Part shown: positions 1 through 64,000 of the stretch, piece after piece | How the letters are laid out: every line of letters begins with the position of its first letter | How positions within the stretch are numbered: position 1 is the stretch's first letter | Source of the DNA: Patescibacteria group bacterium | GTDB lineage: Bacteria > Patescibacteriota > Minisyncoccia > Moranbacterales > DUUL01 | Assembly (NCBI GenBank): GCA_034658815.1 | Contig: JAYEFY010000048.1 | Coordinates: 62,020-126,019 of the forward strand | Direction: 5' to 3' | DNA length: 64,000 nt | Program-made: the position numbers and the translations under genes | The notes under the pieces: model-generated | Databases searched by the model: none | The model's input: only the letters and a program-made list of their open reading frames with translations | Told to the model about the DNA's origin: nothing

Positions 1-698
1 CTGATGTCCTTTTTCCGCTCTTCTTCAATTTCTTTTTCGAGTTTTTCAACTGCTGAGGGTCTTTTGTCCGGTTCTTTATCTTTATTTATCTCTTCAGGAT
101 CATTTCGAACAGTTTTTTGCGGTGCTTGCGGCGTCAAAAGTTCAGCCGCTTTTCTGACAACATTTTCAACAGCGCCCCAAACCGCGTCACCATCGCGCGG
201 GATAACAACAGTGACCTCATCTCCGAGCTCAATTTTAAAATATGTTGCCGCGGCAAGTAAAACTTTGTAAGTCTTATCTTCTGTCTTGATGACAAAGTTG
301 CCTCGCTCATCTTGCTTTACAACACCGATAAGAAATTTTCTTTCAACAGGGCCAATTTGCTTATACATAAAACCTCCATCGCTTGTGATGGTCAGCTTGA
401 GCATATCGCCTTCAACAAGCTTTGATTTCGAGGCATAATTTGCCGGTACGGGGTATTGTCTTCCGTCCTCGCCGATCATGATCTGACCGTCAAAAGTACC
501 GTGGATAACTTGCCCGTTAGACTCTGAGTGTGAAGCGGTTGTTGGTTTTTGAACTCCGTTTGCATCTTGGATCTGGTGGAGCATTTGCTTGGCAGATGTG
601 ATCGTGCGTTCGGCAGTAGCGATCATCTCCTGAAGCGAATTGATCTTTTCAAAATTATCCTGATCCTTTTTTGATCGGGAATTCTTTTTCGAAGCCAT
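1..698 (-). CDS. hypothetical protein, 5' end inside window (ATG at 698-696), continues past window start
   Basis: Manual minus-strand translation from the ATG at 698 (MASKKNSRSKKDQDNFEKINSLQEM...) reads through to position 1 without a stop and has protein-like composition. The listed + ORF 4..270 is its antisense shadow. No recognisable family. Confidence 0.5.
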   Translation of the reverse strand, partial: MASKKNSRSKKDQDNFEKINSLQEMIATAERTITSAKQMLHQIQDANGVQKPTTASHSESNGQVIHGTFDGQIMIGEDGRQYPVPANYASKSKLVEGDMLKLTITSDGGFMYKQIGPVERKFLIGVVKQDERGNFVIKTEDKTYKVLLAAATYFKIELGDEVTVVIPRDGDAVWGAVENVVRKAAELLTPQAPQKTVRNDPEEINKDKEPDKRPSAVEKLEKEIEEERKKDI

Positions 699-1328
699 AT
701 TTTTTTGTTTTGATTATTTGTTTTGACTTTTCTTTTTGGCTCTTTCTTCTTTTAGTATTATAGTTCACGCTGATTTTTAGCGCAAGGATATACTATAAAA
801 AAACATTGAGAGCCAATATCACAGTAAAACAAGCAACCAAATTTATGTTTGTTATTATTACTATATAAATGTAAATCTGACATATAATACTAACAAAGTA
901 TTGGAATTATGTCAAGCGAATGTGATACAAATTACCAATTCCAATATCTAATATCTAATTCTTGAGCATTAGTTTATGGAGTGTTGGATGCCAACCACAG
1001 ACTAGTCAGCCTTTGGCTGAGATATTGAGTATTGAATATTCATTCTCCTTGGCGCTGAAACACTTCTTATTCTCTATAAAAGGCCCCTTTAGTTTTTAAA
1101 TAAATGGTCTCTTGCAAGAATGGGCCGGTGTGAGTAAGATTTTGCGAATAGCCGGTAATTTTTGAAAAGGGGCTCTAAATTCTTGAATTTCCAGTGCGTG
1201 TATCTTGTCATATGCAACACAGATAATGAGAGAGCTGGACATAATGAACAAACCGTGTTAAGTTGAAGCGTGAAATAAAGGAATAGCTCGTTTTCAACTA
1301 AATATAAAAGGGGAGGGAGATAGTAAAA

Positions 1329-1868
1329 ATGCATAGAATTATTATTATTCCGGATGAAGGATATAGTAGATCCATTTACCAAAAGGCTGCTAGGATCTAC
1401 AAACATTTAACTGAATGCAATGATAGCAGCGATCCCATTATTATAGTCTCCGGTGCTACTCGAAATCCAGCTCAACAAAAAGCATCCAAGTTTAAATTTT
1501 TTTTGGAAGATTTTTTAAACATTATTCCAATAAAGGAACAACTGGATTATTTAGTGGGACAAAATATTCCAAAGAATTGTCTGATTCATGAAAGCCGCTC
1601 TCAAAATACAAGAGAGAATGCGATTAATTCACTTGGCATTCTAAAGAATTATGATTGTTCCATGATCTATCTGATAGGATCAATCAAGGGAATGTTGCGA
1701 AGATATCTGACTTTTCAAAAGGCAAAAAAGGATATGGGCTTGCGAGTTAAAATTATTCCTTGTCCGACTTGGAAGTTATTTCCAATTAAATTAACAGTTG
1801 CCAGATTGTTTTTAATTCCCGGGGAATTTGTTAGGATTTGGAAATATCATAAATTGGGACATCTTTAG
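1329..1868 (+). CDS. DUF218 / YdcF-ElyC-SanA-like protein
   Basis: Motifs IIIVSGATRNP and SQNTRENA resemble the conserved DUF218 Gly-rich and T-x-ENA motifs. Length ~180 aa. Confidence 0.5.
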   Translation: MHRIIIIPDEGYSRSIYQKAARIYKHLTECNDSSDPIIIVSGATRNPAQQKASKFKFFLEDFLNIIPIKEQLDYLVGQNIPKNCLIHESRSQNTRENAINSLGILKNYDCSMIYLIGSIKGMLRRYLTFQKAKKDMGLRVKIIPCPTWKLFPIKLTVARLFLIPGEFVRIWKYHKLGHL

Positions 1869-1912
1869 TTGCCGAGAAAGATATAAAGAGGATTTACAAT
1901 CTTAACAAAAAC

Positions 1913-1962
1913 AAAGCTGTTTCTTCTGATCCTAAAAAGAGGGAAGAAGAAACAGCTTTTTT
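1913..1962 (+). terminator. rho-independent terminator after the DUF218 gene
   Basis: aaagctgtttcttc ... gaagaaacagcttt forms a perfect 14-bp stem, followed by TTTTTTG. Confidence 0.7.
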
Positions 1963-2007
1963 GATCTACGGTAACTGGTATTTGAAAATTGATATACGTC
2001 ATTTTCT

Positions 2008-2036
2008 TTGCGAAAAGTCCTAAAATATGCTAATAT
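2008..2036 (+). promoter_or_regulatory. sigma70-like promoter (TTGCGA-17-TAATAT) upstream of LigD-PE gene
   Basis: Hexamers with 17-nt spacer, 8 nt upstream of the ATG at 2045 (short or leaderless leader). Confidence 0.35.
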
Positions 2037-2044
2037 AGAGGTGT

Positions 2045-2557
2045 ATGAGCTTAATTGAATACAGGCTCAAAAGAAACTTTCGCGCTACCCGCGAACCGGA
2101 ACCCGAAACTCACAAGGATCTTGGGCAGAGGTTTGTTGTTCAAAAACATAACGCGTCGCATCTTCATTATGATCTTCGGCTTGAGATGAAGGACGATAAA
2201 ACCGGAGATGTCGCGCTGAAATCGTGGGCAATTCCCAAAAATATCCCTCTCGAAAAACAAGTCAAACACCTTGCGATTCAAACAGAGGACCATCCGGTTC
2301 GATATCTTTTATTTGAAGGGGAAATACCAAAAGGTAACTATGGAGCAGGTACAGTCGAAATATGGGATTCCGGGAAATGGGGAATGATGAAAGGAAGTGT
2401 TGAAAGCGGAGTGTTATCGTTCAATCTTTTCGGTGATCGAATTAAGGGACGCTACCAAATGATCAAAACAAGAGGATTTAAAAAAAATGAAGAGAAAAGC
2501 GGAAAAGATAAAAAACAGTACTGGCTCATTTGGAGAAAAGGCAATGAGATTGCTTAG
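2045..2557 (+). CDS. stand-alone DNA ligase D 3'-phosphoesterase (PE) domain protein
   Basis: KRNFRATREPEP, VVQKHNASHLHYDLRLE, KSWAIPK, LAIQTEDHPVRYLLFEGEIPKGNYGAGTVEIWDSGKW: the canonical LigD PE-domain motif series. Confidence 0.85.
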   Translation: MSLIEYRLKRNFRATREPEPETHKDLGQRFVVQKHNASHLHYDLRLEMKDDKTGDVALKSWAIPKNIPLEKQVKHLAIQTEDHPVRYLLFEGEIPKGNYGAGTVEIWDSGKWGMMKGSVESGVLSFNLFGDRIKGRYQMIKTRGFKKNEEKSGKDKKQYWLIWRKGNEIA

Positions 2558-2562
2558 GAAAT

Positions 2563-2627
2563 CATTGGAAACATTATTCTCTGCGTATCAGCAGGCAGGT
2601 ATTGGTCTCGAGTACTCGGAACCATGA
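2563..2627 (-). repeat. GC-rich modular intergenic repeat, family 2 copy (inverted orientation)
   Basis: Shares ccgagtactcgg(a)accaatg and cagcaggcagg modules with the copy at 34120-34250 in reverse order/orientation. ttggaaac at 2565-2572. Confidence 0.4.
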
Positions 2628-2683
2628 TATTTTTGATAGGAGTTATTTGGAAATAATTATAATACACGAAATACAAAAAAATA

Positions 2684-5341
2684 ATGTACCAAAACTGGCA
2701 TGCGCATGCGATTCAAAAAATTCTGAAACAATTGCGAAGTTCACAAAATGGGCTGAGTTCGGCATCAGCGGCTCGGCGGTACGCAAAGAATGGACCGAAT
2801 GTTCTTCCAAAAAAAAAGCCGCTGTCAAAAATCAGGCTTTTTCTGGAACAGTTCAACAATTCGCTGATGTTTATTTTATTCATTACGGTAGCGATCTCGT
2901 TTTTTCTCGGGCATTATTCGGATTCGATCTTTATTTCCATTGTGATCTTTATCAATACATTTGTTGGTTTTTACCAAGAGAGCAAAGCAAATAATTCTCT
3001 GCGTGCGCTGCAGAAAATGGTTCGCGTTAAAGTTCGAGTGATGCGTGATGGAAGGATGAAAGAGATCGACAGTGAACAAATTGTACAGGGAGACGTTATC
3101 TTTTTTAGCCCAGGCGACAAAATTCCGGCGGATTGCCGAATTATCAAATCGAAAGATCTGAAAGCAAACGAATCTTCATTAACGGGAGAATGGCTTTCGG
3201 TTAATAAAAAAATAGGAAAACTCGATCGGGAAACCGCCGTATCTGACAGGTACAACACACTCTTTATGGGCACGTCGGTCGAGATGGGCGAAGCGCGAGC
3301 TGTAGTCGTAAAAACAGGCGTGGAAACCGAGTTTGGAAAAATTGTAGAGCTTGTTAAGCAAACGGATGAGCCTCGAACGCCTCTTCAGAAAAAAATTGCT
3401 CATCTGTCGAGAGTTATCGGCATATTCATTATTGGACTGATAGCGCTTATTATTGCAGAGGGATATTTTATGGGTAAAGATATTGCCGAAATCTTTATTG
3501 CGTCACTGGCGCTGGCTGTTTCCGCAATTCCGGAAGGATTACTACCGGCTATTACGGTTGTTCTTGTTCTAGCCATGAGGCGCATTCTTAAACAAAGAGG
3601 AGTTGTCAAAAAATTGTCCGCGGCTGAAAGCTTGGGTAGTGTTACGGTTGTATGTTCAGACAAAACAGGCACTTTGACTGAAGGAAACATGAAAATGAGC
3701 CATATGGTTACTGACATGTCCGAACTGCTTCCCAATAAGAAATTCGAAAACGCCAATGTTTCCGGTAATCAGCAAAGATCAAACAAGACAGCTTTTACAA
3801 TCATATCTTTAACCAATGATGCGTACATTGAAAATCCGGAAGACGAGTTGCACGAATGGAAAGTAAGGGGATACTTCACAGACAAAGCGTTGCTTCTTGC
3901 CGGAGTGCAAGCAGGCTTTGATATTCAGAAGCTCGAAAAAGAATGTCCTCTGATCGAAAAGCAGAGCTTCAGTTCTCATAAGCGGTACGCGCTTTCCTTG
4001 CGCTCGAAAGGTTCCAAAAAGTATCTTTTTGTGGTTGGAGCTCCTGAAGAATTAATATCCCGTTCGAGTAATATCCACGCTGATGGTTCGCATATTGCGC
4101 TTGAAAAATCGGATAAAAAACATTTGCACAACAAAGTCGACCAAATGACCTCAAAAGGACTGCGTGTTATCGCCTGCGCGTACCGTGAATTGAAAAACGG
4201 GCAAAATGATAAATTAGACAGCCTGGTACACTCATTGTCGTTTGTTGGTTTTGTGGCTCTGCGTGATCCTATTCGCAAGGACGCGAGGCGGGCAATTTTA
4301 GAAATTCAGGAAGCCGGCATACGGCCGATAATAATAACCGGTGATCATAAGCATACGGCTATGGCGGTTGCTCGGGAGGCCGGAATCAATGTTTCTAAAA
4401 GCCAAGTGCTTGAAGGACGCGATATTGAACGAATGAACGGAGCTGAACTCAAAAAACATTCCAAAAGCGTTGCAATTTACGCGCGGGCGCTACCGGAACA
4501 TAAACTCAATGTTATCAAAGCCTTGCATCAAAACAATGAAATTGTCGCAATGTTCGGTGACGGAGTAAACGACGCGCCGGCGCTGAAAGCGGCTGACATC
4601 GGAGTGGCTGTCGGTTCAGGGACGGATGTTGTGAAAGAAGTTGCCGATGTTATTTTGTTAGATGACAATTTTAAAACGATCGTGAAAGCCATCGAACAGG
4701 GAAGAGTAGCGTTTGCAAATATCAGAAAGGTATTTATTTATCTTGTGGCCGATGACTTTACAGAGATATTTTTATTTTTAGGCGCCATGGCGCTTGGTTT
4801 GCCTCTTCCGCTTCTGGCCGCGCAAATTTTATGGATCAATCTCATTGAAGACGGACTGCCGGATATCGCGCTTACCACCGAACAGGAAACTGAGGATGTA
4901 ATGCGGGAAAAGCCAAGGAGGTCTGATGAGCCAATATTGAGTACGACAGTAAAAAAATGGATGATCGCGGTTTTTTCGATCAATAGCCTTATAACTTTTG
5001 CTTTTTTCTGGTTTTTATATCAAACAACTCAAGACATCGTCAAGACAAGGACACTGGTTTTTGCTCTGATGGCGTTTGACTCGCTTGCGTTCGCCTATTC
5101 AGTGCGTTCGCTTAAGAGGACAATATTTCGAAGAGATATTTTTTCCAACAAGATTCTTAATTGGGCTGTTGCCGCAAGTTTTTTACTTTTACTTGTGGCA
5201 ATATATGTTCCGTTCGCGCAAAAGTTTGTCGGAACTGTAGGAATATCATTATCGGGATGGCTTTTTGTTCTTGGCATCACATTTTTTGAAATTATCATAA
5301 TAGAAGTTGCGAAAAAAATAAGTTTTAAAAGCGCGGAATAG
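2684..5341 (+). CDS. P-type cation-transporting ATPase (PIIA-like, Ca2+/Mg2+ type)
   Basis: DKTGTLT phosphorylation motif, TGD, GDGVNDAPALK hinge, ~10 TM segments, 885 aa. Confidence 0.9.
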   Translation: MYQNWHAHAIQKILKQLRSSQNGLSSASAARRYAKNGPNVLPKKKPLSKIRLFLEQFNNSLMFILFITVAISFFLGHYSDSIFISIVIFINTFVGFYQESKANNSLRALQKMVRVKVRVMRDGRMKEIDSEQIVQGDVIFFSPGDKIPADCRIIKSKDLKANESSLTGEWLSVNKKIGKLDRETAVSDRYNTLFMGTSVEMGEARAVVVKTGVETEFGKIVELVKQTDEPRTPLQKKIAHLSRVIGIFIIGLIALIIAEGYFMGKDIAEIFIASLALAVSAIPEGLLPAITVVLVLAMRRILKQRGVVKKLSAAESLGSVTVVCSDKTGTLTEGNMKMSHMVTDMSELLPNKKFENANVSGNQQRSNKTAFTIISLTNDAYIENPEDELHEWKVRGYFTDKALLLAGVQAGFDIQKLEKECPLIEKQSFSSHKRYALSLRSKGSKKYLFVVGAPEELISRSSNIHADGSHIALEKSDKKHLHNKVDQMTSKGLRVIACAYRELKNGQNDKLDSLVHSLSFVGFVALRDPIRKDARRAILEIQEAGIRPIIITGDHKHTAMAVAREAGINVSKSQVLEGRDIERMNGAELKKHSKSVAIYARALPEHKLNVIKALHQNNEIVAMFGDGVNDAPALKAADIGVAVGSGTDVVKEVADVILLDDNFKTIVKAIEQGRVAFANIRKVFIYLVADDFTEIFLFLGAMALGLPLPLLAAQILWINLIEDGLPDIALTTEQETEDVMREKPRRSDEPILSTTVKKWMIAVFSINSLITFAFFWFLYQTTQDIVKTRTLVFALMAFDSLAFAYSVRSLKRTIFRRDIFSNKILNWAVAASFLLLLVAIYVPFAQKFVGTVGISLSGWLFVLGITFFEIIIIEVAKKISFKSAE

Positions 5342-5353
5342 CAGCAAAAGTTT

Positions 5354-5471
5354 AGAGCCTGTCTGAGAACCCCATATCCTGCTGCAATTTCTCCTCCAGA
5401 GGCGGACAAGCATATTTTGGCTGTCCCGCTTAGGCGGGATCGCAACGAAGAGGGTTTTCAGACAGGCTCTT
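5354..5471 (+). repeat. structured intergenic element, family 1 copy A (putative ncRNA or miniature mobile element)
   Basis: 5' agagcctgtctgagaaccc pairs with 3' gggttttcagacaggctct (19 bp). Inner hairpin cccgc-ttag-gcggg. Homologous to 14363-14484 and 39957-40083 with compensatory changes in both stems. Confidence 0.6.
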
Positions 5472-5532
5472 AAAACAAAAAGCATTGTTGAAAAAAATAT
5501 CTTATGTTATCCTATAGTATAGTCCGTTAAGA

Positions 5533-5599
5533 GACTGCTCCCAAACGCTCTTCCTGCTGCAATTCTGAAATTTCGCAGCGAAATACGATACTTGGAAAC
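5533..5599 (+). repeat. GC-rich modular intergenic repeat, family 2 short copy
   Basis: gactgctcccaaac...gaaatttcgc...cttggaaac is related to the termini of the 34120-34250 copy. 35 nt upstream of the ftsK ATG. Also carries the cctgctgcaatt block shared with family 1. Confidence 0.35.
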
Positions 5600-5634
5600 A
5601 GTTTCATAAAACTAATAGTTTCTACTTCTAAATC

Positions 5635-8073
5635 ATGGGAAAAAAATCGAAACAAGATGCAATAGACGTTCAAAATGACCAGGAGGAATATCCGGCATTA
5701 GACCATGGCGTAAAAAAGAGCATTTTTGCGGTATTGCTTTTAATGCTTGCCGTGATATTTATTTTAAGTTTGGTTGATCTGGCGGGAATTGTCGGACAGC
5801 ATATAGACAAGGGTATTGCGTTTCTGTTCGGATGGGGAAGATTTGTTCTGCCTTTAGTGATGATCGTTCTTGGAACGCTTTACTTCAAGAAAATGCAGCC
5901 AATTCGCTATACGCTTGCGGCAGTGGGAGCTATCCTATTTTTTTTAATGTTTCTCGGCCTTGTGCACATAACGAAAGATATGGATGGCATGGTCATCCAA
6001 GCTAAAATAGGCTGCGGCGGAGGTTATGTGGGTCTTGGGATCGCTTATCCTTTAGCGCATTATCTCGGAAAAATCGCCGGTGTAATTATTCTTGCAGGTT
6101 TTTCATTGATTGGGATAATGCTCATATTTAACGCTCCGCTTTATCAATTCATTGAGTTGGTAAGATCAAAAATTCCGGAAAGAAAAAAGGATAAGGAAGC
6201 GAATGGCAAGGAAGGCAAAGAAGATCTGGAAGATAAGAAAGATCAAGAAGATAAGGAGAACGGAAAGGATGCCATCGGAGAGGACATTAGTAAGACGCAA
6301 AATAATAACGAAGAAAAGAATGACAGTCAGATGGAGCAGTCAAAGCAACAAGAAGATTCAGATGAAGACAATAAAAAACACGCCGATTTATCCAACAACA
6401 TCAAAACATTTTCTTTTGATGACCGATCGGAAGATAAATTGTTTAAAACAGTACAGGGGCAATTCTTAGAAGGGAAAAAACAGGATGAGTTAAGACAGAG
6501 AAGCAATGCTTACGCTAAAACTCTGTGGAGTTCTCCTCCTTTTAACTTACTTAGGGGAAATAAAGAGCGTCCTCATCAAACCAATCTTGATCAAACAGTG
6601 GATATAATCAAAAGTACTCTGCATAATTTTGGAATCGAAGTAGAACCAAGCGAATATCATATTGGTCCCACCATAACACAGTTCACTTTCAAGCCGGCAA
6701 ACGGGGTGAAGCTGAGCAGAATTCTCGCGCTGCAGGACAATCTTGCTTTGGCTCTTGCCGCACATCCTGTGCGTATTGAAGCTCCAATACCCGGGAAATC
6801 ATTAATCGGTATTGAGGTTCCCAATGAAACCAAATCACTTGTCCAATTGCGTACGATGCTTGAGAGTGACGCGTTCAAAAAGAGACCTTCTAACTTAAGT
6901 ATTATATTAGGAGAAGATGTCAATGGACTTCCAATGTTGGCGGATATTAAAAAAATGCCGCATTTGCTTATTGCCGGATCAACCGGAACAGGAAAAAGTA
7001 TTTGTATCAATGCGATACTAACGACTTTATTGTATCAAAATTCGTTTAAAGATCTGTGCTTGATCCTTATTGATCCGAAGCGAGTTGAATTATCCATGTA
7101 TAAGGGTATTCCTCATCTCTTAACGCCTGTAATTACCGAACCTCAAAAAGTTGTCAATACGCTTCGCTGGTCCGTTGATGAAATGGAAAAAAGGTTTTGC
7201 CTGCTTCAAGAAGTTGGCTCCAGAGATATTCACTCATATAATAAAAAGGTCAATGAAGGGGAAAGGCGCCGAGTTATTGATAAAGAAACAGGAGAAGAAA
7301 AAAAGGAGATAATGGAAAAAATGCCATATATCATTATTGTAATAGATGAACTTGCGGATCTAATGGCGGCTTACGCGAAAGATATTGAAGGACCGATTGT
7401 GCGGCTTGCGCAGAAATCCCGCGCGGTAGGCATCCACCTGATTGTTTCCACTCAGCGACCATCAGTCGAAGTTATTACCGGGTTAATTAAAACAAATATC
7501 GCAACTCGAGTCGCGTTTCAAGTTCCAACGCAAATCGACTCACGGACAATTCTGGATATGGCAGGCGCTGAAAAACTGTTAGGCAACGGGGACATGTTAT
7601 TTCTAAGCGCTGATGCCGCCAAACCGCGAAGAGTTCAGGGAGTTTTCATATCAGAAAAAGAAATAAAAAGAGTCGTAAAATTTATCAAAGAGCAAGCAAA
7701 AGAGATCGATTTTGATGATGGTAAGAATCTTTCAGTATCTCTTAAACAGCAACTTGAAAGTTCAGCCAGTACTCCCGGTGGTCTTGGATCAGAGAGCACC
7801 CATGATGAAGAAATCTATAAACAAGCGAAAGAAATCGTAATACAGGCAAAAAAAGCGTCAACGTCAATGTTACAAAGAAAACTCAGCATTGGCTATGGAA
7901 GAGCGGCGAGAATCATTGATATATTGGAAGAAAATGGCATTGTAGGTCCGCCTGACGGAACAAAACCGCGCAAGCTATTGATTGACGTGAACGAGAACGT
8001 GTTGTATGGAAACAATAATAAGGAAGACCAAAAGAAAAGAGATAAATGGGCTAGAGACGAAAACGTTGATTAG
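5635..8073 (+). CDS. ftsK: DNA translocase FtsK/SpoIIIE
   Basis: 4 N-terminal TM helices, KE/D-rich linker, Walker A GSTGTGKS, VSTQRPS motif, C-terminal gamma winged-helix (MLQRKLSIGYGRAARIIDILEENGIV). Confidence 0.9.
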   Translation: MGKKSKQDAIDVQNDQEEYPALDHGVKKSIFAVLLLMLAVIFILSLVDLAGIVGQHIDKGIAFLFGWGRFVLPLVMIVLGTLYFKKMQPIRYTLAAVGAILFFLMFLGLVHITKDMDGMVIQAKIGCGGGYVGLGIAYPLAHYLGKIAGVIILAGFSLIGIMLIFNAPLYQFIELVRSKIPERKKDKEANGKEGKEDLEDKKDQEDKENGKDAIGEDISKTQNNNEEKNDSQMEQSKQQEDSDEDNKKHADLSNNIKTFSFDDRSEDKLFKTVQGQFLEGKKQDELRQRSNAYAKTLWSSPPFNLLRGNKERPHQTNLDQTVDIIKSTLHNFGIEVEPSEYHIGPTITQFTFKPANGVKLSRILALQDNLALALAAHPVRIEAPIPGKSLIGIEVPNETKSLVQLRTMLESDAFKKRPSNLSIILGEDVNGLPMLADIKKMPHLLIAGSTGTGKSICINAILTTLLYQNSFKDLCLILIDPKRVELSMYKGIPHLLTPVITEPQKVVNTLRWSVDEMEKRFCLLQEVGSRDIHSYNKKVNEGERRRVIDKETGEEKKEIMEKMPYIIIVIDELADLMAAYAKDIEGPIVRLAQKSRAVGIHLIVSTQRPSVEVITGLIKTNIATRVAFQVPTQIDSRTILDMAGAEKLLGNGDMLFLSADAAKPRRVQGVFISEKEIKRVVKFIKEQAKEIDFDDGKNLSVSLKQQLESSASTPGGLGSESTHDEEIYKQAKEIVIQAKKASTSMLQRKLSIGYGRAARIIDILEENGIVGPPDGTKPRKLLIDVNENVLYGNNNKEDQKKRDKWARDENVD

Positions 8074-8118
8074 AAAAAATGTCTAGGGGGGGCTTTCTAA
8101 ATTGTTTCATCATATCAC

Positions 8119-8817
8119 ATGTTGCTTGGAGGACTGCAAAAATTAACTCTGATCGATTATCCGGGTAAAATTGCCGCGACAGTGTTTACGGTCGGATGCA
8201 ATTTCCGTTGTCCATTCTGCCATAATCCTGAACTTGTTCTTGCGTGTCATAGAGCAGAACATAAGCTGTTTCCCGAAGAAGAATTTTTCGCGTTTATTGA
8301 CAAGCGAAAGAAGAAACTGGATGGTATTTGCATAACCGGCGGCGAACCGATGATCCAGCAAGATATTCTGGAGTTTATTCGGAAAATAAAAGACAGAGAA
8401 TTCTTGGTAAAACTTGATACAAATGGAGCCTACCCTGATGTTCTTAAAAAAGCTTTCGACATGGAACTTGTGGATTTTGTCGCAATGGATATAAAAGATT
8501 CCATTGAGCATTATTCAAAAGCATGTGGTGTTGACGTTGATACTGAACGAATAAAACTTAGCGTTAAACTTATACGAAGTTCAAGGGTTGATTACGAGTT
8601 TCGCACAACTGCTGTTCCGGGAATTCATACCTATAGTGATTTCGAGAAAATAGGGTTATGGCTCAAAGGATCAAAGAAGTATGTTATTCAAAAATATCAT
8701 GACGAAGGAAAAATTCTTGATGAAAAATTAAGAATAAGGCAAAAGAACAAAACAATAAATTTGGAAAAAATAAAGCAAAAGGCTCTTCCTTATTTTGGTC
8801 ATGTCGAAATACATTAA
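8119..8817 (+). CDS. radical SAM protein, anaerobic ribonucleotide reductase activase (NrdG, TIGR02495)-like
   Basis: LIDYPGKIAATVFTVGCNFRCPFCHNPEL (CxxxCxxC-like cluster plus preceding DYPGK) and TGGEP. Confidence 0.6.
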   Translation: MLLGGLQKLTLIDYPGKIAATVFTVGCNFRCPFCHNPELVLACHRAEHKLFPEEEFFAFIDKRKKKLDGICITGGEPMIQQDILEFIRKIKDREFLVKLDTNGAYPDVLKKAFDMELVDFVAMDIKDSIEHYSKACGVDVDTERIKLSVKLIRSSRVDYEFRTTAVPGIHTYSDFEKIGLWLKGSKKYVIQKYHDEGKILDEKLRIRQKNKTINLEKIKQKALPYFGHVEIH

Positions 8818-9292
8818 GTATCTAAGTTCTAACAAGAAGATTGGCGAAGATACTAAATTCAACGCAACAGAAAGCGAGCCTCATTTCCAATTTTTTGAAT
8901 ATTTAAGAAGTAATCTACGGTATATGAACAAAAAGAACAAGCTTATCGAAATTCAAAGGGAAATTGACAGAAAGATGGGGAATGAAATTATATTGGATAA
9001 GATCAGATCAGGTGAATACAGACTGCGAACAGGAGAGGCACTTGCCCTGGAGGATAGGCCGAGCTTTTATTCAGACAGGTTTGATAAAGAATTTGAAGAT
9101 ATCGTGAAATATATAGATCAGAACGAAAAACTGGATCTTAATAATCGCGAAATGAAAGGTCACGCTAACGAGCTTAAGCTACAAATGGATGAAGGAAGAG
9201 ACAAGTTGACAATGCGAATTAAAGAAAAAGACGGAAAAGAAAAAAGCGGGGAAAGCGGGAAAGAAAAGAAAAGAAAAAAGTCATTTTTTTAA
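8795..9292 (+). CDS. hypothetical protein (charged, K/E-rich C-terminus)
   Basis: ORF only. Overlaps the preceding gene by 23 nt. No recognisable motifs. Confidence 0.4.
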   Translation: MVMSKYIKYLSSNKKIGEDTKFNATESEPHFQFFEYLRSNLRYMNKKNKLIEIQREIDRKMGNEIILDKIRSGEYRLRTGEALALEDRPSFYSDRFDKEFEDIVKYIDQNEKLDLNNREMKGHANELKLQMDEGRDKLTMRIKEKDGKEKSGESGKEKKRKKSFF

Positions 9293-9302
9293 GAATTACG
9301 GC

Positions 9303-9524
9303 ATGAAAATTTCAGTTCAAGTGCATACGCGAAGCAACAAAAGTGAAGTGGCTAAAAAAAGAGAGGGCGAGTATGATATTTATACTACCAAGCTTCCCCA
9401 AAAAGATGCTGCGAACAAAGCGATTATCAAATTGCTGGCGGAATATTTTGATGTTACCCAAAGTTGTGTTTTGATCAATAAAGGCAGGATATCAAATAAA
9501 AAAATAATTGAGATTATACAATAA
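9303..9524 (+). CDS. DUF167 / YggU-family small protein
   Basis: 73 aa. Pattern I.V.V...SNKSEV...PQKDAANKAIIKLLAEYF...INKG.ISNKK matches the UPF0235 architecture. Confidence 0.55.
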   Translation: MKISVQVHTRSNKSEVAKKREGEYDIYTTKLPQKDAANKAIIKLLAEYFDVTQSCVLINKGRISNKKIIEIIQ

Positions 9525-9540
9525 TAATTTATAAAAAGTT

Positions 9541-9846
9541 ATGAGAAAACATGTGAAAATTGAACGTATTGTTAATCCCCGCCTTGAAGGCAGTGATGTG
9601 CGTGTTAAAAAAACGGGAGCTAATTCTTACCAGATAACAACCGGCAAGCCTGAAAAGCATAAGTTTTCACGATTTAGTTCAAGGCGGGATTCTTTTGACA
9701 GAAAGTTTATCGAGGAATATAATCGCGTCGCGGAACGTGATGATTATTTTGATCTGGGGCATCGTGATACGAAGGACAGCTTAGGCGGTTTGAGAGAAGG
9801 TCTTGAGCGCGGGGATTCGAATTTTGATCTTAAAGTCAGGGAATAA
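9541..9846 (+). CDS. hypothetical protein, tandem paralog 1
   Basis: Shares with the next ORF the pattern TGK..(N/K)F....R(D/E).FDR(K/N)FI...N.V......D...RD....L.G(L/V)RE.LER.D. Confidence 0.45.
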   Translation: MRKHVKIERIVNPRLEGSDVRVKKTGANSYQITTGKPEKHKFSRFSSRRDSFDRKFIEEYNRVAERDDYFDLGHRDTKDSLGGLREGLERGDSNFDLKVRE

Positions 9847-9855
9847 CTAAAAATT

Positions 9856-10209
9856 ATGGGCAATCAACAAAAAATTATTAACCATATCAAAACCATGAGT
9901 AAAACTTTTATTTTTGAAAGAAAAATAGAATTTCGGCTTGGAGGCGAGAATGTTCGGATGGAAAGAATAGGAGTTAATAAAATTCGGCTCTATACCGGTA
10001 AAACAGATAACTTTGATTTTAACAATACGATGAGGCGGGAACAGTTTGACAGAAACTTCATTAACGCGCTCAACCAAGTTCTTAAAGAAGACAAACAGCT
10101 TGACATTGAGGACAGGGATGTTGAGCGAAGGATGGACGGCGTGCGCGAGAGTCTGGAAAGGGACGACAACAAAATCATTTTCAAAATAACATTCCGAATG
10201 CTGCACTAG
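9856..10209 (+). CDS. hypothetical protein, tandem paralog 2
   Basis: See paralog 1 (same conserved pattern, ~30% identity by eye). Confidence 0.45.
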   Translation: MGNQQKIINHIKTMSKTFIFERKIEFRLGGENVRMERIGVNKIRLYTGKTDNFDFNNTMRREQFDRNFINALNQVLKEDKQLDIEDRDVERRMDGVRESLERDDNKIIFKITFRMLH

Positions 10210-10296
10210 GAATCGGTGAAATTCTGATTTTTTGTTGCAAAAGCATATTTGGGAATAGTCCCATTTCGATTCTCACAATAGATTAGCCAAACTGTC

Positions 10297-11751
10297 ATGG
10301 AAGGGAAATTACGCTTAAGCGATGCGATAGTTTATCTTTGTTTTGGAATATTGGGCGGCGTTTTTTTAGCGTCGCTTTTTGGTATTGCCACGGCGCTTAT
10401 TTCAGGAACAGTATTATGTCTTGGCTGGCTTATTTTTATAAGAAAACATATTTTTGTCGTAAGTATTCTAATTCCGGGATTTGCATTGGGGCTTTTCGGA
10501 ATGAATTTGGAACTTCATTTTATTGGCGCGCAATACCCGGATCATTTTAAGGGATCGGCGGCGGTCATCGGCGATCCGGTAATGAAAAGTGATTATCAGC
10601 GTGTTATTCTTGAACCGATAGACAGTGAAAATTCACACAAGCGGCTAATTGCGTTCACTCCTCTATATCCGCGATTTCAATCACAAGACCGTCTTTATGT
10701 CGAGTGTATATTGAAAAAGCCTGAAAATAAAAACGACGGGTTTGACTATGTCCGTTATCTTGCCAAGGATGGAATATATAGAATTTGCGCCAAAGCTTCT
10801 TTAAAGCCATTAAATAATGGTCAGCGAGCGCATAGCGCGTTCTTATTTGATCTGAAACGAAAAATTGAGAACAGCATTGAAAGATCATTGCCGGAACCGG
10901 AATCGTCATATCTTGCCGGGCTATTGCTGGGTGGAAGCGATAGATTGCCGAAAGACATTGCCGAAGCATTTCGTCTGACCGGAACAACTCACACAGTCGC
11001 GGTGTCCGGACACAATATCACGATCATCGCGGGTGCGATATCAGTATTTCTGTTATTTTGCGGAATGTGGAGAAAGCAGGCATTTTGGTTTTCCGTAATA
11101 GGGATCGTTTCATTTGTATATTGCATCGGCGCTCCATCATCAGCAGTGCGCGCGGCGATCATGGCTATTTGCGTGCTTTGGGCGGCCAAGAACGGACGGC
11201 TTGCAAATTCAGGGAAAGCGCTGCTTTTCGCGGCCACCGCGATGGTTATGTGGTCTCCTCTTATTCTTATCTATGACGTAGGATTTCAATTGTCATTTCT
11301 CGCAACGCTGGGCATTGTATATATCTATGCCCCTTTAGCCGAGAAATTAGATATTTCAAGGGATTTTCTTGAACTTAGATCAATTATCCTCATCACTTTT
11401 TCCGCTCAAATTGCCGTGGCCGGGATTATCATCTACCAATTCGGTGCCTTTTCTCCGTATTCATTGGCAGTAAATTTTATTATTTTGCCGCTGATCCCCG
11501 TCATTATGCTGATTGGATTTATAATGATAGTGCTAAGTTTTGTTTCGATGGCTTTTGCTCAGCCGTTTGCCATCGGAGTGTGGGCGCTGCTTCATTTCGA
11601 AATTGAGACCATTGAATTTTTCTCCCATATTCCATATGTGAACATTGGCATTGAAAACGTGAGTGCCGCATGGCTGGCACTCTATTATATTTTTATTGCC
11701 GGAATTATTATATACTTACAAAAGCCAAGAATGTTATATCCCGAGAAATAA
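10297..11751 (+). CDS. comEC: competence protein ComEC/Rec2 (DUF4131 + competence channel domain)
   Basis: Polytopic membrane protein. LTGTTHTVAVSGHNITIIAG corresponds to the ComEC TGxxHLLAVSG motif. Confidence 0.85.
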   Translation: MEGKLRLSDAIVYLCFGILGGVFLASLFGIATALISGTVLCLGWLIFIRKHIFVVSILIPGFALGLFGMNLELHFIGAQYPDHFKGSAAVIGDPVMKSDYQRVILEPIDSENSHKRLIAFTPLYPRFQSQDRLYVECILKKPENKNDGFDYVRYLAKDGIYRICAKASLKPLNNGQRAHSAFLFDLKRKIENSIERSLPEPESSYLAGLLLGGSDRLPKDIAEAFRLTGTTHTVAVSGHNITIIAGAISVFLLFCGMWRKQAFWFSVIGIVSFVYCIGAPSSAVRAAIMAICVLWAAKNGRLANSGKALLFAATAMVMWSPLILIYDVGFQLSFLATLGIVYIYAPLAEKLDISRDFLELRSIILITFSAQIAVAGIIIYQFGAFSPYSLAVNFIILPLIPVIMLIGFIMIVLSFVSMAFAQPFAIGVWALLHFEIETIEFFSHIPYVNIGIENVSAAWLALYYIFIAGIIIYLQKPRMLYPEK

Positions 11752-11763
11752 AAATATACTAAA

Positions 11764-12630
11764 ATGCATCAGCGCTATAAGCAATTTCTAATATTTTTTA
11801 TTCTGATCCTTTTGCTTCTGCTTGTTGGTTTTGAAACTGTATCTCTTTCCTTCAAAAAACACAATCCACTTGAAGTACACTTTCTGGATATTGGGCAGGG
11901 CGATGCCACGCTTGTTCAATATCTTGGGTCATATCAGATCCTTATCGACGGAGGGCCGAATGGCAAAAAACTTTTGTCCGAATTGTCGAAAGTTATGCCG
12001 GCCACTGATCGCACGATCGAGATCGTAATTATGACGCATCCCGATAAAGATCATTTTGGCGGGTTGATCGATGCCATGAAAGCATATTCGGTAAAAATTG
12101 TTTTGTGCAATGGGCAGGAAGCGGATACGGAGATTTTCAGACAATATAAAAAAGTTATTGAAGAACAAGAGATAAAAGAATATACGTTGGGCGAAGGATC
12201 GAAAATATCTATTGGAAAAAAACTTGATCTGAGAAGTTTTAACCCCGATGTTATTGTGTCATCGAAAAGTGACAGAAATGAACACTCGATCGTGATAAGG
12301 ATGGACTATGGAGAAAATTCATTTCTTTTTACCGGTGACGCGGATTCCAGATCCGAAGCGGATATGTTAGAAGACCAAGAGGATGTTAATGTTGACTGGC
12401 TCAAAGTGGGGCATCACGGATCAAAACATTCAACAACAGAGAATTTTATCAAGAAAGTAACTCCGGAGTACGCGATCATTTCCTGCGGAAAGAATAATCG
12501 TTATGGCCATCCGCATGAGGATGTTCTTGGGCGACTGCGTTCACGCGATGTGGAAGTATTAAGGACTGACACGGTAGGGACGATCTTGGTGGAATGCTTC
12601 GATTCTCGAAGTAAATGTTCGGTGAGATGA
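11764..12630 (+). CDS. MBL-fold metallo-hydrolase, ComEC C-terminal domain encoded as a separate gene
   Basis: HFLDIGQGDATLV, MTHPDKDHFGG, VGHHGSKHS. N-terminal TM anchor. Confidence 0.8.
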   Translation: MHQRYKQFLIFFILILLLLLVGFETVSLSFKKHNPLEVHFLDIGQGDATLVQYLGSYQILIDGGPNGKKLLSELSKVMPATDRTIEIVIMTHPDKDHFGGLIDAMKAYSVKIVLCNGQEADTEIFRQYKKVIEEQEIKEYTLGEGSKISIGKKLDLRSFNPDVIVSSKSDRNEHSIVIRMDYGENSFLFTGDADSRSEADMLEDQEDVNVDWLKVGHHGSKHSTTENFIKKVTPEYAIISCGKNNRYGHPHEDVLGRLRSRDVEVLRTDTVGTILVECFDSRSKCSVR

Positions 12631-12643
12631 GCGGATAGAGGGA

Positions 12644-12867
12644 AATGATCAATGTTCAATAACCAACCTTGCCTACCGGTAGGTAAGGTTTACAATCAAT
12701 TATCAATAGCAAACTCTTTGTCGTCTTGAGCGGATCCCGCGTCTAGCGGGAGAAGTCGAAAGATCCCTTTGCGGAGAATAGAGTCAATTTCAAAAATAGA
12801 AGACATTTCAACGTAGAGGGATTCCATTCAACTTTACTCAGGACAAAATAATGATCAATGTTCAATA
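12644..12867. repeat. direct repeats (aatgatcaatgttcaata x2, about 200 bp apart) inside a 570-bp non-coding spacer
   Basis: Copies at 12644-12661 and 12850-12867. Adjacent cttgcctaccggtaggtaagg palindrome and attgataattgaaaa x2 at 12887-12927. Confidence 0.5.
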
Positions 12868-13197
12868 TTCAATTGCTGATTTAATTCATTGATAATTGAA
12901 AAATTGTAAATTGATAATTGAAAATTCAGTGCAGGATCCATTGCTGGAATGATCAAAACAAAATACCACTGTAAATTATTGATTCGAGTTGCTCTCCAAC
13001 ATGGTGAGACAGGTCAAATCCGCACCAGCGCTAAGAACACCAAATAGAAAATTTTCCAATAACAAGCCGGTGGGGTCGTTTTAAAAATCGTGATGAATCG
13101 CTTGCGCTAATTTAAAATTTTTTCTACAATAATAATACAAAAGACTCCCTCGCGGAGTTTTTAATTAAGGGGATAGCCCATTAAAGTAATTAACTTA

Positions 13198-14292
13198 TTG
13201 TGTCCAAATAGTATGAAATACGAAAAAGAATTTCCATTGTTCAAAAGCAAAGTCAAAGGAATTGATGAAAAGTTCAACTTATTTGATCTTGAAGGAAGAA
13301 AACGCTACTTTGAGGCGAAAGCCGGAGAGGATATAAAAAAACTCAGACGGTATTTTGATAATGGGAATACTTTTATCGCGTACATGCTCGGAAAGAAAAA
13401 TTCCGGCAAAGGAACTTACACCAAGCTTCTCATGGAACTATTTGGAAAAGATAGAATCGAACATATTTCTGTTGGTGATGTGGTAAGGTCAGTGCATTCT
13501 GACATAAGAAACGAATCAAAAAAGAAGGAACTTATCGAATACATGGAAAAGAACTACAGGGGATATATTTCGGTTGATGAAGCAATCGATGCATTTTTTG
13601 GTAAATCACAGGAGAAGTTGCTTCCAACTGAGTTTATTCTCGCACTGGTAAAGAAGGAGATGGACGAACTCGACAAAAAAACACTGTTTCTGGATGGTTT
13701 TCCCAGGGATCTTGATCAAGTTTCATACTCACTTTATTTTAGGGATCTCATAAATTATCGTGAAGACGACGATATTTTTGTGCTTATTGATATTCCGGAG
13801 TCGGTAATTGACGCGAGAATGAAAAGCAGGGTTGTGTGTCCCAAATGCCACACGCCAAGAAATCTAAAACTGTTCACGACAAAAGAAGTTGGATACGATG
13901 AAGAGAAAAACCAATATTATCTCAAATGCGATAATCCTAATTGTAATAATGAGAGAATGATCGGCAAAGAAGGAGATGATCTGGGAATTGAGTCAATTCG
14001 TAAACGGCTGGAACTTGACGGCCAACTTGCTGAAAAAGTTTTTTCGCTTCACGGCATTCCTAAAATTTTTCTCAGAAATGCCGTTCCGGTTAGCATGGCG
14101 AAGACGCATGTCGATGATTATGAAATAACGCCGGAGTACTATTACGAGCGAGATGAAAATACGAGCGAAATTATGACGAAAGAAAGGCCGTGGACCGTAA
14201 AAGACGATGAAGGAGTTGAAGTATACAGTTTACAGGCTCCTCCTGTTGCGGTGTCTTTGATAAAGCAACTGGTTAAGGTTCTCGGGTTGTAA
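13198..14292 (+). CDS. adk: adenylate kinase-family protein with N- and C-terminal extensions
   Basis: P-loop GKKNSGKGT, HISVGDVVR (AK NMP-binding H-S-GD-R), LFLDGFPRDLDQ (AK DGFPRT), Cys4 zinc LID (CPKC...CDNPNC). 364 aa versus ~215 typical. Confidence 0.65.
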   Translation: MCPNSMKYEKEFPLFKSKVKGIDEKFNLFDLEGRKRYFEAKAGEDIKKLRRYFDNGNTFIAYMLGKKNSGKGTYTKLLMELFGKDRIEHISVGDVVRSVHSDIRNESKKKELIEYMEKNYRGYISVDEAIDAFFGKSQEKLLPTEFILALVKKEMDELDKKTLFLDGFPRDLDQVSYSLYFRDLINYREDDDIFVLIDIPESVIDARMKSRVVCPKCHTPRNLKLFTTKEVGYDEEKNQYYLKCDNPNCNNERMIGKEGDDLGIESIRKRLELDGQLAEKVFSLHGIPKIFLRNAVPVSMAKTHVDDYEITPEYYYERDENTSEIMTKERPWTVKDDEGVEVYSLQAPPVAVSLIKQLVKVLGL

Positions 14293-14362
14293 AAACCGTA
14301 AATTGGTAGATTAGAGCAAGTTTGACTTTTAAATAAAAATCGTATATAATCCGTGGGATACT

Positions 14363-14484
14363 AAGAGTTTGCTTGAAAACTCCATATCCTGCTGCTGCAA
14401 TTTCTCCTCCAGAGGCGAACAAGTATATTTTAGCTGTCGCCTAGGCGAGATCGCAGCGGAAGAGGGTTTTCAAGCAAACTCTAA
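14363..14484 (+). repeat. structured intergenic element, family 1 copy B
   Basis: agagtttgcttgaaaactcc / gggttttcaagcaaactct outer stem. Inner hairpin tcgcc-ta-ggcga. ~80% identical to copy A with covariation. Confidence 0.6.
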
Positions 14485-14555
14485 GCTGTTTTATCGACAC
14501 ATTGAATTTTTATGTGAATATTTTGTTTTTCTTATAGCGCAGCCTATTCATAATT

Positions 14556-15239
14556 ATGAACATAGAAATACCAACAAATGACGCTTCTCGATCAAGTGTG
14601 GCTGATTCAGGAGGAGAAAAACCGGTGAAGTTGCAAGTTTCCGGGAAGAAGAAAGGGAAACAAGGCGTCTCGTTTTTTGTTGAGTTAGTAAAAACTCTTT
14701 TTTTGGCGTTTTTAATCATAATTCCGATCAGAACGTTTGTTTTTCAGCCTTTTTTTGTGCAAGGTTCATCAATGAAACCGAATTTTCATGATGGGGAATA
14801 TCTTATTATTAACGAACTTGGTTACAAGAAAACAGTAATTGCCGCGGGTAATAAGGAATTTTTTTCTATTGTTCCGTTCAAAAATCTAAAGCGAGGCGAT
14901 CCCGTCGTATTTCGTTATCCTCAGAATCCACGCCAATTTTTCATCAAAAGAATCGTTGGTCTTTCCGGAGAGCGTGTGGATATCCGTAATGGAAAGGTGA
15001 CAATATGCAATGAAGAGCATCCCGGAGGATTTGTTTTAAATGAAAATGAATATATCCCGAACCATGTCAAAACAAAAGGAAATGAGGAATTTGAACTGGG
15101 AAGCAATGAATATGTTGTTTTGGGAGATAATCGTTCGCATAGCAGCGACTCCAGAACATGGGGTACGCTTTCCGGTGATTTTATTGTTGGAAAAGTGCTT
15201 CTTAGAGCTTGGCCGATCAGTGAATTTGAACTTTTCTAA
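14556..15239 (+). CDS. lepB: signal peptidase I
   Basis: GSSMKPNF (catalytic Ser box), GDNRSHSSDSR (box D/E), N-terminal TM. Confidence 0.85.
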   Translation: MNIEIPTNDASRSSVADSGGEKPVKLQVSGKKKGKQGVSFFVELVKTLFLAFLIIIPIRTFVFQPFFVQGSSMKPNFHDGEYLIINELGYKKTVIAAGNKEFFSIVPFKNLKRGDPVVFRYPQNPRQFFIKRIVGLSGERVDIRNGKVTICNEEHPGGFVLNENEYIPNHVKTKGNEEFELGSNEYVVLGDNRSHSSDSRTWGTLSGDFIVGKVLLRAWPISEFELF

Positions 15240-15287
15240 CAGGTCTAGCACACTTTATAAGCGGTATTTTAAATCAATGTCAAAAAA

Positions 15288-16682
15288 ATGGCCGTAAAAG
15301 AGAAAACCCAAAAAGGTAAAACTAAGCAAGAACATAAAAAACATACAAAACGATTTCAGACTGTTAGAGGAATGCGAGACATTTTACCGCAAGACCAGCC
15401 TTATTGGCAAAAAATAAGGCGGGTGGTTGAAAAAGTCGCTCATGATTTTAATTACCAGCGGATTGACATGCCGATAGTGGAATTTGTGGAGCTGTTTGAA
15501 AGAGGGACTGGCGCAGCGACCGATATTGTTGAGAAAGAAATGTTTAAGTTCAAGACACGCGGCAGAGACAGTGTTTGCCTAAGGCCGGAAGGAACTCCAT
15601 CCGTAGTCCGCGCCTATCTTCAACATGGCATGCAATCATATCCCAAACCGGTCAAACTTTTTTATATAGGTCCTATGTATCGATACGACAGACCGCAAGA
15701 AGGTCGATTCAGGGAGTTTTTTCATTTTGGATTCGAAGCAATTGGGGAGCGAGACGCGATTCTTGATGCTCAGCTTATCCAGCTTGCCTTAAGAATTTTC
15801 AAGTCAATCGGTCTTAAAAATACTTCTTTACAGTTAAACAGCATTGGATGCAGGGAGTGTCGTACGAATTATAATAAGCTTTTAACGACTTATTTTAATA
15901 ACAGAAAAAAGGCGCTATGCATGGATTGTAAAAAACGGCTTAAGAAAAATCCGCTAAGAATTCTTGATTGCAAAGAAGAAAAATGCACGCATGTTGTTTT
16001 TCAGGCGCCTCAGACAATTGATCATTTATGCAGTGAATGCAAAAATCATTTCACAATGCTGCTTGAGTGCCTTGACGAGATCGAAGTATCGTACGCCATC
16101 AATCCGTGTCTTGTTCGAGGACTTGATTATTATACAAAAACAGTGTTTGAATTTTGGCCGCAAGAATTTGAAGATAGAGCCCAGTTATCGTTGGGCGGCG
16201 GCGGACGCTATGATTACTTGGTGAAGACTTTGGGCGGGAGTGATACGCCTGCGGTTGGTTTTGCCTGCGGCATTGATAGAATGGCATTGGAAATGCGGAA
16301 ACAGGATGCCAAGGCGTATTATCCGTCGCCGCCGAAAGTTTATCTCGCTCAACTTGGCAATCTTGCGAAAAAGAAAAGCTTAAAAATATTTGAGGAGCTT
16401 GAAAAGAACGGGATCATAGTAACTGAAAGTTTTGGCAAGGGCAATCTTGGGTCGCAATTTCGGCAAGCCAGCCAACTCGGAGTTAGTATTGTTCTTATTC
16501 TTGGACAGCGTGAAGCTCTTGATGAAACAGTGATTCTGAAAGATATGGAAAGCGGAAGCCAAGAGGTCGTGACATTCAAACAGGTAGTCAAAGAGGTAAA
16601 AAAACGGATTAACAAAAACGCTAAGAACGCAAAAAAAGCCGTAGCGCAAAAGTCCGGCAAGCATAATAAGCGCAAAAAATAA
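15288..16682 (+). CDS. hisS: histidine--tRNA ligase
   Basis: MRDILP..., LRPEGT, GGGRYD, class II motifs, anticodon-binding domain, K-rich tail. Confidence 0.9.
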   Translation: MAVKEKTQKGKTKQEHKKHTKRFQTVRGMRDILPQDQPYWQKIRRVVEKVAHDFNYQRIDMPIVEFVELFERGTGAATDIVEKEMFKFKTRGRDSVCLRPEGTPSVVRAYLQHGMQSYPKPVKLFYIGPMYRYDRPQEGRFREFFHFGFEAIGERDAILDAQLIQLALRIFKSIGLKNTSLQLNSIGCRECRTNYNKLLTTYFNNRKKALCMDCKKRLKKNPLRILDCKEEKCTHVVFQAPQTIDHLCSECKNHFTMLLECLDEIEVSYAINPCLVRGLDYYTKTVFEFWPQEFEDRAQLSLGGGGRYDYLVKTLGGSDTPAVGFACGIDRMALEMRKQDAKAYYPSPPKVYLAQLGNLAKKKSLKIFEELEKNGIIVTESFGKGNLGSQFRQASQLGVSIVLILGQREALDETVILKDMESGSQEVVTFKQVVKEVKKRINKNAKNAKKAVAQKSGKHNKRKK

Positions 16683-16684
16683 TT

Positions 16685-17050
16685 ATGAGAGAATGCATTT
16701 TCTGTAAAATTGCAAATAAAGATACTCATTCGGAGGATATTGAATATGAGGATGATACCGTTATTGCATTTCCGGATGTACATCCCATTGCTCCCGTGCA
16801 TATTTTAATTATTCCGAAAAAACACATTGCGAGTATTAATGATCTGCCAGAGAATGGAGAAGGAGAAAAGATTGTCGGGAAATTGATCATGATAGCAAAG
16901 AAGCTTGCCGAGAAAAAAGGAATTGACAAAGATGGATACAAACTTTTATTTAGAACCGGGAAATATGGAGGACAAGAAGTTCCGCACATTCATCTTCATC
17001 TTATCGGAGGCGCTCGATTAAGCGAGGATATAAAGCCGATATATTCATAA
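16685..17050 (+). CDS. HIT-family (histidine triad) hydrolase
   Basis: HIHLHLIGG histidine triad, 121 aa. Confidence 0.8.
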   Translation: MRECIFCKIANKDTHSEDIEYEDDTVIAFPDVHPIAPVHILIIPKKHIASINDLPENGEGEKIVGKLIMIAKKLAEKKGIDKDGYKLLFRTGKYGGQEVPHIHLHLIGGARLSEDIKPIYS

Positions 17051-17112
17051 AAAGGACTCAAGGTCATGGTATCAATTTTTATAAATTATTTACGAAAGAA
17101 AGGAGGTCTGTC

Positions 17113-17373
17113 ATGGTAGAAGTCCAAAAGAAAGACAGGGAAACGTCCGAAGGTCTTGTTCGCCGATTTTCAAGACAGCTTCAGCAAAGCGGTGTTTTGC
17201 CGCACGCGCGAAAGCTTCGTTTTCGATTAAAGAAAAAAACAAGGCGGCAGCTTAGAGAAGAGGCTATGTACAAAGAAAAAGTTAGAAATGAAGTTGAGAA
17301 AATGAAAAAAATGGGAATTTTTGACGAAGAAAAGCTGAAAGATATTAAAAAGAAAATTAGCGCTAAACAATAA
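17113..17373 (+). CDS. rpsU: 30S ribosomal protein S21
   Basis: EGLVRRFSRQLQQSGVL...RKLRF...KKTRRQ matches S21. Preceded by AAAGGAGG RBS. Confidence 0.7.
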   Translation: MVEVQKKDRETSEGLVRRFSRQLQQSGVLPHARKLRFRLKKKTRRQLREEAMYKEKVRNEVEKMKKMGIFDEEKLKDIKKKISAKQ

Positions 17374-17389
17374 CGAGTAATATTTTAAT

Positions 17390-17863
17390 ATGAGCCTTAA
17401 AAAAATCATTGCTGAAGACTTCAAAAACGCTTTCAAAAACAAGGAAACGGACAAAAAAGAAACATTATCAATGATACAATCGGATATCAAAAATAAGGAG
17501 ATCGAATTGAAAAAGCGCGAAAAAGGCCTTAATGATGAAGAAGTTATTGAAGTGCTTCGGCGTGCGATCAAGCAACGCAAAGATGCTCAGCAACAGTACA
17601 AAGATGGCGGCAGAGATGAATTAGCCGAAAAGGAGAAGAAAGAGGCCGATGTTTTAATGAACTATCTTCCTAAACAAATGGGTGATGAAGAAATTGAAGC
17701 CCGGCTTGTTTTGATTATTGAGCAAGTTGGCGCGAATGGCGAAAAAGATTTGGGAAAGGTGATGGGTACTGCGATGGCGTTGCTCAAAGATAAGGCTGAT
17801 GGCTCAAAGGTCAGGAAAATTGCCCGGCAACTATTGCAAAAACAAGGTGATGAACACGATTGA
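17390..17863 (+). CDS. GatB/YqeY domain protein
   Basis: Full-length similarity to the YqeY family (...LRRAIKQRKDAQQQYKDGGRDELAEKE...DLGKVMG). Confidence 0.8.
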   Translation: MSLKKIIAEDFKNAFKNKETDKKETLSMIQSDIKNKEIELKKREKGLNDEEVIEVLRRAIKQRKDAQQQYKDGGRDELAEKEKKEADVLMNYLPKQMGDEEIEARLVLIIEQVGANGEKDLGKVMGTAMALLKDKADGSKVRKIARQLLQKQGDEHD

Positions 17864-18287
17864 AGTCACAAATGCCACTTCAAGCAGGGTGCCTTTGTCG
17901 TTTTCGCAGTGTACCGCAGACGGATGCGTCCAAATAATAAAAGAAGAAAATTTTTTGTTTTTGCCCGCTAATATCATAATAAGCATTGCCTTTGTCGGCG
18001 AAAAAACAATTAAAGAACTGAATAATCGTTATAGAAGAAAGAACCGAGTGACTGATATCTTGTCGTTTTGTTATGAAAAAAAAGATGATACAATAGCGGG
18101 TGAACTGTTATTGTGCTGGCCGGTGATCAGAAGATACGCGCACGCGGATAAAAAAAATGAAAAAGATGAATTAAGAAAAAATATTGTTCACGGATTACTT
18201 CATGTATTTGGTTTTGAGCATAGCAAGATGATGTTTTCGTTGCAAGATGTTATAATAGAGAGGCTAAGTAAAAGATCTATTTCCTAA
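17850..18287 (+). CDS. ybeY: rRNA maturation endoribonuclease YbeY
   Basis: HGLLHVFGFEH zinc-binding motif. Start taken at the ATG at 17850 (the track ORF begins upstream at 17799), overlapping the yqeY stop by 14 nt. Confidence 0.8.
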   Translation: MNTIEVTNATSSRVPLSFSQCTADGCVQIIKEENFLFLPANIIISIAFVGEKTIKELNNRYRRKNRVTDILSFCYEKKDDTIAGELLLCWPVIRRYAHADKKNEKDELRKNIVHGLLHVFGFEHSKMMFSLQDVIIERLSKRSIS

Positions 18288-18350
18288 TTTTTGCCAGCGC
18301 TTCGCTCTACCTGCCCTGCCTATTGGCAGGCAGGGAGCTAGCTTGGAAAC
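18287..18350 (+). repeat. GC-rich modular intergenic repeat, family 2 copy (upstream of dgkA)
   Basis: aatttttgccagcgc...cctgccctgcc-tatt-ggcaggcagg hairpin...gagctagcttggaaac, ending 20 nt before the ATG. Confidence 0.45.
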
Positions 18351-18370
18351 TGATCTCTTAATACAAAAAA

Positions 18371-18727
18371 ATGGGTAGTATTAAAAAATTGATCAAAAGC
18401 CTCAGCCATGCGTTTAGCGGATTCGGGTTTATACTGCGAAGAGAGCAAAATATGAAAATTGAGCTTATTGCCGCAGCGCTTGTAATAATCGCCATGATCA
18501 TTACTCAAGTGCGGACATGGGAAGCAGTTGTCTTGACGATCATGATATCCGCGGTATTGATACTTGAAACACTTAACACCGCTCTTGAACAATTTATAAA
18601 TATGCTTAAACCCCGCGTTCATCCCAAAGCGAAGATCCTTAAAGATCTTATGGCTGCTGCTGTGTTTCTTGCTTCGATTACCGCCGCGGTTGTTGGCATA
18701 TTAATTTTTTTACCATATATTGTATAG
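18371..18727 (+). CDS. dgkA: diacylglycerol kinase (prokaryotic DgkA family)
   Basis: 3 TM helices, ETLNTALE motif. Confidence 0.8.
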   Translation: MGSIKKLIKSLSHAFSGFGFILRREQNMKIELIAAALVIIAMIITQVRTWEAVVLTIMISAVLILETLNTALEQFINMLKPRVHPKAKILKDLMAAAVFLASITAAVVGILIFLPYIV

Positions 18728-18866
18728 TTTTTTCAATGCAATCAATTGAATGAGAAGCGGCATTTTTCTGAAAGGAAGAAAGATATAACGAGATCATTCT
18801 TAAACTAATTCCTGCCAAAAATTGTCCCGGGTACTTGAGATCCACAGTCTTAAAAGAAGTTTCATA

Positions 18867-18983
18867 ATTTTTGCTAACGCCCTGCCCTGCCTACTTCTGC
18901 CTACCCGGTAAGCAGGCGCTTGCAAGCAGCGAGGCAACGTTTCGCCTTTCATGAAAGGCGGGGCAGGCAGCTAGGTTGGGAGC
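18867..18983 (+). repeat. GC-rich modular intergenic repeat, family 2 long copy
   Basis: aatttttgctaacgccctgccctgcc...internal hairpins (cgcttgc-aa-gcagcg, gcctttc-atg-aaaggc)...ggcggggcaggcagctaggttgggagc. Runs into the putative start of the LTD protein. Confidence 0.45.
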
Positions 18984-21246
18984 AGTGCCAATAAGAAATA
19001 AGAATAAAAATAAGAATTTGCGCCAGCCAGTACTTTTTTGCGCACTGGCCTGTTTTTGTTTTGGAGCCGCTTTTCTTGTTTTGAATGCAAATGCTGGTGA
19101 AATAAATGTTGGAAATGCTGTGAAGCATGTTGTAGCAGACGATAATATTTTGAATGACGGCAATGAGAAAGAAAATGAAAAGAATGAGAAGGGCAAAAAT
19201 AGTGAAGTTGAAAACACTCAAGGGATGAAAAAGGAAAAAGAAGATAATGAAGCTGAAGAAACTTCAGAAAAAAAAGGAGAAAAGAAAAATGAAATAAAAA
19301 TAGAAGAAAAAAACACAGGAGAAAAAAATCCGGAAACGGGCAAAAATAGTGAAGAAGTCAAAGATGGGCAGGGAGAGGCGAAAAATGTTGAAAAAGGAAC
19401 AGTTAGAGAAAAAAATAAAAGCACAGTAAAAAGGTTAAATGAAGGAAGTAGAAATGAGATTCCGGAAAAGGATGAAAAGGAGAAAGAAGGTGAAGGGAGA
19501 ATGATTGGATTGGTAATTAATGAAATTATGCTTGGCGATGGGAAAAGCTCAAAGAATGAATTTATTGAGCTTTACAATTTTTCAAACAAGAAAATTGATC
19601 TAGACGGCTTTTCATTGAAAAAAAGAACAAAAAGCGGCAGAGAAAGTAATTTGGTAAGTTCCGCAAAATTTTCGGGCAGTATTCAAGCAAGAGGATTTTT
19701 TGTGATTGCTCATCCAAATTATGCAGAAGCCATCAATGCGGATTTAAGATATTCAGGAGCCTCTTATTCAATTTCAAGGAATAATTCGATTTTTTTACGC
19801 AACTCGGACAAGGAAACCATTGATGTTTTGGGATGGGGAGAATGTTCGGGAGCCTGCGTCAAAGACGCTATTTGCAAAAGCAATCCCCCCAATGGACAAA
19901 GTTTAAGCAGAAAAGGATCAAACAAGCCTAAAAGTGAAAATGCCGAAGAGTTTGAAATTACCAGCATTGTAACGCCGGGAGAAAAGAACATTTTTTCAAG
20001 CAGAGTTAAATATCCTAAAGACATTTTCCTTAATGAGATTCTGCCTAATCCTGACGGCAGGGATAAAAATTCCGAGTGGGTTGAACTGCGAAACGAAAAT
20101 AAAAAAGAAATTTCACTAGACAGATGGAGCATTCAAAATCGCTCGGGGAAAAGATTCAAATTAGAAGATCTTACAATAAAACCCAAAGAACTGAGAGTCA
20201 TTTTTTTGAAAAACACCAGTTTTGTAATTCGTAATTCAAAAGAGAATTTACAGCTTATTGATCCGGCAGGAAATATTGTTGATGTTGTTGAGATCAAAGG
20301 ATCCGCGCCTTCCGGAATTTCTTATGGTTGGAGTACAGAAAGAGGATGGAGCTGGAACAGAAAAATTTCACCGGGCTCTTCCAATGTCATAAACAAACTG
20401 CCAAAAATCCACGTTAAAAAACAAAAAAAGATTTATAAAGATACTTATGCCGTGTTTGACGCGTCCAAAACAAAAGATGAAAATGGCGATAAGCTTAAAT
20501 TTCGCTGGGATTTTGGAGATGAGCATCGGAGTTATTTGAAAGAAACAAGACATAAATACGCCGAAACAGGAACATTCCACGTGTCCCTGGAAGTCAATGA
20601 CGGATATGAGATGGCGAGTAAGCATTTTAAAATTCGTGTAAGAAAATATCCCCGTTATAATTTACAAATAGTTCGGCTCATTCCAAATCCATCCGGATCT
20701 GATAGGGGCAATGAGTCAGTAATAATACGAAACAATACAAGAAAGAAAATAAATTTATGCGGATACTATGTTGCGACAGGAAGGAATAAAAGGATGAGCT
20801 TAAGGCATCCGATATATGATGATTTTATTATTGGTTCACGCAAAGAGAAGTCATTAAAGAATAGCGATATTTGTAAATTTTCACTCTATAATACAAAAGG
20901 AGCTGTTGTGCTTCTTGCTCCCGACGGAAGCAGAATAGATTCGGTGAAATATCAAAAAGATAAAATAGGCGACGATGACATTTATTTTAAAAATGATGAT
21001 AATACATGGGAATGGATTGAAGCAAAAGACGGTTCCTCAAAGGCAAACGCGGTTGCTGTTATTGATAAAAAGACCGAAGAAATTCAACAACAATTCCAAT
21101 GGTACAGGGTAACTAGGAATGAAAAACTGACAATATGTGAAACGGGCAGAAAACAGAAAATTGCAAATTGGATAAATAAAAGGAAAACGTGGCTTCAATA
21201 TTTAGAAAAAATTCTCAAAACACAGATTTTTGTTTTTGACGTGTAA
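18976..21246 (+). CDS. secreted protein with three lamin-tail domains (LTD) and a PKD domain
   Basis: Signal-peptide-like N-terminus. INEIMLGDG...EFIELYN, LNEILPNPDGRD..EWVELRN and RLIPNPSGSDRGNESVIIRN are LTD signatures. WDFGDEH...TGTFHVSLEVNDG is a PKD signature. The track start is a TTG and the true start is uncertain. Confidence 0.7.
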   Translation: MGAVPIRNKNKNKNLRQPVLFCALACFCFGAAFLVLNANAGEINVGNAVKHVVADDNILNDGNEKENEKNEKGKNSEVENTQGMKKEKEDNEAEETSEKKGEKKNEIKIEEKNTGEKNPETGKNSEEVKDGQGEAKNVEKGTVREKNKSTVKRLNEGSRNEIPEKDEKEKEGEGRMIGLVINEIMLGDGKSSKNEFIELYNFSNKKIDLDGFSLKKRTKSGRESNLVSSAKFSGSIQARGFFVIAHPNYAEAINADLRYSGASYSISRNNSIFLRNSDKETIDVLGWGECSGACVKDAICKSNPPNGQSLSRKGSNKPKSENAEEFEITSIVTPGEKNIFSSRVKYPKDIFLNEILPNPDGRDKNSEWVELRNENKKEISLDRWSIQNRSGKRFKLEDLTIKPKELRVIFLKNTSFVIRNSKENLQLIDPAGNIVDVVEIKGSAPSGISYGWSTERGWSWNRKISPGSSNVINKLPKIHVKKQKKIYKDTYAVFDASKTKDENGDKLKFRWDFGDEHRSYLKETRHKYAETGTFHVSLEVNDGYEMASKHFKIRVRKYPRYNLQIVRLIPNPSGSDRGNESVIIRNNTRKKINLCGYYVATGRNKRMSLRHPIYDDFIIGSRKEKSLKNSDICKFSLYNTKGAVVLLAPDGSRIDSVKYQKDKIGDDDIYFKNDDNTWEWIEAKDGSSKANAVAVIDKKTEEIQQQFQWYRVTRNEKLTICETGRKQKIANWINKRKTWLQYLEKILKTQIFVFDV

Positions 21247-21330
21247 TTGTGATAAGGTATAATTGTGAGGAATGAAGCTTTTCAATAAAACGCAAAACAC
21301 AAAACAATAACTAATAATAAAAAAACAAAA

Positions 21331-21834
21331 ATGAAAAAAATTCTACTAGCCCTCGTAATAGTGGCGGTTTTTGTTATTATTGTGCTTGGGTTCACAATTA
21401 TGAAAACAAAACAACAAAATCTGCTTAACCAACGATCTTCCAAGCAACAAGAACAGAACAATCAAAGTGAACGTCAAAACAAAAATGATGCCACGAGTGA
21501 GTTTATTAATGGAGTAACGGAATCAAAAGAATTCATTGGAGTAATTGATACAGTTTATGTTCCCAAAGGAAAAGATGTCTGTTTTTTCAAAATTGAAGCT
21601 GATATTATTAATGTTGATGGGCTCAAAGATGTTGATTTTGCACGAAAATCAATGGAATTGCCAATGATAAAGCAGGTATATCGTGTTGCTGTTGATGATA
21701 ACACGAAACTCAAGAATGTTGATAAAAAAGAAGATATTGAATCCGGTAATATGGTAAGAGTGGTGTCCGGCTCAAGTATTTATGACATAAAAAAGTTTAC
21801 TGCTTTAGAAGTCGAAGTTATTGCAGTGCGTTAA
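21331..21834 (+). CDS. hypothetical membrane-anchored protein
   Basis: N-terminal TM helix, Q/N-rich linker, no recognisable motifs. Confidence 0.4.
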   Translation: MKKILLALVIVAVFVIIVLGFTIMKTKQQNLLNQRSSKQQEQNNQSERQNKNDATSEFINGVTESKEFIGVIDTVYVPKGKDVCFFKIEADIINVDGLKDVDFARKSMELPMIKQVYRVAVDDNTKLKNVDKKEDIESGNMVRVVSGSSIYDIKKFTALEVEVIAVR

Positions 21835-21880
21835 ATAATGCGCAAAAACACAATTCTTTATAACTATAAATACGAGATCA

Positions 21881-24800
21881 ATGATTAGATATTCCACTTT
21901 CCATAAATTTACAGGAATCGTAGCTGCGATTTTTGTGCTCGCGGTTATTGGTGTCGCAAAACATACACAGGCGGCAGTTCCTATTATCTCATTCTCTGCT
22001 GATTTGACTGTGATTCCGGTTAATACTTCAACGAATCTTAATTGGGACGTATCAGATGCGGTTTCCTGCACGGCATCCGGATCATGGGGCGGCAATCAGC
22101 CATTGTCAGGTACATATGATACGGGGAATTTGCTAAGCGACGCAACATATGTTTTAACATGCGTGGGCGATTTTGGAGAAACAAATTCAAGCCAAGTAAC
22201 AATTACTGTCGCTGATCCGCCGGAACTGACATTTTTTGCCGACAACACGACTATTCCATATAATACTTCAACTGACTTAAACTGGTCGTCGACTAATGCT
22301 GATTCATGCATTGCTTCCGGAGCATGGTCTGGCGATGTCGGAGTATTCGGAACATATAACACCGGAAATCTTATTTCCTCAAAAACATATACGCTTCAGT
22401 GCGCTGGTCCCGGAGGGACAGCCATGAAATCAGTACAAATTACGATCGAATCGCCGACATTACCGCCGGAACTTGATTTTAGCGCTGACAATTATTTTAT
22501 TGAATATAACGAATCGGTAACTTTACAATGGAGTTCAACGAATACTGATGCTTGTGTTGCTTCAGGGTCATGGTCAGGGGCAAAACCTCTTTCCGGAACG
22601 CAGGGCTCGGGTAATCTTCAGAGTGATAAGAATTATGTATTAACGTGTACCGGGGAAGGAGGGAGTATCACGCGATTTGTGGCAATTGTTGTCGCGCCGC
22701 AAGTTACTGATCCTCCCGAACTTACGTTTACGGCTGACGATCAAGATATAGACTATGGTACGTCAACAACCTTAAATTGGACTTCAATTAATGCGCATAC
22801 CTGCACGGCGTCCGGATCATGGAGCGGCAACCGGCCGTTATCGGGTACATATGATACCGGAGCATTATACGCAACAAAGGCATATACTTTAACTTGCGTA
22901 GGTGATGGTGGAAGCGTTTCGCAAAAGATCACAATTAATGTCGGCGAAAACCCATTTCCTTCGCCGACATTGAGTTTTACTGCCGATAATAATGCGATCC
23001 CATACGATTCTTCAACGAATTTAAATTGGAGTGTGGCAAACGCGACATCTTGCACGGCGTCAAAAGCATGGTCAGGGGCAAAATCGCTTACAGGCAGTGA
23101 AAATACGGGGAATTTAACAAGCGATAAAATATATCGATTAACCTGTACGGGACCGGGCGGCTCAGCAACAAAAGACGTGGCAGTCATAGTCGGTGATCCC
23201 ACTGTTCCGCCGAGTGTTTCCTTTTGGGCTGATGATTATAGCGTGAATTATAATTCCGGGACAGTTGTTAGATGGACGTCTGATGACGCGAATTGGTGCC
23301 AACTTTCATATGGCGCTTCAACGGAAAATGTTGCGCTTGATGGCAGTTACGCGACGGGAAATCTATTTGACAACACAATCTATTCTCTATCATGCGGGAA
23401 CGCGTCCGGAACAACCACAAGAACGCTAACGATTACAGTGAATATGGTTGGACCCGCGCCGACGATTAATTTGTGGGCTGACGAGAATCCGATTGATTAC
23501 GGTTCTTCGACTACTGTTCGCTGGACAACTGCGAATGCCGATGAATGCCAGATGTCCGGTGTCGGCGATGTCTCTGTAAACGGATCAATCGGAACAGGAA
23601 CATTGTATAGTCCGAAAACGTACACATTGTACTGTGTCGGACCCGGAGGGGAAGATGAGGACAGTTTAACGATCAATATTCGTGAAGATACAATTCCTTC
23701 TGATCCGCCTGATCTGTTGTTTTGGGCTGACAGCTATTTGCTTCTGGAAGGAGAAAATACTGACTTGCATTGGATTGCGTCAAATGCTGATTGGTGCCAG
23801 GCTTCATTGGGATGGTCGGGAAGCAAACCAACCAGCGGTGATCAGAATACCGGATCGTTGTATACCACTACCAGTTACAAATTGAAATGTGGAAACATTC
23901 GGGGAAGCGTATCAAAAACGCTTACGATTGAAATTGGAAACTTGCCTGACGTACAGTTGGATTTTTGGGCCGATGAATACAGTGTTCCGAATAATGGCAA
24001 CACAACTTTGCGTTGGAATTCAGCAAACGCGAACTATTGCCGGACTCTTGGAGGTGAATGGGGTTGGAATAACCCCAAGCCGCTTAATGGAACGGAAAAT
24101 ACCGGACCACTTTCGAATTACGCGAATTTATATGTTTTGCAATGCGTAAACTGGCTTTCATCGGAAACGAAGTCCGTAACAATATTTGCGGGTGATCCTC
24201 CTCCAAGCGTGTCATTCTACGCGGCCAGTTATACTATTGGTTATAATACGCCGGCAACACTCTTTTGGAATGCGTTTAATTCCACATATTGTGAAGCCTG
24301 GTCGAATAATCCGGAGGAACTAACCTGGAACGAAAATAACATGGTAGTTTCCGGATCGCAGCAGACAACAAATCTTAGGAGTAATACCAGGTTCTATATT
24401 CGCTGTTATGGTCCCGGCGGGACCATAACGAAAAGATTAACAGTAAGGGTAGCGTCTCCGAACGCTCAAGTTCCGACAATAAGCTTTTGGGCGGATGACT
24501 ATATTGTACCCGAAAACGGATCTACCGTTGTGCATTGGACAAGCCAGAACGCGGATGGATGCAAGGCCATTTCAACTCCTGATGTCGTTGGGTGGAGCGG
24601 AAATAAAACGACAAGCGGAAACAATAACGTAGGGCCATTTATTCAAAATTCGGAACTGCAGCTTATTTGCTGGAACGGGTCAGCGTCCAGTTCAGCGATA
24701 CTTAATATTCAGGTCGGGGAAGGTACGATTGCGAGACCAAGCTTAAGTTTCTGGGCGGATGCTTATTCTTTGGCAGCCGGAGATTCCACGTGGCTTCGCT

Positions 24801-25675
24801 GGAGTGTACTTAACGCTAATGGCGGCACTTGCGTAGCTTCAGGAGACTGGAGCGGCAATAAAAGTACGGGAACAGGCAGTGAAAACACCGGTCCGATAGC
24901 GGTGCCTAAACATTATATTCTCACATGCAGTAATGAAGCAGGAGAAGTCTCGAGCTTTGTTGATATAAACGTAGGAGGACCGGCTGCTCCGCCTACACTG
25001 ACATTTCTTGCTGATGACTATGATATCGAAGACGGACAGGAAGTAATGCTGACATGGACAAGTACCAATGCGGCAAATTGTTTTGCAACCAATGATCCAT
25101 CCGGGCAATGGAGCGGAAGTGTGATGTTAAACGGCAATAAAAATGTTACGCCGCATTTTACGACAACATACGCATTAACGTGTATAGGGGACGGAGGCAG
25201 TATTACGGTAAATGTGCGGGTTTCAGTAGCCAAAGTTATTGTTTGCCCTTCAGATGTACAACTCAAAAAAGGCAGAATCAGGCAGCTTGAGGCGTGGTAC
25301 AAAGAAGATGCTGATATTAATTTCTCATGCGAGAATCTTGCCGGGGCAATGAATGTAACAAGTAAAACCGTTCCGTTTCCAACCAGCTGGTCTACTTCTG
25401 ACAGCAGTCTTGTTTCTCTGCAGGGAACGCCGGGTTTGATCAAAGCAGAGGATTATACTATGGGAACGGTAAATGTGTGTGCGGAATATAAAGAAATTAA
25501 GGGGTGCGCCGGAGTGCAAGTTGTCTTAACATGCTGGCAATGCGAAACTGACGGATCATGCTCTCCCGTTCCCGTTCCGCATGACACATGTCCGGAACCG
25601 TATTTTTCAGATAAAGCGTCATGCCTGCGTGTTTGCGGGTTAAAGTGGGGAAGTTGGAGAGAAGTTACTCCGTAA
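21881..25675 (+). CDS. giant cell-surface protein with ~13 tandem ~90-aa Ig-like repeats, a Big_2-like domain and a Cys-rich C-terminus
   Basis: N-terminal signal/TM. Repeat consensus P.L.F.AD......STNLNW.S.NA..C.ASG.WSG...L.GT..TGNL.....Y.L.C.G.GG. C-terminal ...CWQCETDGSCSP...C...CGL. Confidence 0.75.
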   Translation: MIRYSTFHKFTGIVAAIFVLAVIGVAKHTQAAVPIISFSADLTVIPVNTSTNLNWDVSDAVSCTASGSWGGNQPLSGTYDTGNLLSDATYVLTCVGDFGETNSSQVTITVADPPELTFFADNTTIPYNTSTDLNWSSTNADSCIASGAWSGDVGVFGTYNTGNLISSKTYTLQCAGPGGTAMKSVQITIESPTLPPELDFSADNYFIEYNESVTLQWSSTNTDACVASGSWSGAKPLSGTQGSGNLQSDKNYVLTCTGEGGSITRFVAIVVAPQVTDPPELTFTADDQDIDYGTSTTLNWTSINAHTCTASGSWSGNRPLSGTYDTGALYATKAYTLTCVGDGGSVSQKITINVGENPFPSPTLSFTADNNAIPYDSSTNLNWSVANATSCTASKAWSGAKSLTGSENTGNLTSDKIYRLTCTGPGGSATKDVAVIVGDPTVPPSVSFWADDYSVNYNSGTVVRWTSDDANWCQLSYGASTENVALDGSYATGNLFDNTIYSLSCGNASGTTTRTLTITVNMVGPAPTINLWADENPIDYGSSTTVRWTTANADECQMSGVGDVSVNGSIGTGTLYSPKTYTLYCVGPGGEDEDSLTINIREDTIPSDPPDLLFWADSYLLLEGENTDLHWIASNADWCQASLGWSGSKPTSGDQNTGSLYTTTSYKLKCGNIRGSVSKTLTIEIGNLPDVQLDFWADEYSVPNNGNTTLRWNSANANYCRTLGGEWGWNNPKPLNGTENTGPLSNYANLYVLQCVNWLSSETKSVTIFAGDPPPSVSFYAASYTIGYNTPATLFWNAFNSTYCEAWSNNPEELTWNENNMVVSGSQQTTNLRSNTRFYIRCYGPGGTITKRLTVRVASPNAQVPTISFWADDYIVPENGSTVVHWTSQNADGCKAISTPDVVGWSGNKTTSGNNNVGPFIQNSELQLICWNGSASSSAILNIQVGEGTIARPSLSFWADAYSLAAGDSTWLRWSVLNANGGTCVASGDWSGNKSTGTGSENTGPIAVPKHYILTCSNEAGEVSSFVDINVGGPAAPPTLTFLADDYDIEDGQEVMLTWTSTNAANCFATNDPSGQWSGSVMLNGNKNVTPHFTTTYALTCIGDGGSITVNVRVSVAKVIVCPSDVQLKKGRIRQLEAWYKEDADINFSCENLAGAMNVTSKTVPFPTSWSTSDSSLVSLQGTPGLIKAEDYTMGTVNVCAEYKEIKGCAGVQVVLTCWQCETDGSCSPVPVPHDTCPEPYFSDKASCLRVCGLKWGSWREVTP
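21974..25217 (+). repeat. in-frame tandem coding repeats, ~270-bp period, ~13 units (diverged)
   Basis: Periodic recurrence of ...NW.S.NA..C.ASG.WSG... blocks in the translation. Units are ~40-60% identical. Confidence 0.6.
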
Positions 25676-25711
25676 CAGTCTTGTAAAAACTTTTAGGAAC
25701 AGCCTCCATAA

Positions 25712-25747
25712 AACATAAAACCGGATTTTAATGTCCGGTTTTATGTT
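25712..25747. terminator. bidirectional terminator hairpin between convergent surface-protein gene and efp
   Basis: aacataaaaccgga-ttttaa-tgtccggttttatgtt forms a 14-bp stem flanked by A/T runs on both strands. Confidence 0.6.
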
Positions 25748-25749
25748 AT

Positions 25750-25909
25750 TACCTTGAATTACGAAATGGCTTTTACTGCGGTTTCCGCACGAGCGCGATT
25801 TCATCTTTCAAGCTCAATTTTGGTAGCCCTGCTGCGAAAAATCTCGCTTTCAAGCGAACTCGCGCTCGTGCAAAACCCTTGCTACAAACCCATTTCGTAA
25901 TTCAAGGTT
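25750..25909. repeat. ~160-bp extended imperfect palindrome (19-bp perfect outer arms plus nested inner arms)
   Basis: Outer arms accttgaattacgaaatgg / ccatttcgtaattcaaggt. Inner arms ccgcacgagcgcga / tcgcgctcgtgc. Lies in the efp 3' region. Confidence 0.55.
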
Positions 25910-25926
25910 ATTAGAAATGGATAGAT

Positions 25927-26490
25927 CTAATCGTTCACTCTTTCGGCATATTGGCCTGTCTGTGTATTAATGCGGATTTTATCGCCGGTTTTTACAAATA
26001 GGGGAACATTTATTTTTGCTCCGGTTTCTATGGTAACTTGCTTCGAGCCGCCATCAGTTGTATTGCCTCGAATTGACGGTGGCGCCTCGGTAACTTCAAA
26101 TTCCATTTTTATCGGAAGTTCAATGTTAATTGGGCATTCATCAAAATACAAAATGTCGATCTTTGTTTCTTCTGTCAAGAATTTGGCATTTTCTCCAATT
26201 ACAACCGCGTCAATATCAAACTGTTCGTATGATACGCTGTCCATAAAAAAATATCTGTCATTGTTGCTATAAAGGAATTGGGCTTTTTTGGTTTCGATCA
26301 CAGCCAGTTCGATTTTATCAGCGCCTTGAAAAGTTTTGCTAACACAGGATCCTGTCTTGATGTTTTTCAGTTTTGTCCGCAAAACGGCTCCCGCACGTCC
26401 GGTTTTTGAATGTTGTGAAAATAATACGGCAAAAGGTTCGTCATTCACAATGATCTTTGTTCCGACTTTTATTTTAGTAAGAGAGAGCAT
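25927..26490 (-). CDS. efp: elongation factor P
   Basis: Full-length EF-P similarity, three OB/KOW-like domains, KTGRAGAVLRTKLKN loop. Confidence 0.9.
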   Translation of the reverse strand: MLSLTKIKVGTKIIVNDEPFAVLFSQHSKTGRAGAVLRTKLKNIKTGSCVSKTFQGADKIELAVIETKKAQFLYSNNDRYFFMDSVSYEQFDIDAVVIGENAKFLTEETKIDILYFDECPINIELPIKMEFEVTEAPPSIRGNTTDGGSKQVTIETGAKINVPLFVKTGDKIRINTQTGQYAERVND

Positions 26491-26636
26491 AAATAATTGG
26501 CTGAATTATGGAAAGCAAAAAACGCCTCTTTGTGCCTGCACAACTTTAAAGCGTGAAAAGGCTGTCTTCAAATTAACTTCTGCTCAAAATCGTTAATTTT
26601 AATTCACAGAGCCCATTTGAAAATAGTCCCATAAAT

Positions 26637-26849
26637 TTAACGGGCAACAAACGGTAAAAGACCGATAATACGCGAACGTTTAATGGCTTTTGAGAGAACC
26701 CGTTGATGTTTTTTACATGTACCTGTCCTCCGAGTCGGAATAATTTTTCCAACAGTATTGATAAACCGCCGCAATAAAATCACGTCCTTATAATCTATTT
26801 GCTTGATATCATTCGCGCAAAAATAACAGTTCTTTGAATCGTTTGTCAT
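26637..26849 (-). CDS. rpsR: 30S ribosomal protein S18
   Basis: [50 protein letters not shown] matches the S18 core. Confidence 0.85.
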
Positions 26850-26869
26850 GATATGTCGATATATAATCG

Positions 26870-27349
26870 TTAAAATGGGATATCTTCGACTTTGATCTCC
26901 TCCTTGTCTTCATCAATATCAATGGTCGGAATTTGTTCAGGTGACGGAATCGATATTTTGTCTTCGGGTTGCACAGCATCAGGATTTGGTGCTGCGGCAC
27001 TTGCGCCTTCATACTCTCCTTTTCTGGAAAGCATAATCGCACTTTCAGCGACAATTTCGGAAGTATATCGCTTTTGCCCCTGCCGATCTTCCCATGTTCG
27101 ATGGTTGAGCCGTCCCTCAATATAAACTTTCATGCCTTTTTTCATGTACTGTGAACATATTTCCGCGAGCTTGCCCCAAGCAACGATGTTGTGATATTGG
27201 GCATCCTCATTAAATTCACCGGTGGCTTGATTTTTCCAGCGGCGGTTTGTCGCGATGCGAAAACTTGTTACATTTTGGCCGTTTTGCGTTGTACGCATTT
27301 CCGGATCGTTGACGATATTGCCAATAAACATTACCTTGTTCAAATCCAT
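26870..27349 (-). CDS. ssb: single-stranded DNA-binding protein
   Basis: OB fold ([14 protein letters not shown]...), acidic C-terminal tail ending DIPF. Confidence 0.9.
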
Positions 27350-27380
27350 CGTTTTGTATTAGTGATTAAATTAAATTGTT

Positions 27381-28082
27381 CTAAATGTTTAGGATCTCAT
27401 CAAGTTTTTTATCAAGATCATTGAGCATGTTCTCCCCTTCTTTTTTCGTTGTTGTAGATCTTTTCATCTTCTCTTTCTTTATTTGTTTTTCCTGTGTTGA
27501 TTCTTCGGTTTTCGGTTCAATTTCCTTCTCTACTGCCTCTTTTTTATCTATGTCTTCCTTCTCCATTTCTTTTACTTTTCTTTCTTTCTTTACTTTTATC
27601 TCATCTTCTTTTATCTCTTCATTGTCTTCCACTGCTGTTTTTTCAACTTTTTTCTCCTGGTCTATCTTTTTCTCGGCCAATAATTTTTCTACATCTTCTT
27701 GCTTAAGGATCTTCTTTTTCTCAACTGATTTTTCTTGTATCTGCTCAACTTTTTTCTTTAACAGAGGAAGTTCATCAGCACGGACAATGATATAACGAGC
27801 AATATTTTGATAAAGATTGAGATCTCTTTTAAGTGTTTCTATAACTGACGTATCATGGAGTGTAAAACGAAAAACAGTATAAAAACCGTATAGTTCATGG
27901 TCGATCTTGTATGCCAGTTTTCGTTTGCGATATTCAAGAGTGTCAGTGATCGTGCCTTTATGGGACTCGATCGTCTTCTTCATCTGTTCCTTGATTTTTT
28001 CCAATAATTCAGCCCGTGACTGGAGAACAAGAAAATTAATTTCATATTCCTTGTGATTCTTATGTTCCATATTTTTTGCCAT
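27381..28082 (-). CDS. rpsF: 30S ribosomal protein S6 with long K/E-rich C-terminal extension
   Basis: YEINFLV...G.I......RKLAYKI....GFYTVFRF matches the S6 core. Conserved rpsF-ssb-rpsR order. Confidence 0.8.
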   Translation of the reverse strand: MAKNMEHKNHKEYEINFLVLQSRAELLEKIKEQMKKTIESHKGTITDTLEYRKRKLAYKIDHELYGFYTVFRFTLHDTSVIETLKRDLNLYQNIARYIIVRADELPLLKKKVEQIQEKSVEKKKILKQEDVEKLLAEKKIDQEKKVEKTAVEDNEEIKEDEIKVKKERKVKEMEKEDIDKKEAVEKEIEPKTEESTQEKQIKKEKMKRSTTTKKEGENMLNDLDKKLDEILNI

Positions 28083-28247
28083 TCGAATAAATTAGCGCAA
28101 GTTACTGCTTATAGCTTATATTACATGTTAGATAAACAAAATCCACCCGAAAGTGGTAGGCGGTTTTTCTAATCCGACAAGACGGCGGAAAAACCAGGGT
28201 CATTTAATAACTGCAAAGTATCATTTATTCGTGGAAAAGTCAAATGA

Positions 28248-28550
28248 GTGTCCAAGATGTACTCATCTAGTACAGTTCTAGAAAAATATGTAAAAAACAA
28301 GAAATCAAATGACTATATTTTTGAAAGCACGCGAGGAAGCAAATTAACCGAAAGATCTGTTCAAAAAATATTTAGACAGGCGCTAAAAAAGTCTAAAATA
28401 AAGAGACAAGCAAGTTGTCATAGTCTAAGGCATAGTTTTGCTACGCATTTACTTGAAAACGGAGTTGATATAATATATATACAAGAACTATTGGGACATA
28501 AAAGATTGGAAACAACACGAATTTACCAAGCACTTTTAAATAAAAGATAA
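28248..28550 (+). pseudogene. tyrosine recombinase/integrase, C-terminal catalytic fragment only
   Basis: [36 protein letters not shown] (R...H..R...Y catalytic region). No room upstream for the N-terminal ~200 aa. Very AT-rich. Confidence 0.6.
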
Positions 28551-28572
28551 AATATTATTTATTTATGCTTTT

Positions 28573-28836
28573 ATGTGTTATGTTTATTTATTAAAAAGCA
28601 AAAAGATTGATCATTGGCATTATGTGGGTTCAACAAATAATTTAAAAAAGAGATATAAAGAGCATCAGAAAGGAAAAGTATTCTCTACAAAAAATTATGA
28701 ACCATTTATTTTAATTTATTATGAAGCATTTTTATCAGAGAAAGACGCGAGAGAAAGAGAGAAACAATTAAAATACAAAGGAAATTCTTTAAAGTTTTTG
28801 AAAAAGAGACTTGAGTATAGTTTAATTGAGAATTAA
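28573..28836 (+). CDS. GIY-YIG nuclease family protein
   Basis: VYLLKS...WHYVGSTNNLKKRYKEH and downstream E..Y.EAF....A.ERE.QLK match the GIY-YIG pattern. 87 aa. Confidence 0.7.
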   Translation: MCYVYLLKSKKIDHWHYVGSTNNLKKRYKEHQKGKVFSTKNYEPFILIYYEAFLSEKDAREREKQLKYKGNSLKFLKKRLEYSLIEN

Positions 28837-28918
28837 AAGTGCTTGGTTTACATCAAAGTGGCAAATAATAAGATTAAAAACATCATTAATCCGTTGGATT
28901 TAAATTAAATTTATTTAT

Positions 28919-29701
28919 ATGAAAATCAGAAAAAAGTCAAAAAAAGAGATAGTAACGCTTCGAGAGGGCGGTAAAATTCTTGCCGAAGCCCTTTATGCTG
29001 CCGCGGAAGAAGCAAAATTGGGAACAAAAAAAAATGTGAGTACGTGGAAACTTAACGAGATTGCCGAGAAAATAATTCGTTCACATGATGCCGTTCCGTC
29101 ATTTCTCGGATATCCGGATGAAAACGGGCTCAAATACCCGGCGTCTCTATGTGTTTCAATAGATGATGAAATTGTCCATGGGGTTCCCAAAAAAGATCGA
29201 ATATTGCGCGATGGCGATCTTGTGACGCTGGATCTGGGAGTTATCTATAAGAAACTTTATACTGATTCGGCTTTAACTGTTATTGTCGGCAAAGGATCAC
29301 CTATTGCGCATAAAATAACCGAGGTGACAAAGAGGGCTCTTGAATTAGGCCTTGAGCAGATGTATTCCGGTTCAACATTGGGAAATTACGGGAATGCCGT
29401 GGATCGATATGTCAGAAGCAAAGGTTTTGTAACCGCGAAAGGAATCGGGGGACATGGTGTGGGATATGCCGTCCATGAACCTCCGTTCATACCAAATGAC
29501 GGGTCTCCCGGAACCGGGCTCAGGATCGAAGAAGGAATGGTTCTTGCCCTGGAGCCGCTCATCAATGAAAAAACGGAGATGATCGAACAAGCGCTTGACG
29601 GAATAACATTTAAAACTGTTGACGGCGGTTTATCTGCGCAGTTTGAACATACCGTGGCGATAACAAAAGACGGGCATAAAGTGCTAACGGAGCGAGAATA
29701 A
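28919..29701 (+). CDS. map: type I methionine aminopeptidase
   Basis: Pita-bread fold motifs (HGVP, DLGVIY..., GHGVG, LEPL). Confidence 0.9.
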   Translation: MKIRKKSKKEIVTLREGGKILAEALYAAAEEAKLGTKKNVSTWKLNEIAEKIIRSHDAVPSFLGYPDENGLKYPASLCVSIDDEIVHGVPKKDRILRDGDLVTLDLGVIYKKLYTDSALTVIVGKGSPIAHKITEVTKRALELGLEQMYSGSTLGNYGNAVDRYVRSKGFVTAKGIGGHGVGYAVHEPPFIPNDGSPGTGLRIEEGMVLALEPLINEKTEMIEQALDGITFKTVDGGLSAQFEHTVAITKDGHKVLTERE

Positions 29702-29707
29702 GATAAT

Positions 29708-30121
29708 ATGAATATTAATAACAAAACACAATATATTCTTGGAATTGATTGGGGCATGAAAAAATGCGGAATTGCCATTGCGGATGATGAAACGCGTATC
29801 GCGACTGCGAAGAAAGAGTGTGGCGCAACAACTCTTTTTGAATTGGTTGACTCAATAAATAAAAGATATCCGCTAAGCGCCATTATTATAGGCAGTTCAA
29901 AATTAAATGTAAATGACCGGAATTTAAAACATATCAAGAAAGTTATTGAACAATTCACAAAAAATGGTTTTTCTGTCCATGAAGAGGAGGAAATGTTCTC
30001 CACTTTACTGGCACAACGAAATCTGGCAGAGGCCGATAAAAAAAACATATCTAAGAATGATAATGCTGAATCTGCCCGTGTAATTTTGCAAAGCTGGTTA
30101 GACAATAACAGGCGAACTTGA
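29708..30121 (+). CDS. ruvX: Holliday junction resolvase-like RuvX/YqgF
   Basis: ILGIDWGMKKCGIAIAD N-terminal RNase H-like motif. ~137 aa. Confidence 0.75.
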   Translation: MNINNKTQYILGIDWGMKKCGIAIADDETRIATAKKECGATTLFELVDSINKRYPLSAIIIGSSKLNVNDRNLKHIKKVIEQFTKNGFSVHEEEEMFSTLLAQRNLAEADKKNISKNDNAESARVILQSWLDNNRRT

Positions 30122-30197
30122 TATAATTTAATTGGAAAGTATTTTCGAAGATAAAATAAAAATAAAGAGAAAGGGATATTAATTATTTGAATATATT

Positions 30198-30983
30198 ATG
30201 CAAAACACAAAACCTGTGTATTCTGTTGTTATTCCCGCATACAATGAATTCTCGAAACCCAAGGAAATGGAAGAGCATCTGCACTCTATCGAAAGCTTTT
30301 TTGATCGACTGGGACAGCATTACGAAATAATAATTGTGCTTGATGGGCCAAATGACGGCACCCCGGATCTCGTTCGAGAAAAAACGAAGGATATGGATCA
30401 TGTGCGCATCATTAAAAGAAAAGAAAATAAAGGGAAAGGATATTCAGTTCGAGAAGGAATGCTTGCGGCAGAAGGGCAGATCAGGTTATTTACGGACATG
30501 GACGGCGCGACGCCGATCACAATGCTTGAAAGATTTATTCCTAAATTTCAGGAAGGAGCCGATATCGTTGTCGGTTCAAGAGATCTGAAAGAATCACAAA
30601 TCAAGATACACCAGCCGAAATGGAAAGAATGGATAGGGGATTTTGGAAATTTGTTTATTCAAGCGGGAACAGGATTATGGGGAATGAAAGATACTCAGTG
30701 CGGATTTAAAGTATTAACTGAAAAGGCAGTGAAAGATATCATGCCGCGGATGACAATTGATCGTTGGGGATTCGATTTTGAAATGTTAATGGTGGGTCGG
30801 TGTCTTGGATATAAAATTGTTGAAGTGCCGGTAGAGTGGCTTGACAAAGGCGATAGCCTTGTCGGAATTAGCGGATATATAAGCACCTTTCGCGATCTTA
30901 TCCGCGTGAGATGGAATATGATCCGGGGCGTATACAAATTTGGAAAGAAGATCAATGAAATTGAAATGAGAAAGATGGACTAA
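30198..30983 (+). CDS. family 2 glycosyltransferase (dolichyl-phosphate hexosyltransferase-like)
   Basis: VVIPAYNE, DGPNDGTPD (DxD region), GT-A fold length. Confidence 0.85.
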   Translation: MQNTKPVYSVVIPAYNEFSKPKEMEEHLHSIESFFDRLGQHYEIIIVLDGPNDGTPDLVREKTKDMDHVRIIKRKENKGKGYSVREGMLAAEGQIRLFTDMDGATPITMLERFIPKFQEGADIVVGSRDLKESQIKIHQPKWKEWIGDFGNLFIQAGTGLWGMKDTQCGFKVLTEKAVKDIMPRMTIDRWGFDFEMLMVGRCLGYKIVEVPVEWLDKGDSLVGISGYISTFRDLIRVRWNMIRGVYKFGKKINEIEMRKMD

Positions 30984-31094
30984 CGGCAAAATTGTTATTA
31001 GGGATTGTTGCCAAACTAACTTGCTCTGAAAAAAAGCACACTTTATTAAATATTTTCTATTATTTTTTGCAGCTAAAATTATTATTTTTCCGTA

Positions 31095-32204
31095 ATGGGA
31101 ATAAAAATAACAATCGAAAAAGATACAAAACCAAAAAAGGCGAAAGCAAAATCCTTGAAAAAGGTTCGAAGATCGAAAAAAGAAACACCCAAGCGAAAAA
31201 AGGCGGCATCGCAGTTGCGTCATGATCTGACAACAGGAGACTGGGTGGTTATTGCGACCAGCAGGAAAGCGCGTCCGGATGATTTCAAGGATGGCAAATC
31301 GAAGGCAAAACCAAAAGAAGATGATAATGTGAAAAAATGTTTGTTTTGCGACCCCGTCGCTTCAAGACAAGCGCCGGACGTCTTGATCTACAATACATCT
31401 GATGGCGATTGGTCTTTGCGCGTTTTTCCAAACAAATATCCGGCGTTTTCCCGTCCGTCGAGCGGACGCATCCGGCACGAAGAAGAAGGTCCTTATTTTT
31501 GGATGGATGGCGTGGGATATCACGAAGTTATTGTCACAAAAGACCACAAGAAACACATTGGACAAATGGATCCTTTGCGCGTTGCGGAGATTTTTGATGC
31601 TTACCAAATGAGATATATAGAGCTTATGAATAAAAAATCGGTTCGTTATATTGAGATCTTTCATAATCATGGGAAAGCCGCCGGAGCATCTATAACTCAT
31701 CCGCATTCTCAGCTTGCCGCAATTCCTATCATTTCCCCATATGTCAATCTGGAATTGAAGAGTTCGGAGTTATATTATGAAGCAAATAACCAATGCGTCT
31801 TTTGCACTATGATCGAGTGGGAGTTGGAACACAGAAAGCGAATCGTATTTGAAAATGAAATGTTCGCAGTATTCTGCCCGTTTGCGTCGCGAGCGGCATT
31901 TGAAATGTTTGTAATTCCAAAAAAACACAAGTCATATTTTGAGCGTTCTTCTGACGAGGAAAAAGTGGCTGGCGGAGAAGCGCTTCACGAGGCTATTCGA
32001 AAACTGGATGCCGTGCTTGGGAAGCCGTCCTATAATTTCTATCTTCAAACATCACCATGTGACGGAAAAGACTATCCGTATTTTCATTGGCATATAGAAA
32101 TACTTCCGCGTACTTCAACGTGGGCAGGCTTTGAGCTTTCAACCGGCGTCGAGGTTTCCGCGATCGAACCGGAGCGTGCGGCTGAATATCTTCGAAAAGC
32201 TTAA
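31095..32204 (+). CDS. galactose-1-phosphate uridylyltransferase-like HIT-superfamily nucleotidyltransferase
   Basis: KCLFCDPVA zinc motif, FPNKYPAF, HPHSQLAAIP (GalT HxHxQ). K-rich N-terminal extension. Confidence 0.7.
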   Translation: MGIKITIEKDTKPKKAKAKSLKKVRRSKKETPKRKKAASQLRHDLTTGDWVVIATSRKARPDDFKDGKSKAKPKEDDNVKKCLFCDPVASRQAPDVLIYNTSDGDWSLRVFPNKYPAFSRPSSGRIRHEEEGPYFWMDGVGYHEVIVTKDHKKHIGQMDPLRVAEIFDAYQMRYIELMNKKSVRYIEIFHNHGKAAGASITHPHSQLAAIPIISPYVNLELKSSELYYEANNQCVFCTMIEWELEHRKRIVFENEMFAVFCPFASRAAFEMFVIPKKHKSYFERSSDEEKVAGGEALHEAIRKLDAVLGKPSYNFYLQTSPCDGKDYPYFHWHIEILPRTSTWAGFELSTGVEVSAIEPERAAEYLRKA

Positions 32205-32230
32205 AGATAAAATTTGAGTATTCTATTGCT

Positions 32231-32809
32231 ATGTTCATGAACATACATACTGCCGTTGGAATAGTTGCAGCGCTCATGTTGCTCGATTATTTTCTAACTT
32301 TCAAGGGATATCAAAGTTACAAGAAACATTACGCGAAATATGTTGAGATCGAGACATATGAGTTGAACCCATCTTTTAAAAAGAGCATTAAAGAAGGCAA
32401 ATATAGCGCAAAACATGGTGCCTCGGTTGTTTTTGTTGCGCTTATATTATATGCGTTGTATTATTATATACAGGTTGTTTTATCGCCGATCTTTAATGTG
32501 GCAATGCTGATAATGGCGCAAGGAATGCTTATTTCGGCATTTTTATATGTTAACGTACGCCATCTCCGAAATCTTTTGATCTTTTCAGGGATCAAGAGAG
32601 GTGCTAAGATGCTTGAGGGAAAACTGTACCAAAGCAATTCATTTTCTTTGAGAGCGTCTTGTATTGACGCGTTTGGAATGTTTCTAATGTTATTTTTTGT
32701 GTTTCTATTTTTTCCAAACGTGTTCACTCTCGGATTTGCGTCCGGTCCATTGATCATTCTCTTGGTGCATTTACGGTGGATGTTCCCACAATCTCATAGT
32801 AAAAGATGA
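32231..32809 (+). CDS. hypothetical integral membrane protein
   Basis: 4-5 predicted TM helices. No motifs. Confidence 0.4.
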   Translation: MFMNIHTAVGIVAALMLLDYFLTFKGYQSYKKHYAKYVEIETYELNPSFKKSIKEGKYSAKHGASVVFVALILYALYYYIQVVLSPIFNVAMLIMAQGMLISAFLYVNVRHLRNLLIFSGIKRGAKMLEGKLYQSNSFSLRASCIDAFGMFLMLFFVFLFFPNVFTLGFASGPLIILLVHLRWMFPQSHSKR

Positions 32810-32810
32810 A

Positions 32811-33308
32811 ATGATTATTGATACACAATTCGCCGTGGAACTGTTGCGAGAAATATCTCCCGAGATGGCTACTGTGATCATCGCGGCAACACCGATCTTT
32901 GAATTAAGGGGATCACTGCCGATCGCGATGACGGTTTATAATATGAATATACCGAATGCGTATTTTTGGTCTGTTGTTGGAAATGTCATTCCTGTAATAG
33001 TTATTATGTTTCTTCTTGATTCAGTTTCCACTTGGCTTTCAAAACATTTTTCATTTTGGAATAGATTTTTCACGTGGCTTTTTGAGAGAACCAGGAAAAG
33101 AGCCAAAAGCAAGATCGAAAAATACGGGCACTGGGGACTTTTCTTTCTTGTCGCGATTCCACTGCCCGTAACAGGCGGTTGGACGGGAGCAATGGCGGCG
33201 TTTCTTTTCGGCATTAAGAAGAGGAAAGCAATCCCCGTCATGTTGTTGGGAATTATGGCTGCCGGCGTAGTTGTTACACTTATTACAATTGGAGCAATAC
33301 ATTTATGA
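32811..33308 (+). CDS. hypothetical integral membrane protein
   Basis: 4 predicted TM helices. Abuts neighbouring genes. Confidence 0.4.
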   Translation: MIIDTQFAVELLREISPEMATVIIAATPIFELRGSLPIAMTVYNMNIPNAYFWSVVGNVIPVIVIMFLLDSVSTWLSKHFSFWNRFFTWLFERTRKRAKSKIEKYGHWGLFFLVAIPLPVTGGWTGAMAAFLFGIKKRKAIPVMLLGIMAAGVVVTLITIGAIHL

Positions 33309-34090
33309 GTACGAAAAAAGAAGCACTCGTTGTCGCGAATTTCAAAATGAATTTTAACATGCGGTACGAGTTGCAGCATTGGTTTACAAGTTTTATAAAA
33401 GCAAAAAGAGGGATAAGGCTTGATTCAACGCGTCTTGTTTTATGTCCGCCTTTCATTCATCTAAGTTCATTTATAAAAAAAATAAGATCAAAACAAATTT
33501 CTTTTGGCGCGCAAGATTGTTTTTGGGAGCAGAAAGGCGCGTTTACCGGTGAAGTGAGTCCGACAATGATCAGGAGTTTTGGCGGAAAATATGTTATTGT
33601 AGGACATTCTGAGCGGCGCCGATATAAAGGGGAAACAAATAAAATAATAAATTACAAAATTATAGCAGCACTGAAAGCCGGGTTGCAGCCAATTTTATGT
33701 ATTGGGGAAAACGCCCGGGAGAAAAAACATGGCAGGCTTCTTTCCGTAATAACTAAGCAGTTTAAGGAATGCCTTTATGATATTAGCAAAAGTAGGATCA
33801 AGGATATAATTATTTGCTATGAGCCTGTGTGGGCGATCAGTGCTAATAAGCCTGACCATCTTCCAACAACAGACGAAATAATGGAAGCGAAGCTTTTAAT
33901 AAAAAAGCTTCTTATCCAAAAATATGAAAGGTTGATTTCTGAGCATGTGCGAATAATATATGGAGGAAGCGTTGTTTCAAAAAATGTGTCGGAAGTGTGC
34001 ATCGACGCGGGAATGGATGGAGCACTTGTAGGCGGAGCGAGTCTTTTGCCTTATGAATTCATCAAAATAGCCCAGGCCATCGATTTATGA
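33305..34090 (+). CDS. tpiA: triosephosphate isomerase
   Basis: VANFKMN, VGHSERR, IYGGSV. Confidence 0.9.
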   Translation: MSTKKEALVVANFKMNFNMRYELQHWFTSFIKAKRGIRLDSTRLVLCPPFIHLSSFIKKIRSKQISFGAQDCFWEQKGAFTGEVSPTMIRSFGGKYVIVGHSERRRYKGETNKIINYKIIAALKAGLQPILCIGENAREKKHGRLLSVITKQFKECLYDISKSRIKDIIICYEPVWAISANKPDHLPTTDEIMEAKLLIKKLLIQKYERLISEHVRIIYGGSVVSKNVSEVCIDAGMDGALVGGASLLPYEFIKIAQAIDL

Positions 34091-34119
34091 ATAAAATGTA
34101 AGATATAACAAGGGACTGT

Positions 34120-34250
34120 CTCCAAACTAACTTCTACCGAAAATTTCCTAATCCCGAGTACTCGGGACCAATGCCCCAAGCAGGTGTTCGCTAAAAGCGG
34201 GGCAGTACTCCGTTTTTAGCAGGCGACAGGCAGGGAAGCTGGCTTGGAAA
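34120..34250 (+). repeat. GC-rich modular intergenic repeat, family 2 full-length copy (upstream of fba)
   Basis: gactgtctccaaac...gaaaatttcctaatcccg | agtactcgggaccaatgcc...GC hairpins | cagggaagctggcttggaaac, ending 16 nt before the ATG. Confidence 0.45.
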
Positions 34251-34265
34251 CACCCCTATAAATTT

Positions 34266-35123
34266 ATGAAAGCCAATACGATCGAAATTTTAAAAGACGC
34301 GATGAAGGGAGGATATGCCGTTGGCGCGTTCAATACCTTTGGTTTAGAGATTACGCAGAGTATTGTGCGTGCGTCGCACAAGCTTGGGAAGCCGTGTATT
34401 GTTCAAGCTACGACAAATGCTATGAAATATGCCGGCGGTAAAGTACTGGGAGATATCGTACGATCAGTTATTGCACACGAGTCAAATTCAACACAAATTG
34501 GATTTCACCTTGATCATGGCAAGACATTTAATGACGTGGCAAAAGCAATAGATGCGGGTGCGGATTCTGTTATGATAGACGCATCTTGTTCGGAATTTAA
34601 AGAAAATTGCGAGATTACCTCACATGTTGTCAAATATGCTCATGGAAAGGGCGTTGCTGTTCAAGCAGAACTTGGAAGTGTTCCCTATTTAGGGAGAGAA
34701 GATCAAGAAATTGACTGGGAGCAAGTTATGACAGATCCAGATCAGGCCAAAGCACTTATCGATAAAACGGAAGTTGACGCTCTTGCCATAGGCATTGGCA
34801 ATGCGCATGGATTTTTTCGAGAAAGACCGGTTCCGGATTGGGACAGACTCAAGATGATCCGCAGTATGATCCCCGATATTCCTCTTATTCTTCATGGCGC
34901 TTCAGATTGGACTGAGGAAAAAGTAAAACGTGCAATTATTGAGGGAGTTACTTGTTTCAATATCGATACTGACATTCGTATAGCTTTTGTTACATCTGTG
35001 CGCAATGCATTGGCGCAAGAATATGATATTGCTGTTGCTGATCCGAGAAAAATACTCGGAAACGCGCGTGAAAGCGCTATGAACAAAATAGAAGAAAAAA
35101 TACGAATGTTTAATAATCGGTGA
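34266..35123 (+). CDS. fba: class II fructose-bisphosphate aldolase
   Basis: GGYAVGAFN, HLDHG, class II FBA/TBP length. Confidence 0.9.
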   Translation: MKANTIEILKDAMKGGYAVGAFNTFGLEITQSIVRASHKLGKPCIVQATTNAMKYAGGKVLGDIVRSVIAHESNSTQIGFHLDHGKTFNDVAKAIDAGADSVMIDASCSEFKENCEITSHVVKYAHGKGVAVQAELGSVPYLGREDQEIDWEQVMTDPDQAKALIDKTEVDALAIGIGNAHGFFRERPVPDWDRLKMIRSMIPDIPLILHGASDWTEEKVKRAIIEGVTCFNIDTDIRIAFVTSVRNALAQEYDIAVADPRKILGNARESAMNKIEEKIRMFNNR

Positions 35124-35450
35124 TAGCCGGCTAGTGATACATCATTTAAAAACCTAACCGTAGCCCTTATCGATTTATCATTAAAAACCTGACTGACTGA
35201 AGGATAAATATAATTAAGACTATCTTTTTTAACAAATTAAATTTCTTTTAACTTTTTATCAATTTTTCTTTTTAATTCTGCTGGATTAAGTGTAGCATAA
35301 ATCTTTCTTAATTTCTCTTTTTCTTTTTCAGAAATGTAGAAAGATTCGGTTTTCGTAAAAAGCAAAAAACAGGCCAATAAAAAAGAGGATTAGAAAAACT
35401 TTGTGAATATGTTTTTCCAATCCCCGCGAAAGTTAGTTTTTGAGTCCTGA

Positions 35451-35783
35451 TTATTCCTCTAAGGATTTTAAATACTCCTTAGCATTTGCAGCTTCTCTAA
35501 TTGCATGGAGCAATATACTCGAGTTAAGCAATTTGGGCGCATCTTCTACTATTGTAGTAAGGCTAGCCACTATGTCAGTTGTCATTTCATTTGTTATTGT
35601 TTCTATATCTCTATGAGACAATAACTCTATATGTCCCCTTAGCCATGATACATTATCATGCAATAGATTTGTACCTTTAAGTAAGCTGGCCATTAAAGTA
35701 GCAGTCGAATTAGCTATTGCTTCAGCTGATTCACTTGCTCTTCTCAGATTTTTATTTTTTAATGATTTGCTTCTATCTTCCAC
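35451..35783 (-). CDS. hypothetical protein
   Basis: ORF only, within the AT-rich IS-associated region. Confidence 0.3.
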   Translation of the reverse strand: MEDRSKSLKNKNLRRASESAEAIANSTATLMASLLKGTNLLHDNVSWLRGHIELLSHRDIETITNEMTTDIVASLTTIVEDAPKLLNSSILLHAIREAANAKEYLKSLEE

Positions 35784-35935
35784 TTTTCCCTCCTTATCCT
35801 ACTCACAATAATTTAAGTGTTTTTTCCAAAGAACATTTTTTATTGCCTTAAGCCAATCTCAAGGCGATACAAAAGCGTAGCAAAACACAATAAAAAAGTC
35901 AAGGCCTATTTTATGAGTTTTTATTTCACTTAGCA

Positions 35936-35969
35936 TAATCACTTTTATGCATATGCATAAAAGTGATTA
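35936..35969. repeat. perfect 34-bp palindrome taatcacttttatgcat|atgcataaaagtgatta at the 3' side of the transposase gene
   Basis: Read directly. Followed by a second hairpin cctctcgtcacg-gt-cgtgagcagagg at 35990-36015. Confidence 0.7.
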
Positions 35970-36069
35970 CATTAAAATTTTTTACCTCTCGTCACGGTCG
36001 TGAGCAGAGGTGAAATTTGGAAATTGTTATTATAATAAGTTTCGCTTGTTGAGAATTCACTTGTTGCGG

Positions 36070-36957
36070 CTAAGTAAAGCGCGTGCAATAAATAAACGAC
36101 AAAAAGATGCCAACCAGTTTTCTAACATGAGTCCAGTTCTTTTGCTCGATATGAGCATTGTCATTTTTCTTGTAAGGTCTGCCTCTGGTAAATTCAATAT
36201 CCTTTTCAATGCAATGTCTGTATAGCTGCCAATTGATAAATTCGCCTCCATTATCAGGATCAATTCCTTTTAAAGAAAAGGGTAGTCTTTCTTCGATATT
36301 ATCTAATCCTTTTTTAATCCTGATTTGAGCTTTTCCCATGACAGCTATGCTTTCTGTCCATTGAGTGCTGATATCAGTAAAAGTAAGGCTATTTATGAAT
36401 TCTCCAGAAGCAGAGTGTCCGCAATGAGCTACCGTATCCAATTTGCCAAATCCAGCTCTTTTCTCATCCCAAGAGGAAGTTTTAATGGGGATTTGTTTTT
36501 TTAACATACTTCCCGGTTTAGTAGTGGAAAATACTTTTTTCTTTTTGATTCTCTTGCTTCTTTTCAGTCTTCTATCAATAGTAGCTGATGATATCTTTAA
36601 TAATTTCTCTTTAACAGAATCAGTAAAAGAAACTTCTTCAAACTTTTCTAAAACTTCAATATATTCAGGAAGCATCGGAGCTAAATTCTGTCCGCAAGGA
36701 TAATCAAATATTTCCCAAATCTTTTTTAACTTCACAATAACATAACCGTCATATTTCTCCCTTCTTTTTCTGTTGATCGGATTGGCATAATCCAAATCTA
36801 TCTTAACGGAAAGTATTTGAATTAAATAGTTTCTGTTTAAAGTTGTGTTAACGCAAAGCTCATCTAAGATACTCCCTTTGCCTGTTCTGTTTGATTTTAA
36901 ATATCTCACCTTAACCTTTTTAACTAATTCTTTTTTAGATTTTTGACTCATTTCCAT
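36070..36957 (-). CDS. DDE transposase (rve integrase-core, IS481/IS3-like), possibly C-terminally truncated
   Basis: N-terminal HTH-like region. LDTVAHCG (D1), GIDPDNGGEFIN (D2), NAHIEQKN (E) in DDE spacing. Very AT-rich. Confidence 0.7.
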   Translation of the reverse strand: MEMSQKSKKELVKKVKVRYLKSNRTGKGSILDELCVNTTLNRNYLIQILSVKIDLDYANPINRKRREKYDGYVIVKLKKIWEIFDYPCGQNLAPMLPEYIEVLEKFEEVSFTDSVKEKLLKISSATIDRRLKRSKRIKKKKVFSTTKPGSMLKKQIPIKTSSWDEKRAGFGKLDTVAHCGHSASGEFINSLTFTDISTQWTESIAVMGKAQIRIKKGLDNIEERLPFSLKGIDPDNGGEFINWQLYRHCIEKDIEFTRGRPYKKNDNAHIEQKNWTHVRKLVGIFLSFIYCTRFT

Positions 36958-37270
36958 AGAGATAGTTATTAATTATTACTATCTCCAAGGTTAGATTTTA
37001 AATGATTTATCGTATAGGCTTTGGGTTAGGTTTTGGATGATTTAATTCGCGGCTTTGACAGTTTCTCTAAAAAAATGTACAGTACATGGCAGGGATTTGA
37101 ATAGATATAAATATAGAGTAGAAATGCTTAACAAATAGATAAAAACATTGCAGCCGCTTGCAACTGAAAACATTAGCAAAGTGATTTATTCAATGGAAAC
37201 CAATTTTTTTTTGCACACACATTTGTTTTTGAATGTTCTTTTGTGCTTAAAATAAACACTGTTTAAATTT

Positions 37271-38815
37271 GTGGCGGTTTGTTTGGAACAAACCATGGAC
37301 ATTATTATTATAGTTGCCGGAACATTGGTGGCTGGGGTTATAATTGGGTATTTTACCCGAATAATTTTGGCGCGCAATCAAATTGATTCTGCTGAAGCAA
37401 AAGTGTCTCGAATGCTTGAGGATGCCAAGATTAAATCAAAAGAACAACTCCTAAATTCTAAAGATAAGGCGGTTAGAATTCTGGAAGAAACAAAGAAAGA
37501 AGAAAAGAAACGGCGAGATGAAGTCCGAAATCTTGAGCACAGGATTGAAATTAAAGAGCAGAAGGTAGACAGAATTTTTGCCCATTCGGAAAAAGAAAAA
37601 AGAGTGCTTAAAAACAAAGTTCGAGATATTAAAAAGATCCGGGAAGAGATATTAAATGTAAAACAACAACAAATTGAAAGGTTGGAAAAGATTGCCTGCA
37701 TGAATAAAGACGAGGGGATAAAAGTACTCTTGAAGATTGCCGAGAAAGAAAATAAAGATGAGCTTATTAAAAAAATAACTGAACTCGAAAAAGAAAAAAA
37801 AGAAGAACTTGAAAAGAGAGCAAAAGATATGATGGCGGTAGCAATGCAGCGATATGCCGGTTCGCATGCCGCGGACACAACAACAACGACGATTACGATC
37901 CCGTCTGATGAGTTGAAAGGACGAATTATTGGGCGCGAGGGTCGAAATATCAAGACTCTTGAACGGCTTACAGGAGCAGAGATTATTGTTGATGATACGC
38001 CTGAGGCAATTGTAATTTCCGGTTTTGATGCTATGCGCCGAGAAATAGCAAAAATTGCCCTGGAAAGATTAATTGAAGATGGGAGGATTCATCCGGCTCG
38101 CATTGAAGATGCAGTCAAAAAAGCAAAAGAAGAACTTAATCAAAAAATAAAAGAGGCAGGGGAGGCGGCAGTGTATGATGTCGGAATTCCCGGCCTTGAT
38201 CCGCATTTGATCCAGCTTTTAGGAAGGATGAAATATCGCACAAGCTATGGACAAAATGTATTGCTTCATTCGCTTGAAGTAGCGCATCTTTCCGGAATGC
38301 TTGCTTCGGAACTCGGTCTTGACGTCCTAATAGCAAAGAAAGCCGGGTTACTTCATGATATTGGCAAATCCGTTGATCACGAAATGAAAGGAACTCATGT
38401 AGAGATCGGGATGAGTATTCTTAAAAAGTTCAATCAGTCGCCCGAAGTGATAAACGCGATGAAATCTCATCATGAGGATTATCCGTTCGAGAGCAATTAC
38501 GGGCTTGTCATTGCCGCTGCGGACGCATTAAGCGCATCTCGTCCCGGAGCGCGCAAAGATACCTTGGAAAATTATTTAAAGCGGCTGACGGAACTTGAAG
38601 AAGTAGCAATGTCTTTTGAGGAAGTTAATAAATGTTACGCAATTCAAGCGGGACGTGAAGTGCGCGTGTTTGTAAATCCGGAGAAAGTTGATGATCTTGA
38701 AGCGATGAAGCTTGCGAAAAAAATCGCATTGAAAATAGAAGATAAATTGAACTATCCCGGGGAAATAAAAGTTAATGTTCTGCGAGAGACGCGTTCAGTT
38801 GAATATGCCCGATGA
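37271..38815 (+). CDS. rny: ribonuclease Y
   Basis: N-terminal TM, coiled coil, KH domain ([26 protein letters not shown]), HD domain ([10 protein letters not shown]...LLHDIGK). Confidence 0.9.
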
Positions 38816-38952
38816 GTATTGACAAAAAATGTTTTGCTATTGCGCATTTTGGGCAATATGGTGTACAATCAAACAAAGTATATGGTTTCGCTGTTTGAGA
38901 ACAGTTCCTGTAAACAAAAATAATACATAAGTACTAGATTGGAGGTGACATC

Positions 38953-39228
38953 ATGAATAAAAGTGCAGTAGTCGACGCAGTTGCATCAAAAACAGATCAT
39001 AGTAAAAAAGATGTCGAAATGGTAATCGAGGCTGTATTGGATGTGATCACTGATGCGCTTCAAGAGGGGGAACAGGTAGCGTTCACAGGATTTGGAACTT
39101 TTTCAGTTTCAAGAAGGTCAGCGCGGGACGGTGTTAATCCAGCGACTGGGGAAAAGATCAAAATTCCTGCTATAGATGTACCGAAATTTAAAGCCGGTAA
39201 AAGTCTCAAGGATGCTGTAAGAAAGTAA
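38953..39228 (+). CDS. hup: DNA-binding protein HU
   Basis: GFGTFSVSRRSARDGVNPATGEKIKIPA HU/IHF signature arm. Confidence 0.9.
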   Translation: MNKSAVVDAVASKTDHSKKDVEMVIEAVLDVITDALQEGEQVAFTGFGTFSVSRRSARDGVNPATGEKIKIPAIDVPKFKAGKSLKDAVRK

Positions 39229-39252
39229 CTGAGTTCGTGTTGTTTTTTAAGT

Positions 39253-39280
39253 GTAAAGCCGCCTTTGCTGGCGGCTTTAC
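39253..39280 (+). terminator. stem-loop after hup (gtaaagccgcc-tttgctg-gcggctttac), weak T-tract
   Basis: 11-bp perfect stem. The downstream U-run is poor, so it may be a rho-independent terminator or an RNA-stabilising hairpin. Confidence 0.4.
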
Positions 39281-39513
39281 TGCTGTCTGATTAAACCACT
39301 GGTTTACCGGAAGAATCAAGAGAATTTACAGCAAGAAAACCATCACTTATCATCTTAGTGCCGGTGTCAAACCGGCAAAAATAGAAACAACCGGTGTTAC
39401 AGCTAGTGGTAGTCCATTTAAAATTGTTTTATGTAACCCGATTATTCTTTTGAATGTTTTACATTATTGATTTTTTCATCTATAATACTTAATAAAGAAT
39501 TCAAAACAAAAAA

Positions 39514-39954
39514 ATGAAAACAATAATAAAAACAATTAAAATCACTACCGAGAAACAGTTAGAGTTTATTGATGTTACCAGTAAAGTTGAAGAGGTGTTA
39601 GACCTTTCAGGGATGAAAGAAGGGTTTATCGTCGTTTATTCTCCGCACACAACATCATCAATCATAATCAATCAAAATGAGCCGATGTTATTGCAGGATA
39701 TGACGAGAATATTATATAAGCTTGTTCCAATCGATGAACGATACGGACATGATATGTTTGAGCTTACTAAACATGTAAAATCTGATGGGCGCAGTAATGG
39801 CCATAGTCACTGTAAAAGTATTATTCTCGGGTGCAGCGAAACAGTTCCATTTCAAAAAGGAGAAATGATTCTTGGAAGTCGCCAAAGTATTTTTTTTGTT
39901 GAGTTGGATGGCAGTAGAAAGCGCGATTTTTTGGTACAAATCGTGGGGGAATAA
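39514..39954 (+). CDS. YjbQ/UPF0047 family protein
   Basis: Full-length match to the YjbQ pattern (FIDVT..V......G...G...V...HTT.S....NE...L..D.......VP...Y.H). Confidence 0.75.
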   Translation: MKTIIKTIKITTEKQLEFIDVTSKVEEVLDLSGMKEGFIVVYSPHTTSSIIINQNEPMLLQDMTRILYKLVPIDERYGHDMFELTKHVKSDGRSNGHSHCKSIILGCSETVPFQKGEMILGSRQSIFFVELDGSRKRDFLVQIVGE

Positions 39955-39956
39955 TA

Positions 39957-40083
39957 AGAGCCTGTTTGAAAATCCCACATCCTGCTGTAATTTCTTCTCC
40001 AGAAGCCAGAGGCAGACAAGCATATTTTGGCTGCCATGCTTCGGCAGGATCGCAACGGAGAAGGGTTTTCAAACAGACTCTTA
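39957..40083 (+). repeat. structured intergenic element, family 1 copy C
   Basis: aagagcctgtttgaaaatccc / gggttttcaaacagactctt outer stem. Inner hairpin ctgcc-atgcttc-ggcag. 12-nt insertion relative to A and B. Starts 3 nt after the yjbQ stop. Confidence 0.6.
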
Positions 40084-40168
40084 GTTTGTAAGTTCGTTAA
40101 AATGTTATTGGAAACAATACCTTATCGCATTCGGAAGAATGCGTTTTTTGATGCAAAGACCGCGGTGC

Positions 40169-40197
40169 TTGACAAACGATTTACTGTATTGTATAAC
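40169..40197 (+). promoter_or_regulatory. sigma70-like promoter TTGACA-17-TATAAC upstream of OmpA-family gene
   Basis: Consensus -35, 17-nt spacer, near-consensus -10, ~80 nt upstream of the ATG. Confidence 0.5.
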
Positions 40198-40277
40198 AAT
40201 GCAGAAGGTAGAAAGTACATTAAATTAGGAATCAATTTAATAACCTAAGGCTCAAAAAAATTACGGGAGGATTTGAC

Positions 40278-40955
40278 ATGATGAATCGGAAGAAAAAAAT
40301 GAAGTATTTGGTTGTTATGGTGGTTATGTTGTTCATGGTCGCGAGTTGCGCGACTACAAGCCATGACCAGTGGTCGAAACAGAAAAAAGGCGCGGTTTGG
40401 GGAACAGCGGGAGGCGCTGCTGCCGGTGCTATTCTTGGCCAAGTAATTGGCGGAGACACGAAAAGCACAGTATTGAGTGCTGTTGCCGGTGCTGCCGTTG
40501 GCGGTCTTGCCGGACACCAAATTGGCGGGTATATGGACCAGCAAGAGCAAGCGTTAAACAACGCGTTTGCCGCGTCAGAAGCGGCTAGTGTCAGGCGGAG
40601 TCGGGACGTATTGATCGCGTGTTTCGAAAGTGATTATATGTTTGATTACGATTCCGCTAAACTTAAGCCTGGAGCTTATACAGAGATCTCACGAGTTACG
40701 CGAGTTCTAAAACAGTATGGCCAAACGCGGCTGATTATTGCCGGACATACCGATAGGGAAGGATCTGAGGCATACAACATGGATCTTTCCGAACGTCGCG
40801 CCGAAAGTGTCGCAGCTGCTCTTGTAAATGAAGGAATACCGGAGCGGAGAATGACGGTGATCGGTTATGGCGAATCCCAACCTATCTCCTCGTCCGATGC
40901 CGTAAACCGGCGGGTTGAGATAATCATCATTCCGATCGAACAGCAACGTGGTTGA
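40278..40955 (+). CDS. OmpA-family lipoprotein (glycine-zipper + OmpA C-terminal peptidoglycan-binding domain)
   Basis: Lipobox VASC, Gly/Ala-zipper segment, OmpA_C motifs (FDYDSAKLKP, IAGHTDREGSEAYNMDLSERRAESV, VIGYGES). Visibly higher GC than neighbours. Confidence 0.8.
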   Translation: MMNRKKKMKYLVVMVVMLFMVASCATTSHDQWSKQKKGAVWGTAGGAAAGAILGQVIGGDTKSTVLSAVAGAAVGGLAGHQIGGYMDQQEQALNNAFAASEAASVRRSRDVLIACFESDYMFDYDSAKLKPGAYTEISRVTRVLKQYGQTRLIIAGHTDREGSEAYNMDLSERRAESVAAALVNEGIPERRMTVIGYGESQPISSSDAVNRRVEIIIIPIEQQRG

Positions 40956-40976
40956 TATTCATTTAGTTTAAAAAGA

Positions 40977-41013
40977 AGTGCCTGGCAGAGAATTCTCTGT
41001 TAGGCACTTTTAT
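40977..41013 (+). terminator. rho-independent terminator after OmpA-family gene
   Basis: agtgcctggcagag-aatt-ctctgttaggcact: ~14-bp stem including two G-U pairs, followed by TTTTAT. Confidence 0.7.
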
Positions 41014-41234
41014 CTTACCAGTCATGGAGATTGAGAAAATTACCGGCTAATTAGTACTTTCCAAGATTATTTCCCAAGGTTCAACCTCAAGTATTCTGGG
41101 TTGAACCTTAAAACCGGAATTTTTTACGCTGGAGCAGGCTTGCAGCCCGGTCCAGCGCGAGAAACTAAAGGACCGGGCTGCTAATACACATTTTAACCGG
41201 AATTAGCTTTTTAGAGCTCATTCTAGCAAAAAGT

Positions 41235-42287
41235 GCCATATGTGTTTAGACATTACCAAAATGTTTTATGCACACTCTTTTGTCGGTCTTTGTATTTTAA
41301 TTAAATTATAATTTTCTAAAAATTGATTAGGGCTTTTTCCATTTAAGCTACAATGCCTTAAATCATTGTAATACATATTCCATAATCTAACACGATATTT
41401 CAATTCATCAATACTAGCAAACTTTTCTCGAGAGTATAATCTTCTCTGATCGCTTCCATGGCTTCTTTCAACAGTGCCATTCTGAGCTGGCTTTCCTGGA
41501 TCAATTAAGTAGTGAATAATTTTATTCTTGGCGCAAAACTTATCCAAGTAGTGAAGCTTGGGGTTAAAGGGGTCGGCGCTTTTCAAATAACCGGTATATC
41601 TATTGGTAAATGTGGAATGATTATCTGTCTTTACGGCTCTAATTTCAAAAGGAGCCTTTCTAATTATTTTTTCTAGAAACTTAACAGAGTGGCAATTAGA
41701 TTGTTCGTCATATATTTCCATGTGTCTCCACCTGCTGGACAAGTCTATAGCTGTATACTGATAATATTGCTTATTGGCGACTTTTCCCGGAACATACTTA
41801 ACATCTATTTCAATTATTTCTCCGGGTTTCAATTCACTTCTAATATATTTATACTTCACTCTCTTAATTCTATATTTCCTGACTAAGCCTTCTGTTTTTA
41901 ATATTTTACCGACAGTTCTTTCGTGAATATTGATATTTTCATCTTTTAAATCCCATTTTATCTTTAAAGCGCATTCTTTCTTTTCTTTCCTTAATTCAAT
42001 AACCCTTTCTTTTACTCTAATGGAAGTTTCTTTGGGATTAGTTTTGGGCCTAGTTGATTTAGGAATCAATTCCTCCTCCCCATATTTCTTATACAAGGAA
42101 ATCCATCTTTCTAAACTTCTTTGGCTGTAAGGACATACTTTAGCGGCGTCTTTTAATTTTACTTCTTTGTTATAGATGGGAAGCACCCACCTTAACCTTT
42201 CTTCTTTAATTGTTTTTGGCATATTTATACACATACATGAGAATAATACTATTCTCAGAAAACCGCCATAGGTGTGTGCACATTACC
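41235..42287. mobile_element. IS481-like element bounded by imperfect 24-bp direct repeats
   Basis: gccatatgtgtttagacattacca at 41235-41258 and gccataggtgtgtgcacattacca at 42264-42287 (20/24 identical, same orientation) bracket the transposase gene. No clear terminal inverted repeats found. Confidence 0.45.
41266..42234 (-). CDS. IS481-family transposase (HTH + rve DDE integrase core)
   Basis: N-terminal HTH. KTDNHSTFT (D2), DPGKPAQNGTVERSHGS (E region). 322 aa single ORF, typical of IS481. Confidence 0.8.
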   Translation of the reverse strand: MCINMPKTIKEERLRWVLPIYNKEVKLKDAAKVCPYSQRSLERWISLYKKYGEEELIPKSTRPKTNPKETSIRVKERVIELRKEKKECALKIKWDLKDENINIHERTVGKILKTEGLVRKYRIKRVKYKYIRSELKPGEIIEIDVKYVPGKVANKQYYQYTAIDLSSRWRHMEIYDEQSNCHSVKFLEKIIRKAPFEIRAVKTDNHSTFTNRYTGYLKSADPFNPKLHYLDKFCAKNKIIHYLIDPGKPAQNGTVERSHGSDQRRLYSREKFASIDELKYRVRLWNMYYNDLRHCSLNGKSPNQFLENYNLIKIQRPTKECA

Positions 42288-42408
42288 AGTTTCGCTTGAC
42301 AAAAGATTAAAAGTGGTGTAGAATGTGGCTGAAAGTAGAAGAACAAGTTTTTTAAAAACCTAGATCCGAAATGAAGAACGGATTAAAAGAATATACGGAG
42401 GCATAACT

Positions 42409-42591
42409 ATGAAAAGGAAATCAATTTTTTTAGTTGCTATTGTGCTGATATTGGCTTTTCTCTCATTGAGCGTATTGAGTGGCTGTGCCACTCGAACATA
42501 CGAAAAAACATTCTCTAGAGAAACAAACAAGTTTCTCAAAGATGTACTCAGGCAAGGAGGAAAGGAAATAAGAAAAGAAATTTATGATTGA
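42409..42591 (+). CDS. small lipoprotein
   Basis: Signal peptide plus lipobox LSGC. C-terminal motif YEKTFSRETNKFLKDVLRQGGKEIRKEIYD is shared with the next gene. Confidence 0.5.
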   Translation: MKRKSIFLVAIVLILAFLSLSVLSGCATRTYEKTFSRETNKFLKDVLRQGGKEIRKEIYD

Positions 42592-42656
42592 CGATTCCTG
42601 TTTTAAAAATCAAGATGGAAGCAGGGAATAAAGAATAAAAGGAAAAGGAGAATGTC

Positions 42657-43121
42657 ATGAAGAAAAGCTTAGTAGTAACTATACTGGCAATCGGTTTTGC
42701 TCTTGCAATTTCCTTTCCGGCGGATGCCAGGAGACAAAAAGGCATCTCGGCAGAGGATGTAAGGGCACTGCAAAACATAGGGATTGACCTGCGGCACGCG
42801 TCCGCGGCAGAAATTAACCGAAAAGCCGCGGCGATTGAGCGGCTCGTGAAAACTCTAAAAGACCTCTCAAATGCGAGAATTTTGGAGGCAAAAGCCCGCC
42901 AAGAGGAAGCTAAAGCCGCCAAAGCTGAAATAAAACTTCAACAGCAGTTGCAAAAAGCCGGCTATACCCAACAGAAGAGGGCGGCTAAACAGCAGAGAAT
43001 AGACGCGAAAAATGATCCGTTCAATCCATATGAGCGAACATTTTCGAAAGAAATAAACAGAACCTTCCGAGACTTCCTCAGTCATGGACGCCGGGAGGTA
43101 ATAAGAGACATTTTTAAGTAA
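42657..43121 (+). CDS. secreted hypothetical protein with coiled-coil and conserved C-terminal motif
   Basis: Signal peptide. C-terminus NPYERTFSKEINRTFRDFLSHGRREVIRDIFK is paralogous to the 42409 product. Confidence 0.5.
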   Translation: MKKSLVVTILAIGFALAISFPADARRQKGISAEDVRALQNIGIDLRHASAAEINRKAAAIERLVKTLKDLSNARILEAKARQEEAKAAKAEIKLQQQLQKAGYTQQKRAAKQQRIDAKNDPFNPYERTFSKEINRTFRDFLSHGRREVIRDIFK

Positions 43122-43173
43122 CTTTTACTGTTGCTGTGTGTCCCCGTCTTGAAAATTAGGATGGGGACTCAAC

Positions 43174-43641
43174 TTGTATAAAATGGAAGACGGTAAAAAG
43201 GGAGAAATCATGGAAAAATGGAAGATCTGGGTTTTGATACCGGCAGTAATGTTAGTATTAAGTTTATTCTCTGCCTGTGCCGCGCCTCAGGCAAAATATC
43301 GCACAAAGGAATTCTTACCGTTTGCAAATGTGAAACCACTGGAAGTAAATCCAAATGTTGTCGAAAACATGAGCCGCGCGCAATATGAGGAATACATGCG
43401 CCGATTGAAAGAGTATAATGTTTGGGTGCGCGATACTGCTTATGCCAACGCTTATACGGCCTACGGTGAGAAGCAGTGGGTGAACAATGAAGAAGGGGGA
43501 CCTCCCATTCCCCCGCAAAATAATTATGGCATCCAAAGTTTCAGCCCATCGGTCAGTGTGTTCGGCAAAAGAAGCGAAGAGTATCGCAGGGCATCAGACG
43601 AACTGTGGCAACAGGTAAAAAAGGAGCTAGAATCGGAATAA
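43174..43641 (+). CDS. lipoprotein, hypothetical
   Basis: Signal peptide plus lipobox LFSAC. Confidence 0.5.
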   Translation: MYKMEDGKKGEIMEKWKIWVLIPAVMLVLSLFSACAAPQAKYRTKEFLPFANVKPLEVNPNVVENMSRAQYEEYMRRLKEYNVWVRDTAYANAYTAYGEKQWVNNEEGGPPIPPQNNYGIQSFSPSVSVFGKRSEEYRRASDELWQQVKKELESE

Positions 43642-43842
43642 GAAAAAACAACAAAGCAACAAAAAAACGGGCAATCCCATCGAGGAGAACCCGTTTTTTA
43701 TTTTGCCAAGAATGTGGTATTATGGGATTGCTACCATTATATATACGTGCGATTAATTTAAAGAAATAAGCGCTTGCGGACGCGAAATGTGTGTTTGAGG
43801 CAATTTTTGAGTGCGCGCTTCGAAAAATTTATTTAAAACAAA

Positions 43843-46215
43843 ATGACAATTGTCAATAAGCACAATAAGCGCTATCGTCGGATAGTAACAAAAATAAACA
43901 AGCTGGAAAAAGAAATGGCCGAACTGCGCGGTGATGATTTTTCGGCGAAAACGGCGCTTTTAAAAATGCGGCTCAAGTCGGGAGAATCTCTGGACGAATT
44001 ACTGCCAAGCGCGTACGCGCTGGCTCGCGAGGCCGCCAAGAGAGTGATAGGATTGAGAGCATTTAATGTTCAATTGCAGGGAGCTATAGCGGCTCATGAA
44101 GAAAAAATCGTTGAAATGAAAACAGGAGAAGGGAAAACACTGGCGATTCTTTTTCCGGCATATTTAAACGCTCTTGAAGGAAAAGGAGTTCATGTGGTGA
44201 CGGCCAACGATTATCTTGCCGAGCGTGATGCCAAGTGGATGGGAAAAGTTTACTCGTTTTTAGGTTTAAGCGTCGGGTCGATCACCAATAAAACGGAAGA
44301 ATTTGAACGCCAAGTGTCTTACTTGGCTGATGTAACGTACGTTTCAAATAATGAGGTCGGCTTCGATTTTTTAAAAGACAATATGCTCTATGACCGAAAA
44401 AATAAGTGCCAAAGAGATCTGCATTTTGCCATTATTGACGAAGCTGATAGTGTGCTTATTGACGAGGCGCAAACTCCACTGGTAATCTCTGACAGCACCT
44501 CGTCTGATGAAGACAGTAAAAAGCAATTCGTGGAGCTTAATTCGATAATCAGAGAACTGCGCAAAAGTATTGATTTTGAGATAAACGAAAAAGAGCGCGC
44601 CATTTCATTGAAGGTGGCCGGCGTAAAAAAATTGGAGACATTGCTTGGCGTTAATAATCTTTACGATTCTGAAATTGATTATCTCTACTACATTGAATGT
44701 TTGCTTAGAGCGCATCTGCTTTTTAAAAAGGATAGAGATTATGTTGTTGATGAAAAAAATGTTGTTATTGTCGATGAATTTACCGGACGGCTTATGCCCA
44801 ATCATAGATATTGCCAAGGAATCCATCAGGCGATTGAAGCCAAAGAAGGGCTGACGGTGCAAAACGAAGACAAGACGCTGGCCGCAATCACATTTCAGCA
44901 CTTTTTTAAACATTATAATAAAATGTCCGGACTAACCGGAACTGTGGCAACAGCCAGAAAAGAATTTCGTCTGATCTATAAGAAAGAGGTCGTACAAATC
45001 CCAACTGATAAGCGCATTATTCGTGATGACGTGCCTGACCGCTTTTTTCTTAATTGGAACGATAAACTTGATTATCTCGCGTGGTTTGTTCAAGAGCACT
45101 ACTTTAAGAAACGAGCGGTGCTTATTGGAACCCGGTCGATCAGAAAATCTCAGAAAACATATCAGGTGCTTATGGGGGAAAATATTCCAAGCGCCGTACT
45201 TAACGCGAAACACACTTCTCGGGAAGCGGAAGTTATCGCGCAGGCAGGGCAGCCTCAAACGGTAACAGTCGCTACAAATATGGCCGGAAGAGGCACCGAT
45301 ATTGGACTTGCGAAATCCGTACGTGATCAAATAGGGCTTGTGGTTATCGGAACAGAAAGACACAATACGCGGAGAATTGATGATCAGCTTATTGGAAGAG
45401 CCGGACGGCAGGGAGATCCCGGTTATGCCCAGTTTTTTGTATCAGCGGAAGATGAATTGATCAAGACCCATTTTAAGGAAGAATACATCGCAGAACTTAA
45501 ACGAAATAAGGAGTGGCCGGAAGGAGTAAGCAGCGCGCGATTGCAGGCGATTGTAAATAAAACGCAAAAACGGATGGAAGGCCTGTTCTTTGATCAACGT
45601 GTTTTAAATTATGAGTTCGACCGCATACTTGAAGCGCAACGAAACTCATTTTACCGCCAGAGGAACAGAGTGCTGTGTGACGACAATTTAAAAGAAGAAA
45701 CACTCGGTCTTTTGAAAAAATATGCGTACAGCCATATTATTTTGCCTCAACAAACACGAAGCAATGAGTTTTCGCAACAGCAGGCAGCCGCAATTTCCAC
45801 GGCTCTTAAAAAAGCCGTCATAAATAAATGGTTTCAACCCAATTTTGAAGCTCACTCCTATACAATTGCTGAAATGAGAAAAGAGGCCTATGAAAGTATA
45901 ATAAAATATTATAACAATGTTGAGCATTATGTGTCGGAAAAAAAGATGAGAAAGATTGAGAAGGCAGTTACCTTGAAGGTTCTGGATCTATTATGGGTGG
46001 AACATTTGCGCAATGTTGAAAGTATGCAACAGGCGGCACTGATCAGTTCGATCGGCAAAGCGAATTTTTTTGAAGAATATGAAATTGAAATGGCTAGGGT
46101 TTATAAGTCAATGCTTTATTCCGTGCCACGGATCATTTGCTTAACACTGCTTAGAGCCATGAATACTTTTCTTGTTTCCAACGAGAATAATAACAATGAA
46201 TATTCACGGCAATGA
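43843..46215 (+). CDS. secA: preprotein translocase ATPase SecA
   Basis: MKTGEGKTL Walker A, DEAD-like motor, TNMAGRGTDI, helical scaffold domain. Confidence 0.9.
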   Translation: MTIVNKHNKRYRRIVTKINKLEKEMAELRGDDFSAKTALLKMRLKSGESLDELLPSAYALAREAAKRVIGLRAFNVQLQGAIAAHEEKIVEMKTGEGKTLAILFPAYLNALEGKGVHVVTANDYLAERDAKWMGKVYSFLGLSVGSITNKTEEFERQVSYLADVTYVSNNEVGFDFLKDNMLYDRKNKCQRDLHFAIIDEADSVLIDEAQTPLVISDSTSSDEDSKKQFVELNSIIRELRKSIDFEINEKERAISLKVAGVKKLETLLGVNNLYDSEIDYLYYIECLLRAHLLFKKDRDYVVDEKNVVIVDEFTGRLMPNHRYCQGIHQAIEAKEGLTVQNEDKTLAAITFQHFFKHYNKMSGLTGTVATARKEFRLIYKKEVVQIPTDKRIIRDDVPDRFFLNWNDKLDYLAWFVQEHYFKKRAVLIGTRSIRKSQKTYQVLMGENIPSAVLNAKHTSREAEVIAQAGQPQTVTVATNMAGRGTDIGLAKSVRDQIGLVVIGTERHNTRRIDDQLIGRAGRQGDPGYAQFFVSAEDELIKTHFKEEYIAELKRNKEWPEGVSSARLQAIVNKTQKRMEGLFFDQRVLNYEFDRILEAQRNSFYRQRNRVLCDDNLKEETLGLLKKYAYSHIILPQQTRSNEFSQQQAAAISTALKKAVINKWFQPNFEAHSYTIAEMRKEAYESIIKYYNNVEHYVSEKKMRKIEKAVTLKVLDLLWVEHLRNVESMQQAALISSIGKANFFEEYEIEMARVYKSMLYSVPRIICLTLLRAMNTFLVSNENNNNEYSRQ

Positions 46216-47042
46216 AACAAAAAACGCGCAAACTGTTATCGAGAATCGGGGCGGCGCTTATGCTGGGGATGAGCTTGTTTAATTTGGGAGCGGTTTGGAG
46301 CAAGCAACGCGGAGGAAAAATGCCTTATAGGGTGCGGAATATTCGGAAAAAACACACCGAGAAAGTCGATTCAGAGACGCAATATGTAGCTGATATCGCA
46401 GAAAAAGAAGCACAAATTGTTTTGGCATTGGAACAAAAACAACAGGAAGAAAGCACTCAACAGCTTCAGGAGGAACTCGGGGCGATGCTCCAAAAAATTA
46501 TTCGCTACGCGGCAATTTCGACCTGGATTTTTTCGGCCTCAGTAATTTTCTCATCTGCTATTTTTAATTACCCGTTTGCGCTTGGCAAGGGAATTATGTC
46601 AATATTTCCGGGAGTTCCTCACGTTGCAGAACTATCGCTGCAAACTGAAAAAAAATACTATAAGGTCAATGAACAAGCGAGTATTGCTGTTTATTTGGAT
46701 ACAAACAATGAACAAGTGGATCTTGTGAAGTTGACTATCCGCTATGATCCTTCCTTCCTTGCGTTCAATGATTATGTTATTGATCAGAAATACTTTGATT
46801 CACTTGAAAAACGAACGATCAATAAAGATCAAGGGTTGATCTGTTTATCGTTCAGAAATTCGGATGGTGGAATTGCGATCGTAAAAAGTGAAGTGGCAAT
46901 GTTCCATTTTGATACGCTGCAAGAAGCAAAAACGTGCGGTGTAAGTATCGAAAAAAGTGAATCGGCGGTAATTAAACATAACACTGGCGCGAATAATATA
47001 CTTGGGAAAACATCTTCTGCCTCGTTTAGAATTGTTGATTAA
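46212..47042 (+). CDS. hypothetical membrane/secreted protein, translationally coupled to secA (ATGA overlap)
   Basis: N-terminal TM/signal, coiled region, C-terminal beta-rich region. No motifs. Confidence 0.5.
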   Translation: MKQKTRKLLSRIGAALMLGMSLFNLGAVWSKQRGGKMPYRVRNIRKKHTEKVDSETQYVADIAEKEAQIVLALEQKQQEESTQQLQEELGAMLQKIIRYAAISTWIFSASVIFSSAIFNYPFALGKGIMSIFPGVPHVAELSLQTEKKYYKVNEQASIAVYLDTNNEQVDLVKLTIRYDPSFLAFNDYVIDQKYFDSLEKRTINKDQGLICLSFRNSDGGIAIVKSEVAMFHFDTLQEAKTCGVSIEKSESAVIKHNTGANNILGKTSSASFRIVD

Positions 47043-47212
47043 AAGGGAGCCGTTTCCAGACCAGCTTCTGCCAAAAGTTGTTGATTTTGTTTGTTGTTAT
47101 TGTCTGTAGACAGTATTGATACTGGATACTCGGAATGGTTTTTGATGAGAATCAATTAAGAAATAGTCCCGCATATATTTTATAATTTCAAGAGACAAGA
47201 GCTGAAATAAAA

Positions 47213-48472
47213 ATGCAAACAAAACAGGCCTTTACTATTTATGATATTGAAGCTGATGAATTCAAAACTCCTGTTCAAAGCCTTCCCTTATGGAAACTTT
47301 TACTTGAAGCCAGCGGAGTTTTTGTAGTAATTACGTTTATCGTTTTTTTTATTGCCAACTATCAGTACATTCAAAGCCAGCTTGTCGATTGGAGACAAGT
47401 AAAAACCGATGGGAAAGATTTTGTTAAGGATAATGATAATGATAAAATGCCTGACTGGTGGGAGCAGTCTTACGGGCTTAATACAGCAGACTCAATGGAT
47501 GGGATGAAAGACGAGGATAATGATCTTATGCCGAATATTATGGAGTTTCAATTCGGCACGGATCCGCGAAATCCGGACACTGACGGCGATGGATATTTTG
47601 ACGGTGAAGAATATCTGAATGGGTATAATCCAAATGGAGTTGGAAGAATTGACACGGATAAAGATGGAATTCACGATTGGTGGGAAGAATCGAACGGTCT
47701 CAACAAAAAAGACCCAGCTGATAGCTTGCTTGATTATGATAATGATCAGCTCAATAATAAAGAAGAATATGAATATGGCACTAATCCGCGAAATCCGGAC
47801 ACTGACGGCGATGGTTATTCTGATAAGCAAGAAATTAATAGAGGATCTAATCCAATAGGCCGGGGTTTTCTTAATGAGACATCAAAGAATAGCGGCAAAG
47901 ATAAAGATCTTGATAAGCTTGAAATAGATTACGAAAATTTATTTGGAACAGATCCTGAAAATAGAGACACTGACGGCGACGGTTTTAATGACTATCACGA
48001 GTTGACAAGAGGATATGATCCCTCAGGTTCCGGCATGATAGACGCCGTTATTGAAATTCCATCAATTGATGTCGAGGCGCCGATTATTTGGTCTCAAAGC
48101 GAAAAGGAAAAGGAAATTTTGAATGATCTCAGCGATGGAGTCATTCATTATCCGGGAAGCGCTTTCCCCGGGATGCGCGGCAATGTTTATATAACCGGAC
48201 ACAGCAGTTTTTACAGTTGGAGTAAAAGCTCATGGAAAGAAATTTTTAAAGACATCGAACGGCTGGAAAATGGCGACGAAGTGATATTCCACCTGAAACT
48301 TAAAAATAAAAAAAATATTGATATTGTTTATGAAATTTGCTTGTCGGAAATTGTGCAGCCGGATGACGTTCGCTTGTTCAGAGATTATGAAGGATATGAA
48401 TTGACGCTTGTTACATGCTGGCCGATTGGAACAGATCTTAAACGCCTGATGGTAAAGGGCGTTCTTAAGTAG
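47213..48472 (+). CDS. sortase-family transpeptidase with N-terminal TM and three thrombospondin type-3-like Ca-binding repeats
   Basis: N.RNPDTDGDG(Y/F).D x3 (TSP3 D.D.DG..D). C-terminal sortase fold with conserved His (YITGHSSF) and TLVTCWP (TLxTC catalytic Cys). Confidence 0.7.
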   Translation: MQTKQAFTIYDIEADEFKTPVQSLPLWKLLLEASGVFVVITFIVFFIANYQYIQSQLVDWRQVKTDGKDFVKDNDNDKMPDWWEQSYGLNTADSMDGMKDEDNDLMPNIMEFQFGTDPRNPDTDGDGYFDGEEYLNGYNPNGVGRIDTDKDGIHDWWEESNGLNKKDPADSLLDYDNDQLNNKEEYEYGTNPRNPDTDGDGYSDKQEINRGSNPIGRGFLNETSKNSGKDKDLDKLEIDYENLFGTDPENRDTDGDGFNDYHELTRGYDPSGSGMIDAVIEIPSIDVEAPIIWSQSEKEKEILNDLSDGVIHYPGSAFPGMRGNVYITGHSSFYSWSKSSWKEIFKDIERLENGDEVIFHLKLKNKKNIDIVYEICLSEIVQPDDVRLFRDYEGYELTLVTCWPIGTDLKRLMVKGVLK

Positions 48473-48506
48473 CCGCATTTTAATAATTAATTTTTTTAAT
48501 TTATTA

Positions 48507-49460
48507 TTGCAACGTATTATGGGGTTTATTAAATCACTTAAACAAGATAGCAAAGAATTTGGAATAGCTATTTGGAAATTGCCGGATTTTATCTTTGTAG
48601 CAATGGGTTTGGCAAACATTGTTGTCATGGTCACTACTTATTTTTGGGCATCCGGGTCGGTTAACGATCCTCGAGAAGCTGTACTTTTAGTAGCAGCTGA
48701 ATCAGTGGTTATTTTGATAATCAGTAATGTATTTGTAGAGTCCGCCAAGCGGATCATTGAAATAAACAAACTCAAAAAAGAATTTGTTCAAATAATTTCG
48801 CATCAAATACGTTCGCCGTTAACAGTGATGAAATGGCAAATCGAAATTCTTCAACAGAGCTGTGAAAAGAACTTTACTGAAAAACAAAGGGGGTACGTTA
48901 ATAGAATATTTGAAGAAAATGAGCGGGTCATGGAGATGATCAACGATATTCTCAATATGGCAAGGGTTGAAAAACAATCTGAAGACATGGCTGTTTCCGA
49001 AGTTGTAATTGAGGATTCAATTAAAGAGTGCATTCATATGCTTAGCAGTTTTGCCAAATTCAAGAAAATTCAAATAAATTTTCAAAATGGCAATAAGTCC
49101 CATATTATAGCAGCCGATAGTGAAAAATTAAAAATAGCAGTGGTTAATTTGCTTGAGAACGCAATAAGCTACAGTCTTCGTAACAGCCAAGTCATTATTA
49201 GTGTTAAAGAATCAGGAAATAAAGCTGAAATTATGATAAAAGATAGCGGCATTGGCATAAACAAGAAAGAACAGGAGCTGATATTCCATAAATTTTACCG
49301 TGGAGAAGGAGGAAAAAAGGCTCAACCCAAAGGCACCGGACTCGGATTGTTTATGGTAAAAAAGGTGGTTGAACAAATGAACGGAAAAATTAGATGTAAA
49401 TCAAAAATAAATAAAGGAACAGAATTCTATATTATTTTTCCACTCGCACGTATTATTTAA
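48507..49460 (+). CDS. sensor histidine kinase (HisKA + HATPase_c)
   Basis: 2 TM segments. H-box ISHQIRSPL, N-box LLENAISYS, DSGIGI (G1), GTGLGL (G2). Confidence 0.85.
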   Translation: MQRIMGFIKSLKQDSKEFGIAIWKLPDFIFVAMGLANIVVMVTTYFWASGSVNDPREAVLLVAAESVVILIISNVFVESAKRIIEINKLKKEFVQIISHQIRSPLTVMKWQIEILQQSCEKNFTEKQRGYVNRIFEENERVMEMINDILNMARVEKQSEDMAVSEVVIEDSIKECIHMLSSFAKFKKIQINFQNGNKSHIIAADSEKLKIAVVNLLENAISYSLRNSQVIISVKESGNKAEIMIKDSGIGINKKEQELIFHKFYRGEGGKKAQPKGTGLGLFMVKKVVEQMNGKIRCKSKINKGTEFYIIFPLARII

Positions 49461-49543
49461 AGTATGATATAATAGAACTGTTTCCATAATATCAAGGTGT
49501 TGAATAAGCTAAATTATTTTTTAAATTTCTAACGCCAATTGCC

Positions 49544-49927
49544 ATGGATAAAAAAACGATTCTTATCATTGAAGATGAGCAAGGAATGAGAGACACGCTT
49601 AAAGAATCCATCGAGAATGCGGGGTATCAAACAATTATTGCCGGAGATGGCGAAAAAGGGATCAAACTTGCCAAACAGTACAATTGCGATCTTATTTTAC
49701 TTGATATCATTCTTCCAAAGAAAGACGGATTTGAAGTTCTTCGCGAGCTTAAGATGGATGAAAAAATGAAAGATCTGCCGATTGTTCTAATAACTAATCT
49801 CAGTGAGCCGAGCGATATTCAAAAAGCGCTTGATCTTGGCGCTACAACCTACCTTGTAAAATCAAGCTATTCACTGGCTGATATTGTTGAAAAGATCAAT
49901 AATATTTTAGAGGAACAGAAAAATTAA
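49544..49927 (+). CDS. stand-alone response regulator receiver domain (CheY-like)
   Basis: LIIEDE, DLILLDIILPKKDGFEVL (phospho-Asp), LVKS. 127 aa with no output domain. Confidence 0.85.
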   Translation: MDKKTILIIEDEQGMRDTLKESIENAGYQTIIAGDGEKGIKLAKQYNCDLILLDIILPKKDGFEVLRELKMDEKMKDLPIVLITNLSEPSDIQKALDLGATTYLVKSSYSLADIVEKINNILEEQKN

Positions 49928-49959
49928 AATATTCAAACAGTCCCATAACATAAACATGT

Positions 49960-51702
49960 ATGAAAGTCGATTCAAAACAACTTCGCGAATTTTTGCTCGA
50001 TTCCGGCCTCATTAGCAAAGAAATTGCTGATGAGGCAGTAAAAAAGGCAAATGCAGGGGGAAATGATCTGGGAAGTGTTCTCTTAGACATGAAGGCGATC
50101 GGCGAAGACGATCTACGGAAAATGTACGCCTATATATTAGGCATACCCTATGTCAGTTTGGAAAAAAAACGGATATCAAAAGACATATTACAATTAATTC
50201 CGGAGCCAATTGCCAGCAAGAATAACATTATTGCTTTCCAAAAAGATGGACAGGAGCTGCGCGTGGCAATGCTCAATCCTGATGATATTCAAACAATTGA
50301 TTTTATTAGAAAAAAAACCGGACTTAAAATTTTAGCTTGCCTTACTTCAAAAAACAGCATCGACACTGTTTTGAAACAGTATAAAAAAAGTCTTCAAGCG
50401 GAATTTGGAGATATTATAAATAAAAGCAGTGAAGAGGCTTCAAGCGATGAAAATCTTGAAAAAATAGCGCAAGATCTTCCAATAATTAAAATTGTTGATA
50501 CCTTGCTTGAACACGCAATTCTTCAACTGGCATCCGATATACATATTGAACCCGATGAAAACGAAGTACATATCCGTTATAGAATAGATGGGATACTGCA
50601 TGATGCGATGACATTGCCTAAGCAAGTTTTACCGGGAATTGTCGCTCGCGTGAAAGTTCTCTCAAACCTTAAACTTGATGAACATCGCGTTCCTCAAGAC
50701 GGAAGATTCAAAATTGAGGAGAATGACAAAAAAATATCATTTCGTGTTTCGATCTTGCCTGTGTTTAACGGAGAAAAGATCGTGATGCGCGTTCTTGATG
50801 AATCATCAAAAGGACTAACGCTGGAAGATATAGGTTTGCGAGGCCGCTCGCTGGAACACGTTCATTCTGTAATAAAAAGGCCAAACGGAATGATCCTGGT
50901 AACCGGTCCAACAGGGAGCGGAAAGACCACAACTTTATATACAACAATGGATATCTTAAATACTCCCGAAGTAAATATTTCAACGATCGAAGATCCAATC
51001 GAATATCGAATGCCAAGAATCAATCAAACACAGGTTAAGTCGAGTGTTGGCATGACATTTGCAAAAGGCCTAAGAGCTCTTTTGCGCCAAGATCCGGATA
51101 TTATTATGATTGGCGAGATTCGAGATGCAGAAACAATGAATATTGCGCTCAATGCGGCCATGACCGGTCATCTTGTACTTTCAACTTTACACACAAACTC
51201 TGCAGCGGCAACAATTCCGCGAATGCTTGATATGAAAGCGGAGGCATTTCTCGTTGCTTCGATAGTTAACGTTATTATTGCGCAGCGTTTAGTGCGAAAG
51301 ATATGTCCTGATTGCAAAACAAAATATTCGCTTGATGAAAATCAGATTGAAAAACTAAGCAAAATGGTCGATTTTAAAAGAATTCTCAAACAACTTGGCA
51401 AATTGAAAGATGCTGAAACGAAAGAAATTCTCCAAATGAATAGTCTTAAGGAAGCGGTTTTCTATAAGGGGAAAGGATGCGAAAGATGTAATAATGAAGG
51501 GTACAAAGGAAGACTTGGAATTTTTGAAGTTCTTGAAGTTTCAGAAGCAATACAGAAACTCATAATTGGCAATGCTACTGCAGCCGAGATAAACAATACG
51601 GCAAGAGAAGAAGGAATGTTTTCTATGTTTGAAGATGGAATTATTAAGGTGTTGCAGGGCACTACAACAATTGAAGAAGTGCTGAGAGTTACAAAGGAAT
51701 AA
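49960..51702 (+). CDS. pilB: type IV pilus assembly ATPase PilB (GspE family)
   Basis: N-terminal T2SSE_N domain, Walker A GPTGSGKTTTLY, His box LVLSTLHTN, tetracysteine CPDC...CERC. Confidence 0.9.
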   Translation: MKVDSKQLREFLLDSGLISKEIADEAVKKANAGGNDLGSVLLDMKAIGEDDLRKMYAYILGIPYVSLEKKRISKDILQLIPEPIASKNNIIAFQKDGQELRVAMLNPDDIQTIDFIRKKTGLKILACLTSKNSIDTVLKQYKKSLQAEFGDIINKSSEEASSDENLEKIAQDLPIIKIVDTLLEHAILQLASDIHIEPDENEVHIRYRIDGILHDAMTLPKQVLPGIVARVKVLSNLKLDEHRVPQDGRFKIEENDKKISFRVSILPVFNGEKIVMRVLDESSKGLTLEDIGLRGRSLEHVHSVIKRPNGMILVTGPTGSGKTTTLYTTMDILNTPEVNISTIEDPIEYRMPRINQTQVKSSVGMTFAKGLRALLRQDPDIIMIGEIRDAETMNIALNAAMTGHLVLSTLHTNSAAATIPRMLDMKAEAFLVASIVNVIIAQRLVRKICPDCKTKYSLDENQIEKLSKMVDFKRILKQLGKLKDAETKEILQMNSLKEAVFYKGKGCERCNNEGYKGRLGIFEVLEVSEAIQKLIIGNATAAEINNTAREEGMFSMFEDGIIKVLQGTTTIEEVLRVTKE

Positions 51703-51752
51703 TAAGAAACTGCTGCCAAATTAACTCCTATCAAAAATTGTTAATTTTATTT

Positions 51753-51805
51753 ACCAAGCTGTTCACGAATAGCAGGCATGGCAGGTAGGAAGCTAGCTTG
51801 ATAAC
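51753..51805 (+). repeat. GC-rich modular intergenic repeat, family 2 short copy (upstream of pilC)
   Basis: ccaagct...agcaggcatggcaggtaggaagctagcttgataac. Contains the perfect palindrome AAGCTAGCTT. Ends 13 nt before the ATG at 51819. Confidence 0.4.
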
Positions 51806-51818
51806 AATCCCAATATTT

Positions 51819-53033
51819 ATGGCAAAATTTAGTTATACTGCCAGAAACAAGGCTGGTAAAATACTGAAAGGTAAAATGGATGCCTCTAATCAGCGAGAAG
51901 TCGCTGAAACATTAAAAAAAGACGGATTTTGGTTGACCGGTGTGCGTGAAATTAAACGAAAGAAAAAGGTCGGATCGTCTTTTATGGATAGGTTTGCAAA
52001 AGTTCCGCTTAAAAATAGAATGATCTTTTGCCGGCATTTGGCTGTAATGATCGGTTCGGGACTCACACTCTCTAAGGCATTAACGATCCTCTCTGTTCAA
52101 GAAAAAAATAAAGTATTGAAAACTGTGTGCGGTAAGTTGGCTGCCGATGTTAAAAGAGGAATATCATTTGCCGATGCTCTTGAAAAATTTCCAAATGTGT
52201 TTAACTCAATCTTTTTTTCCATGGTTAGAATGGGAGAAGTGAGCGGTAGCTTAGAAGAGGTTTTAAATATATTGTCTAACCAGCTGGAAAAAGACCATAA
52301 ACTGCTATCTAAAATTAGAGGTGCAATGGTTTATCCGGCTATTATCATTATTGTCATGTTTGTGATCGGAATTCTGATGATGACATTCGTACTTCCAAAG
52401 ATCACTAAAATTTTCGAAGATTTTGATGCCGAACTGCCCATTATGACACAAATTATAATTAGTACAAGTCATTTTATGGCTGACAACTCTTGGAAAGTGG
52501 TTGGAGGAATGGTGATTACCATTATTGGAATTTGTTTTTTTATGAAGACAGCGATTGGAATAAGAATTTTTCACAAATTCTATATCAAAGTCCCGATTTT
52601 TGGATCAATAGTGGTTAAAGTTAACAGCGCTCGTTTTTCAAGGATATTAAGTTCTCTTTTAAAAAGCGGCACCTCGCTTGTTGACTCGCTGCGCATTACA
52701 TCAGAAACACTTGGCAACTATTATTTCAAACGCGCAGTACTACAAGCGTCTAAGGAGGTGCAGAAAGGAGTAACCTTGTCCAGTATTTTAGAAAGGCACA
52801 ATAATATATTTCCCTATCTTGTTGTTCAAATGATCGGGGTTGGTGAAGAGACAGGGAAAACCGATGCTGTGCTGTTAAAACTTGCTCAATTTTATGAAGA
52901 TGAAGTTGATCAAATAACTAAGAATCTCTCTTCAATTATCGAACCGGTTCTAATGGTAATAATCGGTGCGGCTGTTGGATTTTTTGCAATATCAATTATT
53001 TCTCCAATTTACTCAATTATGGATAGCATGTAA
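51819..53033 (+). CDS. pilC: type IV pilus inner-membrane platform protein PilC (GspF family)
   Basis: Two GspF repeats, 3 TM segments. Start moved to the ATG at 51819 (the track start at 51798 is a TTG inside the repeat). Confidence 0.85.
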   Translation: MAKFSYTARNKAGKILKGKMDASNQREVAETLKKDGFWLTGVREIKRKKKVGSSFMDRFAKVPLKNRMIFCRHLAVMIGSGLTLSKALTILSVQEKNKVLKTVCGKLAADVKRGISFADALEKFPNVFNSIFFSMVRMGEVSGSLEEVLNILSNQLEKDHKLLSKIRGAMVYPAIIIIVMFVIGILMMTFVLPKITKIFEDFDAELPIMTQIIISTSHFMADNSWKVVGGMVITIIGICFFMKTAIGIRIFHKFYIKVPIFGSIVVKVNSARFSRILSSLLKSGTSLVDSLRITSETLGNYYFKRAVLQASKEVQKGVTLSSILERHNNIFPYLVVQMIGVGEETGKTDAVLLKLAQFYEDEVDQITKNLSSIIEPVLMVIIGAAVGFFAISIISPIYSIMDSM

Positions 53034-53044
53034 ATATAGGAATT

Positions 53045-53092
53045 GTTTCCAAACCAGTTTCCCTGTTTAGGCGGGATTAGGAAATTTTCCCC
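53045..53092 (-). repeat. GC-rich modular intergenic repeat, family 2 short copy, inverted orientation
   Basis: The reverse complement reads gaaaatttcctaatcccgcctaaacagggaaactggtttggaaac, matching both termini of the 34120-34250 copy. Confidence 0.45.
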
Positions 53093-53382
53093 AATGACGA
53101 CGATCAACCTGTTTCTTCGGCGGGAGTGAGCAAGATCTTTGTCCGCCCGTATTAGCGGCACGTTTGGGCAGGCTGTCCTAGAAAAGAATTTATCCACGCA
53201 TTCATTAATAGGCTCATACTCATGCTCATGGTCTTTTCTGTTTTGCCCGGTCTGCCGCTAGGTCGGACAGGTAGGTGTAGGGGAAAGGGCGGATGAAATT
53301 GCAAGAATAATATAAGTCCGATCCAATCAATGGTAGAAATAAGTTTTCCGCGGCAATCAAGACTCAAAATTGAAGACTATGC

Positions 53383-53410
53383 TTGACGTAAACAATTTTT
53401 CGTGTAGAAT
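53383..53410 (+). promoter_or_regulatory. sigma70-like promoter TTGACG-16-TAGAAT upstream of rpsA
   Basis: Near-consensus hexamers. Transcript would carry a ~100-nt leader containing a gcatat-gggcta-atatgc hairpin followed by a T7 run. Confidence 0.5.
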
Positions 53411-53519
53411 GGCTTACAGAAAGAAGTCGATACTTATTAGACTTTTTAATTATTAACCACAATGTAAGCACTAAGGCATGCATATGGGCTAATATGCAGC
53501 TTTTTTTGTTAATACTATT

Positions 53520-55037
53520 ATGAGCAAAAATATTTCTGATATTACACAGGAAATTGATGATGTGCTTGAAATGAGCGCATCGGCAAAAAAATCTTTAAAG
53601 AGCAATAAAAATAGTTCTCTAATGAAACAGCTTCTTGAAGATCATCCTATGAAGATGCTGCAAGTCGGTGAAAAAATAGAAGGGCTTGTTGTAGGAATTG
53701 ATTCCAAAGCATTATATATCGATCTTGAATTATTCGGTTCGGGCATTGTCTACGGCAAAGAAATTAAAGATGGCTTTGGGGCAAACAGAAAAAAACTTGA
53801 AATTGGCGATAAAGTTGTGGCTGTTATACAAGATCTTGAAAATGAAGATGGCTATGTCGAGTTATCGATTCGTGAAGCTGTTCTTGAGGAAGTATGGAAG
53901 GATCTTATCCAAAAGAAAGATAGCCGTGAACCGGTTGATACAAAGATTCTTGATGCAAATAAAGGCGGTCTTATGGTTGAAATTAATGGTGTAACGGGAT
54001 TTATGCCCGTAAGCCAGTTGACATCGGAACATTATCCTCGCGTTGAAGACGGGGATAAAAATAAAATTCTTGAGATCTTAAGGACTTATATCGGTACCGA
54101 AATGTCGGTAAGTGTTTTAGATGTTGATCAACAGGAAGACAAACTTATTGTTTCTGAAAAAGAGGCAAATCGTGACAAGGAAAAAACAGCGATTTCCGAG
54201 CTTAAGGTCGGAAATATAATTGAAGGAGACGTGAGCGGGGTTGTTGACTTTGGCGCGTTTGTCAAATTTTTTCCGCCTTCAAAAAAAGGTTCAATGAGAG
54301 AAGAAGATAAACTCGAAGGACTTGTGCATATATCACAACTTGATTGGCAGTTAATTGATGATCCGCGAAAAATTATTAAAGTTGGTGATAGGATCAAAGC
54401 AAAAATTATCTCCATTGATGACACGAGAATTTCACTATCTGTTAGAGATCTCAAGAAAGATCCTTGGGTTGCAGCCAATGAAAAATATGGCAAGGACGAT
54501 ATCGTCAAAGGAAAAGTGCACAAAATCAACCATTTCGGAGCATTTGTATATCTTGATAACGACATTCATGGACTGGCCCATGTTAGCGGTTTTGAAGCAT
54601 ATCCGCAGAAAGGCATAGACGAAATTGTTAAAATAGGTGAGGAATACATGTGGCAAATTATGTCGATAGAGCCAAGCGAGCACCGTATGGGGCTTAAATA
54701 TGCTGGTGAAACCGAAAAAGTGAAGCCCTCTAAAGTTGGCGAACGAAAGGAGATCAGAGAGCCGGGAAATAAAAAAGAAGATAAAAAGAATTTTAAGAAC
54801 AGGAAGAAGAAAGAAGACAAAAAAGAAATGAGAAAAAGCGTGAAAAATGGAGGAGAGCCGAAGGATAAAAAGGAAGAGAGAAAGAAGAAAAAAGACGATG
54901 ATAAAAATGGCAAGAAGAAAAAACGAGACGGTAAGAAAGAATCGGATAAGAAAAAAGAGCCGAAAGATAAGAATGGCGGCGAGAAAAAAGAAAAGAAGGA
55001 TAAAAAGATAAAAACCGATAATAAAAGTCTGTCTTAA
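53520..55037 (+). CDS. rpsA: 30S ribosomal protein S1 (four S1 domains) with K/E-rich tail
   Basis: Repeated S1 OB-fold domains (G..V.G.V......GAFV.), ~120-aa Lys/Glu/Asp-rich C-terminus. Confidence 0.85.
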   Translation: MSKNISDITQEIDDVLEMSASAKKSLKSNKNSSLMKQLLEDHPMKMLQVGEKIEGLVVGIDSKALYIDLELFGSGIVYGKEIKDGFGANRKKLEIGDKVVAVIQDLENEDGYVELSIREAVLEEVWKDLIQKKDSREPVDTKILDANKGGLMVEINGVTGFMPVSQLTSEHYPRVEDGDKNKILEILRTYIGTEMSVSVLDVDQQEDKLIVSEKEANRDKEKTAISELKVGNIIEGDVSGVVDFGAFVKFFPPSKKGSMREEDKLEGLVHISQLDWQLIDDPRKIIKVGDRIKAKIISIDDTRISLSVRDLKKDPWVAANEKYGKDDIVKGKVHKINHFGAFVYLDNDIHGLAHVSGFEAYPQKGIDEIVKIGEEYMWQIMSIEPSEHRMGLKYAGETEKVKPSKVGERKEIREPGNKKEDKKNFKNRKKKEDKKEMRKSVKNGGEPKDKKEERKKKKDDDKNGKKKKRDGKKESDKKKEPKDKNGGEKKEKKDKKIKTDNKSLS

Positions 55038-55153
55038 AAGTCCACGCTCTACTGCAAATTCCAGATTCCGGCTGTTCCGAGTGCTCACTCAGGATTTATC
55101 ACTCGTCCCATCACTCGCGAACGATGGAACTCGCTCGCCGCGGCGAGTACTCC

Positions 55154-55225
55154 GCATATGCTTCCTTGTGCTTCATCCCGCCTCGGCGGGATCGCGGCGA
55201 AAGAAATTTTCAAAACAGGCTTTTA
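55154..55225 (+). repeat. structured intergenic element, family 1 partial/degenerate copy D (3' half)
   Basis: gcatatgc...cccgcc-tc-ggcgggatcgcggcgaaagaaattttcaaaacaggctttt aligns with the 3' half of copies A-C. The 5' half is replaced by an unrelated GC-rich hairpin region. Confidence 0.45.
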
Positions 55226-55239
55226 GTAATGACAAAGTG

Positions 55240-55803
55240 ATGATTATTTCATTTAATGGTGATCACGGATCCGGTAAAAGCACTATTGCCAAAATGGTTG
55301 CTGAAAAACTTGATTATCCCCGATATTATGCCGGGCAGATCTTTCGTGATATGGCAGAGAAAAATAAAATGTCTCTTGTGGAATATCTAAAGTTGGGTGA
55401 AAAGGACGCCTCGATTGATAAAAATGTTGATGATCATATCATGGAACTTGCGAAAAAAGAGAAAGATTTTGTTGTTGAAAGCCGAACGGCATGGCATTTT
55501 ATCCCAAACTCACTGAAAATTTTTTTAAAAGTTGACGAAGAAGAAGGCGCTCAAAGAATGTTAAAGCATTTGAAAAAATCGAATGCCAGGAGCAATGAGG
55601 ATAAAGGCGTGCAGACAATACAAGATGTGATCGCGAGCAATAGAAGAAGAAAAGAGTCAGACGAAAAAAGGTACAAAAAATATTATAGTATTGATGGCGG
55701 TGATGCGGCTAATTATGATTTTGTTTTAGATACGACAAAGTTGGGTATTCAAGAAGTTTTTTTGAAGACGATCAACTTCATTGATAAAAAAATAAAAAGT
55801 TGA
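55240..55803 (+). CDS. cmk: cytidylate kinase, short archaeal-type
   Basis: IISFNGDHGSGKSTIAKMVAEKL P-loop. ...AGQIFRDMAEKNKMSLVEY...IDKNVDDHIMELAKKEKDFVVESR closely parallels archaeal/short Cmk. Start at 55240 (the track ORF begins in the upstream repeat). Confidence 0.75.
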   Translation: MIISFNGDHGSGKSTIAKMVAEKLDYPRYYAGQIFRDMAEKNKMSLVEYLKLGEKDASIDKNVDDHIMELAKKEKDFVVESRTAWHFIPNSLKIFLKVDEEEGAQRMLKHLKKSNARSNEDKGVQTIQDVIASNRRRKESDEKRYKKYYSIDGGDAANYDFVLDTTKLGIQEVFLKTINFIDKKIKS

Positions 55804-55842
55804 TCTTCGCGTGACACTAACTTAACTATTCCAGGCATCTAA

Positions 55843-56826
55843 ATGTCCTTTATTAAAAAAATTCAAAATTTTTCTTTCCATAACAAGCTTTTTTCCAAAG
55901 GAAGCAAGATTATTATTGGAATTTCCGGGGGTCCTGATTCTGTTTGCCTGGCGAGAATTTTTTTAAGTTTAAGAAACAAATGCTCTCTGAAACTGTCGCT
56001 AGTGCACATAAATTATGGTCTGCGAGGCAAGGATTCCATGGAAGACGAAGAATTTGTGAGAAATTTTGCAAACCGGTATTTGTTGAATTTAAGAGTGGTT
56101 GAGTACAAAGATTCTCGAGATACGGAAAATTCCGAGAACGCTTTAAGAAGATTTCGCTACAAAGAGCTCGAAAAAGAAAGAAAGAAAAAGCAGTATGATT
56201 TGATTGCGGTCGGGCACACGCTTGACGACCAAGTAGAAACATTTCTGATGAATATGATGCGCGGAGCGGGACTGGAAGGCCTTGGCGCCATGCGATTTTG
56301 CCGAGGGAATATTGTCCGCCCATTGTCAGCGGCAACAAAAGAAGAGATTATTGGACATCTTGGATGCATCAAACAACCATACAGAATTGACAAAAGTAAC
56401 TTTGACTTGAAGTTTACGAGAAATAAAGTGCGCGCGAAACTTATTCCGTTAATTGAAAAAGAATTTAACCCAAATTTTAAAAAGACAATTTTTTGCTTAA
56501 CAGAAAATATTAGGCGAACAAATAGTGTTGTTGATGAATATTTAGAAACAACGTACAATAGAGTTATCCGGAAGCAAAAAAGGGGACTTTCCGTTGATGT
56601 CAGTTGTTTAAAAGAACTTTCGGATGGGGTTCAAGCGTTATTATTCAGGAAAATCATCAAGTATTTAAAAGGGGATAAGAATAAACTGAACAGCTTGCAC
56701 TTTTTTGAATTTCAAAAAATTATCAAAAGCATAAAGCCAAAGATTCAAAAATGCAAATTTCTGGGAATTGTGATCGAGAAAAGACGTGATAAAATAACAT
56801 TTACACCGCAGAACGATAACTTATAA
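55843..56826 (+). CDS. tilS: tRNA(Ile)-lysidine synthetase
   Basis: PP-loop SGGPDS, N-type ATP pyrophosphatase architecture. Confidence 0.85.
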   Translation: MSFIKKIQNFSFHNKLFSKGSKIIIGISGGPDSVCLARIFLSLRNKCSLKLSLVHINYGLRGKDSMEDEEFVRNFANRYLLNLRVVEYKDSRDTENSENALRRFRYKELEKERKKKQYDLIAVGHTLDDQVETFLMNMMRGAGLEGLGAMRFCRGNIVRPLSAATKEEIIGHLGCIKQPYRIDKSNFDLKFTRNKVRAKLIPLIEKEFNPNFKKTIFCLTENIRRTNSVVDEYLETTYNRVIRKQKRGLSVDVSCLKELSDGVQALLFRKIIKYLKGDKNKLNSLHFFEFQKIIKSIKPKIQKCKFLGIVIEKRRDKITFTPQNDNL

Positions 56827-56840
56827 TTTAAATCTTTTCT

Positions 56841-58781
56841 ATGAAAAAAATTGGAAAAATTATTCTAATTGCCATATTTGTTTTTCTTGTTTTCTCGGGT
56901 CTTGTGACGCTCTATACTGCTGATATTGAAAAAATAGAAAAAGTTGATCTTTCGACCGTTGCGTTACAGATAAATGAAGATAAAGTAAAAAGTATCCAAG
57001 TTTCGGGAAGCAAGCTTGAAATTGAATTGCATGACGGCACGAAAGAGCAATCAAGAAAAGAAGCAGAGTCGTCTCCTACAGAAACGTTTGCCAATCTTGG
57101 AGTGGAAAAAAGCAAACTTCAAAATGTTAAGATCGAGATCAAAGACACATCCGGCGCTGATCTATGGCTGACAGTGATCTTGCCATTTCTTCTGCCGTTC
57201 ATGCTTATAGCATTTTTTATTTGGTTTTTGATGCGTCAAGCGCAACGCGGCAGTAATCAAGCAATGATGTTTGGTTCATCGCGTGCAAAGATGTTAACTC
57301 CAACAAAAAATGGGAAAGACAAAATAACATTTAAAGATATCGCCGGAGCGAAAGAAGCGAAAGAGGAGCTTCATGAAATAGTGGAATTTTTAAGTGATTC
57401 AAAAAAATTCTTTCGGCTTGGCGCGCGCATTCCACGCGGTGTTTTATTACTCGGACCTCCCGGAACAGGGAAAACATTAATGGCAAAAGCGGTTGCCGGA
57501 GAAGCCAACGTTCCGTTTTTTACGATCTCAGGATCAGAGTTTGTTGAAATGTTTGTGGGTGTGGGAGCGTCTCGCGTACGGGATTTGTTCAAACAGGCCA
57601 AGAAAAACGCTCCATCAATCGTGTTTATTGATGAAATTGATGCTGTTGGACGCCATCGCGGCGCCGGACTTGGAGGGGGGCATGATGAACGCGAACAGAC
57701 ATTGAACCAAATACTTGTTGAAATGGATGGTTTTGATACCAACACTAACGTTATTGTAATTGCCGCGACAAACCGGCCTGATATTCTTGATCCGGCGCTG
57801 CTTCGTCCCGGACGATTTGACCGCCGTGTTATTATTGAAAATCCTGATATAGTTGAGCGCGAAGCGATTCTTAAAATTCATATCAAAGGAAAACCGCTAA
57901 AAAAAGATATCAATCTTCGCCAAATTGCGGAACGGACTCCGGGTTTTTCCGGCGCTGATCTGGCAAATCTCGTCAATGAAGCCGCGATTATTGCCGCGCG
58001 AAGAAGTAAAAAAGCGACAGGTATGCAAGAGTTAAGAGAAGCAATCGAAAAAGTACTTCTCGGTCCGGAACGTCGAAGCCACATTTTATCCAAAGAAGAA
58101 AAGAAAATCATCGCTTACCACGAAGCCGGACACGCGTTGGCTGCGACGTTATTTCCAAAGGCGGATCCAGTACAAAAAGTATCGATCATTTCACGCGGAC
58201 ATGCCGCCGGTTATACGCTTAATGTTCCGAAAAGTGACAGATCTCTCCACTTTCGCTCCTATTACCTTGATCAAATTTCCGTTTTGCTGGCGGGATATGT
58301 AGCCGAAGAAATGATCTTTGGAGAAGTAACAACCGGCGCGTCGAATGATCTTGAAAAAGCTACGGAAATCTCACGAAAACTTGTCACAAGATTCGGTATG
58401 AGTAAATTGGGTCCAATGACATTTGGCAAAAGCGAAGAAATGATATTTTTGGGGAAAGAAATTCATGAGCAGAAAAATTATTCGGAAAAAACAGCGGAAG
58501 AGATTGATGAACAAGCAAGCAATCTTATAAAGAACGCGCATGATCGAGCCAGCAAGGCGCTTGCCGAGAACAAGGATACTTTGAAACGAATAGTCCGGGC
58601 GCTTATTAAAAAAGAAACGCTTGAAAAGGAGGAATTTGATAAGATTATAGCAGGTGAAGAGGTGGAAAATGATGTTGAAAGCGGCCAGGAAAAGCAAAAA
58701 GAGAATGGCAGTAAAAATAATAAGGAAATGAAAGAAATGAAAGAAATGAAGGAAGTGAAAGAAAGGAAAGGAAGCAAGTGA
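56841..58781 (+). CDS. ftsH: ATP-dependent zinc metalloprotease FtsH
   Basis: 2 TM segments, AAA Walker [18 protein letters not shown] zinc motif. C-terminal [14 protein letters not shown] repeat. Confidence 0.9.
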
Positions 58782-58934
58782 ACTCGTCATACCCCGTTTA
58801 TTCTGTAGAATAGAAATGTTTTGTTATACTGGGAATAGTCTTGTATTACACGATAAGTCTAATAAGTAAATTATATACGACTATTACACATGGTAGCATT
58901 CTGCGCTACAGCGTGTAGTTTTTGTTTTTAAGGG

Positions 58935-59501
58935 ATGAATCAAATGATCATCGGTCTGGTCGGTGAGACGGGGTCTGGTAAAGATACCGTAGCTGATCAT
59001 CTTCATGACAAATATGGCGCAAAGTTAATGAGATTTGCCGATCCAATGAAAAGCACGTTGTCGATATATTTTGACAAGCTTTCTAAGGCGGATCAGCAAT
59101 GGTTTTACCATGTATTTAAACAGCGATTCGGAGAGGATATTCTGTGTCGTGCAATGAGGAAACATCTTGAGCGCGAAGCTGCGCAACTTATAATGATAAA
59201 TGGTCTTCGAATGCCTTGTGACCATGATTTTATTAAAAGTTATCCGCGCGCGAAAGTACTATACGTAACTGCTGATCAGAAAATACGCTGGCAGAGAGTA
59301 ACAAGCCGTGGAGAAAAAACCGACGACAATATTTCTTTTGAGAAATTTAAAGAACTTGATAAGCAGGAGACAGAGATACATATTCCCGAAATTGGCAAAA
59401 AAGCCGATAAAACAATTGTAAATGAGAAAGATCTGGAGTATTTGCTTTCAGAGACCGATAAATTTATGGAAGAATTGAAAATTAAAAAAAAGCAGGTTTA
59501 A
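58935..59501 (+). CDS. P-loop nucleoside/nucleotide kinase-like protein ((d)NMP kinase-like)
   Basis: GLVGETGSGKDT Walker A at N-terminus, ~190 aa. Distant resemblance to the 63331 product. Specificity unknown. Confidence 0.4.
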   Translation: MNQMIIGLVGETGSGKDTVADHLHDKYGAKLMRFADPMKSTLSIYFDKLSKADQQWFYHVFKQRFGEDILCRAMRKHLEREAAQLIMINGLRMPCDHDFIKSYPRAKVLYVTADQKIRWQRVTSRGEKTDDNISFEKFKELDKQETEIHIPEIGKKADKTIVNEKDLEYLLSETDKFMEELKIKKKQV

Positions 59502-59570
59502 AAAGAGAAACACAGAATTAGTTTTTGCGTAAACAATGCTAAAAAAGCTTGTAAGTTAAAAACATAAAAA

Positions 59571-60110
59571 ATGCAGAACAAAAAAGCAAAAACGACGCGC
59601 TTAAGTTGGGATGAAACATTTATGAATTTAGCGCTTTTGGTCGCGAAACGAACATCTTGCAAGTTTCATGAAACGGGTGTTGTTTTCGTGGATAAACGGA
59701 AAAGGATCATTTCTATGGGTTACAATGGTCCCACTGAAGGAGATTTACATTGCATCGAGGTTGGGTGCGCAAAAGTCGATGGCGATCCTAAAACAGGAAA
59801 ACTGTACAGATGCCGAGGCGCTCATGCCGAAATAAACGGCATTATTAACGCGCAAGATACGCGGAGACTGCGGGAAGCTACGGCGTATTTGGTTCTTTTC
59901 CCGTGTTACGATTGTATGAAGGCGCTTAATAACGCCGGGGTAAAAGAAATTGTTTATTATGAAGAATATAAAAGGATTCAAACAGGCGGCGAAAAATTTG
60001 AAGAAGAAGACGAGGCCCATGATTTGGCGAAAAAAAGAGGAATTAAAATCAGAAAATATAAAGGGGCGATCTACTGCAGTCATGAAAAACAAGCTCAATG
60101 CGATTGTTAA
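59571..60110 (+). CDS. dCMP deaminase (ComEB/cytidine-deoxycytidylate deaminase family)
   Basis: HAEINGI and PCYDCMKAL zinc motifs. Confidence 0.8.
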   Translation: MQNKKAKTTRLSWDETFMNLALLVAKRTSCKFHETGVVFVDKRKRIISMGYNGPTEGDLHCIEVGCAKVDGDPKTGKLYRCRGAHAEINGIINAQDTRRLREATAYLVLFPCYDCMKALNNAGVKEIVYYEEYKRIQTGGEKFEEEDEAHDLAKKRGIKIRKYKGAIYCSHEKQAQCDC

Positions 60111-60203
60111 AAAATGGCAGGATAGGACATAAATAAAAGTGCGAAAATTAATACGGCGTTTTATTTTAGTGATAAAACGGAGGAGAAATGCAAATATAAT
60201 TAT

Positions 60204-61022
60204 ATGGGAAAAGTATTGAAATTAAATGAAATTAATAAATTCATAAAACCTTATTCTTCTGTTTCTGCTGGCGGTTTTTTTGATTTATTGCACATTGGGC
60301 ATGTTCGTTTTTTAAAAAAATGTTCTAAATTTAAATATCCTCTAGTGGTTAGTATAATGTCTGATAAATATGTAAGGTCTATGAAAGGATTAGGGCGGCC
60401 AATTCAAAATCAAAATGATAGAGCTGAGATTATTGCTTCGCTAGGCTTTGTTGATTATTCCGTAATTATGAATTTACCATCTTATGATTTTAGATATTTA
60501 AGTATCTTAAAACCTAAAATATATATATTTTCCAAAGAAAACCTTGAATTTAGATTAGACAAAAAAAGAGAAATTGAAAACAAATATCCTAAAACAAGAG
60601 TTGTCTTTTTGCCTATACAATCTAAAAAAATAAGTACTTCATTGCTAGAACGAAATATTATCAAAAATGAACTAAAAAAATTAAGAGATCCAATCAAATT
60701 TGAAGTATACAAAATAGCTGCCCGAAGCAATGTTGAAATAGGTAATGTCGGGACGTTAATTGTTTATAAAAATAAGATTGTAGCAAAAGCTTGCAATACA
60801 AGCAAGGAACATGCTGAAATGCGTGCTCTGCGGATCGCGAAAAGAAAAAAGATTCCTCTTTCTAAGTGTAAAATATATTCAACCATACCACCGTGTAAAT
60901 TATGCGCTGAAAAAATAGTTCAACATAAAATCAAAGAAGTTTATTATATGGATACTTGCTTTAAAGGCGAAGGATTAAACTTTTTAGAAAAAAATAACAT
61001 TAAAGTATTAAAATATAATTAA
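60204..61022 (+). CDS. fusion protein: cytidylyltransferase-like (HxGH) nucleotidyltransferase domain + CDA-fold deaminase-like domain
   Basis: [15 protein letters not shown] (HIGH nucleotidyltransferase motif) N-terminally. HAEMRALR...[10 protein letters not shown] (H-A-E / PCxxC) C-terminally. Strongly AT-rich relative to flanks. Confidence 0.5.
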
Positions 61023-61032
61023 TTCATTAAGC

Positions 61033-62034
61033 ATGCGAAAACAGCATCCAGAACATCAATATCTTAATCTCCTTCAAGACATTTTAGATAACGGGTCCGA
61101 TAAAGAACTTTTTTTTACCCCGGAAGTTTTACAGCAATATAAGGATAGAGGCGTTGGGCCGCCTTATATCCGGTCTGTTTTTGGCAGGCAAATCCGCTTT
61201 GATTTGTCAAAAGGTTTTCCTTTGCTAACTACCAAGAAAACATTTATCCGCGGCATTATTTCCGAACTGCTTTGGTTTTTAAAAGGCGATTCTAATGTTA
61301 AATATTTAGTTGATCGCGATGTTCATATCTGGGACGAATGGGCTTGGAAAGGATATCATAAACATTGTTTGGAAAATTGTCCTGAAAAAGATATATCCCA
61401 GGAAGAATTTATAGCAAAATTAAAAGAACTGTCTGCTGATGACGAATTTGTAAAAAAATGGGGCGACCTAATTACTATTTACGGAACAATGTGGCGCAAA
61501 TGGCCGGCTTCGGACGGCAGGGAAATTGATCAGCTTGGCTGGGTTATTCAAGGATTAAAAGACAAGCCGTTTCGCAAGTCTTATGTTGTGTCAGCATGGA
61601 ACCCGGATTTTATTTATGCTATGGCTTCTGAAAAAAATAAAAATGAAGTTCCGCCTTTTTGCCATACCACCTATCAATTCGCGGTTACTAATGGCAATAA
61701 ATTAAATTTAGGATTATATCAAAGAAGCGCTGATGTATTTTTGGGCGTTCCGTTTAACATAGCAAGCTACGCCTTGCTTTTAATGATGGTCGCGCAAGTA
61801 ACTGGATTAGAAGCAGGAGATTTTGTGCATACATTCGGCGATGTACATACTTATTCCAATCATGTTGATCAGATAAAAGAACAGCTGTCCCGCGAACCCA
61901 GACCATTTCCAACTATGAAATTAAATCCAGAAATTAAAAATATTGATGATTTTAAATACGAGGATTTTACTTTAGAAAACTATAATCCGCATCCGGCCTT
62001 AAAAGCGGAAATTGCCAATATCGGAGGGTTTTAA
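61033..62034 (+). CDS. thyA: thymidylate synthase (ThyA type, with insertion)
   Basis: Full-length ThyA similarity ([13 protein letters not shown] catalytic-Cys region, [16 protein letters not shown]). Confidence 0.9.
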
Positions 62035-62052
62035 AAGTTAAAAAGTTTAATT

Positions 62053-62523
62053 ATGGTCTCAATAATAGTCGTAATTGGCAAAAACAGGGAAATTGGCTGC
62101 AACAATAAATTACTTTGGGATATTCCCGAAGACATGGAAAGATTCAAAAGAATTACAACGGGGCACACAGTGATAATGGGTGACAAAACATATGAATCAA
62201 TCGGATATCCGCTTCCCGGGCGCAAAAATGTTGTAGTGACTCTTGATAAAAATTACAAAGCCGAGGGATGCGAAGTGAAGTACTCTCTGGAAAATGTGCT
62301 TAATGATGCCAAAGAAGGCAGTGAAGAAGTTTTCGTTATCGGTGGCGGACAAATATACAAGCAATCGCTGCCCTATACTGATAAACTCTATTTAACAATT
62401 GTTGATGACGCACCGCAAGCCGACACGTATTTTCCCGACTATTCGGAATTCAAAAAAGTTTTAAGTGAAGAAAAAAAGGAACACAATGGAATAAAATACA
62501 GATTTCTAGAATTAGTCAAATAG
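62053..62523 (+). CDS. folA: dihydrofolate reductase
   Basis: IIVVIGKNREIG, LLWDIPEDMERFK, VIMGDKTYESIG, VIGGGQIY. Confidence 0.85.
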   Translation: MVSIIVVIGKNREIGCNNKLLWDIPEDMERFKRITTGHTVIMGDKTYESIGYPLPGRKNVVVTLDKNYKAEGCEVKYSLENVLNDAKEGSEEVFVIGGGQIYKQSLPYTDKLYLTIVDDAPQADTYFPDYSEFKKVLSEEKKEHNGIKYRFLELVK

Positions 62524-62550
62524 CTGAATAAATGATTTAAAACATACAAA

Positions 62551-63099
62551 ATGATTTTAGGGATCAAAGAACTGCACAAACTTGTCAAAGAAAAAGGTCT
62601 CGTTGAAAATTTATGCGACAGGGAACTGAATAATCCCGAGGGTGCCGGTTTTGATCTGCGCTTGGGAGAGGTTTATGAATTAGAAGGAGATGGATTTCTA
62701 GGTGTTGAAGACAGAAATACGCCTGATGCCAGGTTGGTCGCTAGTTTTGATCCCAAAAAAACGGAAAAGGAAAACTGTTTTGTTTTTGGACCGGGGAAAT
62801 ATCATCTCATCAAAACCATAGAGAAGGTGAATCTTTCTATTGATCTTTCCGGAATAATTTTTCCTCGTACGACGATGTTTCGTTCAGGACTGGGGCTTTT
62901 CAATGGTGTTGTACAACCCGGATACTCAGGCGAGTTAACGTTTGGCGTTTGCAATCTCGGACGCAGTAATATTAAAGTTTCTCTCGGTGCACGCGTGGTA
63001 CATATTACGTTTCATGAGGTTTTTGGAAAAGGCAGCCAATATCGCGGACAATGGCAAGGAGGGCGCGTCAGCACTGAAAGAAAAGAAACTCAGGTCTAA
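62551..63099 (+). CDS. dcd: dCTP deaminase / dUTPase-superfamily protein
   Basis: Length and pattern (GAGFDLRLG, GLGLFNG, beta-rich jelly-roll) fit the dCTP deaminase family. Sits in the dTMP cluster. Confidence 0.7.
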   Translation: MILGIKELHKLVKEKGLVENLCDRELNNPEGAGFDLRLGEVYELEGDGFLGVEDRNTPDARLVASFDPKKTEKENCFVFGPGKYHLIKTIEKVNLSIDLSGIIFPRTTMFRSGLGLFNGVVQPGYSGELTFGVCNLGRSNIKVSLGARVVHITFHEVFGKGSQYRGQWQGGRVSTERKETQV

Positions 63100-63330
63100 A
63101 GATATAAAAATGGATAGTCGTGATAATAAAACAAAAAATGTTTTTTCAACTGCTTACGCTGAAGCAGTTGAGAGGCATAGAGCGTATAAAACAAAAAATC
63201 TCAAAAAGATTGAACGGTTAAAAAAGAAATTAAAGGGCACCATCGACAGATTTTTAATGAAATGCAGAGGCTATTAGTTAGCATTGAAGTCTCAAGACTA
63301 AGATAATTAAAAGTTAACAATTATTGTGTC

Positions 63331-63930
63331 ATGAAAAAACATCACAAAAAGATCTTTGCCGTTGTGGGAATGGCAGGCAGTGGGAAAACTGAAGCAATTG
63401 AATATCTCAAGAGAAAGTTTCACTGGCCCAAAGTCTATTTTCCAGAAAGTCTTTTTAATGAGATTGAAAAACGAGGGCTTGAACTTAATTGGGACAACGA
63501 GCGCAAAATGAGGGAAGGTCTTCGCGGAGAGCACGGCCAAGGTGTTTTTGCAAAGCTGTCGTTGCCAAAAATCCAAAAGATGTTCAAGCAAAGTGACGTG
63601 GTGCTGGTGGAAAGCTTATACAGCTGGGATGAATACAAGATCATTAAACGCTCCTATCCTGATTATTTTGAAGTTATTGCCGTGTACGCATCTCCGGCTG
63701 TGCGGTTTGAACGATTGCAAAATAGAAAGATCCGGCCGATCAAAACCTTCAAAGAATTTCAAGAGCGGGATGAGAGCGAGATCAAGGTAACTGGCAAAGG
63801 AGGCCCGATCGCCATAGCGGATCACACGATTATCAATCATGGATCAATTAATAATCTTTACAGTGAGGTTGATAAGATAATGGTCGAAGAGGGAATCACG
63901 GAAAGTCCTCGTGCATCCGACGATCAGTGA
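63331..63930 (+). CDS. P-loop nucleoside/nucleotide kinase-like protein
   Basis: VVGMAGSGKTEAIEYL Walker A at N-terminus, ~200 aa. Adjacent to the dTMP-synthesis genes, so possibly a (d)NMP kinase. Confidence 0.4.
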   Translation: MKKHHKKIFAVVGMAGSGKTEAIEYLKRKFHWPKVYFPESLFNEIEKRGLELNWDNERKMREGLRGEHGQGVFAKLSLPKIQKMFKQSDVVLVESLYSWDEYKIIKRSYPDYFEVIAVYASPAVRFERLQNRKIRPIKTFKEFQERDESEIKVTGKGGPIAIADHTIINHGSINNLYSEVDKIMVEEGITESPRASDDQ

Positions 63931-64000
63931 AAACAGAAACTGTAAAAATATATTGATAATATGGTGGTGCGTGGTGTTGACGAATAAGAATGTTTCGTGT

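What the first reader, a model, noticed from the sequence alone, without database searches (positions are those of the whole stretch)
5354..5471. Four-copy ~120-nt intergenic element whose stems are maintained by compensatory mutations: candidate new structured RNA or miniature mobile element
Copies sit at 5354-5471, 14363-14484, 39957-40083, plus a 3'-half remnant at 55154-55225. All are on the + strand. Each begins 3-70 nt after the stop codon of a +strand gene (P-type ATPase, adk-like, yjbQ, rpsA). The 19-bp outer stem differs between copies but stays complementary. In copy A it is ...cctgtctgagaaccc / gggttttcagacagg.... In copy B it is ...tttgcttgaaaactc / gggttttcaagcaaa.... In copy C it is ...cctgtttgaaaatcc / gggttttcaaacaga.... 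An internal 5-6-bp hairpin is rebuilt with four different sequences: cccgc/gcggg, tcgcc/ggcga, ctgcc/ggcag, cccgcc/ggcggg. Single-stranded blocks (uccugcug(c/u)aauuuc, gacaag(c/u)auauuuu(g/a)gcug, gaucgca(a/g)cg) are conserved. No conserved reading frame exists, since copy C has a 12-nt insertion that shifts the frame. I could not match the motif to tRNA, SRP, 6S, tmRNA, RNase P, hammerhead or twister cores. The alternatives are a 3'-UTR or terminator-like structured RNA, a PATE/MITE-like non-autonomous element with an insertion preference just past stop codons, or a guide/scaffold RNA for a factor encoded elsewhere.
Basis: seen in the sequence. Interest (0 to 1): 0.8.

Follow-up and report, generated by a model that had tools for sequence, protein, structure and literature searches.

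The report
New miniature transposon family in CPR bacterium
The repeated ~120-base hairpin element is real, but it behaves like a small non-coding jumping gene (a MITE) that has recently inserted between genes of one candidate-phyla-radiation lineage, and there is no evidence yet that it is a new functional RNA.

Summary
Three ~120-nt copies lie at 5354-5470, 14364-14482 and 39957-40081. The fourth is a 200-nt composite at 55024-55223, not a half remnant. All share a 19-20-bp terminal stem kept by compensatory changes: 93.9% of cells paired against 86% in shuffles, and 12 pairs changed on both sides against 4.4. No Rfam family matches.

Comparison with the nearest genome, MAG CSMAG_106 (about 91% protein identity), shows a mobile insertion. 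Site B is precisely empty there, and the window has the element plus a duplicated TA/TAA. Site C is empty there. A copy after galT is present there and absent here. Site D is empty in more distant relatives. Relatives at 72-85% identity had no copy in about 130 kb. An unrelated GC-rich contig carries a 216-nt hairpin element with identical 17-nt termini, TTA flanks and a different interior.

Best reading: a lineage-specific MITE of the Correia/ERIC/RUP kind, co-transcribed in untranslated regions, mobilised by an unidentified transposase. Compensatory stem changes are also reported for mobile REPINs, so they do not establish an RNA function. Hints of extra constraint remain: uniform orientation (6 of 6 insertions) and a 30-nt block invariant between orthologous copies.

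The parts
5354..5470 (+). Copy A, long form. It is flanked by T(5353) and TA(5471-5472). It lies 12 nt after the stop codon of the P-type ATPase gene and upstream of the conserved TTGAAA..TATAGT block before ftsK.
   Evidence: 150.7 bits. An orthologous copy is present in CSMAG_106 at L002 566-683.
5354..5372 (+). 5' arm of the outer stem of copy A. It pairs with 5452-5470.
5452..5470 (+). 3' arm of the outer stem of copy A.
5424..5439 (+). Inner hairpin of copy A (TCCCGC-TTAG-GCGGGA). Its sequence varies between copies but it stays paired.
   Evidence: helix 2, 90% of cells paired.
14364..14482 (+). Copy B, long form, flanked by TA/TAA on both sides. It is a precise insertion relative to CSMAG_106.
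   Evidence: 129.1 bits. Empty site in L070: GGATAC-TA-CGCT.
14322..14350 (+). Near-consensus promoter (TTGACT-17-TATAAT) 13 nt upstream of copy B. This places B in the 5' leader of the lepB-hisS transcript. It is conserved in CSMAG_106, which lacks the element.
39957..40081 (+). Copy C, long form with a 7-nt internal duplication. TA lies on both sides (39955-39956 and 40082-40083). It starts 2 nt after the yjbQ stop codon.
   Evidence: 128.7 bits. The site is empty in CSMAG_106 at L022 7480-7490.
40126..40143 (+). Intrinsic terminator of yjbQ, downstream of copy C. It is present in both genomes, so copy C lies inside the 3' untranslated region and is not itself the terminator.
55024..55223 (+). 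Copy D, a divergent composite. It has a 5' arm, a short-form core with hairpin 1 (TTCCGAGTGCTCACTCAGGA), about 70 nt of extra sequence, then a long-form 3' part with hairpin 2 (TCCCGCCTCGGCGGGA) and the 3' arm. TA lies on both sides (55022-55023 and 55224-55225). The 5' arm encodes the last 4 codons and the stop codon of rpsA.
   Evidence: (family D5). The rpsA-cmk spacer is only 26 nt in L066 and 87 nt in L067.
32202..32212 (+). Empty site after galT (TAAAGATAAAA). CSMAG_106 has a short-form copy here at L022 1699-1797.

Best explanation
The element is a lineage-specific miniature inverted-repeat transposable element (MITE). It is a non-coding DNA element of about 100-125 bp with 19-20-bp terminal inverted repeats, (TA)-(A)GAGCCTGYTTGAAAAC...GTTTTCAARCAGGCTC(T)-(TA).

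**Shown**
- The element is gained or lost at individual intergenic sites between two genomes about 91% identical in protein.
- At least one insertion is precise and carries a 2-3-bp duplication (TA or TAA).
- There is a long and a short subfamily, and one chimeric copy.
- Relatives at 72-85% protein identity lack it.
- The same termini bound an unrelated interior in a GC-rich contig.

**Inferred**
- A transposase encoded elsewhere in the genome recognises the conserved termini and moves the element in trans. Candidates are IS630/mariner-like or IS5-family enzymes with 2-3-bp duplications.
- Every copy lies in a transcribed spacer in the sense orientation: a 3' untranslated region, a 5' leader, or between cistrons. 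It is therefore copied into mRNA, where its arms form a 19-20-bp stem.
- As with the Correia and ERIC elements, that stem probably alters processing or stability of neighbouring messages, as a double-strand RNase target or an exonuclease block.
- The compensatory changes reflect either selection to keep the hairpin (as RNA or as single-stranded DNA) or template-switch correction within an imperfect palindrome.
For: **Insertion polymorphism**
- Site B is empty and clean in CSMAG_106.
- Site C is empty in CSMAG_106.
- The galT site is filled in CSMAG_106 and empty here.
- Site D is empty in relatives at 73-75% identity.
- Site A is filled in both close genomes but not in L068.

**Termini and copies**
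- All 7 copies carry TA/TWA on both sides.
- Terminal inverted repeats and the long hairpin are seen.
- No reading frame is conserved across the copies.
- There are 4 copies in 64 kb here and 3 in about 31 kb of CSMAG_106.
- D and the galT copy share a 26-nt deletion, which defines a short subfamily. D is chimeric.
- L037 at 8668-8886 has identical 17-nt termini, TTA on both sides, an unrelated interior and a long hairpin.

**Negative searches**
- No Rfam family matches.
- No copy was found in about 130 kb of relatives.

**Known parallels**
- Bacterial MITEs have these same properties: terminal inverted repeats, a target-site duplication, TA at the termini, stem-loop transcripts, RNase III cleavage and orientation-dependent effects (PMC2229807; PMC10969869).
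- Mobile REPINs show compensatory hairpin changes (PMC3116915).
Against: - No transposase with matching termini was found. The only recognisable transposase in the window (rve type, 41266-42234) has different ends.
- The length of the duplication cannot be fixed. TA is its own reverse complement, and only 3 of 7 independent insertions have identical 3-bp flanks.
- The C and galT sites are not clean. They differ by an extra ~20 nt and 6 nt respectively.
- The arms vary more than the unpaired core, the reverse of what is usual when terminal repeats are the transposase site.
- All 6 independent insertions have the same orientation (two-sided p about 0.03).
- The orthologous copies A and L002 differ at 15% of positions against 23.4% at four-fold sites, and share an invariant 30-nt block. 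This hints at constraint beyond mobility.
Confidence: 0.75

Rival explanations
1. It is a functional structured RNA module that happens to be dispersed. It could be a cis-acting element of untranslated regions or a small RNA. On this view the conserved unpaired blocks bind a protein or form a catalytic core, and the stems are kept by selection at the RNA level.
For: - Covariation in both helices.
- The core is more conserved than the arms.
- A 30-nt block is invariant between orthologous copies, against 23.4% divergence at four-fold sites.
- All six insertions are in the sense orientation.
- The + strand has 5 G-U wobbles against 2 C-A mismatches in the outer stems (hand count). This is not significant.
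Against: - The element is present or absent between genomes at 91% identity, so no single site needs it.
- The short subfamily lacks half of the most conserved block. One copy lacks the 5' arm and one is chimeric.
- Copies sit in different positions of transcripts: 5' leader, 3' untranslated region, between cistrons, and overlapping a stop codon.
- No Rfam family matches, even below threshold.
- The same termini enclose an unrelated interior in L037.
Confidence: 0.12
2. It is a palindromic element moved as single-stranded DNA by a tyrosine (HUH) transposase. That would make it REPIN/RAYT-like or IS200/IS605-derived (PATE-like). The inner hairpin would be the recognised unit, and orientation would be set by the direction of replication.
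For: - All copies have the same orientation on the strand with positive GC skew, the presumed leading strand.
- Compensatory hairpin changes are described for REPINs.
- The inner hairpin sequence TCCCGAGTACTCGGGA also occurs alone at 34152-34167 and, with 2 mismatches, at 2606-2621. That is 4 matches against 0.07 expected, like REP singlets.
- The two halves of the element are weakly similar in inverted orientation (direct reading).
Against: - The 19-20-bp terminal inverted repeats and TA/TWA flanks, with a duplication at site B, are not features of IS200/IS605-type elements as I recall them.
- L037 shares the termini, not the hairpin.
- No Y1 or RAYT gene is seen in the window, although only part of the genome was examined.
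Confidence: 0.1
3. It is a transcription terminator or attenuator that was duplicated. It would act through alternative pairing, since GGCGGAC can pair with the 5' strand of the inner hairpin.
For: - In A, B and C the segment upstream of the hairpin can pair with the hairpin's 5' strand and changes in step with it (direct reading).
- Several copies follow stop codons.
Against: - No U tract follows either stem. The terminator scan finds none inside any copy.
- Copy C lies upstream of the real terminator.
- The alternative pairing is lost in the CSMAG_106 copies.
- Copy B lies behind a promoter.
Confidence: 0.03

Closest known systems
Correia / NEMIS elements of Neisseria (bacterial MITE)
   Same: They share a size of about 100-155 bp, long terminal inverted repeats (24-26 bp there, 19-20 bp here) and TA at the termini with a target duplication. 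Both are intergenic, are co-transcribed with neighbouring genes, and give a transcript that folds by pairing of the 5' and 3' ends. Both have length subfamilies (PMC2229807; PMC10969869).
   Different: There is no sequence similarity. No IHF site or outward promoter was found here. RNase III cleavage has not been tested. The host is a candidate-phyla-radiation bacterium. All copies seen so far have one orientation.
ERIC (enterobacterial repetitive intergenic consensus)
   Same: ERIC is about 127 bp, forms an imperfect palindrome and lies in transcribed intergenic regions. Its effect on mRNA stability depends on orientation. Copies are present or absent between strains. From memory, Wilson and Sharp 2006 also discuss conservation of its structure.
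   Different: ERIC is listed with only a 7-bp terminal repeat and is spread across a whole family of bacteria. This element has been seen in only two closely related MAGs.
RUP of Streptococcus pneumoniae (mobilised by IS630-Spn1)
   Same: RUP is about 107 bp, inserts at TA and has stop codons in all frames. Its terminal repeats match those of a resident IS.
   Different: RUP has a known partner IS and none was found here. RUP's terminal repeat is 9 bp.
REPINs (REP doublets mobilised by RAYT)
   Same: Both are hairpin-forming elements of about 100 nt in extragenic space, with compensatory changes across the hairpin. Here there are also possible singlet hairpins elsewhere in the window.
   Different: REPINs are defined by two inverted REP units and a linked RAYT gene. 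Here the halves are only weakly alike, TA/TWA flanks with a duplication are present, and no RAYT gene was seen.
Element in IMG/VR contig IMGVR_UViG_3300003323_001438 (L037 8668-8886)
   Same: It has identical termini (TAGAGCCTGTTTGAAAA / TTTTCAAACAGGCTCTTA), TTA on both sides, and a long hairpin fold.
   Different: It is 216 nt long, with a GC-rich interior unrelated to this family, in an unrelated GC-rich contig. The covariance model does not detect it.

Membership tests
Bacterial MITE (Correia/ERIC/RUP type) | Small size (about 50-300 bp) with no transposase or conserved reading frame | tested here: met
   Copies are 99-200 nt. The six-frame translations show no frame kept across the copies.
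Bacterial MITE (Correia/ERIC/RUP type) | Terminal inverted repeats | tested here: met
   The arms are 19-20 bp and 95% of cells are paired across the copies.
Bacterial MITE (Correia/ERIC/RUP type) | Short target-site duplication, or TA at the termini | tested here: met
   The site B empty/filled comparison gives a precise insertion plus TA or TAA. TA/TWA flanks all 7 copies and L037. The length (2 or 3 bp) is not resolved.
Bacterial MITE (Correia/ERIC/RUP type) | Several dispersed copies, with insertion polymorphism between related genomes | tested here: met
   There are 4 copies in the window and 3 in about 31 kb of CSMAG_106. Three sites differ between the two genomes.
Bacterial MITE (Correia/ERIC/RUP type) | A resident autonomous IS with matching terminal repeats | tested here: inconclusive
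   The rve transposase at 41266-42234 and the 1.9-kb insertion at 35149-37034 have different ends. The rest of the genome could not be read.
REPIN / REP-RAYT | Two inverted REP units around a spacer, with a RAYT gene in the genome | not testable with these tools
   The two halves are only weakly similar. Only 64 kb of the genome is available, and no Y1 transposase was seen among the proteins scanned.
IS200/IS605-derived PATE | Subterminal hairpins without terminal inverted repeats, and insertion without duplication next to a fixed 4-5-nt target (from memory) | tested here: not met
   The element has 19-20-bp terminal inverted repeats and a 2-3-bp duplication at site B.
Any Rfam 15 RNA family (including ribozymes, riboswitches, 6S, SRP, tmRNA) | A covariance-model score at or above the family's gathering threshold | tested here: not met
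   There are 0 hits in the window. Below threshold there are only plant miRNA-precursor hairpins and one chance sRNA match. No tRNA or tmRNA was found.
Intrinsic (Rho-independent) terminator | GC-rich stem followed directly by a U tract | tested here: not met
   No terminator-like site lies inside any copy. The real terminator of yjbQ lies downstream of copy C.

The most novel reading that the evidence does not exclude
The element is more than a selfish insertion. On this reading it is a mobile RNA-structure module that has been co-opted in a reduced candidate-phyla-radiation genome. The conserved unpaired core includes a 30-nt block that is invariant between orthologous copies, against 23% neutral divergence. 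That core, together with the strict sense orientation, would reflect a post-transcriptional role: a processing or stability signal for RNase III or RNase Y, a protein-binding site, or a new self-cleaving motif.
Probability: 0.12. Interest if true: 0.6.

Novelty: new member of a known kind. Interest (0 to 1): 0.3.

Why it matters
- Two full-text searches turned up no paper on MITEs in candidate-phyla-radiation bacteria. These genomes are usually described as small and streamlined.
- This window alone shows recent traffic relative to a relative at 91% protein identity. It holds this family, a second small-insertion family, a 1.9-kb element with terminal inverted repeats, an rve-type IS, and one more inverted-repeat element that has no comparison with the relative.
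- A syntenic relative has unrelated hairpin elements at the same spacers.
- The case is also a caution for RNA discovery. Convincing compensatory substitutions can arise in a mobile DNA hairpin, so covariation alone does not identify a functional RNA.
- If the orientation bias and the core conservation hold genome-wide, the family would be a tractable example of a MITE being recruited into mRNA control in an uncultured lineage.

Tried and rejected
**Known RNA families.** Rfam at gathering thresholds on the whole window gave no hits. At permissive E-values on L002 and on copy D it gave only long-hairpin plant miRNA models and one chance sRNA match. ARAGORN found nothing.

**Collection scans**
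- The genome collection scan with the core 22-mer found only CSMAG_106.
- The metagenome scan gave 19 hits, all chance on inspection and by covariance model.
- Five viral-contig scans gave chance hits apart from L037.
- blastn against plasmids and phages found nothing for copy A.
- 18-nt matches to the terminus in Ralstonia and Cohnella plasmids have no inverted partner and no transposase nearby, so they were treated as chance.
- A recurrent match in phage contigs lies inside a 786-aa gene.

**Extending the window.** Three look-ups of window proteins failed. The source MAG (HisRS MEA1926453.1, 130,751-nt contig) is not in the gene-position index (one search also failed).

**Candidate parent elements in the window.** The rve transposase and the 1.9-kb element have different ends.

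**Promoter or terminator function inside the element.** None was found.

**Coding potential.** Some frames are open in single copies but none is kept across copies.

**Strand of folding.** The count of G-U against C-A is 5 to 2 in favour of the + strand, which is not significant.

**Literature.** A search for the terminal sequence found only unrelated primers.

Full report
**1. The observation**

Copies A, B and C are present as described, all on the + strand. They align at about 80% identity. The core block GACAAGCATATTTTGGCTG occurs three times where 0.03 is expected. Each copy folds well below its shuffles, with z from -4.5 to -7.6. A covariance model built from five copies scores the window copies 129-151 bits.

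Copy D was mis-delimited. The repeat finder shows a 5' arm at 55024-55055 (family D5). The stretch 55020-55230 folds with that arm paired to the 3' arm. The 5' arm supplies the last four codons and the stop codon of rpsA. Internally D is a composite. It has a short-form 5' part with one hairpin, about 70 extra bases, then a long-form 3' part with a second hairpin. The extra piece in copy C is a 7-nt duplication, not 12 nt.

**2. Known RNA families**

Rfam finds nothing at gathering thresholds in the whole window. At permissive thresholds it finds only long-hairpin plant miRNA models and one chance sRNA match. No tRNA or tmRNA was found.

**3. Distribution**

- A scan of 185,579 species-representative genomes with a 22-nt core pattern found only one MAG, CSMAG_106 (GCA_030626045.1).
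- A metagenome scan gave only chance hits.
- SecA, S1 and HisRS searches show that CSMAG_106 is the nearest relative: 91% SecA identity, and 23.4% difference at 1,160 four-fold sites. The next relatives are at 72-85% identity.
- The window itself comes from an NCBI MAG labelled 'Patescibacteria group bacterium'. Its contig could not be extended.
- The covariance model finds no copy in about 130 kb from the more distant relatives L023-L025 and L066-L069.
- It finds three copies in about 31 kb of CSMAG_106 (L001, L002, L022; none in L070).

**4. Filled and empty sites**

| Site | Window | CSMAG_106 | More distant relatives |
|---|---|---|---|
| A (after P-type ATPase) | filled | filled (L002, orthologous) | L068: no copy |
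| B (before lepB) | filled | empty, clean | not informative |
| C (after yjbQ) | filled | empty | not examined |
| galT | empty | filled (short form) | not examined |
| D (rpsA-cmk) | filled | not recovered | empty: spacers of 26 and 87 nt |

- **Site B.** CSMAG_106 reads GGATAC-TA-CGCTATTTTATGGACAC. The window reads GGATAC-TA-[AGAGTTTGC...GCAAACTC]-TA-AGCTGTTTTATCGACAC. This is a precise insertion with a duplicated TA, or TAA. It lies just downstream of a promoter that both genomes share.
- **Site C.** CSMAG_106 goes from the yjbQ stop codon almost directly to the shared intrinsic terminator. The window has the element plus about 20 further bases.
- **galT site.** CSMAG_106 has a short-form copy whose TAGAG start provides the stop codon. 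The window has TAAAGATAAAA. That fits an empty TA site plus a 6-nt tandem indel.
- **Site D.** The window spacer is about 190 nt against 26 and 87 nt in the relatives.

The element has therefore been gained or lost at single sites, in both directions, since two close genomes split.

**5. Anatomy**

- All seven copies read [T/C][T/A]A-GAG...CTC-T[T/A]A. Put another way, each has TA on both sides of (A)GAG...CTC(T).
- D and the galT copy share a 26-nt deletion, which defines a short subfamily.
- The L001 copy lacks most of its 5' arm.
- No reading frame is conserved.
- No promoter-like or terminator-like site lies inside the element.

**6. A second element with the same ends**

A search of the fetched loci for inverted pairs of the terminus found L037, an IMG/VR contig. 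At 8668-8886 it holds tgTTA|GAGCCTGTTTGAAAAG...CTTTTCAAACAGGCTC|TTAgag. This element is 216 nt long with a GC-rich, unrelated interior. It folds as one long hairpin with z = -7.9 and has no Rfam match. Identical 17-nt termini around different interiors are what is expected if the termini are the recognition sites of a transposase family. This is an inference. No transposase was found next to any copy.

**7. The compensatory changes**

On a MAFFT alignment of seven copies, 93.9% of cells pair against 86.0% in shuffles (0 of 500 shuffles reach this). Twelve pairs show changes on both sides against 4.4 expected. Slid controls give 25-52% paired. A few of the counted changes come from the oddly aligned, truncated L001 arm. 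By hand, five positions of the outer stem show clean C-G to U-A exchanges, with wobble intermediates.

The orthologous pair A and L002 alone carries two adjacent exchanges on both sides: TC/GA against CT/AG.

This is real, but it does not separate RNA from mobile DNA. [quoted passage not shown] From memory, template switching in imperfect palindromes also makes arms complementary without selection. Gene conversion between copies could also move both arms at once.

The wobble count favours the + strand by 5 to 2, which is not significant.

**8. Signs of extra constraint**

- All six independent insertions are in the sense orientation, on the strand with positive GC skew. The two-sided probability is about 0.03. 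However, nearly all genes here share that strand, so transcription and replication cannot be told apart.
- A and L002 differ at 15% of positions against 23.4% at four-fold sites. A 30-nt block (AAGGCGGACAAGCATATTTTGGCTGTCCCG) is unchanged between them.
- Against a required function: the short subfamily lacks half of that block, and sites are dispensable between close genomes.

**9. Verdict**

The element meets the tested defining features of a bacterial MITE. These are small size, no coding capacity, terminal inverted repeats, short duplication or TA termini, multiple copies and insertion polymorphism. It resembles Correia, ERIC and RUP in size and in being co-transcribed as a long stem-loop (PMC2229807; PMC10969869).

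The partner transposase is unknown. IS5-family IS427-group elements with 2-bp repeats are documented in PMC3281130. IS630-type TA insertion is cited for RUP. A 3-bp TNA/TWA type is recalled from memory only.

This is a new family of a known kind, in a lineage where two full-text searches found no MITE literature. A functional-RNA reading is not excluded, but nothing requires it.

Noticed in passing
window 31000-31078 and 34101-34258 (related piece, inverted, at 2598-2648): This is a second family of small insertions that are absent from CSMAG_106. The two copies share a 33-nt start (AGGGAYTGT..CCAAACTAACTT). The 31000 copy is flanked by a direct TTATT repeat where CSMAG_106 has a single copy. 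The 157-nt copy sits between the TIM and FBP-aldolase genes.
   Followed up: partly
window 34152-34167 and 2606-2621; L002 636-651: The 16-nt palindrome TCCCGAGTACTCGGGA occurs alone in two intergenic spots. It is also the inner hairpin of the CSMAG_106 copy of this element (1 mismatch), and variants of it form the inner hairpins of copy D and the L001 copy. There are 4 matches with up to 3 mismatches against 0.07 expected. It may be a shared protein-binding or REP-like module.
   Followed up: partly
window 35132-37050: A 1.9-kb insertion is present relative to CSMAG_106. It has 45-nt terminal inverted repeats (35149-35193 and 36990-37034) and a 295-aa ORF (36070-36957, minus strand) with no Pfam match. 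It may be an unclassified mobile element.
   Followed up: partly
window 41017-42295: An insertion of about 1.3 kb is present relative to CSMAG_106. It carries an rve-integrase/HTH transposase ORF (41266-42234, minus strand) with about 22-nt inverted repeats that start TGCACAC. Two strong hairpins lie beside it at 41075-41115 and 41137-41186.
   Followed up: partly
window 25748-25911: Another inverted-repeat element with 26-nt arms (92% complementary) and an inner GC-rich inverted repeat. It lies after the terminator of the 1264-aa repeat protein gene and is unrelated in sequence to the family studied.
   Followed up: no
L068 296-402 and 8712-8850: A syntenic relative (HisRS 85% identical) has unrelated hairpin elements of about 100-130 nt in the same two spacers that hold copies A and B here. 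Their folds have z about -4. These spacers seem to be repeatedly colonised.
   Followed up: partly
window 5485-5525: A 31-nt stretch downstream of copy A (TTGTTGAAAAAAATATCTTATGTTATCCTAT) is identical in CSMAG_106, although four-fold sites differ by 23%. It is probably the ftsK promoter region.
   Followed up: no
window 21881-25675 and 47213-48472: A 1264-aa protein has internal repeats of about 240-500 nt (families D2, D3, D6). A sortase-linked protein has three TSP3-like repeats (47543-48023). L001 holds a paralogue or diverged homologue of the large protein.
   Followed up: no

Follow-up and report, generated by a model that had tools for sequence, protein, structure and literature searches.

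A family of rod-like palindromic elements, probably of mobile origin, in the intergenic spacers of an uncultured Patescibacteria genome

The adk–lepB element and its further copies

The DNA analyzed here, a stretch of 64,000 nucleotides hereafter called the window, belongs to an uncultured Patescibacteria genome related to Moranbacteria. From position 1 to 64000, nearly all genes are located on the + strand, and both GC skew and AT skew are positive throughout. An earlier, sequence-only reading had placed a hairpin element (copy B of what is termed family 1) between an extended adenylate kinase gene and lepB, a context that could be confirmed by the ADK-domain and Peptidase_S26 open reading frames flanking the element. 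The features of this locus are the following.

13198..14292, + strand: adenylate-kinase-like gene (extended, 364 aa, ADK-domain ORF), 5' neighbour of copy B
14322..14350, + strand: promoter-like site TTGACT-17-TATAAT, near-consensus (11/12 matches), ending 11 nt before copy B
14362..14484, + strand: copy B of family 1; 123-nt rod-like hairpin bounded by TAAGAG...CTCTAA; 128.5 bits with covariance model R1
14364..14382, + strand: 5' arm of the copy B outer stem P1, AGAGTTTGCTTGAAAACTC
14392..14398, + strand: 5' strand of the copy B inner helix P2, CTGCTGC
14437..14448, + strand: small GC-rich tetraloop hairpin of copy B, TCGC-CTAG-GCGA
14453..14459, + strand: 3' strand of the copy B inner helix P2, GCAGCGG
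14464..14482, + strand: 3' arm of the copy B outer stem P1, GGGTTTTCAAGCAAACTCT
14556..15239, + strand: lepB, signal peptidase I (Peptidase_S26 ORF), 3' neighbour of copy B

Copy B (14362–14484, TAAGAGTTTGCTTGAAAACTCC...GGGTTTTCAAGCAAACTCTAA) has a predicted minimum free energy (MFE) of -57.9 kcal/mol (z = -8.1), a stability equalled by none of 200 shuffled sequences, and similar results relative to shuffles were obtained for copies A, C and D. All seven pairs of P2 form in copy B, including a U-G pair which is invariant in the family, and an extra CTG is present immediately 5' of P2 when compared to copies A and C. With its start 70 nt past the adk stop codon and 11 nt past the near-consensus promoter, copy B is an exception among the large copies. 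A coding role was rejected upon inspection, since the overlapping open reading frames (14369–14581 on the + strand and 5095–5445 on the - strand) differ between copies and the compensated stem changes would alter the encoded peptide.

With regard to the upstream gene, adenylate kinases usually have a length of ~190–220 aa; the adenylate-kinase-like gene encodes 359–364 aa in all cases (364 in the window, 359–362 in the relatives examined), of which the ADK domain covers residues 138–273 only. The presence of the long protein in all relatives examined indicates that the extension is conserved in the clade.

Family 1 comprises five same-strand (+) copies, A to E, of 81–205 nt within the 64-kb window. 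Besides copy B, these are:

5352..5474, + strand: copy A, R1 139.5 bits, starting 10 nt past the stop codon of a P-type ATPase gene
5528..5608, + strand: copy E, minimal, with a 14-nt tip; 50.7 bits (E = 2e-9) with model R2
39955..40084, + strand: copy C, R1 125.5 bits, starting directly past the TAA stop codon of a UPF0047 gene
55022..55226, + strand: copy D, long, with ~85 extra nt in the tip, filling the S1–cmk spacer

A repeat search located copies at 5354 (A), 14364 (B), 39957 (C) and 55024 (D, longer and more diverged), all on the + strand, and a scan with a degenerate arm pattern returned seven arm matches versus 0.3 expected (0/100 shuffles). The covariance model R1, built from copies A, B and C, recovered all three at 125–140 bits and gave a weak match at 5525–5611, the region of copy E, where the same base with almost no tip could be recognized by eye. 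A second model, R2, describes the base only and replaces the tips by a linker; it consists of the 19-bp P1, the internal loop and a 6-bp P2 core (CUGCUGC/GCRRCG) and was trained on copies A, B, C and D together with an element of the related genome L120. Copy E had been left out of this training set and was recovered by R2, at 5528–5609, though absent from the model.

The conserved part of the family is therefore the base, in which the 19-bp outer stem and the internal loop are followed by a helix of 6–7 bp. What varies is the tip, with a length of 14 nt in E, ~60 nt in A–C and ~145 nt in D, and of 113 nt on the same base in the L120/L121 element. The arms, 19–22 nt long and 90–95% complementary, form terminal inverted repeats, and each copy as a whole is a near-continuous inverted repeat folding into a rod.

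The elements lie in the contexts P-type ATPase|FtsK, Adk|LepB, UPF0047|OmpA-like and S1|Cmk. Copy E is found ~50 nt 3' of copy A, 9 nt past a -10-like TATAGT and ahead of ftsK. On the 3' side of copy C, a separate terminator-like hairpin with a T-run (~40127–40150) is followed by a promoter-like site for the OmpA-family gene. Copy D carries the S1 stop codon (55035–55037) within its 5' arm, such that the S1 gene takes its stop and its five final codons from the element, and the cmk ATG follows at 55240. An RNase Y gene is present in the window at 37271–38815.

Copies A, B and C are 74–81% identical to each other, while their 200-bp flanks, upstream as well as downstream, are 47–53% identical, which equals shuffled controls (mean 0.44–0.51, max 0.46–0.55). 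The flanking genes are unrelated in all contexts, in line with the earlier claims that the other copies sit in unrelated intergenic regions and that the element is not a simple duplicated spacer. Only the element is duplicated, and reading the copies as a segmental duplication fails. Chance similarity or segmental duplication of a spacer thus has a negligible probability: the flank identities, the excess of arm matches and the scores of 125–140 bits with the covariance model all stand against it, and no point in its favour was found. As in the size definition of MITEs, the elements are shorter than ~300 bp, noncoding and present in several dispersed copies with unrelated flanks.

Pairing, compensation and strand

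Comparison of the outer stems of copies A and B (19 pairs each) revealed six differing pair positions. Four of them are double changes (three C-G to U-A, one U-A to C-G), the other two affect a single side, to or from G-U, and none is uncompensated, exactly as had been stated for the six substitutions in the sequence-only reading. Moreover, all four changes of the 3' arm are located opposite the six changed positions of the 5' arm (hypergeometric p = 0.004). Extending the comparison to an alignment of five sequences, 92% of the cells are paired and 12 of the 25 pairs are double-changed, a result reached by none of 500 shuffles, and pairing amounts to 35–51% in slid controls with partners shifted by 1–3 columns. 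Copy D in addition contains a transversion-type compensation (G-C to U-A) at the very position creating the S1 stop codon, where G>T is met by C>A in the other arm. The complementarity of the arms is clearly maintained.

The 3' half of the elements also contains a small tetraloop hairpin (CCCGC-UUAG-GCGGG in A, UCGC-CUAG-GCGA in B, UGC-UUCG-GCA in C and CCCGC-CUCG-GCGGG in D), which shows two independent double changes and is an alternative to the rod pairing. Parallel changes affect three segments in A (5395–5441), B (14406–14450) and C (40005–40049): the first reads AGGCGGA, AGGCGAA and AGGCAGA, respectively, its complement CCCGC, UCGCC and CUGCC, and the third AGGCGGGA, AGGCGAGA and CGGCAGGA. 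It looks as if two mutually exclusive helices had both been kept. Copy A is bistable in this respect (-57.6 versus -57.4 kcal/mol), and the rod is preferred over the alternative by 8.6 kcal/mol in B and by 4.4 kcal/mol in C. A riboswitch- or attenuator-like two-state switch was rejected on these grounds, as only copy A among A, B and C is isoenergetic.

If P1, P2 and the small hairpin are considered together for six copies, 139 pairs are Watson-Crick, 15 are G-U when read on the + strand, 19 are G-U when read on the - strand, and three are other mismatches. With wobble pairs about equally frequent on the two strands, these data do not demonstrate that selection acts on an RNA fold. The U-G pair of P2, invariant in six of six copies (the five in the window and the L120 element), mildly favours the + strand. 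MFE values are approximately equal on both strands for A–C and better on the - strand for E (29.3 versus 18.2), D and the L120 element, with E and the L120 element folding 11–17 kcal/mol better on the opposite strand; several elements are thus much more stable on the minus strand despite their sense-strand UTR location. All copies are co-oriented with the surrounding genes and with replication, as the GC skew is positive along the whole window. A single shared orientation is expected in 1/16 of cases under random insertion.

The compensated changes had been put forward, in the sequence-only reading, as an argument for structural selection. That part of the claim which concerns pairing stands, since pairing exceeds chance by far in the alignment described above; selection on an RNA fold, however, is not the sole reading. 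Compensatory changes across the hairpin are reported to be common in REPINs (PMC3116915), and replication template switching can rewrite both arms, or several paired positions, in one event (PMC8794818). Compensation in mobile hairpins, template switching and the even split of wobble pairs leave structural selection only partly supported.

These observations bear directly on the possibility that family 1 is a cis-acting structured RNA module of the + strand, whose base is bound by a host protein or RNase and which is selected locus by locus for processing, stability or translation without being mobile. We consider this explanation unlikely, even if several features speak for it: several unpaired stretches are conserved alongside covarying stems, the U-G pair does not vary, the three segments change in parallel with copy A being bistable, and all copies are in sense orientation inside predicted transcripts, where C is enclosed by a stop codon and a terminator, and B and E come just past -10 boxes. 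On the other hand, the element is absent at the same spacers in relatives (see below), its neighbour genes share no function, and its location varies between 5' UTR, 3' UTR and stop-codon overlap. The G-U cells (15) and A-C cells (19) favour neither strand, the opposite strand gives the more stable fold for E and the L120 element, bistability is lacking in B and C, and a metagenome pattern scan yielded nothing related.

A bolder form of the same idea, a new class of modular cis-acting RNA, appears less likely again. Here, a host RNA-binding protein or RNase would recognize the base with its asymmetric internal loop, the tip being exchangeable; the element would punctuate transcripts, set mRNA 5' and 3' ends and uncouple neighbours, and the three-segment changes would reflect a real two-state switch. 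The three-segment changes, the invariant U-G pair and the minus-strand stability keep the modular RNA reading alive, and a genuine modular RNA element is accordingly retained as a minority reading of low probability. If it were true, ultra-small Patescibacteria, with almost all genes on one strand in long co-transcribed runs, would use the element for punctuation.

The same spacers in related genomes

The relatives used for comparison are other species, with 73–85% identity in the marker proteins HisS and S1. The gene order adk-lepB-hisS-HIT is kept in relatives with 77–85% HisS identity, and the rpsA-cmk order is kept as well. Using R1 and R2, copy B was not found in the adk–lepB spacer of L116, L118, L120 or L122. 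The lepB promoter TTGACT-17-TATAAT is common to the window, L116 and L120 (the two relatives read), and among these three only the window carries an element between this promoter and lepB. Similarly, copy D is absent from the S1–cmk spacers of L130, L131 and L133 (87, 9 and 26 nt, respectively). When 55022–55226 is removed in silico, the S1 reading frame again ends in AAG-TAA, the arrangement found in L133, and the spacer shrinks to ~10 nt, comparable to that of L131. With B and D missing at orthologous spacers under conserved gene order, both look like lineage-specific insertions; loss of the element in the relatives, rather than insertion here, may also be the cause of its absence.

At the position of copy D, L130 contains a plain terminator, in which a T-run comes after the hairpin AGAGTCGTTGC...GCAGCGACTCT (11416–11462). 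The arms of this hairpin bear a loose resemblance to the family 1 motifs AGAG...CUGCUGC/GCAGCG...CUCU, with a non-significant R2 score of 15 bits.

The promoter comparison also bears on whether B, and likewise E, could be independent small-RNA genes, i.e. stand-alone sRNAs of ~125 nt transcribed from their own promoters. The near-consensus promoter ending 11 nt before B and the -10-like box ending 9 nt before E would fit such genes. However, the same promoter precedes lepB in relatives which do not carry the element and is therefore the lepB promoter, no terminator follows B or A, copies A, C and D lack a promoter and lie against or across stop codons, and there is no Rfam match. Altogether, sRNA genes are a very improbable explanation.

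Outside the window, the sole other member of the family was found in one MAG, L120 (18575–18741), and is identical in L121. The closest relative, L116, instead carries a different hairpin family with three copies at adk|lepB, lepB|hisS and HIT|next gene:

8717–8838, L116: hairpin copy starting 1–4 nt past the adk stop codon
9774–9895, L116: hairpin copy starting 1–4 nt past the lepB stop codon
11760–11901, L116: hairpin copy starting 1–4 nt past the HIT stop codon

The outer stems of this family are wholly rewritten between copies and still complementary, and its members fold ~10–22 kcal/mol better on the minus strand (-52, -51 and -56 versus -30, -31 and -46 kcal/mol). Further long hairpins are present in L116 at 295–416, 7191–7337 and 20893–20997, and more distant relatives contain hardly any such hairpins. 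Within the window, an unrelated 164-nt rod hairpin at 25748–25911, located between the terminator of a 1264-aa surface-protein gene and the 3' end of efp, has 26-nt outer arms (92% complementary), inner arms of 23 nt and an MFE of -73 and -81 kcal/mol on the two strands, and is probably another repeat family. No similarity was detected by blastn-short between family 1 and the L116 family, the further L116 hairpins or the 25748–25911 hairpin.

Broader searches were negative. At the gathering threshold, Rfam gave 0 matches in the whole 64-kb window, B, A+E and D matched nothing in E-value scans beyond miRNA and snoRNA noise below the threshold, and scans of L116 and L120 gave nothing. A scan of a genome collection with the GC-rich 3' motif GCYTNGGCRRGATCGCRRCGRA yielded 80 loci, none of which passed the covariance model and which represent chance matches in high-GC genomes. 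A stringent gapped pattern containing both conserved anchors had 0 matches in metagenomes, a gapped pattern had 0 matches in viral contigs, and blastn of copy B against phage and plasmid records gave no match.

Nature of the elements and comparison with known repeats

Several identities were rejected. An intrinsic terminator does not fit, as a terminator scan found none at A or B and no U-tract directly follows any copy. The 64-kb window contains no tRNA genes, and a tRNA-derived origin was dismissed for this reason. No RAYT/Y1 (Y1_Tnp) or IS630-type gene was found among the scanned ORFs of the 64-kb window, and the sole transposase of the window (41266–42234) was rejected as the parent IS because of its unrelated ends (TGCACAC...). 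This transposase gene, of the DDE type (rve + HTH) and on the minus strand, is the single gene of an IS481/IS3-like insertion sequence at 41269–42280, which has inverted ends TGCACAC... and direct flanking repeats of ~25 nt (GCCATAKGTGTKTRSACATTACCA) at 41236–41262 and 42266–42292. Membership in the Correia repeats was refuted by the arms AGAGYYTGYYTGARAA, which are unrelated to the CREE end variants AACAAAAA and AAATTTAAA and to the core ends CCGGTACGG and TCAGGACAA (all from PMC2649163), and by the host being a member of the Patescibacteria and not Neisseria. An integron attC site was rejected as well, since the ends TAAGAG/CTCTTA do not contain RYYYAAC/GTTRRRY cores, the neighbours are syntenic housekeeping genes and no intact integrase is nearby.

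The last of these results touches on a more general explanation at the DNA level, in which the elements would act as a recombination (attC-like), replication or uptake signal in the form of a single-stranded hairpin or cruciform, with complementarity arising from template switching and not from selection. Wobble pairs favouring neither RNA strand, the ability of template switching to produce multi-base compensated changes (PMC8794818) and the single orientation relative to replication under a GC skew that is positive throughout would be in agreement with this. We nevertheless regard a DNA-level site as very improbable: the flanking genes are syntenic housekeeping genes and not cassettes, direct reading of the ends shows no attC-type core sites, no integron integrase was found, only a 100-aa recombinase fragment far from any copy, and template switching accounts for kept pairing and not for dispersal. 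Similarity of the fragment in question (ORF at 28248–28550) to the tyrosine recombinase (Phage_integrase) family is confined to the C-terminal part of the latter, and the ORF is probably a gene fragment.

Taken together, these results make it reasonably probable that family 1 is a palindromic repeat of the MITE/REPIN/Correia/ERIC kind, non-autonomous and specific to this lineage, which spreads, or once spread, into spacers. The ends are long and complementary, size variants share them, the flanks are unrelated and the spacers are occupied in a lineage-specific manner under conserved gene order, all of which points to a known kind of repeat; with different hairpin families in the same spacers of a sister lineage, we read family 1 as a small palindromic repeat that is, or formerly was, mobile. 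Mobility itself is inferred, with no cognate transposase found in the window and no target duplication proven. In C, D and E the core has a TA at each end, in A and B at one end, and TA...TA, being self-complementary, may just extend the stem; the empty-site reconstruction for copy D fits best with no target duplication. Some features argue against a mobile repeat, namely the number of copies (five in the 64-kb window and one in another MAG), their single orientation and the lack of a cognate transposase. Classical MITEs have their highest sequence conservation at the ends, and the covarying ends found here speak against such an element.

As a palindromic repeat, copy B would have inserted into the lepB leader, with 11 nt separating it from the -10 box of the conserved promoter on its 5' side. 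Given this position relative to the predicted promoter, the lepB mRNA most probably has copy B at its 5' end and would then start with a very stable rod of 123 nt. The imperfect RNA duplex of 40–45 bp would protect the mRNA end (the 5' end for B and E, the 3' end for A, C and D) or, alternatively, would be cut by RNase III as in Correia elements. By analogy, stabilisation or RNase III processing would be the likely effect on the host mRNA.

Well-documented small palindromic repeats exist in proteobacteria, cyanobacteria and pneumococci, and our literature search found none described for Patescibacteria/CPR. If reduced genomes with very short spacers tolerate or exploit such hairpin elements, the elements mark sites of transcript punctuation, and the copies described here lie immediately behind a stop codon or a promoter or, in one case, span a stop codon. 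The presence of different hairpin families in the same spacers of two close lineages suggests fast turnover and could aid strain typing of uncultured organisms. For annotation, small ORFs called across such elements are spurious, as exemplified by the 79-aa ORF at L121 11580–11819.

The likeness of family 1 to known repeats is one of kind and not of membership, with no homology at the sequence level. Long imperfect duplexes between the cistrons of a polycistronic transcript are also formed by phage T7-type and operon-internal RNase III hairpins. The analogy is a functional one; these hairpins are single conserved sites, whereas family 1 is a dispersed repeat family. REPINs resemble family 1 in being ~100-nt hairpins made of two inverted halves and a spacer, dispersed extragenically and able to form a long hairpin or small local hairpins, with structure proposed in ssDNA or mRNA (PMC3116915). 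In contrast to REPINs, which occur in hundreds, family 1 has a tiny copy number, no RAYT/Y1 in the window and arms that are not short GC-rich REP palindromes with a conserved tetranucleotide. With regard to REPIN-type halves, the GC-rich tetraloop hairpin CCCGC-UUAG-GCGGG is located in the 3' half, and the 5' half holds only a weak CCUC-CA-GAGG. The ERIC/IRU elements of enterobacteria, likewise imperfect palindromes (~127 bp), lie in transcribed intergenic regions and come in longer and shorter forms that share the same ends; their effects on mRNA stability depend on context (see the review PMC3184786). They differ by occurring in both orientations, unlike the single orientation of family 1, and are unrelated in sequence.

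Compared to the Correia elements (CREE/NEMIS) of Neisseria, family 1 differs in its Patescibacteria host, its handful of copies and its covarying inverted ends, as Correia elements comprise few fixed variants, and neither a demonstrable TA duplication nor an IHF site or outward promoter was identified in it. Correia elements are nonetheless the closest analogues of family 1, which mirrors them in its size variants on shared ends, its terminal TA and the copy placed between a promoter and its gene. They are intergenic palindromic repeats of ~100–160 bp with long inverted ends and TA at the ends, and they fall into discrete size classes (104–108 and 153–157 bp) by internal deletion or insertion (PMC2649163). 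Their insertions are strain-specific and differ between close relatives, and copies are found between a native promoter and its gene, as for mtrCDE, where the element lies within the mRNA and is a substrate of RNase III (PMC2649163).

Follow-up and report, generated by a model that had tools for sequence, protein, structure and literature searches.

Two adjacent genes of a Patescibacteria MAG, here called P2 and P3, may form a two-gene envelope cassette, in which a surface rod of fixed length (P3) is docked to a small membrane protein (P2) in one clade of these bacteria. We put the probability of this reading at about 0.4, and it is offered tentatively. The genes lie within the window, i.e., the whole stretch of 64,000 nt of DNA that was analysed.

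Almost nothing is known of how Patescibacteria build their surfaces at the molecular level and retain proteins on them, despite a lifestyle dependent on surface contact. The locus is a small, testable system, consisting of a two-gene pair, a fixed-length rod and a new Cys-knot/W-x-E end, and its repeats belong to an abundant Ig-like family that has a coupled pair of cysteines and is not yet in any domain database.

Gene organisation of the locus

Three ORFs were found, at exactly the coordinates given in the original prediction, and all three products look extracytoplasmic, as had been proposed.

18976–21246, + strand: P1 ORF, 756 aa, TTG start, pI 9.3; putative secreted LTD-LTD-PKD-LTD protein
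21236–21263, + strand: sigma-70-like site TTGACG-16-TATAAT directly 5′ of P2, a consensus match only (11/12 positions)
21331–21834, + strand: P2 ORF, 167 aa; predicted type II membrane protein, conserved partner of P3
21881–25675, + strand: P3 ORF, 1264 aa; acidic (pI 4.3), T/S/G/N-rich, predicted secreted protein with 36 Cys

P3 is identical to NCBI entry U9M90_04485. One flank of the locus carries hisS, HIT, rpsU, yqeY, ybeY and dgkA, the other efp, rpsR, ssb and rpsF, and the synteny of these housekeeping flanks is kept in relatives. The sigma-70-like site is the top promoter-like match across positions 18600–26100. The GC-rich leader 5′ of P1 shows no folding beyond that of shuffled sequences (z −0.86), and an Rfam search of the whole window gave no match.

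P2 and its pairing with P3

P2 had been described as a small membrane protein, and a hydrophobicity scan agrees with this: its sole hydrophobic segment is an N-terminal TM helix (aa 4–25), of which the hydrophobic part spans 21 residues and lacks an AxA site. Next come a polar Q/N/S/E linker and, at the C-terminus, a conserved domain of about 100 aa. No Pfam family matched P2 above threshold; four of eight P2 homologues gave weak, sub-threshold matches to DUF5666 (PF18914; best E 0.012), and the P2 profile matched nothing among PDB sequences.

Homologues of P2 (23–76% identity) lie directly upstream of every P3-type gene that was fetched, i.e., in the window and at loci L001/L002, L003, L004/L005, L006, L007, L008 and L012, which represent four different wider neighbourhoods. 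Two of these (L008 and L012) were recovered by an HMM whose training set did not include them. A search for P2 homologues returned five proteins and missed known members, so that the family size is at least this number. L001 has an orthologue of P1 (43% identity) and L008 carries one at its end; none was found upstream of P2 in L003, L004, L006, L007 and L012. The three genes had been proposed to be a single module; P2 and P3 do travel together, but P1 neighbours the pair only in the clade of the window itself. Judged by gene order, the conserved unit is P2 plus P3 and not P1 plus P2 plus P3, and P1 is a separate secreted protein that is merely adjacent in this lineage and outside the conserved pair.

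A VanZ/Peptidase_C39_2 gene, considered as a universal processing partner, is located 5′ of P2 in L003, L004 and L006. The window, L001, L007 and L012 lack this gene, and it was rejected as a case of local synteny.

The repeat array of P3

P3 consists of an N-terminal signal sequence, a long repeat array and a short C-terminal cassette.

21881–21973, + strand: putative signal peptide (aa 1–31, ..HTQA/AVP), read from aligned orthologue N-termini and a single hydrophobic segment
21977–25249, + strand: 13 tandem Ig-like repeats (aa 33–1123), 80–90 aa each, with short Pro-rich linkers between them
25244–25528, + strand: divergent, putative Big_2-type Ig-like domain (aa 1122–1216), with the invariant pair C1122/C1150 and the clade-specific pair C1200/C1209
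25529–25654, + strand: six-Cys knot CWxC..C..C..CxxxC, modelled as a beta-hairpin and an alpha-helix
25655–25672, + strand: C-terminal motif W-R-E-V-T-P-COOH; W138 and E140 (numbering of alignment A3) are invariant in that alignment

The predicted count of thirteen Ig-like units carrying NA..C.ASG.WSG was correct, but the units are shorter than the 90 aa or so that had been estimated, with a mean length of about 83 aa. Their mean pairwise identity is 38%, and residues A8, W23, C31, G45 and C62 are invariant across the repeats of P3. At the DNA level, TRF detected no tandem array in P3 and the longest repeat is 70 nt with 66–84% identity. The repeats are therefore diverged, as had been stated, and the accompanying claim of an ancient array is supported.

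One repeat was modelled by AlphaFold as a seven-stranded Ig-like sandwich (pLDDT 97), bearing out the predicted fold. The best Foldseek neighbour was the PKD domain of 1l0q (E 1e-3, TM 0.69), and further neighbours include the PKD of ColG, CD4, Dscam and the HPI S-layer protein. Whole P3 matched none of the family HMMs at E ≤ 0.1; when the 13 units were scanned singly at E ≤ 10, there was one Ig_2 match (E 0.0044) and two weaker, stray ones. The best hit of the repeat profile among PDB sequences had an E of 0.38. By these profile comparisons, the repeat would belong to no existing PKD, Ig, fn3 or Big family of Pfam.

Cysteines C31 and C62 are tightly coupled across the repeats: both are present in 1071, neither in 8, and a single one in 1 (co-variation p 2e-19). 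This suggests that the pair forms a disulfide in each repeat. All 36 cysteines of P3 belong to conserved pairs.

A comparison of repeat number among relatives gave exactly 13 in all 15 orthologues (40–85% identity) and in both tandem paralogues. Across orthologues, the repeat at the same position was the best match in 11–13 of the 13 positions, and conservation is even along P3, with no hypervariable tip. A fixed, position-specific array with even conservation is more in keeping with a structural rod than with a variable adhesin. The same repeat occurs in hundreds of proteins, including those of Pseudomonadota, and is thus not specific to CPR. Its fusion partners in other bacteria are apiosidase-like (GH140), cellulase, collagen-binding-like and fn3 domains.

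The C-terminal cassette

The original prediction also named a Big_2-like domain and a Cys-rich tail after the repeats, and the analysis agrees with both. The first would be the divergent domain at aa 1122–1216, which appears related by profile and fold to the Big_2 domains of Lig proteins, with LigA/LigB as the best structural match. The second contains six invariant cysteines (C1218, C1221, C1227, C1237, C1248 and C1252). The final W-x-E-V-x-P tail is modelled with low pLDDT (56–65), and the combination of an invariant W and E with low pLDDT is as expected of a partner-binding peptide. Of 273 fetched proteins, 22 have the W-x-E motif, in each case behind a Cys-rich module, and these 22 include other architectures and shorter proteins. 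One of them, P0175, has a different architecture and no P2 homologue adjoining it, and proteins of this type indicate that the tail may be read by something other than P2. While the protein type is itself familiar, the putative anchoring end of P3 has not been described before.

Putative export signals and distribution of P3

Signal peptides were judged by eye and by a hydrophobicity scan. The AxA/A site directly before repeat 1 is kept in P3 orthologues, and cleavage probably occurs there. No [LI]Px[TSA][GAN] motif is present in P1, P2 or P3, and Pfam and NCBIfam scans detected no SLH or other cell-wall-binding domain in any of them. P3 carries no lipobox, and no hydrophobic segment at its C-terminus, its only one being at the N-terminus. 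Family HMM scans revealed no recognisable catalytic domain, CBM, lectin or ligand-binding head in P3.

An exhaustive HMM search with the C-terminal profile gave about 10 representatives of the P3 family after clustering at 50%, which makes P3 too rare to be a general part of the envelope in Patescibacteria. When genome contigs were scanned with a profile of alignment A4, the only match was the contig of the 85% relative.

Proposed model and alternative readings

In the proposed model, P3 would be exported by Sec, its signal peptide being cut directly before repeat 1, and would fold into 14 Ig-like domains, the 13 repeats and Big_2, that make up a stiff rod braced by disulfides and about 50 nm long if extended. 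The rod would terminate in the six-Cys knot and the flexible W-x-E-V-x-P tail, and this C-terminal cassette may dock onto the extracellular domain of membrane-anchored P2. Because P3 has no LPXTG motif, SLH domain, lipobox or C-terminal TM helix, we infer that it is retained via P2, in a non-covalent hold. Such a rod would be an envelope spacer or fibril of fixed length and not a repeat-variable adhesin.

A more specific proposal is that the cassette (Big_2, knot and W-x-E-[VIT]-x-[PSL]-COOH) is a surface-retention signal read by P2, replacing sortase/LPXTG or SLH, and that the 13-Ig array is a ruler setting the distance between the cell and its environment or host. This full version is unlikely. 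If P2 is the receptor of the tail, there would be a new anchoring mechanism and a motif for finding other surface proteins; otherwise, P3 simply joins the other uncharacterised surface proteins with tandem Ig domains. If the ruler reading is true, these ultrasmall bacteria would keep a fixed cell-environment or cell-host distance.

With the C-terminus anchored, the distal tip would be repeat 1 alone, which has no obvious ligand-binding head. The sequence would fit a rod of the reverse orientation, or one released into the medium, just as well.

P3 might instead serve an episymbiont as an adhesin, with its Ig array holding out a candidate binding end (Big_2 and Cys knot, or the N-terminal repeats) towards a host cell or a mineral or organic particle, and with P1 adding to binding. 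This is doubtful. In its favour, the lineage is one of Patescibacteria, and cultivated Saccharibacteria are reported to depend on surface adhesins as essential factors (PMC11665869). The architecture resembles that of tandem-Ig adhesins, including the match of the C-terminal domain to Leptospira LigA/LigB, and P2 could act as the anchor in this reading too. The strictly fixed, position-matched repeat count and the even conservation, with no fast-evolving tip, point the other way, as do the lack of a recognisable binding head, lectin or CBM and the position of the genes amid housekeeping genes of conserved synteny. Moreover, the lineage has no known host.

By analogy with surface lattices, P3 could be the canopy of an S-layer-like assembly and P2 its membrane stalk. 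This is improbable, even though P3 is acidic and T/S/G/N-rich, has a small membrane-anchored partner encoded alongside it in a housekeeping neighbourhood, and has domains whose structural neighbours include archaeal 1l0q, Deinococcus HPI, SbsB/SbsC, EA1 and Sap. A total of 36 cysteines is unusual for a bacterial S-layer protein; 14 domains strung in a line by Pro-rich linkers point to a rod and not a lattice tile, cell-wall-binding domains such as SLH were not found, and the family is very rare. We give similarly little credence to P3 being a freely secreted scaffold or carbohydrate-associated protein, an enzyme-less relative of the GH140, cellulase, collagen-binding-like and fn3 fusions of other bacteria, in which the repeat is a generic spacer and P2 a chaperone or unrelated. 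P3 does lack an anchor motif of its own, but it is tightly paired with P2 across changing neighbourhoods, its C-terminal cassette and tail are conserved, and it has no catalytic or CBM domain. An origin as a prophage or phage-derived virion structural or decoration protein was raised by matches of the P3 repeats to PHROG 2155 (E 9e-24) and PHROG 29022 (E 1e-14), both annotated as 'virion structural protein', and phage tails and capsids commonly carry Big_2 domains. It is effectively refuted by the gene context (chromosomal housekeeping flanks with synteny kept in relatives, and no phage genes nearby) and by a search of IMG/VR, in which no relative was found; P1 and P2 have no PHROG match either.

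Comparison with known systems

The proposed rod has partial counterparts elsewhere. Like the secreted, surface-exposed LigA/LigB of Leptospira, P3 is a long linear array of about a dozen Ig-like domains in a protein predicted to be exported to the surface. The Lig proteins belong to a diderm and are lipoproteins at their N-terminus, whereas P3 has a signal peptide that is predicted to be cleaved. In addition, its 13 main repeats are not Big_2 and have no Pfam family, and P3 comes with a small partner gene of its own, a Cys knot and a W-x-E tail.

Tandem beta-sandwich rods with short linkers set the distance from the cell surface in SasG/Aap, Rib-domain proteins, SiiE and MpIBP of Marinomonas, and P3 most likely works as an extender rod by analogy with these. 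They are LPXTG/sortase-anchored or T1SS-retained and their repeat number often varies between strains; P3, in contrast, has no LPXTG motif, a repeat number fixed at 13 with position-specific identity, and a co-varying Cys pair in each repeat.

In SlaA/SlaB of Sulfolobales, a large, beta-sandwich-rich exported protein that forms a lattice (SlaA) adjoins a small membrane-anchored tether. The likeness to P3/P2 is an analogy for the proposed tethering, in which the role of P2 is itself conjectural. The two systems have no sequence or fold relationship, SlaA/SlaB are archaeal, the gene order is opposite, and a lattice stands against a rod.

The adjacent LTD/PKD protein P1

P1 contains the following features:

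18976–19095, + strand: putative signal peptide with K/R/N-rich n-region, 19-aa hydrophobic core and ANA/G, read from the sequence and a single Kyte-Doolittle hydrophobic segment
19096–19500, + strand: low-complexity E/K/N/G-rich linker (aa ~41–175; E 22%, K 18%, N 13%), with no family match
19510–19839, + strand: LTD domain 1 (aa 179–288; PF00932, 56.4 bits, E 4.4e-15)
20014–20295, + strand: LTD domain 2 (aa 347–440; PF00932, 58.7 bits, E 8.8e-16)
20392–20640, + strand: PKD domain (aa 473–555; PF18911 PKD_4, 62.5 bits; PF00801, 39.9 bits)
20659–20955, + strand: LTD domain 3, divergent (aa 562–660; PF00932, 28.2 bits, E 2.6e-6)

Three LTD domains and a PKD domain had been read from the sequence. 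LTD1, LTD2 and PKD exceed the Pfam cutoffs (LTD, 34.3 bits; PKD_4, 27; PKD, 23.5). LTD3 scanned alone falls below its cutoff, yet it is among the three stretches of the whole-protein match to PF00932 (131.6 bits, E 1.9e-38); the whole-protein match to PKD_4 has an E of 1.8e-15. LTD domains had been called typical of CPR and very rare elsewhere among bacteria; this does not hold, as LTD is not CPR-specific. P1 differs from LTD-containing secreted bacterial proteins such as ExeM in that family HMM scans found no nuclease or other hydrolase domain in it. It shares a signal peptide and LTD domains with ExeM and the multi-LTD proteins of Mans et al. 2004, and its LTD domain 1 aligns to the LTD region of ExeM.

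Organisation of the locus

A surface-protein module of three genes had been predicted at 18976–25675, and three ORFs were found at exactly these positions, all on the + strand. They encode a secreted protein with LTD and PKD domains (P1), a membrane protein (P2) and a protein with Ig-like repeats (P3).

Features of the locus
18976–21246, + strand: P1 ORF, 756 aa, TTG start
21236–21263: best sigma-70-like site of the region, just before P2
21331–21834, + strand: P2 ORF, 167 aa
21881–25675, + strand: P3 ORF, 1264 aa

P3 is identical to NCBI 'hypothetical protein U9M90_04485 [Patescibacteria group bacterium]', encoded on a 130.7-kb MAG contig. The upstream flank of the locus consists of housekeeping genes (hisS, HIT, rpsU, yqeY, ybeY) and a dgkA-like gene, the convergent downstream flank carries efp, rpsR, ssb and rpsF, and the rest of the window includes ComEC, FtsK, SecA, FtsH and PilB/PilC-type genes. 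A phage origin of P3 was rejected on this housekeeping context and on a search of IMG/VR, which found no relative.

P1 starts with what reads as a signal peptide, after which comes a low-complexity stretch rich in E, K and N. Pfam searches of the whole protein matched LTD in three stretches (E 1.9e-38) and PKD_4 (E 1.8e-15).

Domains of P1 (LTD scores from piecewise scans, cutoff 34.3 bits)
aa 179–288: LTD1, 56.4 bits, above the cutoff
aa 347–440: LTD2, 58.7 bits, above the cutoff
aa 473–555: PKD domain, 62.5 bits
aa 562–660: LTD3, 28.2 bits, sub-threshold when scanned alone

The three predicted LTD domains and the PKD domain were recovered in the whole-protein search, LTD3 being below the cutoff when scanned alone. 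The accompanying claim that LTD domains are typical of CPR and very rare elsewhere was wrong. No catalytic domain was detected in P1 with Pfam or NCBIfam, and its sole NCBIfam echo comes from ExeM, an extracellular nuclease, in the LTD region of that protein.

P2 and P3 as the conserved unit

A gene encoding 166–175 aa lies directly upstream of the P3-type gene in every contig fetched for an orthologue or a more distant member of the family. Six of these small proteins were used to build an HMM, which recovered the two members left out of the build, in contigs L008 (E 2.5e-67) and L012 (E 3.3e-15), and matched nothing else in any fetched locus. In all P2 homologues a basic N-terminus is followed by a hydrophobic helix of some 21 residues that lacks an AxA site; next come a polar linker and a conserved C-terminal domain (about 100 aa).

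The wider surroundings of the pair change. The hisS...efp neighbourhood is found in the window, in L001 and L002 and, to the extent covered by its short contig, in L008; in L003, L004 and L006 it is SecDF-SpoU-HAD-VanZ/C39_2...KhpA-TrmD, in L007 a PBP and in L012 an rRNA methyltransferase. P1 is confined to the window's own clade, where it occurs in L001 (43% identity), at the end of L008 and probably also in L002, as a cut-off 604-aa ORF upstream of P2. Given this distribution, and with the best sigma-70-like site just before P2, the conserved unit is P2 and P3, with P1 merely a neighbour; a three-gene module is not upheld. For the locus as a whole, the observations of the original prediction were confirmed and its interpretation was partly supported.

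The deposited P2 entry (U9M90_04480) begins at an internal Met, comprises 144 aa and does not include the conserved helix. The 167-aa form, with its N-terminal MKK and transmembrane helix, is kept in all homologues, suggesting that the database entry probably lacks its membrane anchor. A VanZ-like and Peptidase_C39_2 fusion lies directly upstream of P2 in L003 (2315–3508), L004 (288–1499) and L006 (4096–5304), and is absent from the window, L001, L007 and L012.

The repeat unit of P3

P3 begins with a signal peptide (..HTQA|AVP), followed by 13 units, the number predicted, of 80–90 aa each over aa 33–1123. Their mean pairwise identity is 38%, with A8, W23, C31, G45 and C62 of the unit invariant (consensus PPxLxFxAD..Y.I.YN.ST.L.W.S.NA..C.ASG.WSG...L.G..NTG.L.....Y.L.C.G.GGS....VTI.V..P). 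TRF found no DNA tandem array in the repeat region, where the longest repeat at the DNA level spans 70 nt (66–84% identity). The array must therefore be old, and its collapse during assembly is unlikely, in agreement with the earlier view of diverged, assembly-safe repeats.

No Pfam or NCBIfam model matches P3, and single units compared with family models at E ≤ 10 gave stray matches only. One unit, modelled from a 100-sequence alignment, was predicted as a seven-stranded sandwich (pLDDT 97), Ig-like as anticipated; the PDB structures most similar to it are those of PKD, Ig and S-layer domains, with modest scores (1l0q, E 1e-3, TM 0.69). As modelled, the repeat has an Ig-like fold outside every described sequence family. 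Across 1080 units from 119 homologous proteins, both repeat cysteines were present in 1071, both absent in 8 and a single one present in 1 (Fisher p 2e-19). They sit on strands 30–35 and 56–64 of the model, and we infer a disulfide between the two in each repeat.

A fixed array of 13 units

Repeat number was compared among related genomes, and 13 HMM-detected units were found in all 15 P3 orthologues (40–85% identity). In orthologues of 42% identity, the best partner in the window was the repeat at the same position in 11–13 of 13 cases, with mean scores of 167–200 for the same position versus 103–120 for other positions. The 13-unit array was therefore in place before these lineages diverged, and every unit has kept its own identity. 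In this it differs from adhesins of variable repeat number, the P3 array being fixed and position-specific. Identity to orthologues is roughly even over repeats R1–R13, the Big_2-like domain and the tail, with no hypervariable end in this profile. In P0029 and P0199, two more distant homologues with P2 upstream, about 10 units are detectable, together with a unique stretch of about 210 aa at the N-terminus; their total length is similar (1192–1276 aa).

In one lineage a single P2 gene is followed by two tandem copies of P3 (L003, 4127–7960 and 8001–11834; L004, 2111–5953 and 6001–9864). These paralogues likewise have 13 units, and both copies end in a W-Q-E tail.

The C-terminal cassette and the distribution of its parts

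The orthologue alignment of the C-terminal part contains eight invariant cysteines, in keeping with the predicted Cys-rich tail, plus an invariant W and E near the end. The model of this part (pLDDT 88.5) shows a beta-domain, then a hairpin and helix bearing a six-Cys pattern (CWxC..C..C..CxxxC); the final dozen or so residues (..KWGSWREVTP) are of low confidence. All 36 cysteines of P3 fall in conserved pairs; the repeats account for 26 of them and the C-terminal part for the other 10. The protein is acidic (pI 4.3) and T/S/G/N-rich; it has no LPxTG motif, and its only hydrophobic segment is the N-terminal one.

The repeat is common, with at least 982 matching proteins, some from Pseudomonadota, and is not CPR-specific. 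Many of these carry apiosidase-like, cellulase, collagen-binding-like or fn3 domains, and a frequent JGI label is 'trimeric autotransporter adhesin'. The P3 repeats (21977–25249) also match two families annotated in PHROG as 'virion structural protein' (phrog_2155, E 9e-24; phrog_29022, E 1e-14), which indicates, at the sequence level, that some phages use the same undescribed Ig-like domain.

The full cassette (Big_2-like domain, six-Cys knot and W-x-E tail) is rare: clustering at 50% leaves some ten representatives. A terminal W-x-E-[VIT]-x-[PSL] occurs in 22 of the 273 fetched proteins, and in each of them a Cys-rich module and a Big_2-like domain precede it. Among these are three short secreted proteins (P0175, P0245 and P0219) whose N-terminal domain is a different one, a GW-rich repeat region (GWLWGGS..GWIS..GYAWS..IGWI.F). 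It is followed by Big_2-like domains, one or two in number, and by a Cys module of another type (CGDG..EECDDG.NNG.CP..C), and the proteins close with W-x-E-x-x-x. The P2 HMM found no homologue beside P0175 (L010, 5001–6209), so the tail may be a more general signal than one for binding P2. The P0175 gene is followed by a 138-aa ORF without a family match and a Peptidase_S74 protein.

Proposed arrangement of P2 and P3

A tandem-Ig surface protein beside a multi-LTD secreted protein is an already known kind; new in this locus are the way P3 is paired with P2, its constant array of 13 units, a repeat family not described before, and the end formed by the Cys knot and the W-x-E tail. With the observed anatomy, folds, gene pairing, fixed array and Cys coupling, the most economical reading is a disulfide-braced P3 rod held by P2. 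P3 would be exported and its signal peptide then cleaved, leaving a rod in which Pro-rich linkers connect 14 Ig-like domains; with an estimated 4 nm or so for each domain, its length would be roughly 50 nm. P3 itself carries no anchor motif and is therefore proposed to be retained through docking of its C-terminal cassette with membrane-anchored P2. The orientation of the rod and its biological role are likewise proposals.

Host attachment, the function first suggested, is possible and compatible with anchoring by P2, but neither a binding head nor a variable tip was found in P3. An S-layer-like canopy with a stalk remains a candidate that would suit the structural neighbours of the P3 domains and its acidic composition, although the many cysteines, the shape of a rod and the small number of family members argue against it. 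The tight pairing with P2 speaks against a freely secreted scaffold, which remains a further alternative to the P2-held rod.

Other features of the window

A direct repeat (TTTCnTAATTTTTGCnAnCGC...CCTGCCCTGCCTA) occurs at 18280–18322 and 18860–18893, the copies lying 580 nt apart and preceding the dgkA-like gene and P1. The P1-side copy runs on into a GC-rich, self-complementary leader (CGCCCTGCCCTGCC...GGCGGGGCAGGCAG; 18880–18970) in a genome of about 38% GC. By folding energy the leader is no more stable than shuffled sequences (z −0.86); neither element has an Rfam match.

Besides the surface-protein genes, the window encodes components of DNA uptake and of type IV pili. ComEC is divided between two ORFs (Competence and DUF4131; MBL domain), and these and the genes for a PilB-like ATPase (T2SSE and MshEN) and a PilC-like T2SSF protein lie at 10297–12630 and 49960–53033. 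A lipoprotein-like ORF at 40278–40955 has a lipobox recognised by eye (..MVASC), a glycine-zipper domain and a peptidoglycan-binding domain of the OmpA family; such an envelope protein is unexpected in a presumed monoderm Patescibacterium. The ORF adjoins integrase/HTH-like ORFs and may have been acquired horizontally.

Follow-up and report, generated by a model that had tools for sequence, protein, structure and literature searches.

A family of short intergenic repeats resembling miniature non-autonomous DNA transposons in a Patescibacteria genome

In the window, that is, the whole 64-kb stretch of Patescibacteria DNA that was analysed, the spacer between tpiA and fba is occupied by a repeat (copy D in Table 1) that belongs to a dispersed family, here termed family 2. 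The family comprises ten copies (A-J) of 73-208 nt each, which together amount to 1.16 kb, or 1.8% of the window, at a density of one copy per 6.4 kb. All ten lie between genes, at sites unrelated to one another, and none of the ten contains an ORF. As an earlier note on this DNA had described, copies occur in both orientations; eight are on the plus strand and two on the minus strand, a split that is not significant (n = 10), yet is not 1:1.

Seven places had been listed in the earlier note, and family-related sequence was confirmed at all seven. Several of the listed copies were truncated, however, and three copies (26558-26631, 31001-31082 and 47044-47170) had been missed; the additional copies were found by a repeat search of the window and by reading of the sequence. 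The focal interval, 34120-34250, falls within a copy that extends from 34102 to 34258 by comparison with an empty site. Likewise, a 208-nt composite at 18782-18989 has 18867-18983 as its second half, the interval 51753-51805 makes up the 3′ half of a copy of 107 nt (51705-51811), and the supposedly short inverted copy at 53045-53092 is the 3′ third of a 140-nt minus-strand copy (53039-53178), the 5′ end of which, GGACAGCCTGCCCAAAC, lies at 53178. The names given to the neighboring genes dgkA, fba, pilC (T2SSF) and ftsK hold by Pfam and, for fba, also by class II aldolase homologues.

Table 1. Copies of family 2 in the window, sub-features of copy D, and the corresponding sites in contigs of a close relative.
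Feature	Position	Strand	Length	Location and form	Site in relative
Copy A	5530..5606	+	77 nt	35 nt 5′ of ftsK; TA-flanked	
Copy B	18270..18357	+	88 nt	half-copy; between ybeY and dgkA	
Copy C	18782..18989	+	208 nt	composite; between dgkA and LTD/PKD protein gene	
Copy D (focal)	34102..34258	+	157 nt	between tpiA and fba; bounds from L013 empty site	empty in L013; tpiA-fba spacer 18 nt, ...ATGTAA followed by TAAATTTATG
Copy D, 5′ inverted repeat	34111-34135				
Copy D, block 2 (AAAATTTCCTAAT)	34140-34152				
Copy D, hairpin CCCGAGTACTCGGG	34153-34166				
Copy D, 3′ inverted repeat	34234-34257				
Copy E	51705..51811	+	107 nt	between pilB and pilC; background GC	empty in L141; pilB-pilC spacer 9 nt
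Copy F	53039..53178	-	140 nt	inverted; between pilC and S1-domain gene; TA both sides	
Copy G	2558..2660	-	about 103 nt	inverted; between LigD_N-domain gene and P-type ATPase gene	
Copy H	26558..26631	+	74 nt	short form; between efp and minus-strand rpsR/ssb	
Copy I	31001..31082	+	82 nt	between GT2 glycosyltransferase gene and galT; TA both sides	empty in L013; GT2-galT spacer 27 nt
Copy J	47044..47170	+	127 nt	5′ of sortase gene	L013 keeps two termini alone, fused as GGGAACAGTTTTTTAGAAATGGTTCC

Alignment of the copies revealed three conserved parts and a variable interior. The conserved parts are a 5′ block, (A)GGGACTGTCTCCAAACTAACTTCT, a 3′ block, GGGAAGCTRGCTTGGAAACANNCC, and block 2, which is present in many copies. 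Intact copies begin with the conserved 5′ end AGGGACTGTCTCCAAACTAACTTCT and finish with the 3′ end GGAAGCTGGCTTGGAAACACCCCT, which is its imperfect inverse (consensus (A)GGGACTGTCTCCAAAC(TAACTTCT) at the 5′ end and (GGAAGCTGGC)TTGGAAACANNCC at the 3′ end). When the 3′ block is reverse-complemented (AGGGGTGTTTCCAAGCCAGCTTCC), about 18 of 25 positions agree with the 5′ block, and the element thus terminates in imperfect inverted repeats of roughly 16-25 nt. An intact element measures about 75-160 nt. The palindrome that had been pointed out within the 3′ block, AAGCTAGCTT, is perfect in copies B and E only.

The interior varies in both length and sequence, and contains modules that are common to subsets of the copies: CCCGAGTACTCGGGACCAAT in C, D and G, CCTGCC(C)TGCC...GGCAGGCAGG in B, C, D and E, and GCCTTTCnnGAAAGGC in C and in a copy from a more distant relative (L138, described below). 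Interior deletions reach bare termini. Copy B consists of block 2, the CCTGCC hairpin and the 3′ inverted repeat. In copy C, a short unit extends to about 18868 and a GC-rich unit resembling B comes after it; the second half of C is homologous to the L138 copy, and C also has GATATAAC and the 5′ block in common with D. Copy F shares with D an exact 18-mer, GAAAATTTCCTAATCCCG, which occurs only at 34139 (plus strand) and 53072 (minus strand) in the window, and 20 of 22 nt of the 3′ block. In copy G, which is rearranged or partial, 51 nt are 78% complementary to D, and 17/17 nt and 18/19 nt are common with E and D, respectively. The 5′ block of copy I is intact and its 3′ part degenerate. Copy A, which combines family-2-like termini with an interior like that of another repeat family in the window (family 1), is the weakest member. 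The GC content of about 60% ascribed to the element holds only for the interior of long copies (59% in D) and not for the interval 34120-34250 (52%); long copies as a whole have 45-51% GC, and five copies (29-39%) do not depart from the background (39% in the window).

The copies are considerably diverged from one another. Blocks shared at 90% identity or more are 15-22 nt long and no longer, which fits an old, decaying family; the high identity between copies that is expected of recent MITE bursts was not found. The 3′ block pattern, with up to 3 mismatches, has 10 matches in the window against 1.8 expected, and a degenerate 23-nt pattern of the 5′ block has 3 exact matches against 0 in shuffles. 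When each copy was left out in turn and sought with the 5′ block, D, E and H were recovered at E < 0.01 (E at 1e-5 and H at 0.002) and J, C, G and I weakly, whereas A and F were not recovered and owe their membership to other blocks.

The window was compared with two contigs of one assembly (GCA_030626045.1), namely L013, a 17-kb contig reached via an fba homologue with 87% identity, and L141, reached via a pilC homologue with 91% identity. L013 is collinear with 28.3-48.5 kb of the window, with a nucleotide identity of 84-91%; L013 and L141 together give 86-91%, and the relative is about 89% identical overall. Clean extra segments of the window relative to these contigs coincide exactly with four copies (D, I, E and J; Table 1). 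The remnant of J in L013 indicates that family 2 is older than the divergence of the two genomes and that its interiors are subject to deletion; apart from this remnant, no family 2 copy was found in 21 kb of the assembly. At copy I, a perfect TA duplication is seen relative to the empty site, which reads ..TTAT-TA-TTTTTCC, the filled site being ..TTAT-TA-[GGGATTG..AAAATTAT]-TA-TTTTTCC. Copies A and F and the L138 copy also have TA on both sides. The flanks are not uniform, however: D has GA on the left and E is without the right-hand TA, so that the duplication is ambiguous at two of the four compared sites.

In a further contig, L138 (Logan SRR22936140; fba 85% identical), a family 2 member occupies the same TA of the tpiA-fba spacer as copy D. 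In its ends and block 2 this member is nearly identical to D, but inside it is similar to the second half of C rather than to D. Identity in fba and rny groups the three sequences as ((window, L013), L138), and the occupancy of L138 reflects either separate insertions of different subfamily members at a favored site or an insertion of older date that was cleanly lost in L013. No family 2 copy was found in 21 kb of L142 (pilC 73% identical) or in 21 kb of L144 (hisS 85% identical at the amino acid level, about 70% at the nucleotide level), and in L139/L140, from the same sample as L144, an unrelated spacer is present at the tpiA-fba site. The scarcity or absence of copies in relatives indicates that family 2 is lineage-restricted and has expanded in the genome of the window. 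Wider scans gave chance matches alone: 12 singletons in unrelated phyla with the 3′ block pattern in a collection of genome contigs that is without the source genome and its relatives, at least 120 loci with the 5′ block pattern in metagenome contigs (those listed all being chance by nhmmer, and none of them having an upstream GGGACTG), and 3 matches in viral contigs. Copy D had no blastn match among plasmids and phages.

These observations establish a lineage-restricted repeat family with inverted-repeat ends, no ORF, insertion/absence polymorphism and one clean TA duplication. Together with the dispersal of the copies in both orientations and the empty orthologous sites in a close relative, they favor the interpretation, to which a probability of roughly three in four is assigned, that family 2 consists of miniature non-autonomous DNA transposons (MITE-like elements), as the earlier note had preferred. 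Prokaryotic MITEs are 50-800 bp in length, have terminal inverted repeats of at least 10-15 bp and target site duplications of 2-10 bp, encode no transposase and are mainly intergenic (PMC11602168). Family 2 agrees with this description in its size and lack of coding capacity, its terminal inverted repeats of at least 10-15 bp, its dispersed intergenic copies and the evidence of mobility from filled and empty sites. A transposase that binds the ends would move the copies in trans, and insertion would favor TA in AT-rich intergenic spacers; a compact genome would tolerate copies nowhere but in such short intergenic gaps. After insertion, the copies would undergo internal deletion and decay. Those inside operons (tpiA-fba and pilB-pilC) are probably co-transcribed with the genes, the ends could then fold into a long closing stem, and any effects on neighboring genes would be incidental. 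Several features fit MITE-like elements less well: the target duplication is not uniform (D and E), the copies are far more diverged than those of a recently active MITE family, the strand split is 8:2, and D and the L138 copy agree in their ends and block 2 despite different interiors, which could point to selection on these blocks instead of separate insertions.

A further point against MITE-like elements is that no cognate transposase, or parent IS with matching ends, was found within the 64-kb window. Judging from the TA flanks, an IS630/Tc1-like enzyme would be our guess for the mobilizing activity. Two IS481-like elements in the window were considered as the autonomous partner and rejected, because their ends and duplications (about CGGCT, ~5 nt) are unrelated to family 2. 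One of them is a 1.28-kb segment at 41018-42294, absent from L013 and with a possible TTACCAG direct repeat at both ends, which contains an IS481-family-like transposase ORF with rve and HTH domains (41266-42234, minus strand; NF033577, 204.7 bits, just under the cut-off). The other, 1.9 kb long, separates fba from the gene for RNase Y (35133-37049), is absent in L013 and L138, and has inverted ends of ~19-45 nt (ATCATttAAAACCTAACC), a duplication of about CGGCT and two minus-strand ORFs (36070-36957 and 35451-35783); the 295-aa ORF is faintly IS481-like (29.5 bits) and is without a Pfam match. This insertion may be a divergent IS.

The ambiguous duplications at D and E, where no clean duplication is seen against the empty sites, and the 8:2 strand bias would also be expected of elements of the REP/REPIN type, that is, single-stranded hairpins that a RAYT-like transposase of the Y1 (HUH) type moves with no duplication of the target. 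Family 2 resembles REP, BIME and REPIN sequences, which are mobilized by RAYT (PMC2817692), in being strictly extragenic, palindromic, abundant and lineage-specific and in forming modular mosaics, with GC-rich hairpins in an AT-rich genome. Its end blocks, on the other hand, do not read as self-complementary hairpins, a conserved GTAG-like tetranucleotide head is lacking, the TA duplication is clean at copy I and TA stands on either side of several copies, and neither a RAYT nor any other Y1 transposase was seen among the ORFs of the 64-kb window that were scanned against Pfam. Mobilization of this type is considered quite improbable for family 2.

The proximity of many copies to start codons has a simpler explanation than regulation. 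Copies do lie 20, 16, 13 and 35 nt from the ATGs of dgkA, fba, pilC and ftsK, as had been reported, and seven of the ten copies point to the next gene, their ends falling 13-35 nt ahead of an ATG. Because the empty spacers are only 9-27 nt long, an insertion that spares both genes must be close to an ATG. The suggestion that the elements are a dispersed cis-regulatory module, whether a promoter, an operator of one regulon or a structured 5′ leader RNA, could also draw on the 10-nt palindrome in two copies and on a -10-like TATAAA at the fba junction. However, the downstream or neighboring genes (dgkA, fba, pilC, ftsK, galT, sortase, efp, P-type ATPase and LTD protein) are functionally unrelated, three copies are inverted relative to the adjacent gene (F, G and H, the last facing away from efp because rpsR/ssb are on the minus strand), and in the nearest relative the corresponding genes are without the elements; the operator or promoter module of a regulon that the earlier note had raised as a possibility is thus not borne out. 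An outward-facing regulatory end fared no better. A promoter consensus is not enriched: within the copies or close to them, 6 sigma-70-like matches were counted where the rate for the whole window predicts 5.2 (a consensus scan being a weak test), none of them at a conserved position of the element, and no terminator-like sites were found in the copies by a scan. Most of the TATAAA by fba was present in the flank before insertion, as the empty site has TAATAAATTT, and a TTGGAA lies only 7 nt from it. No Rfam family and no covariation speak for a leader RNA. A role as a dispersed regulatory module is therefore very unlikely, and by analogy with Correia elements individual copies may carry an incidental promoter or RNase site.

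Two copies affect the apparent limits of genes. The stop codon of ybeY is the TAA of TTTCCTAAT within block 2 of copy B (window 18264-18287), so that the last few codons (..KRSIS) are in element sequence. In copy C, the mechanically called TTG start of the LTD/PKD ORF (18976) and a GTG (18985) are within the 3′ inverted repeat, and in this sense a copy overlaps the 5′ end of the LTD ORF, as had been stated; the overlap is probably an artefact of ORF calling, the signal-peptide-like region beginning near a TTG at 19018.

The minimum free energy structures of A, B, D, H and the L138 copy close on the two termini and are better than those of shuffled sequences (z from -2.3 to -4.8; A, -2.5; D, -2.9; B, -4.5, with AGATC/GATCT closing; H, -2.3). 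In contrast, E, F, G, I and J fold no better than shuffles (z from -0.9 to +1.5), the pairing of the termini having decayed in E (z = +0.3). Apparent covariation of the closing stem (GGGAUUG/CAAUUCC, GAGACUG/CAGUUUC, UAGGA/UCCUA) was discounted by a comparison of duplexes between 5′ and 3′ blocks across copies with those within a copy (-16.9 vs -17.1 kcal/mol, cross vs own; permutation p = 0.46). Since pairing across copies equals pairing within a copy, the complementarity is a family-level inverted repeat and not copy-specific RNA covariation. A curated structured RNA family was rejected on this ground and for want of an Rfam match: the whole window has zero matches at the gathering thresholds, the best E-value on copy D being 0.32, and no tRNAs were found.

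Folding of the termini also bears on whether family 2 is a domesticated element, that is, a once-mobile repeat whose conserved blocks now serve the host. By analogy, such blocks might act in a transcribed hairpin processed by an RNase III-like enzyme, as a stabilizer or insulator of cistrons, or as a platform for binding of a nucleoid protein. In favor of this reading, predicted folds that close on the termini are much more stable than those of shuffles in half of the copies, one copy per 6.4 kb is a very high density for a genome of small size, HU and RNase Y are encoded adjoining copy D, and D and the L138 copy have nearly identical ends and block 2 at the same site with the interior replaced. 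There is a precedent in Correia elements, for which cleavage of the inverted repeats by RNase III, as well as binding of IHF, has been reported (PMC10969869). Against this, five copies have no such fold, copy-specific compensation is absent, the closest relative is without the element at three of the four sites with no visible replacement, and the pattern at the tpiA-fba site is also explained if different subfamily members inserted independently at a favored TA. Domestication is accordingly judged unlikely. A broader proposition, that the end blocks and block 2 are selected, either in a domesticated processed hairpin or through CPR-specific re-targeting without a recognizable transposase, is held to be improbable too. 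If it were true, the hairpin would uncouple or stabilize cistrons in very tightly packed operons, and the occupancy of the tpiA-fba TA in two lineages would reflect function or site-specific targeting rather than chance.

As MITE-like elements, the members of family 2 are undescribed, yet they are of an ordinary known kind, and how such elements are thought to work is unchanged by them. The closest parallels are Correia elements, which have terminal inverted repeats of about 26 bp and a TA duplication, and other MITEs that duplicate TA; REP/REPIN and BOX/RUP/ERIC repeats are more remote. Like these Correia/NEMIS elements of Neisseria, the first prokaryotic MITE (PMC10969869), family 2 elements are about 100-200 bp in length and ORF-less with inverted-repeat ends and TA-type flanks, occur in full-length and internally deleted forms, lie in many cases just 5′ of genes and inside operons, and have ends that can form a long RNA hairpin. 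Unlike them, they have no sequence similarity to Correia/NEMIS, reside in a Patescibacteria MAG and are much more diverged, and no counterpart of the Correia sigma-70 promoters, IHF site and RNase III cleavage (PMC10969869) is detectable in their sequence. Family 2 resembles the MITEs of the IS630/Tc1-mariner group (e.g., Nezha of cyanobacteria) in its inverted-repeat ends, insertion at TA and, for copy I, clean duplication, but differs from them in that no IS630-family transposase or parent IS was found in the window and in the ambiguity of the TA at two of four sites. With the pneumococcal BOX, RUP and SPRITE and the enterobacterial ERIC repeats (PMC3049150) it shares small modular intergenic repeats, a variable number of modules and nested or adjacent insertion; those repeats are co-transcribed with neighboring genes (PMC3049150), and the same is presumed for family 2. 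The sequences and the host are unrelated to those of BOX and ERIC, however, and the A-B-C module grammar of BOX was not seen.

No description of MITEs in Patescibacteria was found in a literature search. The genomes of these bacteria (CPR) are small and tightly packed, yet they carry active or recently active selfish DNA, here represented by family 2, a possibly related second family and the two IS481-like elements. The presence of selfish DNA in streamlined genomes implies that intergenic 'motifs' should not be regarded as regulatory by default. Family 2 elements also mark strain-level insertion polymorphisms, and they can break assemblies and shift the calling of gene ends, as at the LTD ORF start and the ybeY stop.

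The second family, family 1, which had been noted as the first repeat family, is present in the window at 5353-5474, 14363-14486, 39956-40085 and 55023-55228 and in L013 at 4197-4303. Its copies are 122-206 nt in length, have near-perfect inverted ends of ~19 nt, (TA)AGAGCCTGTYTGAAAAC, and are mostly flanked by TA on both sides. This family is polymorphic as well: L013 has a copy where the window is empty (about 32207), and the window copy at 39956-40085 is absent in L013. Copy A of family 2 has interior motifs in common with family 1 (TCCTGCTGCAATT and TCGCAGCGAAA), and an end model of family 1 matches copy A at E = 0.13. Families 1 and 2 may therefore be related, although the resemblance of the sequences is suggestive at most.

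Other differences between the window and its relatives involve coding segments. L013 has an intact 262-aa tyrosine recombinase (Phage_integrase) at 125-913, where the window (28248-28836) has only the C-terminal 100 aa of an integrase and, after it, an 87-aa GIY-YIG ORF; the integrase gene of the window appears to have been disrupted or replaced. On the 3′ side of pilC, L141 (3579-4125) carries a 107-aa ORF without a Pfam match, and the window (53037-53382) carries copy F and about 200 nt of unrelated GC-rich sequence, which indicates that the segment was replaced. The in-frame repeats at 22056-25014 inside a 1264-aa ORF (periods of about 240-500 nt) and the TSP3-type calcium-binding repeats at 47543-48023 in a sortase-domain protein are ordinary surface-protein repeats, unrelated to family 2.

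The more distant relatives have intergenic repeats of their own, located in L144 at about 8715-8830, 9770-9890 and 11760-11890 and also at 7170-7640, and in L139 at 780-900. One of the L144 families has a conserved core, ..CACATTTCTTTGTCAAAACCTCTG..CCTCGAACTGCACTCAAA.., enclosed by outer stems that differ from copy to copy and stay complementary (ACGTGTTTG/CAAACACGT, TTTACAATTTTG/CAAAATTGTAAA and CTCGTTTGA/TCAAACGA), a pattern that is more RNA-like, or more like a hairpin target, than that of family 2. Palindromic spacers of the ATTCGAAT type were also noted among the repeats of L144 and L139.
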